A DNA stretch of 64,000 nt from an uncultured Candidatus Actinomarina sp. (GCA_902576605.1 CACGVI010000001.1:111522-175521); one strand, 5' to 3'; numbered from the stretch's first letter, positions 1-64,000 are shown. The notes: generated by a model from the sequence alone, not told the origin. Numbers and translations are program-made.

Positions 1-575
1 ATGAGATAGCAGAACATATGATTTTTCTATTACTCGCAGCTCACGATACAACTACGATAACACTTACCAACTCAATTTATAATCTCTCAAAAAATCCAAA
101 TTTTTTAAATGATCTACAACAAGAAGCGTCAGAAGTTGATCCGCTGGATATTTCATCACTTAAAAATGGAAATTTTGCGGAATCAATTTTTCAAGAAGCA
201 ATCAGATACTATCCTCCCGTTCCATTTTCAATAAGAAGGATTATGAGAGATACAAAAATTGGAGGTTATAACGTAGAAGGTGGTACTTATTTAACAATAA
301 GTCCTTTGTTGTTACATCATGATGAAAGGTATTGGGATAATCCATCAATATTTGATCCGTACAGGTTTATAGATCCAAGCTTTACAAATAAAGCTTATTT
401 TCCTTTTGCGGGTGGTGCACACACTTGTATCGGAAAGTTTTTTGCTAGTTATATGTTTAAAAATGTAATTTATAAATATGTGCAGAATGTTGAGCATCCT
501 TCAATAGATAAAAGTTTAAACATTAGACCCACTCCAATTCCTCATCCAATTGAAGATGTTAAAGTAACTATTTAA
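1..575 (+). CDS. cytochrome P450, C-terminal part (5' end upstream of window)
   Basis: The frame is open from base 3. It shows an I-helix-like AAHDTTT, ExxR (EAIR) and the heme-thiolate loop FPFAGGAHTCIG (FxxGxxxCxG). Confidence 0.85.
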   Translation, partial: EIAEHMIFLLLAAHDTTTITLTNSIYNLSKNPNFLNDLQQEASEVDPLDISSLKNGNFAESIFQEAIRYYPPVPFSIRRIMRDTKIGGYNVEGGTYLTISPLLLHHDERYWDNPSIFDPYRFIDPSFTNKAYFPFAGGAHTCIGKFFASYMFKNVIYKYVQNVEHPSIDKSLNIRPTPIPHPIEDVKVTI

Positions 576-1174
576 GACTCAATCATCTCCCACAAATGTA
601 AACAAGCAAAAGTTTTGTATGGATCCCATTTTTTCGCATAGGTTTCGAAGTTTGTTTGAGTTGCATCTTTGTCAACCATTCCAATCTGAATCATTGCTTG
701 TCTTAAAGCAGCATCACCATAAGAAAAAATATTCTTATTACGAATACAAAACATTTCAAACATATCAACACTCCAAGGTCCTATTCCAAAAATTTTTAAC
801 AATGACTTTTCTCTTTCAGCCTGACTAAGATTAAAAAATTTTTTCATTGATTCCATTTCAAGCCATCTGATTACTGCTTTAATTGATTTGGCTTTGTTCA
901 GGCTTAATCCTAAATTTTTAATCTGAGCAACACTAAGATTTTCAAAGTTTTCTACTTTAAAATTTTTTTCTTTAAAATTTTCCAACATTTTTTCCTTTAT
1001 GCTTTTGGCAGCCAGGGTGGAAATGAATTGTGAAATAATTATCTCTACAAAAGTATCAAAAGGATCTTTTTTACTCTTAGAGAATTTTATGGATCCATTA
1101 GTTTTAATAACTTTTGACAAAACTTTATCTCTTTTAATTAAAAATTTTTCTTCTGGAGTGAAATCAGAATTCAT
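572..1174 (-). CDS. DNA-3-methyladenine glycosylase II-like HhH-GPD base-excision enzyme
   Basis: Helix-hairpin-helix motif IFGIGPWSVDMFEMF followed by GDAALRQ (catalytic Asp region), typical of the AlkA family. Confidence 0.7.
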   Translation of the reverse strand: MNSDFTPEEKFLIKRDKVLSKVIKTNGSIKFSKSKKDPFDTFVEIIISQFISTLAAKSIKEKMLENFKEKNFKVENFENLSVAQIKNLGLSLNKAKSIKAVIRWLEMESMKKFFNLSQAEREKSLLKIFGIGPWSVDMFEMFCIRNKNIFSYGDAALRQAMIQIGMVDKDATQTNFETYAKKWDPYKTFACLHLWEMIES

Positions 1175-2353
1175 TCAGTCAATATCTAGTTTCTTTAATT
1201 TCTTTAAATTTAAGAACAAATATACACTTACAAGCATTCCTACAGTAACCAACCCTCTATATCCAATTAACAAATAAGAAAGCCCTAAGCTTGTGTGTGC
1301 CGTAAAACTACCGAGAAATACATAAGAATCACTACGAATATTTAAAGGTGTCTTAAATTTAATTGAAAATTTTGAAATAGCTGCACTGATTGCTACATAG
1401 TTGAAGTTCCAACCTAATCCAAGCAAATAAAGACCTATTTTTAGTGCAAGTGGTCCAGAATTAATAAATGTAGTTAAACAACTTATAAATAAAATTGCAG
1501 TGCCGACATAGGTAAAATTTTTGTAGCCGTATTTGTCAACATAATTTCCTAATATTGGTGAAAGCAAAAACATTCCAAGTGTGTGGTAACTAATAATTAC
1601 TCCAACTAATTCAACTGTTTCACCAATATCTTGAACATGGAGGGGTGTTGCTGACATAATTACTACCATCGTGAAATGATTTAGCACAAGAAGAAGTGTC
1701 AAAATATTTCCATCTTTTTTTGATTTAATTGCTTTCTCTGCAACTTCTTCTACTTCTGCTGGTTCTCGAAGTGAACTGTTTGAAGAGGTAAACGTCAAAA
1801 CTGATGCGGAGGCAAAAAGCATACCAACCATTGCAACTATATAACCAACAATTAATTCTGAGTTAAATAAATTATCAAAATAATCAGAGTAGACACTTAC
1901 CAATCTTGGTCCAAAAACTGATCCAAACACGGAAAACCAAACCGCAAGGGATAATGCTGTAGCTTTAAATTTTTCACTTGCAACAAATGATGCAGCATAT
2001 CTTGATTGAAGTGTTGCAGATTGTCCAAATCCAAGTATCAATGCTCCAATCATTAACAAAATAAAAGAGTCAATAATAAGACTGTAAAATAATACAACAC
2101 TCCCAATAGCTCCTATAAAAAAGGTCATTGACAACGCAGCAAGTCTTGAATATTTTTTTGAAATTTTATAAAACATTTGAGTTCCAAAAAATGCACCACC
2201 AACACCCACAGCATTTGGAAATCCAAGAAATAAAGGATTACTTGAGACCTCTCTTGCAGCTAATACAGTGACAGTGATTGCAGCTATGAAACCAATTGAT
2301 GAAAAGCCAACTGATAGTAAAAGACCAAATATTTTTTTGGCATCTGTAATCAT
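1175..2353 (-). CDS. MFS transporter
   Basis: 392 aa with about 12 hydrophobic spans in a 6+6 arrangement and a charged central loop (REPAEVEEVAEKAIKSKKD). Confidence 0.7.
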   Translation of the reverse strand: MITDAKKIFGLLLSVGFSSIGFIAAITVTVLAAREVSSNPLFLGFPNAVGVGGAFFGTQMFYKISKKYSRLAALSMTFFIGAIGSVVLFYSLIIDSFILLMIGALILGFGQSATLQSRYAASFVASEKFKATALSLAVWFSVFGSVFGPRLVSVYSDYFDNLFNSELIVGYIVAMVGMLFASASVLTFTSSNSSLREPAEVEEVAEKAIKSKKDGNILTLLLVLNHFTMVVIMSATPLHVQDIGETVELVGVIISYHTLGMFLLSPILGNYVDKYGYKNFTYVGTAILFISCLTTFINSGPLALKIGLYLLGLGWNFNYVAISAAISKFSIKFKTPLNIRSDSYVFLGSFTAHTSLGLSYLLIGYRGLVTVGMLVSVYLFLNLKKLKKLDID

Positions 2354-2435
2354 AGTTAAAGGTTAGCTAGAGAATTATTTAAAGTTTTCTTTGTCTATTG
2401 ATTGAAAAACATTTTATTTTAATTACCATGTTAAA

Positions 2436-2530
2436 TGCATAGAGAGAGGAATACCTCAGCAACCTAGTAGCCAACTAAGGTGCTTTTTGATGTGGTTAAA
2501 CAACAAAAATTGGCGTTCTAAAACTAGCAT
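2436..2530 (+). promoter_or_regulatory. SAM riboswitch (SAM-I clan; SAM-IV or SAM-I/IV-like) in the metK leader
   Basis: Core GCAUAGAGAGAGG-AAUA-CCUCAGCAACCUAG...CUAAGGUGCU...AUGU carries the conserved GCAACC and GGUGCU SAM-binding strands. It has the same architecture as the element at 3670 and lies upstream of metK. Confidence 0.7.
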
Positions 2531-2551
2531 AAATAACTTTGGAGGATTTAA

Positions 2552-3640
2552 TTGACAAAATATGTAACTGCTGAAACTGTGTCTCCGGGGCACCCAGATA
2601 AAATTGCGGACTTAATATCTGATTATGTTTTGACAAAGGCTCTAGAAAACAACAGTTCGTCAAGAGTAGCAGTCGAGACTTTTCTTACCGGGACAAAGAA
2701 TGGCGGTTTAGTTCTTGTAGGAGGAGAAATCAGTGAAATCGCATCAATATCTACTGATGATGTTATTGAAATTGTGAAAGAGGCCTTAAAAATAACTATC
2801 AAGACTAGCTTTGAAGATTTTGATTTAGAAAATCTATCAATATATAACGAATTAACACCACAATCTGAAGAAATTCGTGCAGCTGTTGAAGACGATGAAG
2901 ATCAAGGTGCTGGCGATCAAGGAATAATGGTAGGATTTGCCACTAACAAAACAAAATCATTTATGCCTCCAACATTTGATATGTCTAGAAATATACAAAT
3001 ATCTTTATGGGAACTTCAAAACTCAGATGAGATGCTTGATCTTGATTCAAAAGTTCAGGTAACTAGTGGAGGAGAAAAAACAAAAGTTGTAGTTTCAACC
3101 CAGCACAATAAAGATATTGATATGGAGAAATTATTTGAAAAGGTTTCTGATATTGTTGCTAGTAATGTTGAATCTGAATTTGAATTAGATTTGAACCCAT
3201 CTGGATCATTCGTTAAAGGAGGTCCAGCTGGCGACACAGGACTTACAGGTAGAAAAATAGTAGTCGATGCTTACGGTCCTTCTGTACCAGTCGGCGGAGG
3301 AGCATTTTCAGGAAAAGATCCGAGTAAAGTTGATAGATCAGCTGCTTATGCTGCGCGACATTTAGCAAAAAATATTGTTGCACATAAATTAGCAGACGAT
3401 TGTTTAGTCAGGGTGTCGTATGCAATAGGCAAAGCTGATCCGTATGAGCTTACAATAGAAACTTTCGACACACTTAAAGTTGAACAAAGCAAATTAGATG
3501 ATTTTGTTAACAAGTTTGACATGAAACCGGGAGCTATTATTGAAAGGCTAGATCTAACTAACGTAGATTACAGAAAAGATACTTTATTTTCTCATTTTGG
3601 ACATGCTGAAAGAAATTGGGAAAATATAGAAAATATTTAA
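2552..3640 (+). CDS. metK: S-adenosylmethionine synthase
   Basis: N-terminal ETVSPGHPDKIADLISD, GAGDQGIM and GGGAFSGKDPSKVDRSAAY signatures. TTG start 6 nt after GGAGG. Confidence 0.95.
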   Translation: MTKYVTAETVSPGHPDKIADLISDYVLTKALENNSSSRVAVETFLTGTKNGGLVLVGGEISEIASISTDDVIEIVKEALKITIKTSFEDFDLENLSIYNELTPQSEEIRAAVEDDEDQGAGDQGIMVGFATNKTKSFMPPTFDMSRNIQISLWELQNSDEMLDLDSKVQVTSGGEKTKVVVSTQHNKDIDMEKLFEKVSDIVASNVESEFELDLNPSGSFVKGGPAGDTGLTGRKIVVDAYGPSVPVGGGAFSGKDPSKVDRSAAYAARHLAKNIVAHKLADDCLVRVSYAIGKADPYELTIETFDTLKVEQSKLDDFVNKFDMKPGAIIERLDLTNVDYRKDTLFSHFGHAERNWENIENI

Positions 3641-3669
3641 ACATTTTTAAATCATTTGATATAATTTGA

Positions 3670-3784
3670 GGAACATAAAGAGAAGGTAAAGACCTCGGCA
3701 ACCTGGAAGACTATCCAAGGTGCTTGAAGATGTGGCAGAGATGCAACTAAGTAGTCAAAATCTTCTCCAAATTTAAGGAGAGAA
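3670..3784 (+). promoter_or_regulatory. SAM riboswitch (same class as 2436) in the metY-metX leader
   Basis: ACAUAAAGAGAAGG-UAAAGA-CCUCGGCAACCUGG...CCAAGGUGCU...AUGU. A downstream UCUUCUCC can pair with the GGAGAGA Shine-Dalgarno sequence, suggesting translational control. Confidence 0.7.
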
Positions 3785-3785
3785 A

Positions 3786-5066
3786 ATGAAATTTAATTCA
3801 AAGCTAATACATGCAGGTTGGGATTCAGATGCAGATTCAGAAGGTTCCATAACTGTTCCTATTTATAAAACAACAGCATATCAATTTAACAATACAGAGC
3901 ATGCCGCAAATCTATTTGGTTTAAAAGAGTTTGGAAATATATATTCAAGACTAGGCAATCCTACAGTTGGAGCACTTGAAGCAAGACTAACCGCACTAGA
4001 AGAGGGCGCTATGTGTGTTGCACTCTCATCAGGAACTTCTGCAGTAATGTATTCACTTATAAATATCATGAGTCAAGGGGATAATTTTGTCACCGCTAAC
4101 CAGCTTTATGGTGGAACTTATACAATGTTTGACAACATACTTCCTGAATATGGTATTGATTCAAAGAAAGTTGATATTACAGATTTAGCAGCAGTTGAAA
4201 GTGCGATCGATGATAAAACTAGAGCAATATATTGTGAAACAATAACAAATCCAGGTTTAGTTGTCGCTGACATTTCAGCTCTATCTGATATTGCACATTC
4301 GAAAGGAATCCCATTAATAGTTGATGCAACATTTACTACTTCAGCTATATTAAAGCCTTTTGAGTATGGAGCGGATATTGTGGTTTACTCATTAACAAAA
4401 TGGATGTCCGGACATGGAAGGGTTATTGCTGGTGCAGTTATTGAAAAAGGAGGTTTTGACTGGGGTAATGGAAACTTTCCTTTGTATGATAAGCCAGATA
4501 CCAGTTATGGTGGTATGAGATGGGGTCATGATTTAGGTGATTTAGGAAACGTTGCTTATTCATTAAGACTGAGAACAGTTCCTCTAAGAAACCTTGGAGC
4601 AAACATGGGACCTGAAACTGCTTTTGAAGTTTTGAGTGGTCTTGAAACATTAGGTCTTAGAATGGAACGACACTGTGAAAACGCAAAAAAAGCAGCAGAG
4701 TATTTATCAAAACATGAGCTAGTTGAATGGGTAAGGTTTCCAGGGTTGAAAGATGATCCTGCTTATGAGTTATCAGAGAAATATCTAAAAGGCACAGGCG
4801 GAACAATGGTTGTGTTTGGTATTAAAGGTGGAAAAGATGCTGGTCAGAAGTTTATAGACAACCTAAAAATGTTCAGACATGTGGCAAATGTTGGAGATAC
4901 TAGATCTCTTGCAATACATCCAGCTTCTACCACACACTCACAGCTCGATGATGAGCAACTTGTTGCAGCTGGTGCACCACCTGAACTTGTTAGGCTATCA
5001 ATTGGTATTGAAGATATTGAGGATATAATTGAAGACTTAACTCAAGCTCTTGAAAGTACAAAGTAA
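3786..5066 (+). CDS. metY: O-acetylhomoserine sulfhydrylase (PLP-dependent)
   Basis: Cys/Met-metabolism PLP family with PLP-lysine motif YSLTKWMSGHG. C-terminal LVRLSIGIEDIEDII. Confidence 0.9.
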   Translation: MKFNSKLIHAGWDSDADSEGSITVPIYKTTAYQFNNTEHAANLFGLKEFGNIYSRLGNPTVGALEARLTALEEGAMCVALSSGTSAVMYSLINIMSQGDNFVTANQLYGGTYTMFDNILPEYGIDSKKVDITDLAAVESAIDDKTRAIYCETITNPGLVVADISALSDIAHSKGIPLIVDATFTTSAILKPFEYGADIVVYSLTKWMSGHGRVIAGAVIEKGGFDWGNGNFPLYDKPDTSYGGMRWGHDLGDLGNVAYSLRLRTVPLRNLGANMGPETAFEVLSGLETLGLRMERHCENAKKAAEYLSKHELVEWVRFPGLKDDPAYELSEKYLKGTGGTMVVFGIKGGKDAGQKFIDNLKMFRHVANVGDTRSLAIHPASTTHSQLDDEQLVAAGAPPELVRLSIGIEDIEDIIEDLTQALESTK

Positions 5067-6129
5067 TTCTGGCAAGTTTTACATTCCACAATTAGAACTT
5101 GATTCAGGTGAATTATTAGAGAATGTAGAGATTGCATATACAACTGAAGGACGTCTATCAGAAAGTAAAGACAACGCAATACTTGTCTTTCATGCACTTA
5201 CTGGAAGCCACATGCTGGCTGGTAAATATCAACAATTAGACAATCCTAATATACCCTGGAATGAAGAATTAGAAACAGGGTGGTGGGATGGCTTTGTCGG
5301 GCCTAATAAAATAATTGATACAAATAGATATTTTGTTGTTTGTGCAAATTATTTGGGAGGTTGTTACGGCTCGACTGGTCCAAGTTCTACTAATAACAGT
5401 ACAAATGAAAAGTATGGTTATGATTTTCCATTAGTTTCATTTAAAGACATTGAGATATCACAAAAATTACTTTTAGATTACTTAAATGTCGAATCTCTAG
5501 AAGCTGTTGTAGGACCTTCTATAGGTGGGTTAATGGCACTTGAGTTTTGTACTATGTATCCAAAATATGTAAAAAAACTTATTTCTATTTCAAGTGGATA
5601 CAAACTTTCCACACTCCAGACCTTACATAATCTTGAACAGGCATATATTTTGGATTTAGGAAAAGATTCAAATAATCGCAATATTGAATACTTGTCACTT
5701 GCAAGAATGGTTGCTCATAAAACATATATATCTCTAGAGTTGCTTTCCAATAGAGCAAAAAGTGAAACTTTATATGATGATGATTTAATTAAAGGATTTC
5801 TTTCTACACCTCAAGAGTCATACATGATGCATCAAGGAGAAAAGTTTATAGAAAGATTTACACCAGAATCATACCTTTCCATAATTAAGGGATGGCAAAA
5901 TTTTAAAATTGAACAAGAAGATTTTAATAAATTAAAAGATATTGAAACATTAGTAATATCGGTGGATTCGGATGTTTGTTTTTATCCTGATGAACAAAAA
6001 GAGTTTTTAGAAATTTTAAATAATTACCAAATTAAAACTACATATGCAACTATCAATTCCACTAAAGGACACGATGCTTTTTTATTAGAACCTGAATTGT
6101 TTGAAAATTCTCTTAAAAACTTCTTATAA
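5050..6129 (+). CDS. metX: homoserine O-acetyltransferase
   Basis: MetX pattern: NAILVFHALTGSH, nucleophile elbow GPSIGG, C-terminal GHDAFLLE. Adjacent to metY. TTG start, so the start is uncertain. Confidence 0.88.
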   Translation: MKVQSNSGKFYIPQLELDSGELLENVEIAYTTEGRLSESKDNAILVFHALTGSHMLAGKYQQLDNPNIPWNEELETGWWDGFVGPNKIIDTNRYFVVCANYLGGCYGSTGPSSTNNSTNEKYGYDFPLVSFKDIEISQKLLLDYLNVESLEAVVGPSIGGLMALEFCTMYPKYVKKLISISSGYKLSTLQTLHNLEQAYILDLGKDSNNRNIEYLSLARMVAHKTYISLELLSNRAKSETLYDDDLIKGFLSTPQESYMMHQGEKFIERFTPESYLSIIKGWQNFKIEQEDFNKLKDIETLVISVDSDVCFYPDEQKEFLEILNNYQIKTTYATINSTKGHDAFLLEPELFENSLKNFL

Positions 6130-6193
6130 CTTCGCGAAAAATACCTTAGTAATTTTCTTGCATAAGAACAAAAACTAACGTATATTTATAGAA

Positions 6194-6280
6194 CACTATC
6201 GGAAAAGAAATCGCAAGATAGAAAAGAAGATAGAACAGAAAATCCCGAAGGGTCGCAAGATCAATCGGGATTTTTGCTTT
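6194..6280 (+). ncRNA. candidate small RNA (orphan promoter-to-terminator unit, no ORF)
   Basis: TTGCAT (6159-6164), a 17-nt spacer and TATATT (6182-6187), followed about 55 nt later by a hairpin plus T-run. The interval contains no ATG. Confidence 0.3.
6241..6280 (+). terminator. rho-independent terminator-like hairpin
   Basis: AAUCCCGA ... UCGGGAUU stem (8 bp, 16-nt loop) followed by UUUUUGCUUUUU. Confidence 0.5.
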
Positions 6281-6315
6281 TTGCAGTGAAAATAAATCGA
6301 AATTAAAATTTAAGT

Positions 6316-7155
6316 ATGAAACTCTACCTAGTTGATGGCACTTATGAACTTTTTAGGGCACATTTTGGTTATCCAAGTAGAAAGACGAAACATGGAAAAG
6401 AAGTAGGTGCACTAAAAGGATATATATACCACCTGCAATCCTTGAAAAAAAAATATGAATATATAGGTGTTGCATTTGATTCAGAAGTTGAATCTTTTAG
6501 AAATGAAATTTATAACGAGTACAAATCTAGTAAAAATATTGATAAAGAAATATTAGATCAATTCCCTTTGGCTGAAAAAGTTACAGAACTACTAGGACTT
6601 ACCTTATTATCAATGGACTATTATGAAGCAGATGATGCTATTGCGTCTGTATGTGAGTTATTTAAAAATGATAATTTAGAAATTATTATTGGATCATTAG
6701 ATAAAGATCTAATGCAATGTCTTGATGTTAAAAATATTTCAATGTACTCCACTAGGTATAAATCTTTCACAACAGGAGATGATGTTTATAAGAAATTTGG
6801 TGTACATCCTCAACAAATACCAGACTTTCTAGCACTTGTTGGGGACTCCTCTGATGGCATTCCAGGTATGAATGGTATTGGTGAAAAGACTGCATCAGTG
6901 CTACTTGAAGAGTATGAAAACATTGAAAATATTTATCAAAATTTAAATATCTGGAAAAACAATATTAGAGGTGGAGAAAGACATGCAAACACAATTTATG
7001 AAAACTATGAATTGCTTAAGTTATTTAAAAGCCTTACTACTTTGAGATTGGACGTTAAAGTACCAAAAAAAATAGAAAAATATTCTTTATCTAAACTCAG
7101 CTCTGATGAATTAAAAAAATTTTCTGCAAAATATCAACTTAATATTAATTTTTAA
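6316..7155 (+). CDS. 5'-3' exonuclease / flap endonuclease (Pol I N-terminal-domain-like)
   Basis: LVDGTYELFRAHF, YEADDAIAS and H3TH motif GDSSDGIPGMNGIGEKTA. Confidence 0.85.
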   Translation: MKLYLVDGTYELFRAHFGYPSRKTKHGKEVGALKGYIYHLQSLKKKYEYIGVAFDSEVESFRNEIYNEYKSSKNIDKEILDQFPLAEKVTELLGLTLLSMDYYEADDAIASVCELFKNDNLEIIIGSLDKDLMQCLDVKNISMYSTRYKSFTTGDDVYKKFGVHPQQIPDFLALVGDSSDGIPGMNGIGEKTASVLLEEYENIENIYQNLNIWKNNIRGGERHANTIYENYELLKLFKSLTTLRLDVKVPKKIEKYSLSKLSSDELKKFSAKYQLNINF

Positions 7156-7194
7156 AATCTTTATATTTTTTCAAACTTTTACTAGTCTCATAAT

Positions 7195-7488
7195 GTGAAA
7201 AAATTTGTATTTGTACTTGGTTTGTTTTTAGTCATGACACCAGCAATCTCTGCGTTAGCTGATGATCATGTTGAGGAAAATGAAAACCAACAGGGAACAA
7301 CGAATGAGAACCTGCCGGTACCCGCAATAGTTATAGAGGAACCACCAGAGCAGATAGAGGATGTAGCTTGGACTTACAGGTTTTTAATTCCAACTACTGT
7401 TGCGATAGCTACTCTAGTGATTCTTGGAAATGTCATTCAGTACTTCAGACAAGTAACAAGAAAAAGATACAAAGTTATAGAAAAATAA
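7195..7488 (+). CDS. hypothetical secreted, membrane-anchored protein
   Basis: Signal peptide (MKKFVFVLGLFLVMTPAISALA), acidic linker, C-terminal TM helix and basic tail. GTG start. Confidence 0.5.
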   Translation: MKKFVFVLGLFLVMTPAISALADDHVEENENQQGTTNENLPVPAIVIEEPPEQIEDVAWTYRFLIPTTVAIATLVILGNVIQYFRQVTRKRYKVIEK

Positions 7489-7503
7489 ATTAGTCTTCTT
7501 GTA

Positions 7504-8769
7504 ATGACTGAAATTGAAAACAAAATTACTAATTTGCTTAATCCAACTCAAAACTATGTTGTTGCATTAAGCGGAGGTGTTGATAGCTCAGTATTACTTC
7601 ATATAGTGGGTGCATATACATCAAACGTCAGGAGTATTTTTGTTAATCACAATCAAAAAGATTCGGACAAACTTCAAAAATCAGCTGAAAGTATTGCTAA
7701 AGATTTAGGCATCGTTCATTTGAATGTAGATACTCAGTTAGATTCTGATTCGTCAGAAACAAAAATGAGAGAAGCAAGGTACGAAGCATTATTTAATAAT
7801 ATGCAACAAGATGAAATTCTTTTACTTGGACACCATAGTGATGATAGAGTAGAAACTTTTATGATAAATCTATTCAGAGGGACAAGACTTAAAGGCCTAC
7901 TTTCTATAAAACAAAAAACAAAAAGTATTTTAAGACCACTAATTGATATTAAAAAGTCTTCAATCATTAAATATGCACAGGATAAAAAAATAAATTTTTT
8001 TGAGGACTCTACAAACAAAGACAACTCAATTTTACGGAATTGGTTAAGGAATGAAATTATTCCTAGCATTGAAAAGAATTTCAAAGGAGATTTAAATAAC
8101 AAAATACAAGGTTTAATTTATGAAATAGATGAACTAACAAAAATTGATAAAAACCTAATCTCGTATATCAAAACTGCAAAAGGATATGTAGAAGTTCCAA
8201 TTTCACTCATTGATAAGAACAATCCTACGTCTTATTATTTGCTGTCAACAATATCTCAATATATTGGACAAAGAGGATTACAAAGTTCCGATATTAAAAA
8301 AATACTTTCTGTCATTGAAAAAAATATCAGAAAAAGCTTTTTTGAAAAATGGGAAGTTTCAACTCAAAGTGGACTTCTTATATTTGTGAATAAAGAAAAA
8401 TGGACAGACAGTGGATTTTTGTTGGAACCAAAAGGCTACTTTAAGTTCGAAAAATACAATTCTATCGACACTTTGAACAATTGGTCTATATCATTACCAA
8501 AATACCTAGAAAATGATATTTATTTTTGTGAAATTTCTGATGGAGATTTACTCAAAACAGGTAGTCATAACCAAAAAGCATCTGAAATATTTCGTTCGTA
8601 TGGAGTAAATAAGTCACTTCGAGAGGTCTGGCCAGTTCTTAAACTGAAAGATACTATTCTATGGATACCTGGAATAAGAAAATCTAGTGAGGGAAACTGG
8701 TTGGAAACACAAAAAGATAAATTTATAATAAGTGCTTCTACAGAAAAGGTTAGTATTGAAAATTTCTAA
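7504..8769 (+). CDS. tilS: tRNA(Ile)-lysidine synthase
   Basis: PP-loop ALSGGVDSSVLLH. Sits upstream of hpt-ftsH, as in other Actinobacteria. Confidence 0.9.
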   Translation: MTEIENKITNLLNPTQNYVVALSGGVDSSVLLHIVGAYTSNVRSIFVNHNQKDSDKLQKSAESIAKDLGIVHLNVDTQLDSDSSETKMREARYEALFNNMQQDEILLLGHHSDDRVETFMINLFRGTRLKGLLSIKQKTKSILRPLIDIKKSSIIKYAQDKKINFFEDSTNKDNSILRNWLRNEIIPSIEKNFKGDLNNKIQGLIYEIDELTKIDKNLISYIKTAKGYVEVPISLIDKNNPTSYYLLSTISQYIGQRGLQSSDIKKILSVIEKNIRKSFFEKWEVSTQSGLLIFVNKEKWTDSGFLLEPKGYFKFEKYNSIDTLNNWSISLPKYLENDIYFCEISDGDLLKTGSHNQKASEIFRSYGVNKSLREVWPVLKLKDTILWIPGIRKSSEGNWLETQKDKFIISASTEKVSIENF

Positions 8770-9268
8770 AACTTTAATATCGCAAGAAGAAATAGAAAAT
8801 AAAATTTCCGAAATTGCAGAAATAATAAATAGTAAGTATATAGGCGAAGAACTGGTAGTTGTTGGTATTCTCAAAGGAGCTTTTATAGTTGTAAGCGATC
8901 TTGCCAAGCAACTTGATGTAGATGTAACCTTTGACTTTATGAGTATTAAATCATATTACGGATCTGAATCTTCTGGACAAATTAAAATAGTTAAAGATTT
9001 GGAGTATGATATTTCAAATAAAAATATTTTGATTGTAGAAGACATCTATGACACAGGATTAACTCTTTCAAACTTAAAAAAATTGCTTGAATCTAGAAAT
9101 CCAAAAAATATTGAAATTTTTTGTATGTTTGTTAAAAAAGGAATTTCAAAAGACCCAATTGAAATCGACTATAGTGGATTCGAAATTGGCCCTGAGTTTG
9201 TGGTGGGTTATGGTTTAGATTACAACGGAAAATATAGGGAATTGCCTTATTTGGCGGTTCTCTCTTAA
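8756..9268 (+). CDS. hpt: hypoxanthine-guanine phosphoribosyltransferase
   Basis: PRPP-binding motif [13 protein letters not shown] and C-terminal [17 protein letters not shown] prefer the TTG at 8756 (AAAGG 7 nt upstream) over the GTG at 8732, but the start is uncertain. Confidence 0.88.
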
Positions 9269-9312
9269 ATCTCAGTATTGCTTTTAAACCCAAGAGTATT
9301 AAATTAAATAAG

Positions 9313-11178
9313 ATGGATAAGAAAAAAGAAATTAATAAAAAAAATAACAATAAGTCGTTTTTTATGTACTTTGCTTTAGGACTGCTTATCTTTCTTGGAG
9401 TACAGCAATACAACTCAACTGTTAACGCACCTGAAAGTAAATCTTTTACTGTTTTTAAAAATGAAATTACCTCCGGTTCTGTAATAGAAGCCACTATAAA
9501 AGAGCAATCAAATATGGTCGAATTTAAAATAGCAAATGATGAAACCTTATATCAAACAGAATATCCAGAAGGTTTTGAAGGAGAAGTTTTTCAACTTTTA
9601 GTTGATCAAGATATAGTCTTAAATACTGACACAGAGCCTGCAGGGTTTCAAGATTATGTTTTTGCATTTTTACCTTGGCTATTTCTTGCAGCATTCATGT
9701 TCTATATGTTTTCTCAAGTTAGGTCAAATGGCAATCAAATCATGCAATTCGGTAAATCTAAAGCAAAAGAGCTCGATGAAGAAGCACCAAAAGTTACATT
9801 TCAAGATGTAGCAGGTGTTGAAGAAGCTAAGGAAGAACTAGAAGAGATAAAAGAGTTTTTGAAGTCTCCTGAAAAATTTAACAAACTTGGTGCAAAAATT
9901 CCTAAAGGAGTTTTACTTGTTGGTCCTCCAGGAACAGGCAAGACCTTACTTGCAAAAGCAGTTGCCGGAGAAGCCGGCGTTCCTTTTTTTAGTATATCAG
10001 GTTCTGATTTTGTAGAGATGTTTGTAGGAGTTGGAGCTAGTAGGGTAAGAGATTTATTTAAAAAAGCCAAAGAATCATCTCCAGCAATCATATTTATAGA
10101 TGAAATTGATGCAGTTGGAAGAATGAGAGGAGCTGGCCTTGGAGGTGGGCATGACGAAAGAGAACAAACTTTAAATCAATTACTTGTTGAAATGGATGGT
10201 TTTGAAGCCAACCAAGGTGTAATACTTATGGCAGCAACAAACAGGCCAGACGTTCTCGATCCAGCTCTATTAAGACCGGGAAGATTTGATCGACAGGTAA
10301 TCGTTGGCAGGCCTGATTTAGCTGGAAGAACTCAAATTCTAAAAGTTCACGCAAAAGATAAACCATTAGCAAAAAATGTCAATTTTGAAACACTTGCAAA
10401 GCAAACACCAGGATTTACAGGTGCTGATCTTGCCAATTTATTAAACGAAGCAGCGCTACTAGCTGCAAGGAAAAATAAAAAAACTATTGGTATTGCCGAT
10501 ATTGAGAATTCAATTGATAGAGTTATGGCTGGTCCTGAAAAGAAAAGTCAAGTAATGACTGAAGAAGAAAAGTTAATTATTGCTTATCATGAAACTGGCC
10601 ATGCTTTAGTAGGCTGGGCGCTTCCTAATGCAGACCCAATTCACAAAGTTACCATTATCCCTAGGGGAAGGGCGCTTGGTTATACTCAAGCATTGCCAGA
10701 TAGTGAAAAATATCTTTCATCTAAGGCTGAATTAAAAGATAGACTTGCAATGCTTATGGGAGGCAGGGTTGCAGAGGAGTTAATATTTGCAGACCCAACA
10801 ACAGGAGCATCAAACGATATTGAAAAAGCAACAGATATTGCGAGAAGAATGGTGATGGAATTTGGCATGAGTGAAAAGCTTGGACCAATGCTTTACGGCA
10901 AAGGTTCAAATGAAGTATTCCTTGGTCGAGACTATGGAAGACAACAAGACTATTCTGACGAAGTCGCCTCATCTATAGATGACGAGGTAAGAAATTTATT
11001 GAATGATGCTCACATAATTGCTGGAAAAATATTAAAGAAGTTTAAAAAACAAATGGATGCAATGGTTAATTTATTAATGGAGAAAGAGACTATTAATAAA
11101 GATGAAGTAGCTGAAGTATTTAAAGCTATTAAAAAAGTAAAAATTCAGGGTACTGGTAAAAGCTTAAGGCTTGCTTGA
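9313..11178 (+). CDS. ftsH: ATP-dependent zinc metalloprotease FtsH
   Basis: Walker A GPPGTGKT, second region of homology (SRH) region, zinc site HETGHAL, and two N-terminal TM helices. Confidence 0.97.
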
Positions 11179-11738
11179 TGAGCGAAGTTCAAACTAATCT
11201 AATCCAGGCACAGGAATCTTTATTTTTCTTGCTAAAAGAAATAACCGATAAAAGTGATGAAGAAATAAAAAATTTATCAATTAAGTTTTTAAACCAAGTT
11301 CAAAAAAAATTATCTAATAAAAGTGATGAAACACTGATTTTTGAATCTCTAAAAGAAGTTACACACAATCAACCTATTTATATAAACGGAATTTCATACA
11401 TAAGCTTATGTGAACATCATATGATGCCTTTTCACGGCTCAGCAAGCATTGCTGTTTTCCCAAAGAAAAAGATATTGGGAATTTCAAAATTTAGTGATCT
11501 TGTAGGACATTTTTCAAACGATTTAACATTACAGGAAAAGTTAACTGAAAAAATTGCCTCGTTCATACACAAAACTTTAGATGCCGATGGAGTGTTTGTT
11601 AAAATGTCTGCAAAACATCTTTGCTCTGATTTATTGAATTCTCAAAATTCATCAGAGGAGGTCATAACTACATACTCAACAGGTGTGTATGAATTAGACT
11701 TTTCTTTAAGAAACGAAGCACTTTTAAACTTTTCTTAA
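11178..11738 (+). CDS. folE: GTP cyclohydrolase I
   Basis: CEHHMMPFHG zinc motif. The ATG overlaps the ftsH TGA (TGATG). Confidence 0.9.
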   Translation: MSEVQTNLIQAQESLFFLLKEITDKSDEEIKNLSIKFLNQVQKKLSNKSDETLIFESLKEVTHNQPIYINGISYISLCEHHMMPFHGSASIAVFPKKKILGISKFSDLVGHFSNDLTLQEKLTEKIASFIHKTLDADGVFVKMSAKHLCSDLLNSQNSSEEVITTYSTGVYELDFSLRNEALLNFS

Positions 11739-11740
11739 AA

Positions 11741-12484
11741 TTGACGGATTGGAATAATCTTTTAAATTCAGTTAATCAAAAAGTAATTGGAATTATTAAT
11801 TCAACAAAGGATTCATTTACTGGTGACGGTGTTTTTGAAAATAAAGAGAGACTGGGATTTTTATTAAAAACAGCAGAAGAAAAGGAAATAAAAATTCTTG
11901 ACGTTGGTGGAGTTTCAACTAAACCAGGCTTTAAAGAAGTAAGTTATGAACAAGAATTAAAAAGACTTAATTTTTTTATTTCTAATTATTTTGGAAAGTT
12001 TAAATTATCCGTTGATACGATGAATTATGACATTGCTAAACATGCTTTAGAAAATAATTTTGAAATTGTCAACGATGTAAGTGGTTTCAATGATTTAAAA
12101 ATGATTCAATTAATTGTTGAAAAAGCTCCAAAGATTATTCTTGTTCATACTCACCCAAATTCATCTGATATTCAAGAAAAGATAAATTACAAAGATGTAG
12201 TAAAAGAAGTAAGAGATCATTTAGAAGAAAAAATAGAAAATTTAATTTCTCTTGGTGTTGATAAAAACAAAATTTCTATTGATCCAGGATTAGGGTTTGG
12301 TAAATCAATGAAGGACTCACAAAAATTATTTGAAAATCTAGAGTATTTTTCGTTTGGATTTCCATTAATTGTGGGTTATTCGAAGAAAAAATTTGCTCAA
12401 AATTTAGAGATGACAGATAAAGAACTTTATAACCATTGTATAGAATCTGGTGCTTCCCTCGTCAGGCTACACATAGCTTCTTAG
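11741..12484 (+). CDS. folP: dihydropteroate synthase
   Basis: GIINSTKDSFTGDG, DVGGVSTKPG and DPGLGFGK motifs. TTG start. Confidence 0.85.
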   Translation: MTDWNNLLNSVNQKVIGIINSTKDSFTGDGVFENKERLGFLLKTAEEKEIKILDVGGVSTKPGFKEVSYEQELKRLNFFISNYFGKFKLSVDTMNYDIAKHALENNFEIVNDVSGFNDLKMIQLIVEKAPKIILVHTHPNSSDIQEKINYKDVVKEVRDHLEEKIENLISLGVDKNKISIDPGLGFGKSMKDSQKLFENLEYFSFGFPLIVGYSKKKFAQNLEMTDKELYNHCIESGASLVRLHIAS

Positions 12485-12523
12485 TTTTATATTTAAGCTA
12501 CTATATAATTTACGGAGGTTACA

Positions 12524-12994
12524 ATGGCTGGTTTAAAACCCAATGATTTTCATTGGATAATTGAAGGGAAACTAGCTGTTTCAGAATGCATTGGAGGTGG
12601 GGGTCTTACTCCTCGTAAAATAAGAAGGGAAGAAGAAATTCAATGGCTAAAAGGACAGGGCATTAATGCAATTTTTTCTTTACTTGATTCAGACTTTAAT
12701 CTTCAAAACTACCAAGAAGTGGGTTTTAGAACTTATCACTATCCACTAAATGATGACATTCCAAAAGAGTCACTAGATGTTATTTTTGATGCAATCAAAG
12801 AAGCTTTATCGGATAAGGATCGAAAGCTTTTAATACATCGAGAATTATTAGATGAACAAGTGCCAGGAATTCTTGCCGGTTATTTAATTTACTCTAAGCT
12901 TCTCGACGACCCTATATTGGCTAGAACTATATTAGAAAAAATATTAGAAAAACCACTTTCACCCAAAGCTATTGCTCTAATTCCCAGTACATAA
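12524..12994 (+). CDS. dual-specificity-phosphatase-fold protein lacking the CX5R catalytic loop
   Basis: Its layout matches small archaeal/bacterial DSPs (as I recall the SsoPTP type): W..EGKLA, EIQWLKGQGINAIFSL and YHYPLNDDIP. Where HCxxGxxR is expected the sequence reads IHRELLDEQVPG. It has its own TATAAT (12504-12509) and GGAGG. Confidence 0.5.
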   Translation: MAGLKPNDFHWIIEGKLAVSECIGGGGLTPRKIRREEEIQWLKGQGINAIFSLLDSDFNLQNYQEVGFRTYHYPLNDDIPKESLDVIFDAIKEALSDKDRKLLIHRELLDEQVPGILAGYLIYSKLLDDPILARTILEKILEKPLSPKAIALIPST

Positions 12995-12997
12995 ATA

Positions 12998-13366
12998 ATG
13001 TCATTCGACATAAATATTTCTAAAATCAAGTGCTATGGAAAACATGGAATTTATAATCACGAAAAACAAAACGATCAAGAATTTTTGATAGATATTCACA
13101 TCAATATTTCTGAATTTTCTGAAGACGATATCAACAAAACACTTAATTATGAGGAAATTGTTAATTTAGTCATTAAATTCGTAAACACAGAAAGCTATGA
13201 TTTAATTGAAACTTTGGCAAAGCAAATTTCTGAACAAATTGTATTTAAATATGCAAAAAATGAATCTATGTTACAAGAAATTAAGGTCACAGTTCATAAA
13301 CCAGATACAATTTTAAAAGATAGAACAGAGGGCATTTCGGTTTCTTATCGTGAAGAATTCAAATAG
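12998..13366 (+). CDS. folB: dihydroneopterin aldolase
   Basis: 122 aa with GKHGIYNHEKQNDQEFLIDI (G.HG..E...Q.F..D pattern). Position is between folP and folK. Confidence 0.85.
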   Translation: MSFDINISKIKCYGKHGIYNHEKQNDQEFLIDIHINISEFSEDDINKTLNYEEIVNLVIKFVNTESYDLIETLAKQISEQIVFKYAKNESMLQEIKVTVHKPDTILKDRTEGISVSYREEFK

Positions 13367-13823
13367 TATTTTTCTTTCCTTGGGTTCAAATATTGGTGAT
13401 AAAGAAAGCAATTTAATTGATGCATTGAGGCTAATTTCTAATTTTGCCAAGATAATTAAAATGTCATCACTCTACAAAACAGAACCACTACTTTATAAAG
13501 AACAAGATGATTTTTTCAACCTTGTTATTGAAATTGAATATCAAGAAACAGCTAGAAATTTACTGGTAAAAATTAAGGAAATAGAAACTAAAATGGGGCG
13601 AAAGAAAAATTTTAGATACGGACCAAGGTTGATAGACATAGATATTATATTTTTTAAAGGTGAAGAAATTGATGAAGAAGATTTAATTATCCCTCATTAT
13701 GATTGGCAAAATAGACTTTTTGTTGTCGAGCCTTTATACGAGGTTTTAAAGAAGCCTTTAGATAAATCTAGTTTTAAAATTTTTGATCAAAAAATAACTA
13801 ATATTGGTAAAATTAAAACTTAA
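13350..13823 (+). CDS. folK: 2-amino-4-hydroxy-6-hydroxymethyldihydropteridine pyrophosphokinase
   Basis: LSLGSNIGD and GPRLIDIDIIFF motifs. Confidence 0.9.
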   Translation: MKNSNSIFLSLGSNIGDKESNLIDALRLISNFAKIIKMSSLYKTEPLLYKEQDDFFNLVIEIEYQETARNLLVKIKEIETKMGRKKNFRYGPRLIDIDIIFFKGEEIDEEDLIIPHYDWQNRLFVVEPLYEVLKKPLDKSSFKIFDQKITNIGKIKT

Positions 13824-13850
13824 GTACGGGCACCATTTTAGGGCACGATA

Positions 13851-14669
13851 ATGACAAAAGTGATAAATACAATAAACGATAATATCCTTTCTGAAAATAT
13901 TTGTTTTATTCCCACAATGGGAGCAATACATGAAGGTCACCTATCACTTGTAGATATTGGGAAAGAAACAAATTTAAAAACTTTGGTATCAATATTTCTA
14001 AATAGAAGACAATTCAATAGTGATGACGATTTCAAAAATTATCCTATCGAGCTTGAACAAGATATTCAATTTTTGAAAAGTAGGGGTGTTGATTTTATTT
14101 TTCTGCCCCAGGAAAGCTACATTTATCCTAGTGAAGGAGTACCTTCTATTATTCCCGGTAAAGTGGGATCTATTCTCGAGGGAGCATCAAGGCCTGGCCA
14201 TTTCGAGGGAGTTTTAACTGTTGTAAATAGACTGTTTGATTTAGTAAAGCCTAGCCATGCTGTGTTTGGGAAAAAAGATGCGCAACAATTATTTTTAATT
14301 AAGGACATGGTTAGTCGGCTTGATTTAAATATTGAAATAATAGAAGGCGAAATATTTCGAGATATAAATGGACTTGCTTTGAGTAGCCGAAATAAGCATT
14401 TATCACAAGATGCTAAATTAAATGCAGCAAATATTTTTAAATCTTTACAAAAAGTGGCTAAAGAAATAAATTTAGGTAAAAGTTTTGAAGAATCTGTTGA
14501 ACTTGGAATTAGTTCAATTAGTCAAAATGAAATAGATTTGGACTATCTTGAAATAGTGGATAAAGAAAATTTTAATTATCCAAATAAATACTCAAAGAAA
14601 TTAAAGTTATTAACTGCAGCTTATGTTGAAAATGTAAGGTTGATAGACAATATTGATATAGAAATATGA
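13851..14669 (+). CDS. panC: pantoate--beta-alanine ligase
   Basis: PTMGAIHEGHLSLV (HIGH-like) and FGKKDAQQL motifs. Confidence 0.92.
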   Translation: MTKVINTINDNILSENICFIPTMGAIHEGHLSLVDIGKETNLKTLVSIFLNRRQFNSDDDFKNYPIELEQDIQFLKSRGVDFIFLPQESYIYPSEGVPSIIPGKVGSILEGASRPGHFEGVLTVVNRLFDLVKPSHAVFGKKDAQQLFLIKDMVSRLDLNIEIIEGEIFRDINGLALSSRNKHLSQDAKLNAANIFKSLQKVAKEINLGKSFEESVELGISSISQNEIDLDYLEIVDKENFNYPNKYSKKLKLLTAAYVENVRLIDNIDIEI

Positions 14670-15433
14670 AAAAAATAATAGCAATTGATATTGGAAATAC
14701 TGAAACAACAGTTGGAATTGGGAACAATGATGGCTGGGATTCTTACAGGTTTACTACTAGAGATGCAAACACTCCAGATGAATTGTTAGCGCTTTTTAAC
14801 TCAACTTTTAACCTAATAGATGACAAAAGAAATGATTTAGCAGGTTCTATAGTCTGCTCAGTTGTTCCTCAAGTAACAAATAATATGGTTCAAGCAATTG
14901 AGAAATATCTAGATTTCCCACCTATCGTTGTGGGGCCTGGTATTAAAACAGGTTTAAAAGTAAATATTGATAATCCAAAAGAATTAGGACCTGACAGGAT
15001 AGCAAATTCAGTTGCTGGTTATAAAATTGCCGAGTCAGATGTTGTAATTATTGATTTAGGGACAGCAACTACTTTTGATGTTGTAAACAATAAAAAAGAA
15101 TATCTAGGCGGAGCTATCGCACCGGGTATAAAGATTAGCCTGGATGCTTTAACATCGAAGACCGCATCTTTGAAATCTGTTGAACTAGACCTTCCAAAAA
15201 AAGTTGTAGGTAAAAATACTTATGAAGCTATTCAGAGCGGGTTAATTTTTGGGCACGCATCTATGATAGATTCTATGATTGAGAGACTTTTACAAGAATT
15301 GGGTACAAAACCAAAAATTATTCTAACTGGAGGTTTAAGTCCAATTATTCAGCCTGCACTTAATTTAAATGCACAGTATGAAGAAAATTTAACATTAGTC
15401 GGGTTAGAAGAAATATTTAACTTAAATAATTAA
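14666..15433 (+). CDS. coaX: type III pantothenate kinase
   Basis: IDIGNTETTVG and IDLGTATTFD ASKHA-fold phosphate motifs. ATGA overlap with panC. Confidence 0.9.
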   Translation: MKKIIAIDIGNTETTVGIGNNDGWDSYRFTTRDANTPDELLALFNSTFNLIDDKRNDLAGSIVCSVVPQVTNNMVQAIEKYLDFPPIVVGPGIKTGLKVNIDNPKELGPDRIANSVAGYKIAESDVVIIDLGTATTFDVVNNKKEYLGGAIAPGIKISLDALTSKTASLKSVELDLPKKVVGKNTYEAIQSGLIFGHASMIDSMIERLLQELGTKPKIILTGGLSPIIQPALNLNAQYEENLTLVGLEEIFNLNN

Positions 15434-15442
15434 GATATAAAT

Positions 15443-16924
15443 GTGACCGAATTATCAAAATCTGAAAAAGAAATATATGACCTTAGACGTGAGAAGGTTA
15501 AAAAATTAAAAGGAACAGAGTCTTTTCCAACATACTATAAAAATGCAAGTTTTATAAGTGACATTCATGCCAACCATCAAAGCCTTGACAATGGAGAACA
15601 AACAGATATTAGTGTTGCTGTGAGAGGTCGAGTACTAAGTATTAGGTCTTTTGGAAAATTAACATTTATAGATGTAAAAGACTCAACTGGCAAAATACAA
15701 CTACTTGCTTCTAAAGATGATTTAGATGAAAAATTAGAAGAACACATTGAATTAATGGATGTTGGGGACATAGTAGGTACTTTTGGAAGCATAATGAAAA
15801 CAAAAAAGGGTGAGCTTTCATTAAAAATTTCGAGTTTAACAGTTTTGAGCAAATCTTTAAGAACACTTCCTGAAAAGTGGCATGGATTGAAAGATAAAGA
15901 AACTAGATTTAGACAAAGGTATCTTGATTTAATCGTAAATGATGATGCAAAGAAAACTATAGATACGAGATTTAAAGTTCTCAAATTAATAAGAGAGTTT
16001 ATGGTTAGTGATGGGTTTATTGAAGTTGAGACCCCTACACTCCAGCCAAAAGCAGGAGGTGCGATTGCCAAACCTTTTGTGACACACCATAATGCAATGA
16101 GTATTGACATGTTTCTTCGAATTGCTCCTGAGTTATATTTAAAAAGATTAATTATTGGTGGTTATGAAAAAGTTTTTGAAGTTGGAAAAGTTTTTAGAAA
16201 TGAAGGCATTGACCAAACACACTCACCTGAGTTCACAATGATGGAAAGTTACGAAGCTTACACAGATGTAAATGGTGTAATGGACATGGTTGAAAAGATG
16301 TGTGAGTACATATTACGTCAATTAAATCATGATTTAAAGATAGAATTTATTAAAAAAGAAGCAGATTTTAGTTTTCCTTGGAAAAGAATAAGTATGTTTG
16401 ATTTGGTAAGTGACCATTTTGATGTTGAAATCAAACATAATTCAGATTTAAAACAAATCAAAGAAGAGTTGTTAACAAAACATAATATAGAGAATGAATC
16501 TAAAACTACAGGAATGTTAGTTTACGATTTGTTTGAAAAATATATTGAAGACAATATTGTAAATCCTACATTTGTAACAGACTACCCCAAAGAAGCCTCA
16601 CCATTTGCCAGGGAAAGTAAAGAAAAGAACGGAGTGACTGAAAGGTTTGAATTATTTGCTTTTGGTAGTGAATTAGCCAATGGTTTTTCTGAACTCATTG
16701 ATCCAGTTGATCAAGAAGCAAGGTTAAAAGAACAAGCTCAAAAAAAAGCTCAGGGAGATGAAGAGGCACATGTAGAAGACAGGGACTACATTGAAGCTTT
16801 AGAGTATGGACTACCTCCAACTGGGGGGCTTGGTTTTGGTGTAGATAGATTTGTAATGATGCTTACAAACAATGAATCAATTAGGGAAGTTATTGCATTT
16901 CCACATCTAAAACCTGAAAATTAA
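15443..16924 (+). CDS. lysS: lysine--tRNA ligase (class II)
   Basis: OB-fold N-domain and class II motifs (FRNEGID; GLGFGVDRFVMMLT). GTG start. Confidence 0.95.
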   Translation: MTELSKSEKEIYDLRREKVKKLKGTESFPTYYKNASFISDIHANHQSLDNGEQTDISVAVRGRVLSIRSFGKLTFIDVKDSTGKIQLLASKDDLDEKLEEHIELMDVGDIVGTFGSIMKTKKGELSLKISSLTVLSKSLRTLPEKWHGLKDKETRFRQRYLDLIVNDDAKKTIDTRFKVLKLIREFMVSDGFIEVETPTLQPKAGGAIAKPFVTHHNAMSIDMFLRIAPELYLKRLIIGGYEKVFEVGKVFRNEGIDQTHSPEFTMMESYEAYTDVNGVMDMVEKMCEYILRQLNHDLKIEFIKKEADFSFPWKRISMFDLVSDHFDVEIKHNSDLKQIKEELLTKHNIENESKTTGMLVYDLFEKYIEDNIVNPTFVTDYPKEASPFARESKEKNGVTERFELFAFGSELANGFSELIDPVDQEARLKEQAQKKAQGDEEAHVEDRDYIEALEYGLPPTGGLGFGVDRFVMMLTNNESIREVIAFPHLKPEN

Positions 16925-17904
16925 TTTGTTCGATTAATAAGATAATTGTTTATGTTTTCTAGAACTGGAAATAATTCATGATTTTTGAGTGTAAATATAG
17001 CCTCTATACTTTTATTTAAGTAGCCATTGATTATTTCTTTTGAGTCGTCAATTATTTCCTTTGTAGTAAATTCATTAAGTATGTTTTTAATATCAATTTT
17101 ATTTTCTTTTACTTCAGTTAGGAGTTCCTGGTACTTACCTTTATCTTTACTTAATGCAATTAAAACTGGTAATGTATAAGTTCCTTCTAAAATATCATTT
17201 CCTGCAGGTTTTCCTAACGTTTCTGAGTCAGAGGTCAAATCCAATATATCATCAGAAATTTGAAAAATTATTCCACAGTTCCAACCCCAGTTGCTCAAGG
17301 CGTCAACAACCTCACTATTTGCAGAGCTAGCAAGAGATCCCAATCTTGCACTTGTTCTAATAAGACTTGCAGTTTTTCCTTCAATTACTTTTATATAATC
17401 CTCAATCTTTTGATCAAAATCAAAAGCTAAATTCAACTCTTTAGTTTGACCCTCAACCAATTCTGCATAAGTTGAAGCTAGAAGCTTTACAGATTCTAAT
17501 CCTAAACTTTCTGCTGCAAGTTCAGAAGATCTAGCAAGCAAATAATCTCCTGCAAGAATTGAAAGGGTAGAGTTCCACTTTGAGTTTGAACTTTCAACTC
17601 CTCTTCTTGTTGTAGCATTGTCAATGACATCGTCATGATATAAACTTCCAATATGTATTAGCTCTACACAAACACCAGCATCGATAATTTTGTTCATATT
17701 TTCAATTTCATTCCCAAATTTTCCAGCGAGAGACGTGACTATTGGACGAAATCTTTTTCCACCTGCATTTATTAGATATTGAGAAATTGACGTAAGGTAA
17801 TCGTTTGAAGAGGTAGAGGTCTCTAAAAGCCTTTTTTCCAATATATTCAAATTGCTCCAAATATCATCAAAAGGTATTATTTTTTTAATTTCATTACTCT
17901 CCAT
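16921..17904 (-). CDS. trans-polyprenyl diphosphate synthase
   Basis: First and second Asp-rich motifs LYHDDVIDN and FQISDDILD. Chain length cannot be told from sequence alone. Confidence 0.88.
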   Translation of the reverse strand: MESNEIKKIIPFDDIWSNLNILEKRLLETSTSSNDYLTSISQYLINAGGKRFRPIVTSLAGKFGNEIENMNKIIDAGVCVELIHIGSLYHDDVIDNATTRRGVESSNSKWNSTLSILAGDYLLARSSELAAESLGLESVKLLASTYAELVEGQTKELNLAFDFDQKIEDYIKVIEGKTASLIRTSARLGSLASSANSEVVDALSNWGWNCGIIFQISDDILDLTSDSETLGKPAGNDILEGTYTLPVLIALSKDKGKYQELLTEVKENKIDIKNILNEFTTKEIIDDSKEIINGYLNKSIEAIFTLKNHELFPVLENINNYLINRTN

Positions 17905-17983
17905 AATTAAAGAATAAAGTAAATGTATAAATAGTTGTAATTTTCATTTAAGTGTATAAACAGAGCATTGGTAATATAACAAT

Positions 17984-20464
17984 ATGTTTGAAAGATTTAC
18001 GGATAGAGCTAGAAGAGTAGTAGTTTTAGCTCAAGAAGAAGCTAGAAGGCTCAATCACAATTACATTGGCACAGAACACATACTTCTTGGATTGATTCAA
18101 GAAGGTGAAGGACATGCTGCAAAAGCTTTAGAAGAATTAAATATTAATATCGACAGCGTCAGATCAGAAGTCGTAGAAATAATAGGAGAAGGCCAACAAT
18201 CACCAAGTGGGCATATACCTTTTACACCTAGAGCAAAAAAAGTTCTTGAGCTTTCTTTAAGAGAGGCTTTACAACTTGGTCACAATTATATTGGCACAGA
18301 ACACATACTTCTTGGTTTGATTCGTGAAGGCGAAGGTGTTGCTGCTCAAGTTCTCAAAAAATTAGGCGCTGAATTATCTCAAGTTAGACAAACAGTTATT
18401 AAATTAATTTCATCTGCTGGTGAGAGCAAAAAACAACAAGCTGCGTCTACTGGAGGTAGAGAAAGACCCGGTTCAGGAACAGGTTCTGCAATTTTAGATC
18501 AATTTGGACGAAATCTTACAAGAATGGCAAAAGAAGGAAAGCTTGACCCAGTCATTGGAAGAACTACTGAGATTGAAAGAGTAATGCAAATACTATCAAG
18601 AAGAACAAAAAATAACCCTGTGCTAATTGGAGAACCTGGTGTTGGTAAAACTGCAATTGTTGAAGGTTTAGCACAAAAAATTGTTTCTGGAGATGTTCCG
18701 GTAACCCTCGAAGGTAAACAAATTTATACACTTGACTTATCTGCTTTAGTAGCAGGATCTAGATACAGAGGAGACTTTGAAGAGCGTCTTAAGAAAGTGC
18801 TAAAGGAAATAAAAACAAGGGGAGATATCGTACTTTTTATAGATGAAATTCATACACTTGTTGGTGCAGGTGCTGCTGAGGGAGCAATTGATGCAGCTTC
18901 AATTTTAAAGCCAATGTTAGCAAGGGGAGAACTCCAAACAATAGGTGCGACAACTCTTGAAGAATTTAGAAAGCATTTTGAAAAGGATGCTGCTCTTGAA
19001 AGAAGATTCCAGTCTGTACAAGTAGATGAGCCAAAACTTTCAGATGCCATTGAAATATTAGATGGACTAAAAGATAGGTATGAGGTTCATCATGGAGTCA
19101 GGTTTACTGACCAGGCTATAGCTTCAGCAGTAAATATGGCAGACAGATATATTTCAGATAGATTTTTACCTGATAAAGCCATTGATCTAATTGACGAAGC
19201 TGGTAGTCGTATGAGAGTTTACAAAAAACCTCTTGATCAAGATAAGCAAGAAGTAGCTGACAAACTTAAGAATTTAAGAGAACAAAAAATTGACGCTGTT
19301 CAATCACAACTATTTGAAAAAGCAGCCCAAATAAGAGATCAAGAAAAACTTTTACTCGATGAAGTGAATACTTTAGATTCATCATCTTCGTCCGAAATCG
19401 AAATGGTAATTGATGAAGAAGAAATTGCTGAAGTTTTAGCTCAATGGACAGGCATACCAGTTCACAGACTAACTCAAGAAGAGACAGCCAGATTGCTAGA
19501 AATGGAAACAGAGTTACACAAAAGAATTATTGGTCAAAATGAAGCAATTTCCGCTGTTTCAAAAGCTATCAGAAGAACAAGGTCGGGATTGAAAGACCCT
19601 AAAAGACCATCAGGATCCTTTATATTTCTGGGACCGTCTGGAGTTGGTAAAACCGAGACCGCAAAAGCTTTGGCTGAATTTCTTTTTGGTGATGAAGATT
19701 CATTGATACAAATTGACATGTCTGAGTATATGGAAAAACACACAGTTAGCAGGTTAATTGGTTCACCTCCTGGTTATGTAGGTTATGATGAGGGAGGCCA
19801 ACTTACTGAAGCTGTTAGAAGAAAACCTTTTAGTATAGTACTTCTTGACGAAGTAGAAAAAGCACATCCTGACGTTTTTAACACTCTTCTACAAATTTTA
19901 GAAGACGGAAGGCTAACAGATGCTCAAGGAAGAACTGTTGACTTCAAAAACACAATAATAATTATGACCTCTAACTTAGGTACAAAAGATATAGCTAAAA
20001 ATGTTGGATTTAGTAGTTTGAGTGAAATTGATAATTATGAAAAGATGAAATCAAAAGTTGGTGAAGAGCTAAAAAGATATTTTAGACCCGAGTTCTTAAA
20101 TAGAATTGATGAAACAATTGTATTTCATGAACTTACAATTGATGAAGTTAAAGAAATAGTTGATTTAATGCTTGATAGAGTTCATACCCAGCTCAAAAAT
20201 TCTGATATAGAAATTGTACTGTCTGACGAAGCAAAAGAGTTTTTGGCTACAGAAGGATACGATAGAGAATTTGGTGCAAGACCTTTAAGAAGGTCTATAC
20301 AAAGGTTGCTTGAAGATCCTCTTTCAGAGGAACTTCTTCAGGGCAAGTACAAAGCTGGTTCAACAATCATTATTTCTCTAAACAAAGATGAAAACACCTT
20401 AGAGTTCGAGTCAGTAGAAGCTCCTGATGAACCGCCAGTTGATTTTGTAGATTCTGAGTCATAA
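17984..20464 (+). CDS. clpC: ATP-dependent Clp protease ATP-binding subunit ClpC
   Basis: Duplicated Clp-N repeat ([14 protein letters not shown] twice), two AAA+ modules ([16 protein letters not shown]) and a UVR-like linker. Confidence 0.97.
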
Positions 20465-20482
20465 AAACACTACAATAATTAA

Positions 20483-21415
20483 ATGAAATTCATTATTGAT
20501 ACCGATCCAGGTACTGATGATGCCGTTGCAATATTGATTGCTTTAGCACACTTTAATGATGAGGAGCTCCTTGCAATAACAACTGTCGCCGGGAATGTAG
20601 GAGTTGATGTTGGAACAAGAAATGCTCTTAGAATTTTAGAACATACTAATAGAAACAATATCCCAGTTTACAGAGGAGAATCAAAGCCTTTAAATAGAAA
20701 TTTACTAACAGCAGAATGGGTTCATGGAACAGATGGATTAAATGGCGTTGGTTTTCCGGAGCCTTCAAAAAGTGAAGAATCTTTAGGGGCAGTGGATTAT
20801 ATTACAGAATTATTAAAAAGTAGTGAAGAAAAAATTACTATATGTGTTCTTGGCCCAATGACAAACATTGGAAAAGTTTTAAGCTCTAACCCTGAATTAT
20901 CTAAAAATATAGATCAAATTATTTTCATGGGAGGAGGAGCAGGTTTTGGAAATCATACACCTGTTGCAGAGTTTAATATTTTGGTTGACCCAGAAGCTGC
21001 AAAAGTTGTGCTGAATTCAGGTACAAAATTGGTAATGATGGGATTAGATGTTACACATCAAGCAATTTCTACAAAAGAAAGATTGAATAAAATTAATGAA
21101 ACAGGAACAAAAACTGGAGAATATCTCGTTGGACTTATGGGATCTTTAGCTGATTTAGAAATAGTTAAACAAAAGTTTCCAAATGGCACTCCTGTTCATG
21201 ATGCATTTGTAACAGCTTATTTAGTAGATAGTACTCTCACTACCGGAGAGATTACAAATGTTGAAGTTGAGGTTGATTCACAACTAACGCTTGGTCAAAC
21301 CGTAGTTGATATTAATAATATTTCTGGAAGAAATAAAAATGTTCATTGGATGAACAGAGTAGATGGTGAAAAATTGTTTAACATCATAACAAATACCTCA
21401 GAACTTCTCCCATAA
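20483..21415 (+). CDS. nucleoside hydrolase (inosine/uridine-preferring family)
   Basis: N-terminal DTDPGTDDAVAIL calcium/ribose-binding motif. Confidence 0.9.
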   Translation: MKFIIDTDPGTDDAVAILIALAHFNDEELLAITTVAGNVGVDVGTRNALRILEHTNRNNIPVYRGESKPLNRNLLTAEWVHGTDGLNGVGFPEPSKSEESLGAVDYITELLKSSEEKITICVLGPMTNIGKVLSSNPELSKNIDQIIFMGGGAGFGNHTPVAEFNILVDPEAAKVVLNSGTKLVMMGLDVTHQAISTKERLNKINETGTKTGEYLVGLMGSLADLEIVKQKFPNGTPVHDAFVTAYLVDSTLTTGEITNVEVEVDSQLTLGQTVVDINNISGRNKNVHWMNRVDGEKLFNIITNTSELLP

Positions 21416-21478
21416 AATAATATATAAATTTTTATTCAATATGACACCTTAAATTATTTGAGAGAATTGATATCTTAC

Positions 21479-22294
21479 TTATCCACGTCCATAAAATGTT
21501 ATTTCCTGAATAGCACATTCTGGAAATGGTTCTGCACCATTAACTTCTTCTCCAGGATACGCACTTAAAATTTGTATAGAGATAACTGATGATGATGTAT
21601 TTAGATCAATCCACTGTGAGCTAGTATTTTGGTTTTCAAGCTCAAATTCAATTGAGAAACCATCTTCTTCTGATGTTATTAATATATCCCTTGGTTTAAA
21701 ATTTCTTTTAAAAGATTTTGAATCTTCTATGTTTTCATAGGTCAAAAATTGAAAATAAATATCTTTTGAGAAAGTAAATTCTAATGTTGCATTTTCACAT
21801 TCTCCTCCATTATCTTGCCAGGAAGACGGCTCATCATCATAAATATTTTCACAGGACCATCCATCTCCGAGACTACTAGATGCGGAACAGCTAAATGGGG
21901 TTTGAAGTTTAAGTAAGCTTTGAATTGTGGTTGAAGTACTTGATGTAGTTGACTGTTCTACAACTTGAATTTCTTCAATTACTTCTTCTGCAATATTTTG
22001 ATTGTAATAATAACTAGCTGCAGCAATTAACGGAATAATTATTGCTAAAAAAAAGACAGCCCTGATACCAGGAACTTCATTTCTCGTTGGTAGGGAAGTT
22101 GCTCCATAATTTGATAGAGGTTGTGACAAAAGTTCTTCAGGGGGTCTTACTCTTCTGGTAATTTCAGGTTCACTTTTAGCATCTGAATTTTCAATATCTT
22201 TTATGCTTAATCCAAGCCACTCTCCACAACTTGAACAAAACTCAATCGACTTGTCTACTGAAGCTGAGCAAGCCTTACATTCTACTTTTTCCAT
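21479..22294 (-). CDS. zinc-ribbon membrane protein with Cys-containing beta-rich C-terminal (glycan-binding/discoidin-like?) domain
   Basis: CKAC...CSSC zinc ribbon, one TM (FFLAIIIPLIAAASYYY), and an exported domain with 5 Cys and SSWQDN. It is divergent from disA, as is the Rv3587c position in mycobacteria. Confidence 0.55.
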   Translation of the reverse strand: MEKVECKACSASVDKSIEFCSSCGEWLGLSIKDIENSDAKSEPEITRRVRPPEELLSQPLSNYGATSLPTRNEVPGIRAVFFLAIIIPLIAAASYYYNQNIAEEVIEEIQVVEQSTTSSTSTTIQSLLKLQTPFSCSASSSLGDGWSCENIYDDEPSSWQDNGGECENATLEFTFSKDIYFQFLTYENIEDSKSFKRNFKPRDILITSEEDGFSIEFELENQNTSSQWIDLNTSSSVISIQILSAYPGEEVNGAEPFPECAIQEITFYGRG

Positions 22295-22374
22295 TTAATT
22301 AGCCTATTATCCCTATTTATAAAATAATACAGTAACATTCAAATAACAATATTGTTCAAATAATAAAGAGGAAT

Positions 22375-23433
22375 ATGAACTTAAACAATAGTACAAGCGG
22401 AAGTCAATTATTACCTGGTCAACCACTAAGGGTTGGTGTTGATTTAATCGCTGACAAAAATGGTGGAGCATTAATTGTTATAGGTTCAACAACAAAATTA
22501 GAAAAAATTTCTACAGGTGGCCTTACTTTAAATGACTGTCAATTTACACCAGAGATGCTCTCAGAATTATCAAAAATGGATGGTGCTATTATAGTGAATG
22601 AGAGTGTTACAAAAATTTTAAAAGCTAATGTTCACCTAAACCCAAGTGACTCAATTTCTACCACACAAACTGGAACAAGGCATAGAACTGCAGAACGAAC
22701 AGCAGCTACCACTGGCTTGACAGTCATAGCCGTATCTGAAGAAACCTCCTTGATTAAAGTATTTGAAAATCTTGAGACAATAGAATTAGAAGAATCATCA
22801 GCAATATTAGGGAGAGTTAATGAATCTTTGCAATCAGTTGATAGGATGAGAAGAAGGTTTGATGATGCTGTAACAAATTTAGGAGAGCTTGAGATTGATA
22901 ACACATTAACAAATCAAGAAGTTTTAGAAGTCATCCAAAGAGGAGAACTTCTTACTCGATTAGCTAATCAAGTCAAAACTGAAGCTCTTAAGCTTGGTGA
23001 GGATGCAGGATTGATTATGATCCAAATAGATTCTTTAGAATCAGGTGTTATGAATACATTAAATTTGGTTTTGAAAGACCATCTTCCAGTTAGGAAATTT
23101 AGAACAACTACTAAAGCTATAAATGAAATAAGCATATTGTCATATGATGAATTGAATGCAATAGATTTTCTTGGCAGTGTTTTGTTTAAGCTTCCTCTTG
23201 ATGATATTTCAGTATCGAAAGGATACAGAGTTCTTGCAAGATTACCCGGATTACCTGAAAATCTTCATGATCAAATAATTCATAAATTTAAAACCTTACC
23301 AAAATTACTTACTGCTTCACCAGAAAAATTATTTGAAGTTGAAGGTATTGGAAGAAGCAGGGCTCAACAACTAAGAGATTATTTCGATACATTACTTAAA
23401 AATATAGGTTTTTCCTATATAAATGGACATTAA
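22375..23433 (+). CDS. disA: DNA integrity scanning protein DisA (diadenylate cyclase)
   Basis: DAC-domain motifs MDGAIIV and GTRHRTAER, plus a C-terminal HhH (VEGIGRSRAQQL). Confidence 0.9.
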   Translation: MNLNNSTSGSQLLPGQPLRVGVDLIADKNGGALIVIGSTTKLEKISTGGLTLNDCQFTPEMLSELSKMDGAIIVNESVTKILKANVHLNPSDSISTTQTGTRHRTAERTAATTGLTVIAVSEETSLIKVFENLETIELEESSAILGRVNESLQSVDRMRRRFDDAVTNLGELEIDNTLTNQEVLEVIQRGELLTRLANQVKTEALKLGEDAGLIMIQIDSLESGVMNTLNLVLKDHLPVRKFRTTTKAINEISILSYDELNAIDFLGSVLFKLPLDDISVSKGYRVLARLPGLPENLHDQIIHKFKTLPKLLTASPEKLFEVEGIGRSRAQQLRDYFDTLLKNIGFSYINGH

Positions 23434-23465
23434 ATAGTTCTGAATCTATAGTATTGTTTACATCT

Positions 23466-24023
23466 ATGGCAACAAAAACAAAAAAAACCACCGATAAATA
23501 TAAACCAAACCAATTTGTAGTTCATCCCCACCATGGTGCTGCAAAGGTTGTTAGAAAAGTTAATAAAAATGTTGAAATTTTTGATGAAAATGGTGAAGTA
23601 AAAACAAAACGAAGACAGTATTTTGAGATTGAAGTCCTTACAGATGGCCTGCTTGTAATGGTGCCAGTGGAAAATGTAGACGAAGTTATAAGGCCTGTTA
23701 TTTCAAAAAATGCGGTTTCACGAAAAGTGTATCCTATTTTTAAAGAAAAACCAGAAGAAGCTGGAACTAATTGGAGCAGATGGTATAAAGTTTTGACAGA
23801 AAAGATGACATCTGGAGATGTCATACAAGTTGCAGAAGTTGTTAGAGACCTTACACATGCACAAATTAATAAAGGTATTTCCCCCGCACTTAAAAGAATG
23901 CTTGCAAAAGCAAGAACAACTTTAGCTAGTGAAATAGCATGTGCCTTAAGTATTGATGAAGAAGCAGCTGTAGAAAAAATTAACCAATATCTTCCTGAGG
24001 AAGACCCCGACGACGGTTTATAA
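23466..24023 (+). CDS. carD: RNA polymerase-binding transcription factor CarD
   Basis: FVVHPHHGAAKVV Tudor-like N-domain. Start could be the ATG at 23466 or the TTG at 23454. Confidence 0.85.
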   Translation: MATKTKKTTDKYKPNQFVVHPHHGAAKVVRKVNKNVEIFDENGEVKTKRRQYFEIEVLTDGLLVMVPVENVDEVIRPVISKNAVSRKVYPIFKEKPEEAGTNWSRWYKVLTEKMTSGDVIQVAEVVRDLTHAQINKGISPALKRMLAKARTTLASEIACALSIDEEAAVEKINQYLPEEDPDDGL

Positions 24024-24049
24024 TTTATATATAAATCAAAAGAGGCACA

Positions 24050-24520
24050 ATGCTTGTAGGCAACGGGTTTGATATACACAAACATTCAAATGATGAGAAA
24101 TTAGTCCTCGGAGGTATAACGGTCGAAGGGCCTGGTTTTGAAGCTCATTCAGATGGAGATATAATTCTACATTCACTCAGTGATGCTTTACTTGGATCTA
24201 AAGCGAAAAAAGATCTAGGTTTTTATTTTCCATCTAACGAAAGTACGCCGAAAAATATATCGAGTGTGGAAATGTTAAATAAAGTTTTAGAAATTATTGA
24301 GTATGACAAAGTAGTTATAAACAATATTGACATAACTATTCTTTCACAAGCTATAAACATTTCAAATATATCTGAGTCTATAATCTCAAACCTTGCTGAT
24401 TTATTAAGAATTGACAAACAATTAATAAATGTAAAGGGTAAGTCTTTTGATAACCTAGGTGTGATTGGAGATGGCATAGCATCAGCTTGTATTGCATTAG
24501 TTTCGGTGAAAGATGCTTAA
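24050..24520 (+). CDS. ispF: 2-C-methyl-D-erythritol 2,4-cyclodiphosphate synthase
   Basis: GNGFDIH and HSDGDIILHSLSDALLG zinc/substrate motifs. Confidence 0.92.
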   Translation: MLVGNGFDIHKHSNDEKLVLGGITVEGPGFEAHSDGDIILHSLSDALLGSKAKKDLGFYFPSNESTPKNISSVEMLNKVLEIIEYDKVVINNIDITILSQAINISNISESIISNLADLLRIDKQLINVKGKSFDNLGVIGDGIASACIALVSVKDA

Positions 24521-25910
24521 GCTACATAATACGTACTCCAACACTGTTGAGGAGTTTAAACCAAATTCAGATAATGTAAAAATTTATCTTTGTGGTCCAA
24601 CAGTACAATCTTCACCACACATTGGCCATGGACGATCTGCTGTAGTTTTTGACTTTTTAATTAGATATCTGGCTTTCCTGGACTATGAAGTTAATTTTGT
24701 TAGAAATATAACTGATATTGAAGACAAAATAATTGAAAGGGCAGCAGAGGAAGGAATCACTACCAATGAATTAGCTGATCGAGTAACGAAAGAATTTCAA
24801 GATGCCTATTCAAGCCTAAATTGCTTACAACCAGATAGAGAGCCTAAAGCTACTGAAACTATAGATCATATAATAAATTTTATTGAGGTCCTAATTGAAA
24901 ATGGATATGCATATGCAACACAATCAGGTGTTTATTTTGAAGTTACTAAATTTAAAGATTATTTGAAATTATCGGGTAGAAATAAAGAAGAAGTCATTTC
25001 TGGGACAAGAGTTGACCTTGAGTCTGATAAGAAAAATACTGAAGATTTTGCACTATGGAAGATTTCAAAGGAAAACGAACCTAAGTGGAATTCACCTTGG
25101 GGGGATGGGAGACCTGGGTGGCACATTGAATGCTCTGCCATGATAGATAAAATATTCGATTCAGGCATCGACATTCACTGTGGAGGTAATGATTTAATTT
25201 TCCCTCACCATGAAAATGAACTTGCACAATCTTCTGCTGCATTTGAAAATCAAGTATTTGTAAAATACTGGTTACATAATGGCATGATTAACCTTTCAGG
25301 ACAGAAAATGTCTAAATCTGAAGGCAATATAAAACTCCTAAATGAATATATAGATAAGTTTGGTGGAAACGTTATTAGATTTTTCTTTTTAAGATCACAC
25401 TATCGAAAGCCACAGGAGTTTTCCGAAGACTTATTAGAAGAGTCAAAAACAACTTTTAAAAGAATACAGGATTTCACAAGCAGTGTTGAGGCTAATGTTT
25501 CAGATTTATCAATTATTGAAATATTCAAAAATTCTATGAACGATGATTTAAATACACCAAAGTTTTTAGGAGAAATCTTCGAAAAAATAAACAATCTCAG
25601 CAATTTCAGTAAAGATGAAGAGAAAAATTTAAAAGAAACTATCAAATTCATATTTGAAATCTTAGGTTTTAACTTTGATATCAAAGATAGTGTAAAAATA
25701 AATCACGATGAACTTTCAAAATTTTTTAATACATTTCAAATAAATTATGACAATTTAGAACAAGCAATGGAAGAATTTCTTGCAAAAAGAGAAAAACTTA
25801 GAAGCAATAAGGATTTTAATCAAGCCGACGTTATGAGAGATAAATTAAAGGAAATTGGCTTGTTTATTAAGGATGGTGATGATAGTGCCTGGTATTGGGA
25901 AAATAGTTGA
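24513..25910 (+). CDS. cysS: cysteine--tRNA ligase
   Basis: HIGH variant (PHIGHGRS), KMSKS, and WHIECSAM zinc site. Confidence 0.95.
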   Translation: MLKLHNTYSNTVEEFKPNSDNVKIYLCGPTVQSSPHIGHGRSAVVFDFLIRYLAFLDYEVNFVRNITDIEDKIIERAAEEGITTNELADRVTKEFQDAYSSLNCLQPDREPKATETIDHIINFIEVLIENGYAYATQSGVYFEVTKFKDYLKLSGRNKEEVISGTRVDLESDKKNTEDFALWKISKENEPKWNSPWGDGRPGWHIECSAMIDKIFDSGIDIHCGGNDLIFPHHENELAQSSAAFENQVFVKYWLHNGMINLSGQKMSKSEGNIKLLNEYIDKFGGNVIRFFFLRSHYRKPQEFSEDLLEESKTTFKRIQDFTSSVEANVSDLSIIEIFKNSMNDDLNTPKFLGEIFEKINNLSNFSKDEEKNLKETIKFIFEILGFNFDIKDSVKINHDELSKFFNTFQINYDNLEQAMEEFLAKREKLRSNKDFNQADVMRDKLKEIGLFIKDGDDSAWYWENS

Positions 25911-26607
25911 AGGAATTAATTCAGTAAACAGTGCTATTGATTCTGAACGAGCAGAAAAAGTTATCTTCTTAGAGTCTGATAAAACTACATCCCATCGTTT
26001 AGATCTGTTAATTGAGAAAGCAAAAAATAAAGGATTAATAGTTGAAAAAATTAGTAACAAAGATAGTTGGACATATAACAATAGGCATTCGGTTGTTGCG
26101 CTTTGTACTCCCAAAAAGACCTATGATGAGAAAACTTTTGATCAGTTAACACTAAGCAACATTGTTGTACTAGACCATATTCAAGATACAAATAATTTAG
26201 GTGCTATAAGCAGAACTTCATCAGCATTTGACTTTAACATAGTTTGTATTCCAAAAAAAAGGTCAGTAAATATTTCAGAGAGAACTTTTGCAATTTCTTC
26301 AGGTGGTCTTGAAAATGTAAATATTGTTTTTTATAATTCTATCTTTTCTCTTATCAAGAAATTAAAATCACTTGAGTATTGGACTGTTGGCTTGGAAATG
26401 AATACTAAAGAGGATTTATTGAATGTTGACTTGAATAATCAAAAAGTTGCCCTATTTATTGGTTCGGAAGAAAATGGATTAAGTAAGGAGATACAAAACA
26501 AATTAGATTTAATTGTAAAAATAAACATGAACAACACTGTCGAATCTCTAAATGCCTCTGTTGCTGCAGCGATTGCAATGAACCATTTTTTTAAAAAAAG
26601 TAGTTGA
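25879..26607 (+). CDS. rlmB: TrmH/SpoU-family 23S rRNA 2'-O-ribose methyltransferase (RlmB-like)
   Basis: SpoU motifs (LDHIQDTNNLGAISRT; ALFIGSEENGLS; ESLNASVAAAIA) and position after cysS. Start is ambiguous (TTG 25855, ATG 25873 or 25879, GTG 25885) and overlaps the cysS 3' end. Confidence 0.82.
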   Translation: MIVPGIGKIVEGINSVNSAIDSERAEKVIFLESDKTTSHRLDLLIEKAKNKGLIVEKISNKDSWTYNNRHSVVALCTPKKTYDEKTFDQLTLSNIVVLDHIQDTNNLGAISRTSSAFDFNIVCIPKKRSVNISERTFAISSGGLENVNIVFYNSIFSLIKKLKSLEYWTVGLEMNTKEDLLNVDLNNQKVALFIGSEENGLSKEIQNKLDLIVKINMNNTVESLNASVAAAIAMNHFFKKSS

Positions 26608-26640
26608 TTCAATACTGATTTTGCTATTATTTTACTGTTT

Positions 26641-26713
26641 GCCGGAGTAGCTCAGTGGCCAGAGCAGCCGACTTGTAATCGGCAGGTCAGGGGTTCGACT
26701 CCCCTCTCCGGCT
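26641..26713 (+). tRNA. tRNA-Thr (anticodon TGT)
   Basis: Hand-folded cloverleaf: acceptor GCCGGAG/CTCCGGC, D arm GCTC/GAGC, anticodon stem GCCGA/TCGGC with loop CTTGTAA, T arm AGGGG-TTCGACT-CCCCT. CCA is not encoded. Confidence 0.93.
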
Positions 26714-26717
26714 CTCA

Positions 26718-27566
26718 GTGATTAAGTATGTAAATTCTTTTAAAATTTTACTATTTTCAATAGTAGCCGTTCAAATTGCCCTGTATTTTTTTGGATATCT
26801 GAGACCTTCTATTATTTATGACTATATTGATTTTTTCCCTTTTACTATTATTCCTGCCGTTATTTATTTTTATTTAAACATCAAAAGAATTACCAATAAG
26901 ATTTATTTTTATCTATCCATATATCTTTCAGCAGTTTTAATATTGTTTCCAATCTCTCATATTTTTGATGCAAGATTTCTAACAACTTATAGTTTCCCTT
27001 CATATCTGGAAAATAGGGAACTCAATAAAGATTCAGAATATGTACTTGTTATTGATACAAGTGGAAGTATAAATTTAAATACTTTTGATGAAACAGGTTA
27101 TACTGCTGACGTTATTGATAAACCTGGAAGTATAGGTTATCCAGAAGCAGTTGAAACTTTAGTTGGGGAACCTAAAGCTGTTTTATTTCGAGAAATGCAA
27201 ACATCAAGTCTTTTAAAAGTTGCAGGGTGGAATGTCAATATTGGAAATAAAAACATTTGGAAATTAAATTTATTATCTTTTGATTCTTACTTGCATTTAG
27301 ATGATATCAAATTGAAAGAATCAAAAATTGCCGGTACTGGAACAATATATCTTGGTAAAGATTTAAACCTTGAAGAACTAAAAGTTAATGGAAATTTTGA
27401 TATAGAAGTTTCAAGTACCTTATCTATTGTTGTAGTGGGTAATGTAGATGTACCACCTACATGGATTAATGCTACAATAGGTTACTTGAATCAACCTGAA
27501 AAGGTATATAAATTAAAAGTTGTTGTAGAGGAAGGGTCTGAGGTCAGATTTATAGATGAAGATTAG
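26718..27566 (+). CDS. hypothetical membrane protein with beta-rich C-terminal domain
   Basis: 3-4 N-terminal TM helices, then a repetitive beta-strand-like region (GNFDIEVSSTLSIVVVGNVDV). GTG start 4 nt after the tRNA. Confidence 0.45.
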   Translation: MIKYVNSFKILLFSIVAVQIALYFFGYLRPSIIYDYIDFFPFTIIPAVIYFYLNIKRITNKIYFYLSIYLSAVLILFPISHIFDARFLTTYSFPSYLENRELNKDSEYVLVIDTSGSINLNTFDETGYTADVIDKPGSIGYPEAVETLVGEPKAVLFREMQTSSLLKVAGWNVNIGNKNIWKLNLLSFDSYLHLDDIKLKESKIAGTGTIYLGKDLNLEELKVNGNFDIEVSSTLSIVVVGNVDVPPTWINATIGYLNQPEKVYKLKVVVEEGSEVRFIDED

Positions 27567-27575
27567 GAACAAATT

Positions 27576-28493
27576 TTGTTAGAACAGCTTGGGAACGGTT
27601 TATTGCTGGGCGTCATTATTGCTTTGGGATCAGTTGCGCTTTCATTGTTATATGGTGTAACCCGTATAGTAAATTTTGCTCATGGTGAAATAATTGCTTT
27701 TGGAGCAATAGTGGCTCTTTTCTTTTCATCCTCTCCAGATTCTACTTTATTATACCTAGACAGATTTTCACCATTGGGAATAAATTTTTCGACCTCGGTT
27801 ATTTTAAGCATTTTATTATCCGGTGTTTTTGGTGGTCTACTAGAGCTTTGTCTTTTCAAGCCTCTAAGAAAAAATAATTTTGGTAATATAGCAGTTTTGG
27901 TTGTAACAATTGGATTATCGATTTTTTTAAGACATGTATATTTATTATTTGCATCTGCAAAGCCAACATCATACATATTAGAACTTCAAAGGAGAGAAGA
28001 TTATTTCGGAGTTCAGTTAACACCAAGAAATGTTCAGGTTTTAATAATTGGTTTTGCAGTTATGGTTTTTGTCGGTATTTTTCTTACTTACACAAGAACT
28101 GGCAAAGCTATGAGGGCAGTTAGAGACTCATCAGACTTGGCAAGTATTTCTGGAATTAATTCTGATTATATAATTTTAGTAACTTGGGTTTTCTCAAGCA
28201 TGCTTGCAGGTTTCACTGGAATAATACAGGGTGTCATCAATAATGTAAGATGGAATATGGGTTTTTTAATCCTGTTATTAATTTTTGCTGGTACGGTTTT
28301 AGGGGGAATAGGCACTTCTTTCGGAGCAATGTTTGGTGGCTTCATAATTGGAATACTTGTTCAATTAAGTGTTGGTTTGGAGTTCATGGATGGGCACACA
28401 GAGGCTAAAAATGCCATAGCCTTAGCTTTGATGATTATTATTTTGCTGGTGCGTCCGCAAGGAATTTTTGGTAGCAAGGATCGAATCTCGTGA
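27576..28493 (+). CDS. livH: branched-chain amino acid ABC transporter permease (LivH family)
   Basis: Multi-TM protein with the VNFAHGE motif, in the order permease-permease-ATPase-ATPase. Confidence 0.85.
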   Translation: MLEQLGNGLLLGVIIALGSVALSLLYGVTRIVNFAHGEIIAFGAIVALFFSSSPDSTLLYLDRFSPLGINFSTSVILSILLSGVFGGLLELCLFKPLRKNNFGNIAVLVVTIGLSIFLRHVYLLFASAKPTSYILELQRREDYFGVQLTPRNVQVLIIGFAVMVFVGIFLTYTRTGKAMRAVRDSSDLASISGINSDYIILVTWVFSSMLAGFTGIIQGVINNVRWNMGFLILLLIFAGTVLGGIGTSFGAMFGGFIIGILVQLSVGLEFMDGHTEAKNAIALALMIIILLVRPQGIFGSKDRIS

Positions 28494-29536
28494 AAAAATA
28501 TATTATTGCTTTTTTTCTTCTAGTTATTTCATTTTTATATATTTTCCTATCAAACGAAACAGGTGGAGCAAGAGTATTTGTTAATTTGATGACTTTTGCT
28601 GGAATATATGGACTTGCAGCAATAGGAATCAATGTGCATTTTGGATGGACCGGACTGCTTAATTTTGGTCATGCAGCTTTTATGGGAATAGGTGCTTACA
28701 CAACTGTTCTTTTAATTCCTCACTCACTTGGTAGAGAAGGAGTAGTAATTAGCTCAGGACTACCACTTCCTTTAGCAATTTTAATTGGCATTTTAGCGGC
28801 TGCTCTTCTTGGGCTTTTTCTTGGGTTACCAACTTTAAGACTCAGAGGCGATTATTTAGCAATAGTCACTATTGCTGCGGCAGAAATTTTCAGGTTATTA
28901 GTTCGTGACTTTGAAGATTTAACTGGAGGAGTTTATGGAATAATTCAATTTTCTGATTCATTACAAAACTCAAGACCAGATTTTATAACACGTTTTGGTG
29001 AAAGTTACGATATTTCTCCATCTCAATTTTGGGTTGGACTTTTAACTTGGATTTCAATTATTGTAGTATTGCTAATTTTATCAAGACTTAAGAAATCTCC
29101 ATGGGGAAGAGCTCTAAGGGCGGTCAGAGAAGATGAGGACGCAGTTCGAGCACTTGGCAAAAATGCTGTATTACTCAAGCTTCAAAGCTTTATGTTAGGT
29201 GCAGCTATAGGAGGCCTTTCTGGAATATTTTTAGTATTCAATTATGGCACTGTTCAAGCATCTACTTTTGTTCCAGTTTTAACATTTTATGTTTGGGCAG
29301 CCCTAATACTTGGAGGTGTCGGTAGTCTGGCTGGACCTGCTTTAGGTGCGGTAATATTTTGGGTGATAATTGCTGGTACAGATTCAATTTCTAGATTCTT
29401 ATTTGAAAGTCCTGATGGACAGCAATTAGCTGGTGTCAGATTTGTAATTGTTGGTCTTTTAATTATGTTTTTTATGATTTTTAGGCCTAGTGGGATTCTT
29501 GGAAAAAAAGAGGAGCTTCTATTAGATGTCAAATAA
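28490..29536 (+). CDS. livM: branched-chain amino acid ABC transporter permease (LivM family)
   Basis: GLLNFGHAAFMGIGAYT and LRLRGDYLAIVT motifs. GTGA overlap with livH. Confidence 0.85.
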   Translation: MKKYIIAFFLLVISFLYIFLSNETGGARVFVNLMTFAGIYGLAAIGINVHFGWTGLLNFGHAAFMGIGAYTTVLLIPHSLGREGVVISSGLPLPLAILIGILAAALLGLFLGLPTLRLRGDYLAIVTIAAAEIFRLLVRDFEDLTGGVYGIIQFSDSLQNSRPDFITRFGESYDISPSQFWVGLLTWISIIVVLLILSRLKKSPWGRALRAVREDEDAVRALGKNAVLLKLQSFMLGAAIGGLSGIFLVFNYGTVQASTFVPVLTFYVWAALILGGVGSLAGPALGAVIFWVIIAGTDSISRFLFESPDGQQLAGVRFVIVGLLIMFFMIFRPSGILGKKEELLLDVK

Positions 29537-30296
29537 TTTACTATCAATTAGATCTCTTAAAAAAAGGTTTGGTGGCCTTCAAGCAGTTAATGTTGATAAA
29601 TTTGATTTCAATGAAAATCAAATTACAAGCCTCATAGGCCCTAATGGTGCTGGAAAAACTACTTTTTTTGATTTAATAACAAGATTTCAAAATGCTGATT
29701 CAGGAAGTATAAATTTTGACGGAAAAAATGTAACAAGGCTAAATTCGTATAAATTAGCAAGATTAGGAATGGTGAGAACTTTTCAACTTACTCGAGTTTT
29801 TGATCGTATGTCCGTATATGAAAATATGCAGTTTGCAGGTAGTTCCATAACTAATGAAGGTTTTTTGAATTCACTAATCCAATCAAGCTCACTTAAAAAC
29901 CATGAAAAATTACTAATTGAAAAAATAAATGAAACTCTCGAATTACTTAACTTGTCTGATATGAAAAACTCTTACGCAAGAGAACTTTCTGGTGGCCAAA
30001 AAAAATTATTGGAACTTGGAAGGTCCTTAATGAAAAGCCCCAAAATATTACTTCTTGATGAACCTTTAGCAGGTGTTAATCCAAAATTATCAGAACAGTT
30101 GTTACAAATAATTTTCGACTTAAACAAAAAAGGAATAAATATTTTAATGGTCGAACACAATATTGATGCAGTTATGAAAATATCAGAAAGAGTTGTTGTC
30201 ATGGCTGAAGGAAAAATAATTTCTGATGGAAAGCCAGATTTTGTGAGATCTGATAAAAATGTTATTGAGGCATATTTAGGAAGTAGTAATGAATAA
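29526..30296 (+). CDS. livG: branched-chain amino acid ABC transporter ATP-binding protein (LivG family)
   Basis: Walker A GPNGAGKTT, signature LSGGQKKLLELGR, Walker B LLLDEP. Confidence 0.88.
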   Translation: MSNNLLSIRSLKKRFGGLQAVNVDKFDFNENQITSLIGPNGAGKTTFFDLITRFQNADSGSINFDGKNVTRLNSYKLARLGMVRTFQLTRVFDRMSVYENMQFAGSSITNEGFLNSLIQSSSLKNHEKLLIEKINETLELLNLSDMKNSYARELSGGQKKLLELGRSLMKSPKILLLDEPLAGVNPKLSEQLLQIIFDLNKKGINILMVEHNIDAVMKISERVVVMAEGKIISDGKPDFVRSDKNVIEAYLGSSNE

Positions 30297-31005
30297 TCCA
30301 TTAATTGAAGTGAATGGGTTAGCTTCGGGGTATGTAAAGGGATTAAATATATTACAAGGAGTTGATCTGGTATTAAAAGAAAATGAGGCTGTTTCAATTA
30401 TTGGGCCAAATGGAGCCGGGAAATCAACACTATTAAAAGCAATTATGGGACTCATCCCTATTTTTGGTGGAAAAATTTACTTTAAAGGAAATGAATTATT
30501 TGAAATTAAAAGCCATGAATTAGTTCAAAAAGGAATTGCTTACGTACCACAAGTTTCAAATGTTTTTCAAAGTCTTACGATAGAAGAAAATTTGGAGATG
30601 GGACTGTGGACTACTAAAAATGAACATTCGAATTTATTTGAGGAAATTTATTCAATGTTTCCAATTCTCAAAGAAAAAAGGAAACAAAGAGCCGGAAACT
30701 TGTCTGGGGGACAAAGGCAACTTTTAGCATTGGGCAGGGCTTTAATTTCAAAGCCAGAGGTTTTACTATTAGACGAACCTTCTGCTGGATTATCTCCCAA
30801 AGCTATTGATGAAGTTTTTCATTATATAAAAAGTATAAACAATAGTGGCGTTGGAATACTATTGGTAGAGCAAAATGCAAAAAGAGCATTACGTTTTTGT
30901 AATAGGGGTTATGTTTTAGATCAAGGTAGAAACGCCTATACAGGACAGGGTAAAGATTTATTAGAAGATGAAAAAGTAATTGATTTATATTTAGGTAAAT
31001 TATAA
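30289..31005 (+). CDS. livF: branched-chain amino acid ABC transporter ATP-binding protein (LivF family)
   Basis: GPNGAGKST, LSGGQRQLLALGRAL, LLLDEPSAGLSP. Confidence 0.88.
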   Translation: MNNPLIEVNGLASGYVKGLNILQGVDLVLKENEAVSIIGPNGAGKSTLLKAIMGLIPIFGGKIYFKGNELFEIKSHELVQKGIAYVPQVSNVFQSLTIEENLEMGLWTTKNEHSNLFEEIYSMFPILKEKRKQRAGNLSGGQRQLLALGRALISKPEVLLLDEPSAGLSPKAIDEVFHYIKSINNSGVGILLVEQNAKRALRFCNRGYVLDQGRNAYTGQGKDLLEDEKVIDLYLGKL

Positions 31006-31036
31006 AAAAAGGCCCGAATACATCGGGCCTTTTTTA
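31004..31036. terminator. bidirectional rho-independent terminator between convergent livF and the SBP gene
   Basis: AAAAAAA-GGCCCGA-ATACA-UCGGGCC-UUUUUU: a perfect 7-bp GC-rich stem flanked by A and T runs. Confidence 0.85.
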
Positions 31037-31052
31037 AATTTAATAGCTTGAA

Positions 31053-32348
31053 TTAAGATCCAAAGTCTATTGACTTTATAACCTCTTCTTCATCACCACT
31101 AGTAATTTGCCACACATCGTATGTGCTAGCAGTTGGATCACCTTGTTCATCTAAATTAATATCTCCAGATGCACCTTTGTAATCAATATTTTCACCAGCA
31201 GCAGCTAATGCAAGACATTCAACTCCAATACATGCTGTACCATTGCCTGATGCTTCTACTAATCCAGAAGCAATATCAGCACCTGTTACACCATTTGCAG
31301 CAGCAGATAATGCCATAATCATAATTGCATCATAAGCTTGAGCTGAATAAGGAGCTGGATCTGTACCAAATCTTTCTTGGTAAGCAGCAGTGTATGCGTC
31401 TAAAGCAGCACCTGCTGTAGATCCTGGAGCAGTACCTTTATATCCGTCAAGTGCATTTCCAAGTCCACATTCTGAGCTTAAATTCGCACCACGAACACCA
31501 TCGGTGAAATACCATGGAGTTTCAATAGTTCCTTGCTCAAAAGCAGCTTGTAAAACACCACAACCTGTTGTAGGGAATAATATACCGACTATTGCGTCAG
31601 AATTATTCTTTCCAACTTGTGTTACTTCAGAGGAAAACTCTGTAGCATTTTGATCGTGATAAACAATTGTGTTTACTACTCTTCCTTCATCTTCATCTTC
31701 AAATGCAGAAGCAGTTGCTTCTGCTAAACCTCTACCATATGAGTCAGCTCTTGAAATAATTGAGAGGGACTTAACGCCATCGTCAATAAGCACTTGAGCT
31801 AATACTGCACCTTGTAAAAGATCTGAAGGGGCTGTTCTAGCATAAAATCCACCATTTTTGACTTTAGTGAATTGTGGTGATGTATTTGATGGAGAAACCA
31901 TTACTACACCTGCATCAATAGCAGTTTGCATAATAGCTAATGAGATACCACTAGCAGCGGCTCCCATTACTCCGGCAACTCCTTCACCAATAAGCGTAGC
32001 TAAGCTAGCAGATGCAACATCTGGAGCTGTACCTGAGTCACCTTGTACCCAGACAACATCCTGTCCATTTACTCCACCAGCAGCATTGATTTGCTCTACA
32101 GCAAGAATTGCACCTGATTCAATACCAGGCCCTAGAAAGCCTAAGTCTCCAGTTAATGGCATCAATGTACCAAGAACTAGAGGATCGGCTGTCACAGTAG
32201 CAACAGTGGTTGCGGGTGCTTCAGTTGTAGCAGGTGCTTCAGTTGTTTCAACTTCCGCCTCGTCACTACCTCCGGTACCGCTACCTCCACAGGCTACAGC
32301 AATTAATGCCAAAATCGCAATCAAAGCTAAAGCTTTGCGATTCTTCAT
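31053..32348 (-). CDS. Leu/Ile/Val-type (PBP1) ABC substrate-binding lipoprotein
   Basis: Signal peptide plus lipobox (LIAVAC), a TTEAPATTEAPATT linker, and LGTLMPLTGDLGFLGPG...AVEQINAAGGVNGQ typical of LivJ-like proteins. I chose the ATG at 32348 (AGGAA 7 nt upstream) over 32369. Confidence 0.85.
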   Translation of the reverse strand: MKNRKALALIAILALIAVACGGSGTGGSDEAEVETTEAPATTEAPATTVATVTADPLVLGTLMPLTGDLGFLGPGIESGAILAVEQINAAGGVNGQDVVWVQGDSGTAPDVASASLATLIGEGVAGVMGAAASGISLAIMQTAIDAGVVMVSPSNTSPQFTKVKNGGFYARTAPSDLLQGAVLAQVLIDDGVKSLSIISRADSYGRGLAEATASAFEDEDEGRVVNTIVYHDQNATEFSSEVTQVGKNNSDAIVGILFPTTGCGVLQAAFEQGTIETPWYFTDGVRGANLSSECGLGNALDGYKGTAPGSTAGAALDAYTAAYQERFGTDPAPYSAQAYDAIMIMALSAAANGVTGADIASGLVEASGNGTACIGVECLALAAAGENIDYKGASGDINLDEQGDPTASTYDVWQITSGDEEEVIKSIDFGS

Positions 32349-32375
32349 ATATAATTTCCTTTCAGTCACTGAAAT

Positions 32376-32404
32376 TAAAAAATTCCTACTAATTTGTAGG
32401 AATT
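32376..32404 (-). promoter_or_regulatory. perfect 9-bp inverted repeat / hairpin plus U-run in the SBP gene leader
   Basis: AATTCCTAC-N6-GTAGGAATT. On the minus strand it is followed by TTTTTT, about 25 nt upstream of the start codon. Confidence 0.4.
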
Positions 32405-32475
32405 ATTAAACAATAGCGGATATTTAGTACTATTCAATAGCAGAATTAAATAATTTACAAATAAAATGAATAATA

Positions 32476-33486
32476 ATGAGTGAAATAATTGAAAATTTAC
32501 TAGTTGATTTAGCGAACCAACAATACTTGGACATATTTATGTATATTTTCATGATATATTTTGCTTTTTTAGGATGGAAAAAAGGTGCAGTTTTTCAAAT
32601 ATTTTATTTATTTTCACTTTTAATTGCAGTCTCTTTAAGTTTCCGATATTCAGATGAGATTGGAGCATACATAAGTAGTTGGTTAAATTCAAATTTACAG
32701 TTGTCAGAAGTATTCGGAGGAATAATAATTTTTGTTGCAATATTAACTATTGCATCATTTTTACAAAATTTTTTAAATAATCGTATAAAGAGTTCAGATT
32801 TAGGAAGCAAAGCTTTAGGAGTGGCTATATCATTTTTAGTAAGTAATTTAATTTTGACTTTAATTTTTACTTCAGTCAACATAGTTAATCTCCCAACCTT
32901 ATTTGAAAATTCGATAAAAGAATCAAATCTTGTTAATTTTTATGTAAGTCCTGAAGGTTCGCCACAACAAACTTTAGAAGTAGTTATTGGAACAGATTTA
33001 TTAAAAGTTGTAAACAGGATTAAATATTTAACTGGAAAGTCTTCCGTGGTTGTTGACGATGACGGATGTTTAGAAATTCCAAGATATAATGAATCCAATT
33101 TACAGTCACGACAGGATTTTTCTATTGAGATTTATAACTTACTCTCTCTGGAGAGACAAAATGAAAATGTTGACGGACTAGAGTTAAATCAAATATTGTC
33201 TAATGTTGCACAAGCTTATGCATATGAAATGTATGTTGGAGGTTTTTGGTGTCATCAGAATCCCAATAATGGTGAAAGTGTAAATGAAAGGCTCTCAAAA
33301 GTTGGATTCCCTTTCAAAACTGTTGGGGAAAACTTAGCAATTGCTTCGACTGTTAGATCAGGACATCAAAGCTTAATGCAATCAGATTCACATAGAAGTA
33401 CTATTTTAGATAATGAATTTCGTAGGGTAGGCATTGGAATAGTATCAGGACCTATTGGACTAATAATCGTACAAGTTTTTTCATGA
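32476..33486 (+). CDS. CvpA-family membrane domain fused to a CAP/SCP (YkwD-like) extracellular domain
   Basis: 4 N-terminal TM helices, with a C-terminal ...CHQNPNNGESVNERL...GENLAIAS...GHQSLMQSDSHRSTILDNEFRRVGIGIV matching the bacterial SCP/CAP pattern. Confidence 0.7.
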   Translation: MSEIIENLLVDLANQQYLDIFMYIFMIYFAFLGWKKGAVFQIFYLFSLLIAVSLSFRYSDEIGAYISSWLNSNLQLSEVFGGIIIFVAILTIASFLQNFLNNRIKSSDLGSKALGVAISFLVSNLILTLIFTSVNIVNLPTLFENSIKESNLVNFYVSPEGSPQQTLEVVIGTDLLKVVNRIKYLTGKSSVVVDDDGCLEIPRYNESNLQSRQDFSIEIYNLLSLERQNENVDGLELNQILSNVAQAYAYEMYVGGFWCHQNPNNGESVNERLSKVGFPFKTVGENLAIASTVRSGHQSLMQSDSHRSTILDNEFRRVGIGIVSGPIGLIIVQVFS

Positions 33487-33782
33487 GCAGTATTGATATA
33501 AATTCTTTTGTAGGGACTTTAATTAATGGCTTAAAATTTTATTTAAAAAATGAAAAACTCAAAATCGTAGATTTTGATTTTCAAGCTTTAGAGAATGAAT
33601 TAATTTCTGAATTTTCACTTCCATTTATTGACCAATCACAAACCCCAACTCAATTTTTAAGCGATTTTGTAAAAAATAAATATGGTGTTGAGAAAATTAT
33701 AACGCCACAACATTTAGGAACTGAAGCACATGAACAAATTATGTTGTGGGGCCTTACCAAAGCAAAGAGTTTTAATGACTAA
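33483..33782 (+). CDS. hypothetical protein (99 aa)
   Basis: ATGA overlap with the upstream gene and an 8-nt overlap with the downstream MATE gene. No motif recognised. Confidence 0.45.
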   Translation: MSSIDINSFVGTLINGLKFYLKNEKLKIVDFDFQALENELISEFSLPFIDQSQTPTQFLSDFVKNKYGVEKIITPQHLGTEAHEQIMLWGLTKAKSFND

Positions 33783-35055
33783 TTCTGTTAGAAAAGATAT
33801 ATGGGTTAATTCTTATCCGATATTTCTGTGGCTTGCATTGGAGCCAATAGTAGGATTAATTGATTCAAAAATAGCAAGCATTATAAATATAGATACACTT
33901 TCTGCTATTGGAATTGGTGAAACAATTTATTTTGTTTTTATTTGGGTTTTTATATTTTTAGCATATGGAACAACTCCACTTGTATCATCACTAAATACTA
34001 AAAATGAAATTAATAAATTAAATTATTTTATAAAGTTTGGAAGAAATGTATCTATATTATTGGGTTTAGTTTCATTCTTAATTCTTTATATAACTCATGA
34101 TTATTTAGTTTCTACATTTGAACCAACAAATAAAATTGGGGTTTTGTCATCAAACTATCTAATTTTTAGATGTTTAGGATTACCATTTTATTTAGTCAAC
34201 ATGCATTCAACAGCTGTTTTAAGGGGTCTAAAAATTGCCAAGATTACTTTCTATAGTGCTCTTATAGTGTCAGCTTTTAATATAGTTTTTAGTTTGTTCT
34301 TTGGCTTATTCTTAGGTTTTGGAGCTGCTGGAATTGGTTTTGCAAGTTCACTTTCATTCTTCTGCGCTTCAATTTATTCAACAGTTGTATTAAAAAAGCA
34401 GCAAAATAACTTTTCCCCTACAACTGAAACTGTTAACAAATTTAGTATGAGAAAAAAATTTTTCAATGTAGGTGTTTACATACTTATTCGTTCATTATTC
34501 TTGACTCTTTTTATGGCTTACTTAAGAAATAGGTCTTCTTTAATGTCTATGGAAGAAATTGCTCTTCAACATATTCTTCTGCAGCTTTGGTCTGTTGGTT
34601 ACATTTTTGTAGATGCAATTGCAATAGCCTCGCAAACTTTAATTTCAGAATTAATTTCAAAAAAAGAGAAATACCAAAAATCTATATTACAAAGAGAACT
34701 TATTACTGTAACAACATTAATTTCAATCTTGCTTGCTATATCTACATTTATTTTTCTCGAAGAATTTGTTCAGCTTTTTAGCTCCAGTAGTTTTAATGCA
34801 CTACTCAATACAAATTTGAAACTTATGGTAGCAGCTAGTTTACTTATTGGTTGTTTTGCATTTCTTTGGGATGGAATTTTGTTGGGACTTGATAAGTCAA
34901 AAGAGTTTTCACTATTAACTATAAGCGCATCAATTTCAGGATTTTTGATTTGTAACTATCTATTGAGAATTGACAATACAATAACGACACTTTGGATAAG
35001 TTTGAATGTTAGTTTGATAATTAGAGCAGTGTTAGGTTATTTATACCAAAAATAA
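33775..35055 (+). CDS. MATE-family efflux transporter (DinF-like)
   Basis: 12 TM helices with internal 6+6 symmetry. I prefer the ATG at 33775 (MTNSVRKDIW) over 33730. Confidence 0.75.
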   Translation: MTNSVRKDIWVNSYPIFLWLALEPIVGLIDSKIASIINIDTLSAIGIGETIYFVFIWVFIFLAYGTTPLVSSLNTKNEINKLNYFIKFGRNVSILLGLVSFLILYITHDYLVSTFEPTNKIGVLSSNYLIFRCLGLPFYLVNMHSTAVLRGLKIAKITFYSALIVSAFNIVFSLFFGLFLGFGAAGIGFASSLSFFCASIYSTVVLKKQQNNFSPTTETVNKFSMRKKFFNVGVYILIRSLFLTLFMAYLRNRSSLMSMEEIALQHILLQLWSVGYIFVDAIAIASQTLISELISKKEKYQKSILQRELITVTTLISILLAISTFIFLEEFVQLFSSSSFNALLNTNLKLMVAASLLIGCFAFLWDGILLGLDKSKEFSLLTISASISGFLICNYLLRIDNTITTLWISLNVSLIIRAVLGYLYQK

Positions 35056-35056
35056 T

Positions 35057-35701
35057 TCAGTCTACTGCTTTAAGAATTGGTCTATCAAGATAGTAGCTCA
35101 AAATTTGTAACTCTTGGGAAAGGTCAACAGATCTTATTTGTACATTTGGTACATTTTTGAGAAGTACGGGGGCAAAGTTAAGAATTGATCTTACACCACA
35201 GCCTATTAATTTATCAGCAACGCTCTGAGCATGTTCACCAGGCGTTGCAATTATTCCAATTGCAACATTAAACTTTTCACAATATTTTTCTAAATCACTT
35301 AAAGGTTTTATTACTAATCCTGCAACTTGACTATTAATTTTTTTTGGATCATCATCAAAGAGGCCAACAATTCCAAAACCTTTTTCTCTAAATCCCCCAT
35401 AATGTGCCAAAGCAGAACCTAAATTACCAATTCCAACAATTACAGCACTCCAACCTTCTACAAGGCCAAGTTCAAGTTGTAGTTGATTTCTAAGAGTAGA
35501 TATATCATAACCAACACCTCTTGTTCCTAATGTACCAAGGTAAGATAAATCTCTTCTCACTTGAGCATCATTGACTTTAGCTAACTCAGCTAATTTACTT
35601 GATGAAATACCTATTTCATTGTCACTAACTTGGTCGAGGCATTGGAGGTATAACGGTAATCTTTTTACTGTAGCTGGTGGTATTTTTTTATTTTCTTTCA
35701 C
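35057..35701 (-). CDS. rex: redox-sensing transcriptional repressor Rex
   Basis: Winged-helix N-terminus with TVKRLPLYLQCL, and Rossmann motif VGIGNLGSALA. Confidence 0.9.
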   Translation of the reverse strand: MKENKKIPPATVKRLPLYLQCLDQVSDNEIGISSSKLAELAKVNDAQVRRDLSYLGTLGTRGVGYDISTLRNQLQLELGLVEGWSAVIVGIGNLGSALAHYGGFREKGFGIVGLFDDDPKKINSQVAGLVIKPLSDLEKYCEKFNVAIGIIATPGEHAQSVADKLIGCGVRSILNFAPVLLKNVPNVQIRSVDLSQELQILSYYLDRPILKAVD

Positions 35702-35808
35702 TAATGCACAATCTAACTAGATACTGAAATTATATGTAATTATTTAAGATTATTTATTAGTTTCATTTGGTTTCGTATTAACCGAAATTCAATGTAAGTT
35801 AGTAAAAT

Positions 35809-37074
35809 ATGGAAACAATCCCTATAAATTATGATGTTTTGATAATCGGAGCCGGTCCTGCTGGTGCAAATGCAGCTATTTCTTATAAAAACTTAAACCC
35901 TAACTTAACAGTTGCAATAGTTGATAAAGCAGTATTTCCTAGAGATAAATCGTGTGGGGATGCCATTGGTCCTGGAGTAATTAGTGCATTAAAAAGATTT
36001 AACAATGAACATATTTTAGATGGTGAGCCACAAGTTGTTTCAACAACACTTTACGGTCCAGATAATATCGGCATTCAAAACTATATTCCTGAAGTAAAAA
36101 ATAAGGAAGATTCAATTGTTTATGTTATTCCCCGATTAGACCTAGACAATCGAATATTGAATTTAGCAAAGGAAATTGGAGTTGATGTTTATGAGGGACA
36201 TAGTTTTGTAGACTTTGAATCTAATTTGGACAAAAGTTTAACTGTACGAATTAAGAATGAAAATGAAAACTTAGAATTTTTAACAAAAATTCTTATTGGT
36301 GCTGATGGTGCAAACTCAAGAATTAGAAAAAAATTAAATCATAAAACTAATTCTGATTGGCACAAAGCAATAGCCATACGTGCTTACATTGATAGTCCCA
36401 ACTATTTAGATATATTCAATGAAAGAACTCTTATGTTTGAAATAAATGTTTCGGCTGACAAGGGTTATGCGTGGGCATTTCCAAGTAAGGGTACTCTATT
36501 AAATATTGGAATCGGTGTTCCAGTAAGTATATTTAAAAAAGATAAATTAGATATAAATATATTGCTAGATAATTTTGTCTCTGAGCTTGAAAGTAGGGGA
36601 GTAATTGTAGAAAATATAAGAAAACAAAAATCCTATCTACTTCCATTTGCATCTTCGAGACCAAAACGAGATAAAGATTTAAATATTGCATTAATTGGCG
36701 ATGCAAGCTCTATGATAAATCCGATGAGTGGAGAGGGAATATTCTATGGCATGGAAGCTGGTTATCTTTTAGCTAAAAACACACATGAAGTAATTTATAC
36801 AGAAAAATTAAGCGATGGGATTGACCTATATGAAAAAGAATTCACTAAAAGATTCAGAAGGCACTATCTAAGTTGTGCTTTGGCAAGACTAATTTTACAG
36901 AGTCCGTTTATGACTAAAAGATTGTTAAGAGTTGCTTCAAACGATCAAGATACAATTGACTTTGTTGTGGAATTATTATTTGATGAAGCCTTCCTAACTT
37001 TAAAAGAGGTTTTGAAAATATCATTTAAATTTATAATTCCATCAAAGCTGTTACCACTTAATTCAAAAAACTAA
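35809..37074 (+). CDS. FAD-dependent geranylgeranyl reductase-family oxidoreductase
   Basis: DVLIIGAGPAGANAA, GADGANSRIR, and GDASSMINPMSGEGIFYGMEAG. Confidence 0.8.
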   Translation: METIPINYDVLIIGAGPAGANAAISYKNLNPNLTVAIVDKAVFPRDKSCGDAIGPGVISALKRFNNEHILDGEPQVVSTTLYGPDNIGIQNYIPEVKNKEDSIVYVIPRLDLDNRILNLAKEIGVDVYEGHSFVDFESNLDKSLTVRIKNENENLEFLTKILIGADGANSRIRKKLNHKTNSDWHKAIAIRAYIDSPNYLDIFNERTLMFEINVSADKGYAWAFPSKGTLLNIGIGVPVSIFKKDKLDINILLDNFVSELESRGVIVENIRKQKSYLLPFASSRPKRDKDLNIALIGDASSMINPMSGEGIFYGMEAGYLLAKNTHEVIYTEKLSDGIDLYEKEFTKRFRRHYLSCALARLILQSPFMTKRLLRVASNDQDTIDFVVELLFDEAFLTLKEVLKISFKFIIPSKLLPLNSKN

Positions 37075-37122
37075 ATAGCGAAATAATTTAACATCTCATT
37101 GGTAGTAAAATGAGAGTAGAGC

Positions 37123-37140
37123 TTGTGAAAAATTTCACAA
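37123..37140. promoter_or_regulatory. Rex operator (ROP box) in front of nuoA
   Basis: TTGTGAAAAATTTCACAA exactly matches the TTGTGAA-N4-TTCACAA consensus as I recall it. It lies 14 nt upstream of the nuoA start and just downstream of a TAAAAT -10-like box (37106-37111). Confidence 0.8.
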
Positions 37141-37153
37141 ATATGGAGGGAAC

Positions 37154-37555
37154 ATGTTAGATTGGCTTCCAATACTGGTTATGTTGGTGGTTGCAGTTGG
37201 TTTTGCTTTAGCTTCACTTGGTGCTTCATATATTTTATCGCCAAAAAAAGCAACACCTGAAAAACTTGCACCCTATGAGTGTGGAATTTTTCCAGAAGTT
37301 GAACCGTCTCAAAGGTTTCCAGTTAAGTTTTATATGGTTGCAATGCTTTACATTGTGTTTGACATTGAAATAATATTTTTATTTGCTTGGGCTACAAGAT
37401 TTGATGATCTGGGTTGGTTCGGAATAGCTGCCATATTAATATTCACATTTTTTGTTCTTGAAACTCTTTACTATGTCTGGAAAAAAGGAGTACTAGATTG
37501 GAATATTCCACGTAGAGAGAGATATTTCAAAGAAGATTTGCAGGAGGTAGCATAA
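37154..37555 (+). CDS. nuoA: NADH-quinone oxidoreductase subunit A
   Basis: 3 TM helices, PYECG motif, first gene of a 14-gene cluster. Confidence 0.92.
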
Positions 37556-38016
37556 TGTATACTCCCGACAATATATTTACAACAACTATAGATAAAGCTG
37601 TCAGATGGTCACGAACTCAGTCAATGTGGCCGGTTACATTTGGACTAGCATGCTGTGCAATTGAAATGATGGCTGCTGGAAGTGCTAAATATGATCTAGC
37701 AAGATATGGTATGGAAGTTTTTAGAGCATCACCCCGTCAAGCAGACTTGATGATTGTAGCTGGAAGAGTATCTCAAAAAATGGCACCTGTTCTAAGACAA
37801 GTTTATGATCAAATGGCTGATCCAAAATGGGTAATCGCTATGGGTGCTTGCTCCTCAACTGGTGGAATGTTCAATAATTATGCTTTAGTTCAGGGTGTAG
37901 ATCACATAGTTCCAGTTGACATTTATGTTCCAGGATGTCCACCGGGACCACAGTCACTTATGCATGGAATTTTAACTTTGCACGACAAAATAATGGATGG
38001 AGAAATAAATAGATGA
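37555..38016 (+). CDS. nuoB: NADH-quinone oxidoreductase subunit B
   Basis: N2 cluster ligands [19 protein letters not shown] and VPGCPP. Confidence 0.95.
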
Positions 38017-38426
38017 ACCCTGAAATTATTAATACCACAACAGAAGAATATAAAGAACTAATAGAATCCCTAAAAAAAGATGGATTTGAGATGATGGTAG
38101 ACCTCACAGTAGTTGATTGGTTTAGAAAAAAAGAACCTAGATTTGAAATAGTCGTTCAATTTTTATCAACTTCAAAAAATTCACGTAAGACAATAAAAGT
38201 ATTTGTTAATGATGAAGATTTAACAATACCTTCAATAACTGACATATATCCCAGTTCAAATTTTTATGAAAGAGAAGCCTATGACATGTTCGGTATCGTT
38301 TTTGCAGACCACCCAGACCTAACAAGAATCTTAATGCCTGACGATTGGGAAGGGCATCCACTAAGAAAAAATTATGGATCCGGAAGAATACCTGTCCAGT
38401 TTAAAAATGCTCCAAAGGTTGATTAA
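38013..38426 (+). CDS. nuoC: NADH-quinone oxidoreductase subunit C (short form)
   Basis: [13 protein letters not shown] motif; only 137 aa. Confidence 0.88.
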
Positions 38427-39803
38427 GTGAAAAATAATAAAACTAAAAAAAGTAAGCTCAGTAATTTTAAAAATAAATTAGATTTTTGGGCTACAAACTC
38501 AGAAGAAGGTGGATGGAATATATCTTCAACTGATGAAGGTTCTCAAAAAATGCTTGAAAACGAAAATGAAAAGCAAATAAAAATTCAGACAGGAACAGAC
38601 GTAGTTGATGATTTTGTTATTGATGAAGATACATCTGACGATGAAAGAATGATAGTAAATATGGGACCTCAGCATCCTTCAACCCACGGTGTTTTAAGAC
38701 TTCAGGCAGAGCTTGAAGGAGAGGTTGTAAGACGTGTTAAGCCAATTATTGGATATTTACATACAGGCATGGAAAAAACTGGTGAAGAGTTAAATTATTT
38801 TCAAGGTCCAACTAATACAACAAGAATGGATTATCTTTCCCCCTTATTTAACGAGTTAGTTTTCTCTCTAACAACTGAAAAACTTATTGGTATTGAAGTG
38901 CCTAAAAGAGCAGAAACAATAAGAATTTTGATGACCGAACTTAATAGGGTTTCGTCACATTTAGTTGCCCTTGCGACTGGTGGAATGGATATAGGAGCAT
39001 TATCCATGATGATTTTTGGCTTCAGAGAAAGAGAGTTAATTTTAAATTTCTTTGAAAAAACAACGGGACTAAGAATGAATCATAACTTCATAAGGCCTGG
39101 TGGAGTAGCAGCAGATTTACCTGATGGGTGGCAGAAAGATGTTGAAGAAATTATAAAAATAATTCCAGAAAAACTACAAGATTACGATGACATGCTCCTA
39201 GACAATCCTATTTGGAAAGGAAGATTACAAAATGTTGGAATCCTCACTACAGAGGAGTGTTTTGCTTATGGCGTAACTGGACCAAGCCTAAGAGCATCTG
39301 GTTATTCATGGGATTTAAGGAAATCTCAACCTTATTCGGGAATTGAAAACTATGAATTTGATGTTCCTACTTTAACTGAAGGAGACGTGTTTGCTAGATG
39401 GAGAGTAAAAGTATTAGAAATTTTTGAAAGTCTAAAAATAATTGAACAAGCAATGCACAATATGCCAAAGGGCCCTTATAAAGTACAAGATAAAAAAATT
39501 ACACCACCCCCACGCAAAAGATTAGATGAATCAATGGAAGCTCTCATTCATCATTTTAAAATTTACACAGAAGGCTTTAAAGTTCCAGAGGGCGATGCAT
39601 ATGTTGCCGTTGAATCACCTAGAGGAGAGCTAGGTTGTTATATAGTTTCTGATGGTTCTGCGAAGCCTTATAGAATGCATGTCAGAGGCCCTTCATTTTG
39701 CAACCTTCAAGCACTTCCTGTCATTATGACGGATAGCCCAATTGCAGATGCTGTTGCTGCAATAGCTTCTTTAGATCCTGTGATAGGAGATGTAGATAGA
39801 TGA
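38427..39803 (+). CDS. nuoD: NADH-quinone oxidoreductase subunit D
   Basis: NMGPQHPSTHGVLRL, with a low-complexity N-terminal extension of about 80 aa. GTG start. Confidence 0.93.
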   Translation: MKNNKTKKSKLSNFKNKLDFWATNSEEGGWNISSTDEGSQKMLENENEKQIKIQTGTDVVDDFVIDEDTSDDERMIVNMGPQHPSTHGVLRLQAELEGEVVRRVKPIIGYLHTGMEKTGEELNYFQGPTNTTRMDYLSPLFNELVFSLTTEKLIGIEVPKRAETIRILMTELNRVSSHLVALATGGMDIGALSMMIFGFRERELILNFFEKTTGLRMNHNFIRPGGVAADLPDGWQKDVEEIIKIIPEKLQDYDDMLLDNPIWKGRLQNVGILTTEECFAYGVTGPSLRASGYSWDLRKSQPYSGIENYEFDVPTLTEGDVFARWRVKVLEIFESLKIIEQAMHNMPKGPYKVQDKKITPPPRKRLDESMEALIHHFKIYTEGFKVPEGDAYVAVESPRGELGCYIVSDGSAKPYRMHVRGPSFCNLQALPVIMTDSPIADAVAAIASLDPVIGDVDR

Positions 39804-40414
39804 GTTGGGATGATAAGTTACTAAAACAGGCAAAAAAAATAATTAAGCTATATCCCCAAAAAAGATCTGCAATAGGTCCTCTTTTGCATTTAGCACAAAG
39901 TAAGGATGGTTATATTTCTGATGACTCAATAGCTGTAATAAGTGAATTAGTAGGCATAACAGAAGTACAAGTGAAATCTGTATCGACGTTTTACTCAATG
40001 TACAAACAAGAACCTACTGGTAAATACTTATTAAGTGTTTGTAAATCAATATCGTGTGAGATAAATAATTCAAGTGAAGTAATAAATAAAGTTCAAGAAT
40101 TTACGGGCTTAAATAATAATGAAACTGATGAAGAAAAATTATTTACCTTTGAGGCTGTGGAATGTATTGGAGCTTGTGGTGGAGCTCCAGCAGTGCAAGT
40201 CAATTATGAGACAGTTGAGGGTGTAACTTCTGAAAATGCAGTAAATTTGTGCAAATGGTTAAAAGAAACAAAACCGGAAGTAGTTGTAGCTGATGAAATG
40301 CAAGAAAATTTTGGAGGTATAAAATCTTTCGATTGGGCTATTCAAGATAGCTCTGGTGCTACCTCCACTGCTCCAGGATTTCAGACTTTAAAGACAACAA
40401 AGGTAAAAAAATGA
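39800..40414 (+). CDS. nuoE: NADH-quinone oxidoreductase subunit E
   Basis: 2Fe-2S ligands in SVCKSISCE and ECIGACGGAP. Confidence 0.92.
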   Translation: MSWDDKLLKQAKKIIKLYPQKRSAIGPLLHLAQSKDGYISDDSIAVISELVGITEVQVKSVSTFYSMYKQEPTGKYLLSVCKSISCEINNSSEVINKVQEFTGLNNNETDEEKLFTFEAVECIGACGGAPAVQVNYETVEGVTSENAVNLCKWLKETKPEVVVADEMQENFGGIKSFDWAIQDSSGATSTAPGFQTLKTTKVKK

Positions 40415-41700
40415 AAGAAACGATTCTTCTTACAAAACACATGCGAGAAAATCTAGAAGATAGCCATTTAATTGATAGTTATGAAAAAAATAATGGATAC
40501 TTTACTGCAAAAAAGACACTATTAGAAAGTTCTCCTGAAAAAATATTAGAAGAAATTAAGGCATCAAACATAAGAGGTAGAGGTGGTGCAGGTTTCCCAA
40601 CTGGAGTCAAGTGGGGATTTTTAGCTGAAGATGAAGATCGATATTTAGTAATTAATGCAGACGAGTCAGAACCTGGCACATTTAAAGATAGGATTTTATT
40701 AGAAAGAGATCCACATCAACTTATTGAGGGCATGATTATTACTTGTTTTTCAGCAAATATTAAAGAAGCTTTTATATATATAAGAGGAGAGTATGCCAAG
40801 CCTGCTAGAAGAGTTCAGCAAGCAGTGGAACAAGCATATCAAAAAGGATATTTGGGAAAGAATATATTTGGTTCCGAGATCGACCTTGACATAGTTGTTC
40901 ACCTGGGAGCAGGAGCATATATATGTGGTGAAGAGACCGCACTGCTTAATTCACTCGAAGGTAGAAGGGGGGAACCAAGACTAAAACCTCCTTACTTCCC
41001 AGCAGTAAAAGGTTTATATATGAAACCAACTTTGGTAAACAATGTTGAAACAATTTCCTCTGTACCTTGGATAATTGAGAATGGTGGCGAAGAGTACAAT
41101 AAGTTGGGAGTCGAAGGTTCTACAGGTACTAGGATTTTTAGTTTGTCAGGACATATAAATAACCCAGGCAACTATGAAATTGAAATGGGTAGCTCTTTTG
41201 GTGAATTTGTAGAAACACTAGGTGGGGGTATAAGAAATAATAAAAAAGTGAAAGCTTATATACCTGGAGGTGCTTCTGCTCCATGGTTTAGAGGAGATCA
41301 ACTTGACATAAAAATGACAATAGATGATGTTGCAAACAACAATTCTATGCTTGGCTCAGGTGCTGTGGTGATGATGGATGAAGATACTAATCTCGTAAGC
41401 GCTGCAAAAAGCATAGTCAGTTTTTTTGCACATGAATCATGTGGTCAGTGTACTCCTTGTCGTGAAGGAACTACCTGGCTTGAAATGATACTTGATAGGA
41501 TAGCTAGTGGCAGAGGAAGAACTTCTGATATAAATTTACTACTTGATGTTTGTGATAACATCTCTCCAGGTTTGTCTTGGCCACCTAAAATGACCACAAT
41601 TTGTCCTCTTGGTCCATCTGCGGTTTCTCCAATAACTTCACTAATGAATGATTTTAGAGATGAGGTAGAGAGTTTAATTCCTACGAAAGTTTTTTTATGA
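40411..41700 (+). CDS. nuoF: NADH-quinone oxidoreductase subunit F
   Basis: GRGGAGFPTG FMN/NADH site and ESCGQCTPCREG N3 cluster. Confidence 0.95.
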   Translation: MKETILLTKHMRENLEDSHLIDSYEKNNGYFTAKKTLLESSPEKILEEIKASNIRGRGGAGFPTGVKWGFLAEDEDRYLVINADESEPGTFKDRILLERDPHQLIEGMIITCFSANIKEAFIYIRGEYAKPARRVQQAVEQAYQKGYLGKNIFGSEIDLDIVVHLGAGAYICGEETALLNSLEGRRGEPRLKPPYFPAVKGLYMKPTLVNNVETISSVPWIIENGGEEYNKLGVEGSTGTRIFSLSGHINNPGNYEIEMGSSFGEFVETLGGGIRNNKKVKAYIPGGASAPWFRGDQLDIKMTIDDVANNNSMLGSGAVVMMDEDTNLVSAAKSIVSFFAHESCGQCTPCREGTTWLEMILDRIASGRGRTSDINLLLDVCDNISPGLSWPPKMTTICPLGPSAVSPITSLMNDFRDEVESLIPTKVFL

Positions 41701-44009
41701 GTGAAAAAGTTAATTTAAATGTTAACGGTATAGAAATTGAGTCTGATCCTAACAAACTATTAATTGAAGCATGTGAAGATTCTGGAATTCACATTCCAAG
41801 ATTTTGTTGGCACAAACGCTTAGATCCGGTTGGTATGTGCAGAATGTGTCTAGTTGAAGTTGAAACACCAAGAGGAAAAATTTTAGTGCCATCTTGTACA
41901 ACTGAAGTCGGTGATGAAATGGTTGTTGATACCGAGTCTGATGTTGTGAAAAAAGCTCAAGAGGGAGTCTTAGAATTTCTATTGATAAATCACCCTCTTG
42001 ATTGTCCTATATGTGATAAAGCCGGAGAGTGTCCGCTTCAAGATCAAACAATGGCTTACGGTCCTGGAGAAAGTCGTTTTGTTGAGGAAAAAAGGCACTT
42101 TGAAAAACCGATAAATATATCTGAAATAATTTTGCTTGACCGAGAGAGATGTATTTTATGTGCAAGATGTACAAGGTTCTCAGATGAAATTTCAGGTGAT
42201 CCATTAATTGAGTTTATTCAAAGAGGAAATAAAACAGAAGTCAACACTTTTCCAAATGAACCTTTTAGGTCATACTTTTCAGGCAATACTGTTCAGATTT
42301 GTCCAGTTGGTGCTTTAACTTCTACATCCTACAGATTCAAAGCAAGGCCTTGGGACCTAAAATCTACAAGATCAACTTGCAACGGTTGTTCAATGGGTTG
42401 CTCAATAGAATTAAATTCATCGCAAAATAAAATGTTAAGAATTCTTGGTGTCGATAATGATGCTGTTAATCAAGGATGGATATGTGATAAAGGTCGATAC
42501 AATTTTGAATATTTGAATTCTGACTCAAGATTAAAAAACCCTCTTAAAAAGATGGATAATGAATTTGTAGAAATCGAAATTCAGGATGTATATTCTGAAC
42601 TTTCAGAAGTTATAAAAGACAAACAAACAAAAGTTAACTTTTTACTTGGTTCAAATTTAACTAACGAAGACTATGTTGCGTTTAGAGAATTTTCAGAAAT
42701 TATTTCTCAGTCTGAAAAAAGTTTTTATTTAAATGATGACTTGTTATTCAAAGGATTTTTTGGAGATAATATAGAATTAGCTAAGATTGACGATTTAAAC
42801 TCATCTGATGCAATAGTTGTATGGGCTGAAGATTTGAAAGAAAAAATTCCTGTTCTTTATTTAAGAATTCGACAAGCTGTAAAAAATGGTGTTAAGTTAG
42901 TTGTTTTTGGCCACACGAACGAGACCTTAAGTGACATCGCAGATGTATATTATGGTAAAGAAACAGTCTCAGAAAACTTTGAAATAGTAAAAGATGTTTC
43001 AAAACTTAAAGAAATTAAGGATTTAGTAATTGGTAAAAATATTACGGCAATTCTGGGTAAAGCTACGCCATATCAGTCTGATGAAAGTGTCACAAAGTTA
43101 TTTGAATTTTTAAATTTAAATACAAATTCAAAAGTATTAAATGCTTACTCAAAAGGCAATACTTATGGAGCTTTTAAAACTTTAGAAAATGTAAAAGGAC
43201 TAAATGATTTTGTTAATGATATATCAAAAGAAAGCACAGACCTATTATTTATTGTGGGTGCAGACCCTGTTGGCCGTTCAGTATATTCAAATCAAATAAA
43301 ATCAATAATTAAAGGGCTTGATATAGTTGTATCATTAGACAATTTCAATCATGAAACTTCAGAACAGGCTAACTTTGTGATACCAATTAGTTCAACATTG
43401 GGTGAAAAAGAAGGCACTTTTACGAATATTGAATTTAGAACATCTCGTATTGATAAACTTGTTCCATCTCCAGGACAAACTGTTAGTGATTGGGAATTTA
43501 TAACCAGTTTAATGAATTTTGCAGGGTTAACAGTTAAGACTAATAGCTTAGAAGACCTTAATACAAAAGCTTATGAAAATCTTGAGGATTCTGTAAGTCC
43601 AGTATTTGATAATTTAGATAAACCATCAAATTTAGATGGAATGGTAAATGTATCTAAACCAAAAATTTCCTCGTCAGTGAGAACTCTCATAAAGACTATG
43701 TTTTTTACTGGAGAAAAACTTTATGGAGATTCTGTTACCGTAAGGCACTCCGATAGCATTTCTTTATTAGGTTCGAAAAAATACATTGAAGTAAGTGAGA
43801 GTTTAGCTGAAAAATATAATCTAACTTCAGGTAAATGTACATTAATACAAGATGAATTAGAAGTTACTGTTAGCTATGAAGTTAGCAAAAGTTTACCTAA
43901 TGACTTAATTTATGTCCCAAAAAATAGAAGAGATCTAAATAAGTTTGATTTCTCAAGGGAAATTAACATTATACCTAGTCAGGTGAAAGAAGCGCTAAAT
44001 GTCAACTGA
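41697..44009 (+). CDS. nuoG: NADH-quinone oxidoreductase subunit G
   Basis: N-terminal 2Fe-2S (CWHKRL...CRMCLVEV), HPLDCPICDKAGECPLQD and CILCARCTRF. Confidence 0.93.
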   Translation: MSEKVNLNVNGIEIESDPNKLLIEACEDSGIHIPRFCWHKRLDPVGMCRMCLVEVETPRGKILVPSCTTEVGDEMVVDTESDVVKKAQEGVLEFLLINHPLDCPICDKAGECPLQDQTMAYGPGESRFVEEKRHFEKPINISEIILLDRERCILCARCTRFSDEISGDPLIEFIQRGNKTEVNTFPNEPFRSYFSGNTVQICPVGALTSTSYRFKARPWDLKSTRSTCNGCSMGCSIELNSSQNKMLRILGVDNDAVNQGWICDKGRYNFEYLNSDSRLKNPLKKMDNEFVEIEIQDVYSELSEVIKDKQTKVNFLLGSNLTNEDYVAFREFSEIISQSEKSFYLNDDLLFKGFFGDNIELAKIDDLNSSDAIVVWAEDLKEKIPVLYLRIRQAVKNGVKLVVFGHTNETLSDIADVYYGKETVSENFEIVKDVSKLKEIKDLVIGKNITAILGKATPYQSDESVTKLFEFLNLNTNSKVLNAYSKGNTYGAFKTLENVKGLNDFVNDISKESTDLLFIVGADPVGRSVYSNQIKSIIKGLDIVVSLDNFNHETSEQANFVIPISSTLGEKEGTFTNIEFRTSRIDKLVPSPGQTVSDWEFITSLMNFAGLTVKTNSLEDLNTKAYENLEDSVSPVFDNLDKPSNLDGMVNVSKPKISSSVRTLIKTMFFTGEKLYGDSVTVRHSDSISLLGSKKYIEVSESLAEKYNLTSGKCTLIQDELEVTVSYEVSKSLPNDLIYVPKNRRDLNKFDFSREINIIPSQVKEALNVN

Positions 44010-45096
44010 GTTAATAATTGCATTAATTAAATCAAATATTGTTTTAGCTGTTTTGCTTACTAACACAATACTGTTGATATGGCTTGAAAGGAAATTAGTT
44101 GCTGGAATGCAGTCCAGAGTAGGGCCTGACAGAGCTGGCCCCTTTGGAATATTACAAACTGTAGCGGATGCAATTAAATTATTATTAAAAGAACAAATAA
44201 TGCCTCTAAAAGCTGATAGAGCAATGTATCTATTGGCTCCAATTATTGCTTTAGTGCCGTCTTTTTTAATTTTTATGATCATTCCATTGGGTCCGGACTT
44301 AAACATTGAAATCGGTGGTAAAAATTATATGGTTGATTTTGTTGGTGCGGACTTGAATGTAGGTGTTCTTTATTTCTTAGCTTTGTCCTCTATTGCTGTA
44401 TATAGTGTAGTTTTAGCTGGGTGGTCTTCCGGCTCCAAATATCCACTTCTTGGGGGTGTTAGAGCTTCTGCACAAATGATTTCTTACGAGGCAGCTATGG
44501 GATTGTCTTTAGTACCAGTAATCCTATATTCTGGCTCGCTATCTCTTGTAGATATAGTTAGTAGTCAGTCGGGAAATTTATCAACAACTGTTCCGATTCT
44601 AAGCTCAATTGTTTCGTTTATTCCTAATTGGAATATTTTTCCGCAATTTATTGCATTTGGTATATTTTTTATAGCTGCTGTAGCTGAGGTTAACAGAGCT
44701 CCTTTTGACTTAGTAGAAGCTGAGCAAGAGTTGGTAGGAGGGTTTCATACAGAATACTCTGGATTTAGGTTCGCAATGTTTTTCTTAGCTGAGTATATAA
44801 ATATGTTCAACATGTGTGCGATTACTGCAACCTTTTTTCTAGGGGGGTGGCTTGGTCCTACTTTTGATGGGTTTTTGCCTCCAATCCTATCTGCAATTAT
44901 GCCAATTATTTGGTTAGGAGTTAAGACGTTTGCACTTTTATTTATATTTGTTTGGATAAGAGCTACATTACCAAGGCTCAGATATGATCAATTAATGGAG
45001 CTTGGATGGAAAAGACTTATACCAGCATCACTAGTATGGCTTATATTGTCCGCAATTGTTTTAGGATTAAGAGAGTTTGGTTTACCTTGGAGTTAA
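43999..45096 (+). CDS. nuoH: NADH-quinone oxidoreductase subunit H
   Basis: ND1 family: ERKLVAGMQSRVGPDRAGPFGILQ, and AEVNRAPFDLVEAEQELVGGFHTEYSG. Confidence 0.95.
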   Translation: MSTELIIALIKSNIVLAVLLTNTILLIWLERKLVAGMQSRVGPDRAGPFGILQTVADAIKLLLKEQIMPLKADRAMYLLAPIIALVPSFLIFMIIPLGPDLNIEIGGKNYMVDFVGADLNVGVLYFLALSSIAVYSVVLAGWSSGSKYPLLGGVRASAQMISYEAAMGLSLVPVILYSGSLSLVDIVSSQSGNLSTTVPILSSIVSFIPNWNIFPQFIAFGIFFIAAVAEVNRAPFDLVEAEQELVGGFHTEYSGFRFAMFFLAEYINMFNMCAITATFFLGGWLGPTFDGFLPPILSAIMPIIWLGVKTFALLFIFVWIRATLPRLRYDQLMELGWKRLIPASLVWLILSAIVLGLREFGLPWS

Positions 45097-45099
45097 GTT

Positions 45100-45714
45100 A
45101 TGAGTGACAGTTTTGGTTTAATAAAAGGATTGAAAGTAACTTTCAAAGAATTATTTAGAAAATCAGTCACCGATAAATATCCAAAGGAATTCAGAGAAAA
45201 GCCTCAAAGATTTCACGGTCGTCACGTTTTAAATAAGTATGAAGATGGTATGGAAAAATGTATAGGTTGTGAGCTGTGTGCAGGAGTTTGCCCAGCACAA
45301 TGCATTTATGTTCGAGGAGAGGATAATCCAGAAGAAAATCCTGTAAGCCCGGGAGAACGATATGGATTCATTTATGAAATAAATATGCTCAGGTGTATTT
45401 ACTGTGCCTTATGTGTGGAAGCTTGTCCTACTGAAGCTATCACCATGACTTCTCTTTTTGAGATGAGTGTTGCTAATAGGTCCGAAGCTATATTTGATAA
45501 AGATGTCTTAGTTGTAAAAGATGATGGAACTCCTAATACCCACGAGAATCAAACTAAATTAACTAATGTTGATGATTTAAATACCTCTGATGGATGGATG
45601 AGAGCAACCTCCCCTAATGGAAATCCAAATTTTCAAAATATAGTGAATTGGTCAGGCTCACTTGGAGTAGGAAAGAAACCCCCTGAAGAAGGACAGACAT
45701 TGGAGGAAGAGTAA
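45100..45714 (+). CDS. nuoI: NADH-quinone oxidoreductase subunit I
   Basis: Two 4Fe-4S motifs, CIGCELCAGVCP and CIYCALCVEACP, plus a C-terminal extension. Confidence 0.95.
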   Translation: MSDSFGLIKGLKVTFKELFRKSVTDKYPKEFREKPQRFHGRHVLNKYEDGMEKCIGCELCAGVCPAQCIYVRGEDNPEENPVSPGERYGFIYEINMLRCIYCALCVEACPTEAITMTSLFEMSVANRSEAIFDKDVLVVKDDGTPNTHENQTKLTNVDDLNTSDGWMRATSPNGNPNFQNIVNWSGSLGVGKKPPEEGQTLEEE

Positions 45715-45715
45715 A

Positions 45716-46243
45716 TTGGTTGAGGCGCTTTTATTCTTTGCTCCAGCAAGTCTCATTATCATAGGCGCACTCATTGTTATTTTTGCTAGAAATCCTGTTC
45801 ATAACGCTATGGGTTTAGTTTTGACATTAGTTTCGTTAGCAATAATTTATATCACTTTAAATGCGACTTTTGTTGCAATGGTTCAAATGTTAGTTTACGC
45901 CGGGGCTGTAATGACTTTGTTTCTTTTCGTAATAATGATGATTGGTGTTGATAAAAAAGAACAATCAACTGACTCAATTAAAGGTCAAACATTTTTAGTT
46001 ATTGGAGTTTTTTTAATTCTTATTTCATTATTAGCATACGTAGCAGTCAGTTCTGAATTTAAATGGGATCTCTGGTTTCCTCCAGTAGAATATGATTTAG
46101 AGGGAACACCGCAACTCATTGCGGGTGTTTTATTTACAGAATGGATATTTCCGTTTGAAATCATCTCCATATTGTTGATTGTTGCAACAGCAGCAGCTAT
46201 TGCATTAGCTTATGATACAAAGAAAAAGAATAGTAATGCTTGA
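45716..46243 (+). CDS. nuoJ: NADH-quinone oxidoreductase subunit J
   Basis: ND6-like, 5 TM helices, consistent position in the operon. TTG start. Confidence 0.88.
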
Positions 46244-46544
46244 AGTAACTACTGATTGGTATCTCACGCTTGCCGCAATGCTCTTCACTATCGGGTTCTT
46301 AGGTATGATGATTAGAAAAAATGCTCTAATTATGTTTATGTGTATTGAGCTTATGCTCAATGCTGTAAATTTAACATTTATTTCGGCATCTAATCATTTT
46401 GGAAAAATTGATGGTCAAGTTTTTGTTTTTTTTGTTTTAGTTGTTGCAGCTGCAGAAGTGGTGGTTGGATTAGCAATTATTGTTTCTATTTTTAGGAAGC
46501 AATCTTCAGCCTCGGTTGATGTGCTGAATGTGTCAAGAGGTTAA
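46236..46544 (+). CDS. nuoK: NADH-quinone oxidoreductase subunit K
   Basis: ND4L-like, 3 TM helices with conserved Glu ([21 protein letters not shown]). I prefer the ATG at 46236, which overlaps the nuoJ stop. Confidence 0.9.
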
Positions 46545-46545
46545 A

Positions 46546-48447
46546 TTGGAATTACTTTTTTTACTTCCAATTTTTCTTCCACTTCTTACATCATTTTTTT
46601 TATTTTTGAATAAAAAATTATTCAATGAATTAGTTACTAACTTTTTCACATTAAATGGAGCACTATTAGCATTTGCTATCGCTGCGTATTCATTTATTGC
46701 ACTAGCGCTTGATAAATTTAAACCAGTAAATGTTGAGCTGTTCCAGTGGATTTCTAATCCTGATATAAGTATCGGCTTTACCCTTGATGGGTTATCTGGA
46801 ATTATGCTGATATTAGTGACAGGATTATCTTTTGTAATTCAACTTTTTTCTACTTCGTACATGGCAAAAGACGAAAATCATTGTAATTATTTTGTATATT
46901 TTAACTTTTTTGTTTTTTCAATGTTGCTATTAGTCATGTCATCAAACTTCTTAGTAATGTTCTTTGGTTGGGAATTGGTTGGTTTAAGTTCATATCTTTT
47001 AATATCATTTTGGTCAAAAAAACCAGCAGCTGCAAAAGCAGGAAATAAAGCATTTGTCATAAATAGAATCGGGGATTTTGGATTTTTAATTGGATTAATG
47101 ATTATTTTGGATACATTTAATACATTTGATTTTTATAAAATTTTACAAAATACTAGTGGAGTAGCAGAGTCAACTATAACTTCTATATCACTCTTTTTAT
47201 TACTTGGTGCTTTTGGTAAATCTGCTCAGTTTCCTCTTTTTAGCTGGCTTCCAGATGCCATGGAGGGCCCAACCCCTGCAAGTGCTCTTATTCATGCAGC
47301 TACAATGGTTACGGCTGGGGTATTTATGCTTGTTCGAATATCTCCAATATTACAATACTCAAAAATAGCTAGCTTAGTCATAATAGTCTTTGGACTTATA
47401 ACAGCACTTCTTGCTGCTTTTTCAGCTATAAATCAATTTGATATTAAAAAAGTGCTAGCTTATTCAACAATTTCTCAGCTTGGGTTTATGTTTATTGCAA
47501 TTGGAGCAGGTGCATACGTCGCTGCAATTTTTCATTTGGTCACTCATGCATTTTTTAAAGCACTTTTGTTTCTAGGTGCTGGCGCTGTAATACATTCTAT
47601 GCACCATGAACAGGATATTAGAAAAATGGGTGGTCTTAGAAAAAAAATGCCAATCACTGCATCCATGATGGGAGTTGGAACTCTTGCAATATCAGGAATT
47701 CCACCTCTTGCAGGTTTTTGGTCAAAAGACGAAATACTTGCTTCTGTTTTTGTAAATGGAGGAGTCTATTATATTTTTTGGGCTTTAGCATTAGGTGCGG
47801 CTTTTCTTACAGCGTTCTATATGGGAAGACATTGGTTGCTAATTTTTGAAAAAGATAATGGTTTTGATCACTCAGATGTAGCTGAAGCACCAAAAGCAAT
47901 GACAAGACCTCTACTACTTTTAGGTATATTCTCGATATTTATCGGTTTTATAAATACCCCATTTTTTCATGGTTTAGAAAAAGTTTTACATGTAACTCTA
48001 GAGAATGTTGAAGTAACGCATCTACCAAAGGGTATTACATTAGTTGTGCTAGCAGTAATTTCTATTGGCGCAGGTTTTACAGGACTAATAGTTGCCTTTT
48101 TCTTATTTGGAATAGAACTTCATAAAAGAATTGACTTAAAAAAATTTAAACTTGAAAGTCCAATTAAACTGGTTAAAGATCTTTCTTCAAATATCTTTTA
48201 TTTAAATAAGCTTGGTAATCTTTTCTTTGTCTCCGGCATGAAGAACTTTACTCGTAAAGTAGCAGTTGTTGTGGATGGAATGTTGATTGATGGATCAGTT
48301 AATTTTGTATCAAATGCATTTAATAAAAGTTCTAAAATAACTTCTACAACTCAAACTGGTCTAGTAAGAAATTACATAGTTTACTTTGGGTTATTTCTAG
48401 TAATTCTTTTAGCATTGTTTATTGTTAATCCATTGGTGCCTAGATGA
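46546..48447 (+). CDS. nuoL: NADH-quinone oxidoreductase subunit L
   Basis: ND5 family: WLPDAMEGPTPASALIHAATMV. I prefer the TTG at 46546 (AAGAGG 5 nt upstream); the alternative is the ATG at 46528. Confidence 0.92.
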   Translation: MELLFLLPIFLPLLTSFFLFLNKKLFNELVTNFFTLNGALLAFAIAAYSFIALALDKFKPVNVELFQWISNPDISIGFTLDGLSGIMLILVTGLSFVIQLFSTSYMAKDENHCNYFVYFNFFVFSMLLLVMSSNFLVMFFGWELVGLSSYLLISFWSKKPAAAKAGNKAFVINRIGDFGFLIGLMIILDTFNTFDFYKILQNTSGVAESTITSISLFLLLGAFGKSAQFPLFSWLPDAMEGPTPASALIHAATMVTAGVFMLVRISPILQYSKIASLVIIVFGLITALLAAFSAINQFDIKKVLAYSTISQLGFMFIAIGAGAYVAAIFHLVTHAFFKALLFLGAGAVIHSMHHEQDIRKMGGLRKKMPITASMMGVGTLAISGIPPLAGFWSKDEILASVFVNGGVYYIFWALALGAAFLTAFYMGRHWLLIFEKDNGFDHSDVAEAPKAMTRPLLLLGIFSIFIGFINTPFFHGLEKVLHVTLENVEVTHLPKGITLVVLAVISIGAGFTGLIVAFFLFGIELHKRIDLKKFKLESPIKLVKDLSSNIFYLNKLGNLFFVSGMKNFTRKVAVVVDGMLIDGSVNFVSNAFNKSSKITSTTQTGLVRNYIVYFGLFLVILLALFIVNPLVPR

Positions 48448-49931
48448 TATCTATTTTGTTTTCTTTGCTACTAGTCCCACTTTTTAGTGCAATGCTAATA
48501 TTCATAATTCCTAATTCAAGAAAAGAAACATTTAGGCCAATTGGAATTGCATTTTCTTTAATAACATTAACTCAATGTGTTTACTTACTCTTTGGAGAGT
48601 ATGCAAAAACAGAGTTTAAAATTCTATCAACTTTTGAATGGATACAATCTTATGGAATAAATTTACATTTCGGTCTTTCTGGAATATCTACTTTATTGTT
48701 ATTGTTGAGCTCATTATTAGTTTTTGTTTCACTACTGTCTATTGGTAAAGATCACTCTGAAAGCAAAGGGTTTGTTGGCTCACTATTAATGCTGCATTTT
48801 GCAATAAATGGAGTATTTATTAGCGGTGATTTAATTTCATTATTTATATTTTTTGAAGCATTATTAATTCCTATGTATTTCTTAATGGGAATATGGGGAG
48901 GAGAAAATCGTCGATACGCAACTATAAAATTTATTCTTTACACTGTATTTGGTTCGGTATTTATTTTTATTGGAACAGTTTACACAGCAGTTATAAGCTA
49001 TGGAGTTAATGGAAAGTTTTCTGTTGATTTTGAAACACTTTCTTTATTGAGTTTGCTTGAATCACAGTCAAAAACTTTATTTTTATTATTTACATTTGGG
49101 TTTTTAATAAAAGTACCTATATTCCCTTTGCATACATGGTTACCTGATGCACACGTTGAGGCTCCAACTGCTGGAAGTATAATGTTGGCTGGAGTTCTTC
49201 TAAAAGTTGGTGCTTATGGTGTGTTTAGAGTCTCTATACCATTTTTTACGGAGGGTTTTTTAGCTTACAAAAACTGGATTGCAATACTATCCGTAATTGG
49301 AATTATTTATGGAGCCATTGTTGCAATTGCTCAAATTGATATCAAAAAATTAATTGCATATTCATCAGTAAGTCATATGGGATTTGTTATGTTAGGAATT
49401 TCAGCAGGTGGCTTCTTATCTATTGAAGGTGCTTTGATACAAATGATAAACCATGGTATAACTGCAGGAGCTTTGTTCATGCTTGTTGGATTTATTTATG
49501 AAAGAAGGCATACGAGGAAGATAAGTGATTTTGGTGGTATTAAAATTTCTATGCCAAGGTATGCTGCTATATTTTTATTTACCTCATTCGCATCAATTGG
49601 CCTTCCTGGATTAAATGGCTTTGTTGGAGAATTTATGATTTTGATGGGTAGTTATAATAGTTACAAAATTCTTACTTCTTTTGCTGCATTTGGAGTAGTG
49701 TTGGCAGCAATATATATGTTATGGGCTTATCAAAGAATGTTTACTGGACCTATCAAGTATGAAGAAAATAAAAATTTATCGGATTTGAATAGCCGTGAGA
49801 CCGCTTCAGTATTACCTCTTTTATTACTAATGCTATTCATAGGGGTATATCCAAGTTACATAGAAAGCTTTGTAATTAAAGAAGCGGTAATTTTGAGCGA
49901 TACGATTGCATTATTTATGGAGTTGAAATGA
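48444..49931 (+). CDS. nuoM: NADH-quinone oxidoreductase subunit M
   Basis: ND4 family: HTWLPDAHVEAPTAGSIMLAGVLLK. Confidence 0.94.
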   Translation: MISILFSLLLVPLFSAMLIFIIPNSRKETFRPIGIAFSLITLTQCVYLLFGEYAKTEFKILSTFEWIQSYGINLHFGLSGISTLLLLLSSLLVFVSLLSIGKDHSESKGFVGSLLMLHFAINGVFISGDLISLFIFFEALLIPMYFLMGIWGGENRRYATIKFILYTVFGSVFIFIGTVYTAVISYGVNGKFSVDFETLSLLSLLESQSKTLFLLFTFGFLIKVPIFPLHTWLPDAHVEAPTAGSIMLAGVLLKVGAYGVFRVSIPFFTEGFLAYKNWIAILSVIGIIYGAIVAIAQIDIKKLIAYSSVSHMGFVMLGISAGGFLSIEGALIQMINHGITAGALFMLVGFIYERRHTRKISDFGGIKISMPRYAAIFLFTSFASIGLPGLNGFVGEFMILMGSYNSYKILTSFAAFGVVLAAIYMLWAYQRMFTGPIKYEENKNLSDLNSRETASVLPLLLLMLFIGVYPSYIESFVIKEAVILSDTIALFMELK

Positions 49932-51397
49932 CACTAGTTGAAAATCTTATGATTAATTATGTTGTTATAAGTCCAACTCTTTCACTTTTATTTACAGTCA
50001 TTATTCTACTTTTTTGCACAATTACTATTTCAACACCAATGTACATTAAAAAGTGGGTTTCATTTTCTGGAGTTTTGTTAACTCTATTTATGGTTTTTTT
50101 AAAATTTGGGCTTTACTCAACCGATGGGATTTCAGCTTACTTTTCGAATATGATTCTTTCAGATCCATTTTCTCTTGTTGGCAATACTCTAATTGCATTT
50201 ATTTTACTATTTACTTTCAGTTCATTTTGGAAAACTTCCGAACTGATAGAAAGCAAAACTACAGAAGCATTAATTCTTATATTTATGTCAGCTTCTGGTT
50301 TTATGTTGATGGTTGATTCTGAAAATTTTATTATGTTATTTATTGGTCTTGAGATTGGTTCAATTAGTCTTTATGCATTGGCGGGATTAAACAGAGGTGA
50401 TCAACTTAGCAACGAGGCATCCTTAAAGTACTTTTTACTAGGTTCTCTAGCTTCGTGTATATTTATCTACGGTATAGCTCTTTTATATGTATCGCTCTCA
50501 ATAATTGGGCTTTATGAGATAAATATTGCAATAAACTATATTGGATTAAACAACGTCCCACTTACCAGTTTTATAGGAATCATTTTTATAATTGTAGGGT
50601 TATTATTTAAAGTAGCTGCTGCTCCTTTTCAAGCATGGGCACCAGATGTTTACCAAGGCTCTCCTACAGGATATGTAGGCTACATGGCAGCAGTAGCAAA
50701 AGCAGCATCTTTTATTGTGCTTGCAAGATTAATTACAGTGTCATTAAGGTTTATACTTGACCAATTTGATTTATTTTTTAGTGCAGTTGTTATATTATCT
50801 GTGCTTGGAGGTGCATTATTTGCAACCAATCAAAGTGATTTAAAACGATTGATTGCTTATAGTGGAGTAATTCAGTCAGGCTTTATACTTTCCGGAATAT
50901 CTTCAGGAGTTTTTGGTGTAAGTGCTTCGACTTTTTATCTTATAACCTACATAATTCAATTGGTAGGAATCTTTACTGTATTTTCAATAATAAGTGGACA
51001 GTTGAGCTCTGATTTTCAAATTTCTAATATTTCCGGTTTATTCAAAGAAAATAAATTTATAACTATTACATTTGCAATATTCATGCTTGGTCTTGCAGGG
51101 TTGCCATTAACTAGTGGATTTGTATCAAAGTTTATCCTTATTACCAATCTCTGGTCATATGAGAGGTATGTATTAGTTTCAGTTTTAATGCTGACTACAG
51201 TGGCGGGATTTTACTTTTACTTACGACCAATTTGGGTAGCTGCGGTTGAGAAAACAGAAAATGTAGTTGAAAGAATACTATTGAAAAAATCAGACAAGCT
51301 ATTACTAAGTGTATTGGCTGCTTTAACAATATATTTTGGATTACTTCCAAATACGCTTGTAAATATTACTCGTTGGATGGTTGAAAGTTATCTATAA
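49928..51397 (+). CDS. nuoN: NADH-quinone oxidoreductase subunit N
   Basis: ND2 family: AAAPFQAWAPDVYQGSPT. Confidence 0.94.
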   Translation: MTLVENLMINYVVISPTLSLLFTVIILLFCTITISTPMYIKKWVSFSGVLLTLFMVFLKFGLYSTDGISAYFSNMILSDPFSLVGNTLIAFILLFTFSSFWKTSELIESKTTEALILIFMSASGFMLMVDSENFIMLFIGLEIGSISLYALAGLNRGDQLSNEASLKYFLLGSLASCIFIYGIALLYVSLSIIGLYEINIAINYIGLNNVPLTSFIGIIFIIVGLLFKVAAAPFQAWAPDVYQGSPTGYVGYMAAVAKAASFIVLARLITVSLRFILDQFDLFFSAVVILSVLGGALFATNQSDLKRLIAYSGVIQSGFILSGISSGVFGVSASTFYLITYIIQLVGIFTVFSIISGQLSSDFQISNISGLFKENKFITITFAIFMLGLAGLPLTSGFVSKFILITNLWSYERYVLVSVLMLTTVAGFYFYLRPIWVAAVEKTENVVERILLKKSDKLLLSVLAALTIYFGLLPNTLVNITRWMVESYL

Positions 51398-51531
51398 TGT
51401 TCATTAAAATAATCCCTCCACCTAATCTTTATCATCAGGGTGGTTGGGATGAAATGTTGATGTTTTTAGTGCCTGCTTTACTTTTGACTTGGTTAAGGAA
51501 TAAACAAAAAAACGAAAAATCTGAAGAGTAG
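51397..51531 (+). CDS. candidate 44-aa membrane micro-protein translationally coupled to nuoN
   Basis: TAATG stop/start overlap with nuoN. It encodes MFIKIIPPPNLYHQGGWDEMLMFLVPALLLTWLRNKQKNEKSEE (one hydrophobic span, charged tail). It is below the ORF-track length cut-off. Confidence 0.4.
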   Translation: MFIKIIPPPNLYHQGGWDEMLMFLVPALLLTWLRNKQKNEKSEE

Positions 51532-51567
51532 TTTTTAATTTGTCAACTGTTGATTTAAAATTGTTTT

Positions 51568-52281
51568 GTGATTGAAATTAAAAATCTCACTATGAGATAC
51601 AAAAATGGAAAAGGTGTTGGAGATATCAATATTTCTGTTGATAATGGTGAGGTTAAAGGGCTTCTTGGTCCTAATGGGGCTGGAAAATCTACAACAATGA
51701 GAAGCCTTATGGGATTTTTGATTCCTTCGCAAGGCACACTCTCAGTCGAGGGAATTAATACAATTGAAAACCCTGTAGAGGCAAAAAAAATAATAGGATA
51801 TCTACCAGGAGATCCTCAACTTCCACAAAATTTAAATTCTAAGTCACTATTTAAACTTGGTGCAGACATGAGAGGTCAATCAACTAACTATGCAATGGAG
51901 TTAGCAGAAAAGTTTGAATTAGAAGTTGACCAAACCCTCAAAGAATTATCTAAAGGTAATAGACAAAAAGTTGCCTTGATACTAGCAGTACTGCATAAGC
52001 CAAAGGCATTAATTTTAGATGAACCAACTTCAGGCCTAGACCCATTTCATCAAAGAACATTTTTTGAAATTGTAAAAGAATTTGCTAATAATGGTGCAGC
52101 AATACTTTTATCATCTCATATTATTTCTGAGGTTGAAAAAGTTGCCGACTCGATGGCTGTTCTAAGAGAAGGTGCAAAAGTATATGATGAAACATATGAG
52201 ACATTTTTAAACAAAGCAAAAGAAGAAGGCCAAGATTTAGAAGATGCTTTTTTCACGTTTTATGATAGAAATGAGGAATAA
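51568..52281 (+). CDS. ABC transporter ATP-binding protein (ABC-2 exporter type)
   Basis: GPNGAGKSTT, LSKGNRQKVAL, LILDEPTSGLDP. GTG start. Confidence 0.88.
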   Translation: MIEIKNLTMRYKNGKGVGDINISVDNGEVKGLLGPNGAGKSTTMRSLMGFLIPSQGTLSVEGINTIENPVEAKKIIGYLPGDPQLPQNLNSKSLFKLGADMRGQSTNYAMELAEKFELEVDQTLKELSKGNRQKVALILAVLHKPKALILDEPTSGLDPFHQRTFFEIVKEFANNGAAILLSSHIISEVEKVADSMAVLREGAKVYDETYETFLNKAKEEGQDLEDAFFTFYDRNEE

Positions 52282-53105
52282 TGTTTAACTACTTTAAATA
52301 CATGATTACAGTACCAAGAAAGTTTATTTTAAATTGGGCAATTTCTGGTGGGGTTTACTTATTAATACTTCCACTAGCTTTTGCAAACTCAAGTGTAGAA
52401 AGTTTGCTTATTGATACACAAAGAGAAGCTTTCAGAGGAATGTCAGAAAATGAAACAATGATGAATTTATTGGGAATTCAGGATTGGGATAATGTATTTA
52501 CATTAGAAGGAATGGTAACAACTTATTTTTTAGTTCCTTTTGTTCCTCTTTTAATTGGCACAGCCACAATAATTCTTTTAAATAAATTAGGTTCGAAAGC
52601 AGAAGAGGATGGAACTTTCGAATTTGTTGCTGCTCTACCGATGACCAGAACTTCTGTGTATTTAACACAATCAATTGTTGCTGTTCTATTTGGTTTATTT
52701 GTAACTTTTGCATGGACAAATATTATGTTTATTCCAATTGCAACTATGGAACTTAGTCAAACACTTGATTATGTACCACTTATGAAAGCAACACTTCAAG
52801 CTGCTTTAGCTGGTGTTACTTTTGGTGCTCTAGGATTTGCTCTTGGAGCATTTACTGGAAAATCTTCAATGGCTTGGGCTTTTGGTGGAGGTTTAATGGC
52901 ATTCGAATATTTAACCAACTCTTTAGCTGGTACAAATGATTTCTTTAAATGGTTTGATGACAATCTCTCATCTTTTGGAGCATATGGTAACCCTTATCAA
53001 GATGGATTATTTGCTGAAGATTTATTGCTCGTCGTAGGAAAAATAGCATTATTTTTGGTAATAGGATTTATAGGTTTTAGAAATAGATCTCTAAATCTTA
53101 GATAA
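52281..53105 (+). CDS. ABC-2-type transporter permease
   Basis: 6 TM helices. The start codon overlaps the ATPase stop codon by 1 nt (TAATG at 52279-52283). Confidence 0.7.
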   Translation: MFNYFKYMITVPRKFILNWAISGGVYLLILPLAFANSSVESLLIDTQREAFRGMSENETMMNLLGIQDWDNVFTLEGMVTTYFLVPFVPLLIGTATIILLNKLGSKAEEDGTFEFVAALPMTRTSVYLTQSIVAVLFGLFVTFAWTNIMFIPIATMELSQTLDYVPLMKATLQAALAGVTFGALGFALGAFTGKSSMAWAFGGGLMAFEYLTNSLAGTNDFFKWFDDNLSSFGAYGNPYQDGLFAEDLLLVVGKIALFLVIGFIGFRNRSLNLR

Positions 53106-53145
53106 ACAATTCCCAACAAAAATTTAATTTATTTAATATAAACGT

Positions 53146-53583
53146 ATGCCAAATTTTTCAAGAACAGTAACAGTCAGCTCAGATATTGATTCAGCTTTTG
53201 GTTTTTTGTCGGATTTTAGAAATTTAGAAAAATGGGCTGAAGGTGATGAAGGCGAGCTTATTACAAAAGAACCTTTAAGACAAGGTTCAGTTTTCAAAGT
53301 AAAAACACATTTCAACAATAAGCCAAGAGAATATAACTATGAAATTATTGAATGGGGTCCACCGTTAAGAGTCTCTTTACAAGCGAGTACTTCTATATTT
53401 ACAATTGTTGACACTATTTTTTTATCAGCTAATTCAAGAGGTACTGAAGTTACTTACTCTGTAGATATTAAATACAATTTTCCTTTTTTTGTATTGGGAA
53501 TCTTTATAGGACCTATTTTTAACAAATTAATGGATAAACAAATTAAAAATCTTGAGGCAGTCCTTGGTCCGGTTCAAGACTAG
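53146..53583 (+). CDS. SRPBCC (polyketide cyclase/START-like) family protein
   Basis: 145 aa with the typical N-terminus: FSRTVTVSSDIDSAFGFLSDFRNLEKW. Confidence 0.65.
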   Translation: MPNFSRTVTVSSDIDSAFGFLSDFRNLEKWAEGDEGELITKEPLRQGSVFKVKTHFNNKPREYNYEIIEWGPPLRVSLQASTSIFTIVDTIFLSANSRGTEVTYSVDIKYNFPFFVLGIFIGPIFNKLMDKQIKNLEAVLGPVQD

Positions 53584-54097
53584 CTTTCTTGTATTAATTT
53601 TATTTTTTTCTGTAAGTTGTCAAGCAGAACAGGAGAAAGAAGTGACTGTTGAATATGGAGAGTTTCCAGAGATAAATGGAAGAGATTTAAATAAAAGAGA
53701 CAAAGTCGTACCAGATGATTTTGTTGATAAAAATCTAATTATTATTGTTGCGTTTCAACAATGGCACCAACCTCTGGTAGATGAGTCAATATCTTTACTA
53801 GAAAGTAATGGATTTGGTGATTCACATAACATTATTGAAGTACCAACTGTACAAAAGAGTTCTAAATTATTTGAAGTTTATTTAGATGGAATTATGCGAG
53901 CTGGCATAAGAGATGACAGAATCAGAGATAGAACAATTACTGCTTATGTTGATTTAGATCAATTTTTAGAAAATTTAGATATACCCTCTAACGAAACAAT
54001 ATATTGGTTTTTGATTGAAAAAGGAAGCAAAAATATTCTCACAAGAGGATATGGAATTATTGCAGAAGAAGATTTGGACTTAATAAGTTCCTTTTAA
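53552..54097 (+). CDS. lipoprotein with thioredoxin-like (TlpA/redoxin-like) layout but no CxxC
   Basis: Lipobox FFSVSC. NLIIIVAFQQWHQPLVDE occupies the position of FWAxWCxPCxxE. TTG start at 53552 or 53564. Confidence 0.4.
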   Translation: MRQSLVRFKTSFLVLILFFSVSCQAEQEKEVTVEYGEFPEINGRDLNKRDKVVPDDFVDKNLIIIVAFQQWHQPLVDESISLLESNGFGDSHNIIEVPTVQKSSKLFEVYLDGIMRAGIRDDRIRDRTITAYVDLDQFLENLDIPSNETIYWFLIEKGSKNILTRGYGIIAEEDLDLISSF

Positions 54098-54474
54098 ATA
54101 TATATAGTAGTTAAATAGACAGCAACTAGTGCAAGTATAAGCATTACACCATTAAATGCACCCCTAAGAGCAGCACTAATGTTTGTTGCAAAGCTATGAA
54201 ATGCAATAACAATACCGGCTAAAAGCAAAATTCCAATTTCTAAATTCCAATTAGCAGCAGCATCGTTGACAGTTAATAAAATACCTACACCAGATATTAC
54301 GGTAATTGCATATGAAATCCATGAAATTTTACTGAATGAAATACGCAAGACGCCTGTTGTGTTTTTTGTAGGATCATATTTATTCATTCTTGGAGCAAAT
54401 ACAGCCCAAGTAACCATAGATCCTAACCAAACTGACAATCCAACCACATGTATGAACTTTAAAATTACTTCCAT
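54094..54474 (-). CDS. small integral membrane protein (4 TM), unknown function
   Basis: MEVILKFIHVVGLSVWLGSMVTWAVF... I prefer the ATG at 54474; the longer TTG-initiated form would overlap the divergent qor start. Confidence 0.5.
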   Translation of the reverse strand: MEVILKFIHVVGLSVWLGSMVTWAVFAPRMNKYDPTKNTTGVLRISFSKISWISYAITVISGVGILLTVNDAAANWNLEIGILLLAGIVIAFHSFATNISAALRGAFNGVMLILALVAVYLTTIYI

Positions 54475-54516
54475 AAAAAAAAGACTACCACTGTTCAATT
54501 CTTTTATGATATTTAT

Positions 54517-55512
54517 ATGAAGGAATATAAAGCATGGGTACAAAAAACGGTATCCCCATTTACTAATCTTGAATTTACTTCAATGGACTACCCGCAATTA
54601 GCCGAAAAAGAGTTAATTATTGAGACAAAAGCTGCAACTTTAAACTTTGCTGACCTCCTTTTATCAAGTGGTATGTATCAATCAAACCCAGAGCAGCCCT
54701 TTGTTCCTGGTTTTGAAGTTGCAGGATTTGTCAAAGAATGTTCAACTGAAAGTGCCTTTTCGGTTGGAGATAGAGTGGTTGCTGCAACTACAGTTTTTAG
54801 GTCAGGCAGACATGGCAGTTTTGGAGATATTTGTGTCGTATCTGAAAATTTAACATATAAATTGCCAGACAATATATCTTTCGAAGTTGGAGCTGCTATT
54901 TTAATGTCTTACCTTACTTCAGATTTTGCATTACATAGACGTGCCCAGTTGAAACCAAATGAATTGGTTTTAGTTAACGCTGCTGCAGGTGGCGTAGGCC
55001 TTTCAGCAGTTCAACTTGCCAAAATCTGTGGTGCAAAAGTTATTGCAGCAGTTGGCTCTGAAGAAAAAAAAGAATTAGTCCAGCAATTTGGTCCTGAATT
55101 GGTAATAAATTACCGTGAAGAAAATGTAAACGAAATAATTGAAAGTAAGTTTGGCAAAAAGCCAGTAGATGTTTTATATGATCCAGTTGGGGGAGATGCA
55201 TACCAACAAGGTATTAGGTTGCTAGGGTCTGAAGGGAGAGCTCTTATAGTTGGATTTGCAAGTGGGAATATACCTTCGCAGATGTTAAGTTATTTGCTAG
55301 TAAAGAATATTTCAATAATTGGAGTTTTTATGATTAGTTTTGAAAATGATGATAATGAGTATCTTAAGAAACGTATGGAGCTGATATTTGATTTATACAG
55401 CAATCAACAAATTGAACCAGTATATAAAACTATAAAATTTGATGAGATTATTACTTATCTAGATTTAATCGGCAGTAGGAAAACTGTTGGAAGAATAGTT
55501 GCTCTTAGATAG
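54517..55512 (+). CDS. NADPH:quinone oxidoreductase / zinc-type alcohol dehydrogenase superfamily
   Basis: MDR fold with the nucleotide motif VLVNAAAGGVGLSAVQLAK. Confidence 0.82.
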   Translation: MKEYKAWVQKTVSPFTNLEFTSMDYPQLAEKELIIETKAATLNFADLLLSSGMYQSNPEQPFVPGFEVAGFVKECSTESAFSVGDRVVAATTVFRSGRHGSFGDICVVSENLTYKLPDNISFEVGAAILMSYLTSDFALHRRAQLKPNELVLVNAAAGGVGLSAVQLAKICGAKVIAAVGSEEKKELVQQFGPELVINYREENVNEIIESKFGKKPVDVLYDPVGGDAYQQGIRLLGSEGRALIVGFASGNIPSQMLSYLLVKNISIIGVFMISFENDDNEYLKKRMELIFDLYSNQQIEPVYKTIKFDEIITYLDLIGSRKTVGRIVALR

Positions 55513-55544
55513 CAACATAAAATTAAATAACTAATATATAAACA

Positions 55545-56147
55545 ATGGCAAAATTATATTTTTATTATGCGGCAATGAATGCTGGTAAGAGTACAACTTT
55601 ACTTCAGTCTGCCCACAACTATGAAGAAAGAAATATGAGAACGCTTTTATTTACTCCAAAACTCGATGACAGATTTGGTGAGGGAAAGATCGCTTCAAGA
55701 ATTGGCTTGGATAGAGAGTGTGAAATATTTACTGCAGATGATGATCTATATGTCTGGACAGCACATGAGCATCAAAGGGAGCATGTATCGTGTGTACTTG
55801 TTGATGAATCTCAATTTTTGAGTCCAAAACAAGTTCTCCAGTTATCACTTGTAGTTGACAAGTTAAAAATACCCGTTCTCTGTTATGGTCTAAGAACAGA
55901 CTTTAGGGGGGAGCCGTTTCCAGGAAGTGCTTACTTACTTGCTTGGGCCGATGAAATGACTGAAATAAAAACAATTTGTAAGTCAGGCAAAAAAGCAACA
56001 ATGAATGCACGGTTAGATGAAAACGGAAATAGAGTAACTGAAGGTGAACAAATTTCTATTGGTTTAAATTACGAAGCACAAGCCAGGGATGTTTTTGAAC
56101 TAGATAAAGTCTCTCCAATTGGATATCAGATACCTGAAGCAAATTAA
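55545..56147 (+). CDS. tdk: thymidine kinase
   Basis: [21 protein letters not shown] is nearly identical to the enterobacterial Tdk N-terminus; also VLVDESQF. Confidence 0.93.
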
Positions 56148-56149
56148 AT

Positions 56150-56632
56150 TTAAGAACCGTTTTCTATTGGTGGTTCAGGCCTAGTAGCAAGCCATGTACA
56201 CAGTGCTATACCGAAAGAACCAAAAATTAGGTCTCCTACAAGTGAAAATACAAAATAAATTGTTAAAACGAATGTCGGGATAATCATAGATATTGCAAGT
56301 TTTTTGGCCCGTCTAGACAAACCTCTATATGTTTGCCAATTTAAAATTATAGGTCCAAAAATACGGTGACTTTCAAGCCACAGCGTGAATCTTTCAGAAC
56401 ATTTTGAAAATGCCCATGCAGCAATAAGTATAAAAACCGTTGTTGGCAAACCTGGTACAACTATACCAACATAACCTAATGAGAGTGAAAGAATTCCAAT
56501 AGTGAAAAATACTGGTTTATGAATCTTTAAAAATAAATTAGGGAAAAATCTATACAAAATAATAAACAAAAAGATTCCTCCACCAATATATGAGAATAAT
56601 TCGTAAGGTATTCTAGATAAAATTTCTTCCAT
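56150..56632 (-). CDS. YbaN-family (DUF454) inner membrane protein
   Basis: GIVVPGLPTTVFILIAAWAFSKCSERFTLWLESHRIFGP matches the DUF454 signature. Confidence 0.75.
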   Translation of the reverse strand: MEEILSRIPYELFSYIGGGIFLFIILYRFFPNLFLKIHKPVFFTIGILSLSLGYVGIVVPGLPTTVFILIAAWAFSKCSERFTLWLESHRIFGPIILNWQTYRGLSRRAKKLAISMIIPTFVLTIYFVFSLVGDLIFGSFGIALCTWLATRPEPPIENGS

Positions 56633-56672
56633 ACTTAAATTATAAATTTTTCCTGTTTAACCATAAATTGAA

Positions 56673-57356
56673 TTAACTTACAAATATCCTTTTTGCTATA
56701 AATTGATCAAGACCAAAAAAATTATCTTTTGTCACACTTACGGTTATTGAGTATTTGTTAGTATTTGATATGTATATCTTATTTCCAGGCAAAATGTTAT
56801 TTTTATTAAGAAAAGAAATAACAGAACTATCTCTTTTTAGCTCTTCAGAAATTTTTATAATTGAATATTTTTTGTTTGTATCAACATCACTCAATCTATC
56901 CATAGGTCCTTCAAAATAATTTGAATATGGAATAGGGTTTCCAAACAATCCAGTTTTTGGGTTACCAAGAATTTTTAACATCGCATCTTCGGTAGTAGAA
57001 CTTAAAACATTTTCCCATTTTTTAGTTTCTGCGTAAACCTTTTCCCATGGTAAATTTAAAACTTCAGAAAGAAATCGTTCAATAATTCTGTGTCTTCTAG
57101 CTATCATTTTCGCAAGGTAGTCACCTTTTTTTGTAAGCTTTAACTCATCACCAAACTCAATTAAACCGCTGTTCTGCATTCTTCCTATAACTTGTGATAC
57201 ATTAGCTCTACTGACTCCTAACCAGTCAGCTACACGTGTTTGCTTAACGTCTATTCCAACTTCTGATAAATGAAATATTGCTTCAGCATGAGAGTAAAAA
57301 GATTTCGGTAACTTCTCAATTTCACTTTGCATGAAAATATTAGGATTATTGTTCAT
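56673..57356 (-). CDS. DtxR/IdeR/MntR-family metal-dependent transcriptional regulator
   Basis: HTH (VADWLGVSRANVSQVIGRMQNSGLI), dimerisation helix (RRHRIIERFL) and a C-terminal SH3/FeoA-like domain. Metal specificity is unknown. Confidence 0.82.
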   Translation of the reverse strand: MNNNPNIFMQSEIEKLPKSFYSHAEAIFHLSEVGIDVKQTRVADWLGVSRANVSQVIGRMQNSGLIEFGDELKLTKKGDYLAKMIARRHRIIERFLSEVLNLPWEKVYAETKKWENVLSSTTEDAMLKILGNPKTGLFGNPIPYSNYFEGPMDRLSDVDTNKKYSIIKISEELKRDSSVISFLNKNNILPGNKIYISNTNKYSITVSVTKDNFFGLDQFIAKRIFVS

Positions 57357-57399
57357 TTGTATATATGTTAACAGTTATTAACACTAAATGAAGAGAAGA

Positions 57400-57495
57400 T
57401 TAAAAGGCTGGGCAGCCAACAGCAAATGTTAATCCAAAAAATAATAACCAAATAATTGGTTCATATTTTCTCACAAGCTTAGGATCTTTTTGCAT
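57400..57495 (-). CDS. candidate 31-aa hydrophobic micro-protein (possibly leaderless)
   Basis: Encodes MQKDPKLVRKYEPIIWLLFFGLTFAVGCPAF. TAGAAT (57503-57508, minus strand) lies 7 nt before the ATG. Below the ORF-track cut-off. Confidence 0.3.
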   Translation of the reverse strand: MQKDPKLVRKYEPIIWLLFFGLTFAVGCPAF

Positions 57496-57533
57496 TACTA
57501 ATATTCTAGTGTTTTGTGTATAATAGTAATAAT

Positions 57534-57653
57534 ATGATGTGTCCTTATGCTTACGTTTTAGCCGGATTTATGTGGTTTGTTCGTAATGGTGGTAAATTTG
57601 TGTTCAAATCATTAAATTTTAAAAAGCTTTCAAAATCAGGCACTTTTAACTAA
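57534..57653 (+). CDS. candidate 39-aa hydrophobic/basic micro-protein (short or no leader)
   Basis: Encodes MMCPYAYVLAGFMWFVRNGGKFVFKSLNFKKLSKSGTFN. An extended -10 TGTGTATAAT ends 9 nt before the ATG. Its 3' end overlaps the convergent hemH stop by 18 nt. Confidence 0.3.
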   Translation: MMCPYAYVLAGFMWFVRNGGKFVFKSLNFKKLSKSGTFN

Positions 57654-58652
57654 ATTTTCTAAAAGAGTAATAGTATCATCTGAATCATTTAGACACGGTA
57701 TATAAGTCATATTCTTACCTCCAGCATCAAAAAATGTTTTTCTTCCTCGAATATCTATTTCTTCTAAAGTTTCGAGACAATCTGATATAAATGATGGGCA
57801 TAATACAGCTATATTATTCTTACCTTCTTCTGGTAATTCAGAGAGCCTTCTGTCTGTGAAGGGAGTAAGCCATCCAGGACCTATCCTAGATTGGTATGCA
57901 ACTTCCCATTGATCATCATTTAAGCCGAGTTTTTTTGCTGTCAAATCTGAAGCAATCCTAGTATGAGACCTGTAACAGTCTTTTGAGCCTTCACCTTCAA
58001 CCTCACAACAGTTACCAGTTGAAAAACAATGCTCACCTGTTTTATCTGTTTTTTTTGCCTGTCTTTTAGGAATTCCGTGATAGCTAAATATAATTTTGTC
58101 AAATGATGCTTTTTTGATATAAGGTTTTATGGAATTACTTACAGCATCTATGTATATCTCATTGTCAAAAAAAGGTTTTGTAAAAGTTAATTTAAAATCT
58201 TCAGAGACTTTGTTAGCTACAATTCTGGTTTCCATTTCAGTAGTTATTGTTGTTGCCATGGCGTTATGAGGATAAAGAGATATAACTATGAGATTAAATA
58301 TACCTTTCTTTTTGAAATTAAGTAATGCATTTTCAATACTTGGATCTTCGTATCTCATTGCATATTCAACATGCCAACCAGTTTTTGAAGATAATTTTTT
58401 TGCAATACTGTCTGTAGATAAAATCAATGGAGATCCTTCTGGAGTCCAAATTTGTTCATAGGCTTCTAAAGTGTTTTTTGGCCTGAAGGGGAGTATGAAA
58501 ATTCGTAGTATTAATTGCTGAAGAATTTTAGGTAGATCTAAAACGTAATCATCAGACAAAAATACTTTTAAGTAATCTCTTACTGATTTTTTTGTGAGTT
58601 CCTTGGGACTCCCAAGGTTTATTAGAAGCACTCCTGGTATGTTTGAAGTCAT
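57636..58652 (-). CDS. hemH: ferrochelatase (HemH/CpfC)
   Basis: LLINLGSP, FSYHGIP, and SFISDCLETLEEI. It has an internal 4-Cys insertion. Confidence 0.9.
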   Translation of the reverse strand: MTSNIPGVLLINLGSPKELTKKSVRDYLKVFLSDDYVLDLPKILQQLILRIFILPFRPKNTLEAYEQIWTPEGSPLILSTDSIAKKLSSKTGWHVEYAMRYEDPSIENALLNFKKKGIFNLIVISLYPHNAMATTITTEMETRIVANKVSEDFKLTFTKPFFDNEIYIDAVSNSIKPYIKKASFDKIIFSYHGIPKRQAKKTDKTGEHCFSTGNCCEVEGEGSKDCYRSHTRIASDLTAKKLGLNDDQWEVAYQSRIGPGWLTPFTDRRLSELPEEGKNNIAVLCPSFISDCLETLEEIDIRGRKTFFDAGGKNMTYIPCLNDSDDTITLLENLVKSA

Positions 58653-58771
58653 AATTTAAATTTTACGATAAATTAAAAAAAAGCATAAATTAAAAAATTA
58701 AAAATAAATTACCATTAACTTAAAATGTTAAGTACTATTAACAAAAGTTAAGCAAATAAACGAAGGTTGAA

Positions 58772-59890
58772 ATGAATAAAAAAAGTACAGTTATTTTAAT
58801 TGCTTTCATGATGGTTTTAACCGCTTGTTCACCTACAGCAGGAGAGCAAGGACCAGCAGGAGAGCAAGGACCAGCAGGAGAGCAGGGACCAGCTGGAACA
58901 GTATCACAGGAAGCTATTGATGCAGCAGTAGAAGCTGCACTAGCGGAGAGGGAAGCTGAAGTCGGTGGAACTCTTGTCATTTATAGTGGTAGAAAAGAAA
59001 GTCTTGTTGCAGATATTATTGCAGAATTTGCTGCAACTTCAGGAATTGAAGTTGAAGTAAGATATGCAAAGAGTGCTGCGCTTGCAGGAACACTTGAACT
59101 TGAAGGTGCAATCAGTCCCGCTGATGTATTCTTCTCACAAGATCCAGTTAGCCTTGGGGTTGTCGCAAAAGCAGGACTTTTCGACAGACTTCCTGCTGAT
59201 GTTCTAGGAAATGTACCATCTTGGGCAGTAGACAGCAACGGTTATTGGGTAGGTACTTCCGGAAGGTCACGATCTCTTGTAGTAGACACACGAGATGTTA
59301 TGGATTCTGAACTACCAGGTGATATATATGGGTTAGCAGATGAAAAATTTCGTAACAGGTTAGGACTTGCTCCAACCAACTCATCATTTATAGCAATGGT
59401 TGCTTGTATGATCGAGTCAGATGGTGAAGAAAAAGTCTTAGAATGGCTAACAGCAATTAATGGCCTTGGATATGGTGAATATCCAAAAAACTCACCTCAA
59501 GTAGCAGCTGCTGCAGCAGGTGAGCTTGATATTGGAATGATCAATCATTACTACACACTAAGAGTGTTAGCAGAAGATGCTGGTGCTCCTATCAAAAATG
59601 TTTACTTAGACGGTGGATGTGGTGCAATGGTTATGCCTGCAGGAGTTGGTATTTTGTCCTCAAGCCAAAATAAACCAGCAGCAATGGCATTCATTGAATT
59701 CTTACACTCACAGGGTGCTCAAGAAACATTTACAAATACAGTATACGAGTTCCCTCTTGTTGCAGGTATTCAGCCGAATGCTTTGCTACCAGATATTAAC
59801 AGTTTGAATTCACCTTCAAATCTAAACTGGTCAGCTTTAGCGCTATGGCAAGAAAAAGCAGTGGAGTTGATTGCTCAGGCAGGATTTTAG
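58772..59890 (+). CDS. fbpA: Fe(III) ABC transporter substrate-binding lipoprotein (FbpA/AfuA family)
   Basis: Lipobox LTAC. SPADVFFSQD and WVGTSGRSRSLVVD closely parallel the FbpA sequence as I recall it (SPADVFYSEQ, WVALSGRSRVVVYD). Confidence 0.88.
   Translation: MNKKSTVILIAFMMVLTACSPTAGEQGPAGEQGPAGEQGPAGTVSQEAIDAAVEAALAEREAEVGGTLVIYSGRKESLVADIIAEFAATSGIEVEVRYAKSAALAGTLELEGAISPADVFFSQDPVSLGVVAKAGLFDRLPADVLGNVPSWAVDSNGYWVGTSGRSRSLVVDTRDVMDSELPGDIYGLADEKFRNRLGLAPTNSSFIAMVACMIESDGEEKVLEWLTAINGLGYGEYPKNSPQVAAAAAGELDIGMINHYYTLRVLAEDAGAPIKNVYLDGGCGAMVMPAGVGILSSSQNKPAAMAFIEFLHSQGAQETFTNTVYEFPLVAGIQPNALLPDINSLNSPSNLNWSALALWQEKAVELIAQAGF
58838..58891 (+). repeat. 3 x 18-nt tandem repeat encoding (AGEQGP)3 linker
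   Basis: gcaggagagcaaggacca appears three times (the third copy has 1 mismatch), immediately after the lipobox Cys. Confidence 0.95.
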
Positions 59891-59916
59891 TCCATCCGTC
59901 AGTATCAACATAAGCC

Positions 59917-59958
59917 AAAAAATTCTGGTCAGAGAAATCTGGCCAGAATTTTTTCTTT
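59917..59958 (+). terminator. rho-independent terminator/attenuator between fbpA and fbpB
   Basis: AAAAAAUUCUGGUCAG-AGAAAU-CUGGCCAGAAUUUUUU (one G-U pair) followed by a U-rich tract. Confidence 0.8.
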
Positions 59959-59991
59959 TATTATTTAAATATTTTATTTAATCTTAATTAA

Positions 59992-61548
59992 GTGAATATA
60001 CCAAAGCCGCTTTTAGTCGGAAACACATTTATCTTATTAATATTTTTGATGCCAATATTTTATATGTTTTGGAGGTTTGCAAATTTTTCAAAAAACCTAA
60101 CCAACTTTCTTTCTTCATGGGATGTAGCAACATTATTATTAAATACGCTTTTTTTATTTTTTGCTGTAATATTTTCCAGCCTTTTTCTAGGTCTACTTAT
60201 TTCAATTCTTACTGTTAGATATGAGTTTCCGGGTTCAAAAATTCTATTTTCCCTCACAATACTCCCTTTAGTTATACCGTCATATATTGGTGCTTTAACT
60301 TATGTCTCTGCATTTTCTCCTAAAGGTTTGTTTGTTGATCTGTTTTCTAAATATGGTATTAGTGAAATAATAGGTATAGAAGGGTTTGTTGGCAGTTGGA
60401 TAGTCTTAACACTTTTCACATATCCCTATGTTCAATTGATTTGTAGCAGTGCTCTAAGAAATTTAGATTCAACTGTAGAAGATGCTGCGAGGTCTTTAGG
60501 AGTTAAGAAAATTAAAATGTATACAAAAGTTGTCATTCCTAGGTTAAAAAAGCCAATAATATATTCTTCTTTACTAGTTGGCCTTTATGTTATATCTGAC
60601 TTTGGAGCAGTTTCTCTGATGAAGTATGGAACAATGACAAAAGCAATTTATTCATATTATGTAATAAATATAAATGGTGATCCAGTAATTTTTTACTCAA
60701 CAATTTTAATTTTATTAGCATTAGTAATAAGCTTTGCTCAACGTGGAAGTGAATTAAGTAGGTCCGCTAAAGTTTCTGGTACTCCTAGAGAAATTACAAA
60801 AATCAAACTTTCCCAAAAAAATAAAGTTCTAGTATTAACATTTTTTGGTATTGTTATTTTCTTTAGTTTGCTTCTTCCAGTTAGCGTCTTGTCCTATTGG
60901 TTAATCAGAGGATTAGCTAATGGAAATTCAGTAAGCGGTACATTTTCTGGTGTGGTAGGTTCATTAACCGCTGCTTCAGTGACTTCACTTTTTGCAATGG
61001 TTATAGCTACTCCTATTGTTGTAATGATTTCACAATATAGAACTAAATTTGGTGATATTTTTGAAAAAGTCACCCTTACCTTATATGGTCTTCCACATAT
61101 AGCCGTTGGTATATCAATGCTATTTATTACAATAAAAATTTTTCCTGCAATTTATCAAACTTTTACAACACTTATAATCTCATACTTAATTGTTTTTTTA
61201 CCACAAGCTGTTGGAGGGGGCCAGGCTTCTATGGAACAAGTAAAGTTATCATATATTGAAGCAAGTGCGGGCCTTGGTTTATCAAAATTAGATACCTTCT
61301 TTAAGGTAACTTTTCCATTAATTTACAGGGGTCTAGTTGCTGGTGCAGCGCTTGTATTTCTTTCAACAATGAAAGAGTTGCCACAAACTCTTCTACTTAG
61401 GCCTACGGGATTCAGCACTATGGCTGTCGATATATGGTCTTATGCATCAGAAGCTTTGTTCACTCAGGCAGCATTTTCTGCATTTATTTTGCTAGCAATT
61501 AGTGCATTGCCAACATATATACTTAGTACAAGGAATTTAAATAACTAA
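59992..61548 (+). CDS. fbpB: Fe(III) ABC transporter permease (double-domain FbpB type)
   Basis: 518 aa with 12 TM helices and two MalFG-type halves (DAARSLG and EASAGLG EAA loops). GTG start. Confidence 0.85.
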   Translation: MNIPKPLLVGNTFILLIFLMPIFYMFWRFANFSKNLTNFLSSWDVATLLLNTLFLFFAVIFSSLFLGLLISILTVRYEFPGSKILFSLTILPLVIPSYIGALTYVSAFSPKGLFVDLFSKYGISEIIGIEGFVGSWIVLTLFTYPYVQLICSSALRNLDSTVEDAARSLGVKKIKMYTKVVIPRLKKPIIYSSLLVGLYVISDFGAVSLMKYGTMTKAIYSYYVININGDPVIFYSTILILLALVISFAQRGSELSRSAKVSGTPREITKIKLSQKNKVLVLTFFGIVIFFSLLLPVSVLSYWLIRGLANGNSVSGTFSGVVGSLTAASVTSLFAMVIATPIVVMISQYRTKFGDIFEKVTLTLYGLPHIAVGISMLFITIKIFPAIYQTFTTLIISYLIVFLPQAVGGGQASMEQVKLSYIEASAGLGLSKLDTFFKVTFPLIYRGLVAGAALVFLSTMKELPQTLLLRPTGFSTMAVDIWSYASEALFTQAAFSAFILLAISALPTYILSTRNLNN

Positions 61549-62570
61549 TGGCATTCGAAAATTTAATTATAAGAGCGAGATCAGTTGTTAAATCATATGG
61601 ATCGGAGAAAGTTTTATCTGATTTTAATTTAGACATTTGGAACGGTTCTATAGTAGGAATTTTAGGAATTTCGGGTTCAGGAAAAACAACTGCATTGAGA
61701 TTACTTGCTGGATTTGATAAACCAGATTCAGGAATTATTGAGATGCGCGATAGAGTAATTTCAAGTCAAGACACTTTCCTGCCACCAGAAGAAAGAAATG
61801 TTGGAATGGTATTTCAAGATTATGCTTTATTCCCACATTTAAATGTTGAAAAAAATATATCATTCGGGCTCTCACGAGATGAAATAAAAATTGGAAGATT
61901 AGAAGAAGTTCTTTCAATGTGTAATTTAGAAACTTATAGAAATAAGTTTCCTCAGGAATTGTCTGGGGGACAGCAACAAAGAGTCTCTCTTGCTAGAGCA
62001 TTAGCTCCAAAACCAGAAGTCGTTCTTTTAGATGAACCTTTTACAAGCTTAGATGCACATATGGCTAGAGATCTAAGGGAAGAGGTAATTTCATTATTAA
62101 GACAAACTGAAACTACTGCATTAATTGTCACCCATGACCAAGAAGAAGCTTTATCAGTTTGTGATGTAGTAAGTGTTTTAGAAAATGGAAGTGTAATCCA
62201 AAGTGCTACTCCACAAGAAATTTATCTGAATCCAGTTAGTCAAACTGTTGCAAATTCAGTTGGAGACCCAAACATACTTAAAGGCTTCTCAATAGATGGA
62301 AGGGTGGAAACATCTTTGGGTACTTTTGTTACGGCATATAATGGTGCATTGGATGTTTCAATTCGACCAGAATGTATTGAGTTACTTCTTGATTCTGAAG
62401 GCAGTTATGTTGTGAAAGAATGTACGTTTTATGGTCATGACCAGGTTGTTTCATTCCAAAATAGCAAAGGTGAAGTATTTAGAGCAAGGTCACTTCCAAA
62501 TACTATTTATGAAGTTGGTGATAAAGTAAATATCAATATATCAGAAGTAACTACTTTTCCTTCAAATTGA
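61548..62570 (+). CDS. fbpC: Fe(III)/polyamine-type ABC transporter ATP-binding protein
   Basis: GISGSGKTT, LSGGQQQRVSLARAL, VLLDEPFTSLD, and a C-terminal TOBE-like domain. Confidence 0.88.
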   Translation: MAFENLIIRARSVVKSYGSEKVLSDFNLDIWNGSIVGILGISGSGKTTALRLLAGFDKPDSGIIEMRDRVISSQDTFLPPEERNVGMVFQDYALFPHLNVEKNISFGLSRDEIKIGRLEEVLSMCNLETYRNKFPQELSGGQQQRVSLARALAPKPEVVLLDEPFTSLDAHMARDLREEVISLLRQTETTALIVTHDQEEALSVCDVVSVLENGSVIQSATPQEIYLNPVSQTVANSVGDPNILKGFSIDGRVETSLGTFVTAYNGALDVSIRPECIELLLDSEGSYVVKECTFYGHDQVVSFQNSKGEVFRARSLPNTIYEVGDKVNINISEVTTFPSN

Positions 62571-62756
62571 TGATTTGATATAAGCAACTCTACCCGCAAG
62601 CGACTGCAATTCTATTTCAATCTCAGATAATTTAGTATTTGCTCTTGATAACTCGTTTTCAGATATATATTCGCGAGAATTTGCTAACGATTTTACTAAT
62701 GTATCTAAATCAAACATCAGTGATTCAATTTCTGAAAAAATTAATTCTTTATCCAC
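62562..62756 (-). CDS. hypothetical 64-aa acidic coiled-coil protein (possibly leaderless)
   Basis: Heptad-like sequence with no low-complexity junk. GTG start lies 6 nt after TAGAAT (62763-62768, minus strand). It is divergent from the heliorhodopsin gene. Confidence 0.4.
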   Translation of the reverse strand: MDKELIFSEIESLMFDLDTLVKSLANSREYISENELSRANTKLSEIEIELQSLAGRVAYIKSSI

Positions 62757-62815
62757 TATTTAATTCTAATTTGAAAACTAGAATTAGCTTAATATTAATT
62801 GAGGGGGAAATAATA

Positions 62816-63619
62816 GTGGAAACTAAAATTCAAAAGCTTAAACGTTTTAACATAATAATGGGAACCGTTCACTTAATTCAAGGCGGACTATTATTTTGGC
62901 TTGGTACTGTTGTTAATTCAGATTTTGTGGTGCCAATTACTTTAACACAACTTGTAGGTGTAGGTTCTCCAGAAGATCCTTCAAGCTTTGCATTGATTCC
63001 TCAACTTGAAATTTGGACAGAGGTTACAAACTTTGGGCCAGCAGTTGCTACATTTTTGCTTGCCTCAGCAGTCGCGCATTACTTGATTTCTGGTCCTTTT
63101 TACGGCAAGTACAAAGACGACTTATCAAAAGGAATTAACAAAGTTAGATGGATTGAATACTCAATAAGTGCATCTGTGATGATTGTATTAATTGCTCTTC
63201 TTGTTGGAATATATGATATTTGGGCTTTAGCAGGGATATTTTTTATGAACGCAGCAATGTGTTGGTTTGGATGGATGATGGAAGTGCATAATCAATATAC
63301 AGATAAAGTTGATTGGACTAGTTACATAATGGGTTGTTTAGTTGGCGTTACTCCTTGGATTTTTATATTTATTAATCTTATAGGAGATGGTGTTGCAACT
63401 GACACTAATCCGCAAGGAGTTCCTCAATTCGTTGTATGGATTTTTGTAAGTATATTTTTATTCTTTAATACTTTTTCAATAAATATGATATTGCAATATA
63501 AGCAAGTAGGTAAATGGAAAGATTATCTGTATGGTGAAAGAGCTTACATTTGGTTAAGCTTGCTTGCAAAAACTTGTCTTGCCTGGCAAGTATTTTTTGG
63601 AACATACCAACCGAATTAA
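62816..63619 (+). CDS. heliorhodopsin
   Basis: Matches the heliorhodopsin 48C12 sequence as I remember it: RWIEYSISASVMIVLIA (counterion Glu), GERAYIWLSLLAKTCLAWQVFFGT (Schiff-base Lys), and the two conserved His (TVHLIQ, AVAHYLI). GTG start 9 nt after GAGGGGG. Confidence 0.9.
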   Translation: METKIQKLKRFNIIMGTVHLIQGGLLFWLGTVVNSDFVVPITLTQLVGVGSPEDPSSFALIPQLEIWTEVTNFGPAVATFLLASAVAHYLISGPFYGKYKDDLSKGINKVRWIEYSISASVMIVLIALLVGIYDIWALAGIFFMNAAMCWFGWMMEVHNQYTDKVDWTSYIMGCLVGVTPWIFIFINLIGDGVATDTNPQGVPQFVVWIFVSIFLFFNTFSINMILQYKQVGKWKDYLYGERAYIWLSLLAKTCLAWQVFFGTYQPN

Positions 63620-63623
63620 ATAC

Positions 63624-63695
63624 TTATTTAATTTTTTTCCCAAAAAATATAAGCAGAATAATTATTAAAAATAAACCAATATAAGAAAGTGCCAT
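63624..63695 (-). CDS. candidate 23-aa TM micro-protein coupled to the DUF4349 gene
   Basis: TAATG stop/start overlap. Encodes MALSYIGLFLIIILLIFFGKKIK. Its stop lies 5 nt from the heliorhodopsin stop. Confidence 0.25.
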   Translation of the reverse strand: MALSYIGLFLIIILLIFFGKKIK

Positions 63696-64000
63696 TAGTC
63701 TTTAGATCTAAATTTTCTAATTCCTAATACTATCAGCAACAATGGAACTGCAATTATTCCAAAAGATACTACAAAACCAATAATTGATTCAATCCAATTT
63801 AATGCTCTTTGTACATAATAATTCCATGAAAATAGTGATACTCCAGAACCCTCTCTAATATCTAACGTCAAAGAAGAGTACGATACTGAATTTTCATAAT
63901 ATTTTTTTTGTCCTTCCAAAACTTGAATGTCTTGATTTATGTAACGAAGTTGAGACTGTACTTGAAGCTTATCTGATGTCGATACAGCTTCTTCTTTAAT
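63695..64000 (-). CDS. DUF4349-like membrane-anchored coiled-coil protein, C-terminal part (5' end beyond window)
   Basis: The frame is open to the window edge (…KEEAVSTSDKLQVQSQLRYINQDIQVLEGQKKYYENSVSYSSLTLDIRE…). It has a C-terminal TM helix and basic tail, as in DUF4349. Confidence 0.6.
   Translation of the reverse strand: MKEEAVSTSDKLQVQSQLRYINQDIQVLEGQKKYYENSVSYSSLTLDIREGSGVSLFSWNYYVQRALNWIESIIGFVVSFGIIAVPLLLIVLGIRKFRSKD

Follow-up and report, generated by a model that had tools for sequence, protein, structure and literature searches.

Genomic neighbourhood of a heliorhodopsin gene beside the Fe(III) importer genes of Candidatus Actinomarina is most simply explained by inherited synteny

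An experimentally supported case of a heliorhodopsin (HeR) acting on a transporter is that of OcHeR, which binds and stimulates the ABC transporter OmrDE in a light-modulated manner (Cho et al. 2024, PMC11109279). Ten recurrent classes of HeR neighbours were listed in the same work, iron transporters not being among them, and characterised HeRs were described as signalling via cytoplasmic protein partners. Gene-context analyses have tied HeRs to oxidative-stress genes (PMC8612252), and in the Luna-1 paper HeR and iron come up separately, without a link between the two. A HeR locus arranged like the one considered here has already been described in the order Actinomarinales (Lopez-Perez et al. 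2020, mSystems, PMC7771536), which, according to the relevant passages of that paper, is devoid of retinal biosynthesis genes. A search of the literature on diel expression of prokaryotic HeR genes retrieved nothing relevant to Actinomarina.

The window (the whole 64-kb stretch of uncultured Candidatus Actinomarina DNA that was analysed) contains a HeR gene in the same organism group and with the same layout as the locus presented in those passages of PMC7771536. The HeR-fbp arrangement and the state of the order without retinal genes have thus been known from that source since 2020. New here are orf64 in the gap between fbpC and HeR, the operator of the iron block, the limits of the clade that shares the arrangement and the loss of hemH and of the regulator gene. 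The passages of PMC7771536 that match term searches make no mention of orf64, the operator or the degenerate metal site described below. The features of the locus are collected in Table 1.

Table 1. Features of the heliorhodopsin locus, in window coordinates
Feature	Coordinates	Strand	Remarks
DtxR/IdeR-family regulator	56673..57356	-	PF01325, PF02742, PF04023; HTH, dimerisation and FeoA/SH3-like domains
Candidate operator GTTAACAGTTATTAAC	57367..57382		Immediately upstream of regulator gene; exact match
orf31	57400..57495	-	Conserved small hydrophobic peptide, ends VGCPxF
orf45	57516..57653	+	Conserved small ORF (MMCPYAY..GFMWFVRNGGK)
hemH	57636..58652	-	Ferrochelatase; PF00762, E = 6.8e-86; TIGR00109, 216 bits
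Extra half-site TTAAC	58715-58719		Additional to operator 58727..58742
Candidate operator GTTAAGTACTATTAAC	58727..58742		30 nt before fbpA, 75 nt before divergent hemH
fbpA	58772..59890	+	Lipoprotein Fe(III)-binding protein; lipobox (LTAC), then three GEQGPA repeats
Stem-loop, 17 bp, then T-run	59917..59954	+	fbpA-fbpB interval; terminator scan
fbpB	59992..61548	+	Fused double permease; two BPD_transp_1 stretches in 518 aa
fbpC	61548..62570	+	ABC ATPase; ABC_tran PF00005 and C-terminal TOBE (TOBE_2 PF08402)
orf64	62562..62756	-	64 aa; overlaps convergent fbpC by 9 nt; 59-nt spacer to divergent HeR
Shine-Dalgarno-like GAGGGGG	62801..62807	+	8 nt upstream of HeR GTG start
HeR gene	62816..63619	+	GTG start codon; 267 aa; layout suggests a monocistronic gene
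DUF4349 gene, C-terminal part	63695..64000	-	PF14257, E = 8e-4; convergent with HeR; runs off window

The predicted HeR product gave full-length matches to Pfam profile PF18761 (293.6 bits against a cut-off of 26.7, E = 1.3e-87) and to NCBIfam profile NF038020 (309.5 bits, cut-off 100). It aligned over its full length with both TaHeR (6is6, E = 4e-66, the best match among solved structures) and 48C12 (6su3, E = 1e-55). In the alignment with 6is6, the counterion Glu of RWIEYS falls on RWFEYS, the Schiff-base Lys of SLLAKT on SLVAKS, and the two conserved His of TVHLIQ and AVAHYLI on VIHLIQ and ATAHILI. Residues K252 (the Schiff-base Lys of the last helix) and E114 (the single Glu counterion of helix 3) are invariant among 22 diverse HeRs; H19 and H88, which match H23 and H82 of TaHeR, are likewise invariant in the HeR alignment. 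Relative to TaHeR and 48C12, the window protein keeps the Schiff-base Lys, both His and the sole counterion Glu, is about 50-55% identical in overall sequence, and has extended loops (residues 45-60 and 190-200). Judged by sequence, the gene is that of a bona fide heliorhodopsin, and by homology its product is expected to have an inverted membrane topology, to bind retinal and to undergo a slow, non-pumping photocycle. An earlier note on this DNA, which had called the 267-aa product an unambiguous heliorhodopsin with Lys, both conserved His and the counterion Glu in place and with a ribosome-binding site of its own, was correct on these points.

An exact-sequence look-up of the window HeR, with either V or M as the first residue, returned no recorded gene, and relatives were used for comparisons in place of an identical entry. 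The protein is 96% identical to those of two Ca. Actinomarina SAGs. The relatives have ATG at the position of the window's GTG start, and a G-rich block stands at the place of the Shine-Dalgarno-like sequence in 56 distinct relatives. In comparisons with relatives, dN/dS of the HeR gene is 0.03-0.06.

No Blh, CrtB, CrtI or CrtY domains were found in a Pfam survey of the window that covered ORFs of at least 110 aa judged to be real genes, six ORFs of the nuo operon (45100-46544 and 48444-51397) being omitted, in line with the observation of the earlier note that no retinal-biosynthesis gene is visible nearby. The survey turned up only a polyprenyl synthase gene (16921-17904) and a geranylgeranyl-reductase-like gene (35809-37074). 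Since the order lacks genes for retinal synthesis, the HeR chromophore would be scavenged.

The fbpABC genes encode, by profile and structure matches, a Fe(III) ABC importer consisting of a binding protein, a duplicated permease and a TOBE-containing ATPase. FbpA is homologous to ferric-binding proteins of known structure (7w3w, E = 1.7e-63; FbpA of Neisseria, 1d9y, E = 1.7e-41), and its NHYY sequence aligns with NNYY, which contains the Tyr-Tyr iron ligands. The stem-loop between fbpA and fbpB is likely an attenuator that sets the ratio of binding protein to permease. The identifications of the importer, the ferrochelatase and the DtxR-family regulator made previously all hold by profile or structure matches; so do the reported distances, with hemH and the regulator gene both lying upstream, 4-6 kb from HeR, and the end of fbpC preceding HeR on the same strand by 245 nt (about 250 nt in the earlier note). 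Of the two small ORFs on the regulator side, orf31 gave tblastn matches in 6/6 genome loci (52-97% identity) and is retained also at loci that have lost the regulator gene, and orf45 gave matches in 5/6 Actinomarina-type genome loci (56-82% identity), none being found in locus L005. Searches of Pfam and NCBIfam returned no family for orf64, orf31 or orf45, and no Rfam match was obtained in region 56673-63619.

As in the case of OcHeR and OmrDE (PMC11109279), the HeR gene of the window has ABC transporter genes as same-strand neighbours. However, helR and the OmrDE genes are predicted to share one promoter, whereas the window HeR is cut off from fbpC by a gene on the opposite strand; the partner of OcHeR is a fused heterodimeric multidrug exporter, whereas FbpABC is a binding-protein-dependent type I Fe(III) importer built of separate subunits. 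Thus, neither a shared operon or promoter nor a fused TMD-NBD exporter is present at the window locus.

The interval between fbpC and HeR might be taken for an empty 245-nt spacer, a reading that was rejected: it is occupied by orf64, which is conserved on the minus strand. The frame of orf64 shows a 3-nt periodicity in conservation, its length in relatives is 64-65 aa, and dN/dS is 0.06-0.16 relative to the closest relatives; by these measures orf64 is a real gene under purifying selection. It is present in 75/76 informative loci of the Actinomarina clade and was found nowhere else. Of its 287 homologues, none of which contains a Pfam domain, the few with a named source are mostly from Ca. 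Actinomarina. The AlphaFold2 model (pLDDT 95.8) has helices at residues 3-32 and 36-63 and predicts a soluble protein folded as a helical hairpin. A Foldseek search with this model produced no match with E < 0.1, retrieving just generic or designed helical hairpins, all at E of at least 0.5.

HeR is therefore bracketed by opposite-strand genes, orf64 being divergent upstream and the DUF4349 gene convergent downstream. When the fbpC-HeR interval was scanned for terminator patterns, no intrinsic terminator was found, so read-through transcription from the importer genes is possible. The region upstream of HeR is short and AT-rich, and no palindrome in the orf64-HeR spacer is conserved among relatives. 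A perfect 8-bp inverted repeat resembling an operator, TAATTCTA-N10-TAGAATTA (62761-62786), was considered and rejected, since it is lost in relatives. A scan for σ70 consensus promoters was uninformative in this AT-rich genome (21 matches versus 33.9 in shuffled sequence). A promoter of HeR's own would be expected in the 40-60 nt preceding its ribosome-binding site.

The regulator shares with IdeR and DtxR a three-domain architecture and a palindromic operator located in front of iron-uptake genes and of the regulator's own gene. Its best PDB match is IdeR 1fx7 (E = 1e-28), while its NCBIfam DtxR score (118 bits) is under the equivalog cut-off of 290. The regulator differs from IdeR and DtxR at the primary metal site, where only one of four ligands survives and two of the three replaced positions vary between orthologues: among six orthologues, IdeR M10 is changed to S, K or T, C102 to K or S and H106 to N, and E105 alone is kept. 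At the ancillary site, H79, E83 and E172 are kept, and H98 and Q175 are replaced by Y and K, respectively, both of which are conserved. The alignment therefore shows a primary metal site that is degenerate.

The operator differs as well. The canonical 19-bp DtxR/IdeR box, TTAGGTTAGSCTAACCTAA, was not found even when 3 mismatches were allowed, and the palindrome present is GTTAA-N6-TTAAC, with just two exact matches in the entire 64-kb window, before the regulator gene and before fbpA. A third copy precedes hemH at loci where hemH is inverted. Each of the first 7 regulator-bearing sequences compared (the window and six genome loci) keeps the copy at the regulator gene. Counted over more loci, which are phylogenetically related and represent non-independent events, the operator is present in 34/34 regulator-bearing and 0/10 regulator-less ones (Fisher p = 4e-10). 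No copy is present at HeR or orf64. GTTAA-N6-TTAAC is thus a candidate operator that marks the iron genes and tracks the gene for the DtxR-like regulator, and through it this regulator may repress hemH, fbpABC and its own gene.

Within the Actinomarina clade, whose loci are phylogenetically related and are not to be counted as independent events, fbpC immediately precedes orf64-HeR in 70/70 informative loci. Directly downstream of HeR, the DUF4349 gene is found in 48/63 informative loci and a PF01663 phosphodiesterase gene in the other 15. Among 44 loci, hemH occupies the minus strand in 18, has the inverted orientation and an operator of its own in 3 and is absent from 23; the regulator gene is present in 34 and missing in 10. 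The frequent absence of these two genes (23/44 and 10/44) sets our loci apart from the one in the passages of PMC7771536. The test of neighbour conservation proposed earlier thus came out in favour of fbpABC and orf64, which are kept as neighbours in many Actinomarina species, while the DUF4349 gene, hemH (21/44) and the regulator gene fell short. ADH, the regulator gene, hemH and the DUF4349 gene come and go on either side of an fbpABC-orf64-HeR core of which no split was found in the 70 loci. Values of dS between species range from 0.7 to above 3, i.e., synonymous sites are saturated. In relatives, an EFG-less nuo operon is located downstream of HeR, and the whole ca. 25-kb block between the two nuo operons is collinear in the clade, differing by indels alone; therefore, the HeR-fbp junction is kept no better than that of TK and DUF454. 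According to a 2026 preprint, gene order is generally shuffled between Actinomarina species; if so, the HeR block would be more stable than the genome background.

Outside the clade the picture changes. A sister lineage (GC content 34-35%) carries HeRs 82-84% identical to that of the window in three other contexts: beside TldD/PmbA, beside cytochrome b561 and nucleoside deoxyribosyltransferase genes, and after two unknown genes. This differs from the statement in the passages of PMC7771536 that HeR is "always" at this location. The TldD of the sister lineage is about 70% identical to that of Actinomarina, after which there is a gap to 44%, and the Actinomarina TldD locus is without HeR. Both observations disfavour the possibility that the sister HeRs are paralogues inside Actinomarina genomes and favour their assignment to a separate lineage. 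Despite the very similar HeR, the sister lineage has no orf64. In 75 more distant HeR loci, no homologue of fbpA, fbpB, hemH or the DtxR-like regulator was found within 10 kb. Conservation of HeR's neighbours thus ends with the clade.

How should the proximity of HeR and the iron genes be understood? The earlier note had proposed from the gene layout, as a hypothesis, a link of light sensing to iron or heme handling or to the adjacent ABC transporter. One form of such a link is that light-activated HeR binds the FbpBC permease/ATPase and tunes Fe(III) uptake, limiting photo-oxidative damage at high iron, by analogy with OcHeR and OmrDE. The invariant fbpC-(orf64)-HeR order, which persists despite flanking indels, is in keeping with this idea, as are the experimentally shown regulation of an ABC transporter by another HeR (PMC11109279) and the published contexts that tie HeRs to oxidative-stress genes (PMC8612252). 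On the other hand, the intervening gene on the opposite strand puts HeR outside the fbp operon, no operator is common to HeR and the iron genes, and neither the sister lineage nor the 75 other HeR loci have an fbp neighbour. In addition, the separate-subunit architecture of FbpABC is unlike that of the exporter in the precedent, iron transporters are outside the ten recurrent classes of HeR neighbours (PMC11109279), and the rest of the block is conserved at least as well as the junction. We consider modulation of FbpBC by HeR quite unlikely. In another scenario, orf64 encodes a small cytoplasmic protein that is the clade-specific partner or transducer of HeR, the two genes share the divergent promoter region of 40-60 nt, and fbpABC is a bystander. 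This would agree with the purifying selection on orf64, its restriction to the clade, where it occurs only head-to-head with HeR and is nearly always present (75/76), the confident prediction of a soluble two-helix hairpin, and the role of cytoplasmic protein partners in carrying the signal of characterised HeRs (PMC11109279). Yet position cannot separate the two links, as orf64 equally overlaps fbpC at its 3' end; a very similar HeR does without orf64 in the sister lineage; the spacer contains no conserved regulatory motif; and no structural or sequence homologue points to signalling. Such a pairing appears unlikely. Still more speculative is a combination of both, in which FbpBC, orf64 and HeR of the Actinomarina clade form a light-gated iron-import module, possibly with orf64 as an adaptor, that adjusts Fe(III) uptake to light; we regard it as very improbable.

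What we consider probable is that HeR is an independently transcribed, retinal-dependent light sensor, whose place beside fbpABC reflects inherited synteny and not a functional unit. Points against this reading are the core that stays together although its flanking genes change and synonymous sites are saturated, the stability of the block if gene order is shuffled elsewhere, the possible read-through from fbpC, and the OcHeR precedent. The adjacency is most simply explained in this way from the gene orders compared, and there is no sign in them of co-regulation or co-transcription of HeR with the iron genes, because the operator is absent at HeR and an opposite-strand gene separates it from fbpC. 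The proposal of a light-iron or light-heme link draws little support from the layout, the adjacency being restricted to one clade, already published and without a regulatory connection; the caveat in the earlier note that adjacency may be incidental is favoured by the clade-limited synteny and the lack of a shared operator. As an independent sensor, HeR would act like characterised heliorhodopsins, with a light-induced conformational change relayed to a partner protein.

A real link between light and iron would matter, since it would bear on the function of heliorhodopsins and Actinomarina are among the most abundant marine photoheterotrophs; the light-gated iron-import trio, if true, would give heliorhodopsin a defined role in one of these organisms. 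The HeR-fbp adjacency is weak evidence for such a link and should not be taken as support for it. What the locus does provide is a clean map of transcription units, in which HeR stands alone next to a small but genuine divergent gene, and an iron regulon now defined by a candidate operator, whose DtxR-family regulator lacks the canonical primary metal site and has been lost, along with the operator, from whole lineages.

The gene that the earlier note had identified as a heliorhodopsin (HeR) matches Pfam PF18761 (E=1.3e-87) and the NCBIfam HeR profile (309.5 bits; cut-off 100), and its product can be aligned over its full length to the TaHeR structure 6is6 (E=4e-66), with the counterion Glu, the Schiff-base Lys and both His in register. 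These four residues are invariant in an alignment of 22 diverse HeRs, and the identification is borne out by all of these matches. Two Candidatus Actinomarina single-cell genomes carry an HeR 96% identical to that of the window. The sequence GAGGGGG lies 8 nt before the GTG start codon. In the mechanical ORF list the frame is longer, 326 aa from a TTG at 62639; the added segment (62639-62815, plus strand) is an artefact, since it overlaps orf64, a small ORF on the opposite strand, and shows no coding conservation.

Features of the HeR/iron locus and of the remaining window
Feature	Coordinates	Strand	Remarks
SAM-I/IV riboswitch	2432-2520	+	before S-adenosylmethionine synthetase gene (2552-3640)
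SAM-I/IV riboswitch	3668-3760	+	before Cys/Met-metabolism PLP enzyme and alpha/beta hydrolase (3786-6129)
nuoA-N, including nuoEFG	37154-51397		complete 14-gene operon
DtxR-family regulator gene	56673-57356	-	further upstream of HeR than fbpABC
operator copy	57367-57382		directly before regulator gene
orf31	57400-57495	-	31 aa, hydrophobic, ends VGCPxF
orf45	57516-57653	+	45 aa, motif CPYAY..GFMWFVRNGGK
hemH	57636-58652	-	further upstream of HeR than fbpABC
operator copy	58727-58742		30 nt before fbpA
fbpA	58772-59890		upstream of HeR
hairpin after fbpA	59917-59954	+	strong; 17-bp perfect-looking stem and T-run, between fbpA and fbpB
fbpB	59992-61548		upstream of HeR
fbpC	61548-62570		upstream of HeR
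orf64	62562-62756	-	fills the 245-nt fbpC-HeR interval
HeR	62816-63619	+	GTG start, 267 aa

The neighbours were also named correctly, as judged by Pfam, NCBIfam and structure matches: the Fe(III) ABC importer genes fbpABC, the ferrochelatase gene hemH and a DtxR-family gene. ORF, profile and structure matches confirm that HeR stands beside iron/heme genes. Ferric-binding proteins of known structure match the fbpA product (7w3w, E=1.7e-63; Neisseria FbpA, E=1.7e-41). At the start of this product (58772-58900, plus strand) is a lipoprotein signal (LTAC), and three GEQGPA repeats in tandem form the linker behind it; a minus-strand ORF mirroring this region (58738-58980) is an artefact of the repeat. 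The hairpin behind fbpA is probably an intra-operon attenuator favouring expression of the binding protein. A Pfam survey of window ORFs of at least 110 aa judged to be real genes, which left out six nuo-operon ORFs (45100-46544 and 48444-51397), found no Blh, CrtB, CrtI or CrtY, in agreement with the absence of retinal-biosynthesis genes noticed earlier; PMC7771536 likewise describes the order as lacking them. Elsewhere in the window (GC ~33%), the stretch just before nuoA-N (35057-37074) encodes a geranylgeranyl-reductase-like flavoprotein and, on the minus strand, a Rex-like redox repressor (Put_DNA-bind_N and CoA_binding), and a cytochrome P450 gene is cut by the window start, leaving its C-terminal 185 aa (18-575, plus strand).

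Rather than a spacer, the 245 nt separating fbpC from HeR hold a gene, orf64. Alignment with six relatives revealed a clear three-base conservation period in the orf64 frame; the relatives' products have 64-65 aa, and dN/dS against the closest species is 0.06-0.16. None of the 287 homologues, few of which have source names (mostly Ca. Actinomarina), has a family match. The AlphaFold2 model is a two-helix hairpin (pLDDT 95.8), for which no informative structural neighbour was found. The orf64 and fbpC genes overlap tail to tail at the fbpC end, while orf64 and HeR face away from each other across a 40-60-nt spacer with no conserved palindrome. A DUF4349 gene is convergent with HeR downstream, and HeR, lying between opposite-strand genes, looks monocistronic. 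A terminator scan gave no hit in the fbpC-HeR interval, so read-through is possible.

For comparison, HeR loci were collected from GTDB species genomes (80) and metagenomes (80), with several more from exact-protein look-up. The Actinomarina-type clade comprises 82 loci with HeRs 84-98% identical. Among informative loci, fbpC (70/70), fbpA (53/53) and orf64 (75/76) are conserved. The proposed conservation of neighbours holds for these genes but not for DUF4349, which directly follows HeR in 48 of 63. The sole exception for orf64 is L132, a short, possibly chimeric 2.6-kb metagenome contig and the single clade locus without intact orf64 and fbpC; assembly chimera and real rearrangement are equally likely there. 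In L132 1-434, orf64 breaks off after 13 codons and runs into an ORF that by eye looks PhzF-like. Every locus examined was collinear, with indels the sole differences, in the order (variable genes in square brackets) nuoN, ABC, ABC2, PKcyc2, o181, o149, [ADH], TK, DUF454, [regulator], orf31, orf45, [hemH], fbpABC, orf64, HeR, [DUF4349], phosphodiesterase, nuoA. Since the entire block is collinear, the fbp-HeR junction is no better conserved than, e.g., TK-DUF454. Relatives have an EFG-less nuo operon whose start is 2-3 kb downstream of HeR. The window, with nuoA-N before HeR, fits the locus description of Lopez-Perez et al. 2020 (PMC7771536), which already reported the HeR arrangement in Ca. 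Actinomarina; the arrangement itself is therefore known.

Outside the clade, the HeR group of a low-GC sister lineage of Actinomarina (L082-L084, L088-L096; 82-84% identical to the window HeR, contigs of 34-35% GC) has a TldD neighbour ~70% identical to that of Actinomarina and at most 44% identical to the next group of hits. Its HeR occurs in three contexts: CSD and small ORFs, HeR, TldD/PmbA; cytochrome b561, nucleoside deoxyribosyltransferase, a 138-aa gene, HeR; and two unknown genes, HeR, TldD. Neither fbp nor orf64 is near HeR in any of them, and no HeR is found at the Actinomarina TldD locus. These differing contexts indicate that HeR has moved within the order. In 75 more distant HeR loci, no homologue of fbpA, fbpB, hemH or DtxR was present within 10 kb; about 14 had generic ABC ATPases only (24-36% identical). 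In published surveys of HeR gene contexts, iron transporters are absent from the ten neighbour classes that recur (PMC11109279), and the wider association of HeRs is with two-component and oxidative-stress genes (PMC8612252).

We consider the HeR-fbpABC adjacency to be probably incidental and inherited. In the simplest reading, HeR would be a stand-alone photosensor gene that came to lie next to fbpABC a single time, in the common ancestor of the Actinomarina clade, and has since travelled with a stable block. Some observations leave room for a functional link: the fbpABC-orf64-HeR core was never found split though its flanks gain and lose genes, synonymous sites are saturated between species, and one heliorhodopsin does bind and stimulate an ABC exporter (PMC11109279). 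If Actinomarina species generally have shuffled gene orders, as a 2026 preprint claims, the stability of the block would be above background. Within the core, HeR and orf64 could be the real pair, which we regard as improbable. A direct effect of HeR on FbpBC is similarly improbable. In the exporter precedent, heliorhodopsin and transporter are encoded in one operon and the exporter is a fused heterodimer; the window locus has neither of these defining genomic features.

The regulator is an atypical DtxR-family member. It scores under the NCBIfam DtxR cut-off, and of the four primary metal ligands canonical for the family three are missing: IdeR M10, C102 and H106 correspond to S/K/T, K/S and N, two of these positions differing between orthologues. 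IdeR H98 is replaced by Y, while H79, E83, E105 and E172 are retained. No canonical DtxR box is present in the window. Footprinting across relatives uncovered instead the palindrome GTTAA-N6-TTAAC (the operator), whose exact matches in the 64-kb window number two, one before the regulator gene and one before fbpA.

Gene content around the operator varies. At this locus hemH is polymorphic in both presence and orientation (L002, L004, L005, L006, L102 and others): of 44 loci, 23 lack it and 21 have it, 18 of them on the minus strand and 3 on the plus strand together with an operator of its own. The inverted loci (L006, L163, L165) have a third operator copy just before hemH (at 4851 in L006). 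Head to head and 20 nt apart, orf31 and orf45 have no family match; they are conserved in 6/6 and 5/6 related genome loci, respectively, and both persist in loci that have lost the regulator gene.

No operator copy is near orf64 or HeR, so the iron genes form an operator-defined regulon with HeR outside it. The hypothesis of light sensing tied to iron handling gains no support from neighbourhood, operator or operon-structure tests. In the 44 related loci where presence of the regulator gene is decidable, the operator precedes fbpA in all 34 with the gene and in none of the 10 without it (Fisher p=4e-10, the events not being independent because of kinship). The joint absence of regulator gene and fbpA operator in these ten loci constitutes a natural co-loss experiment.
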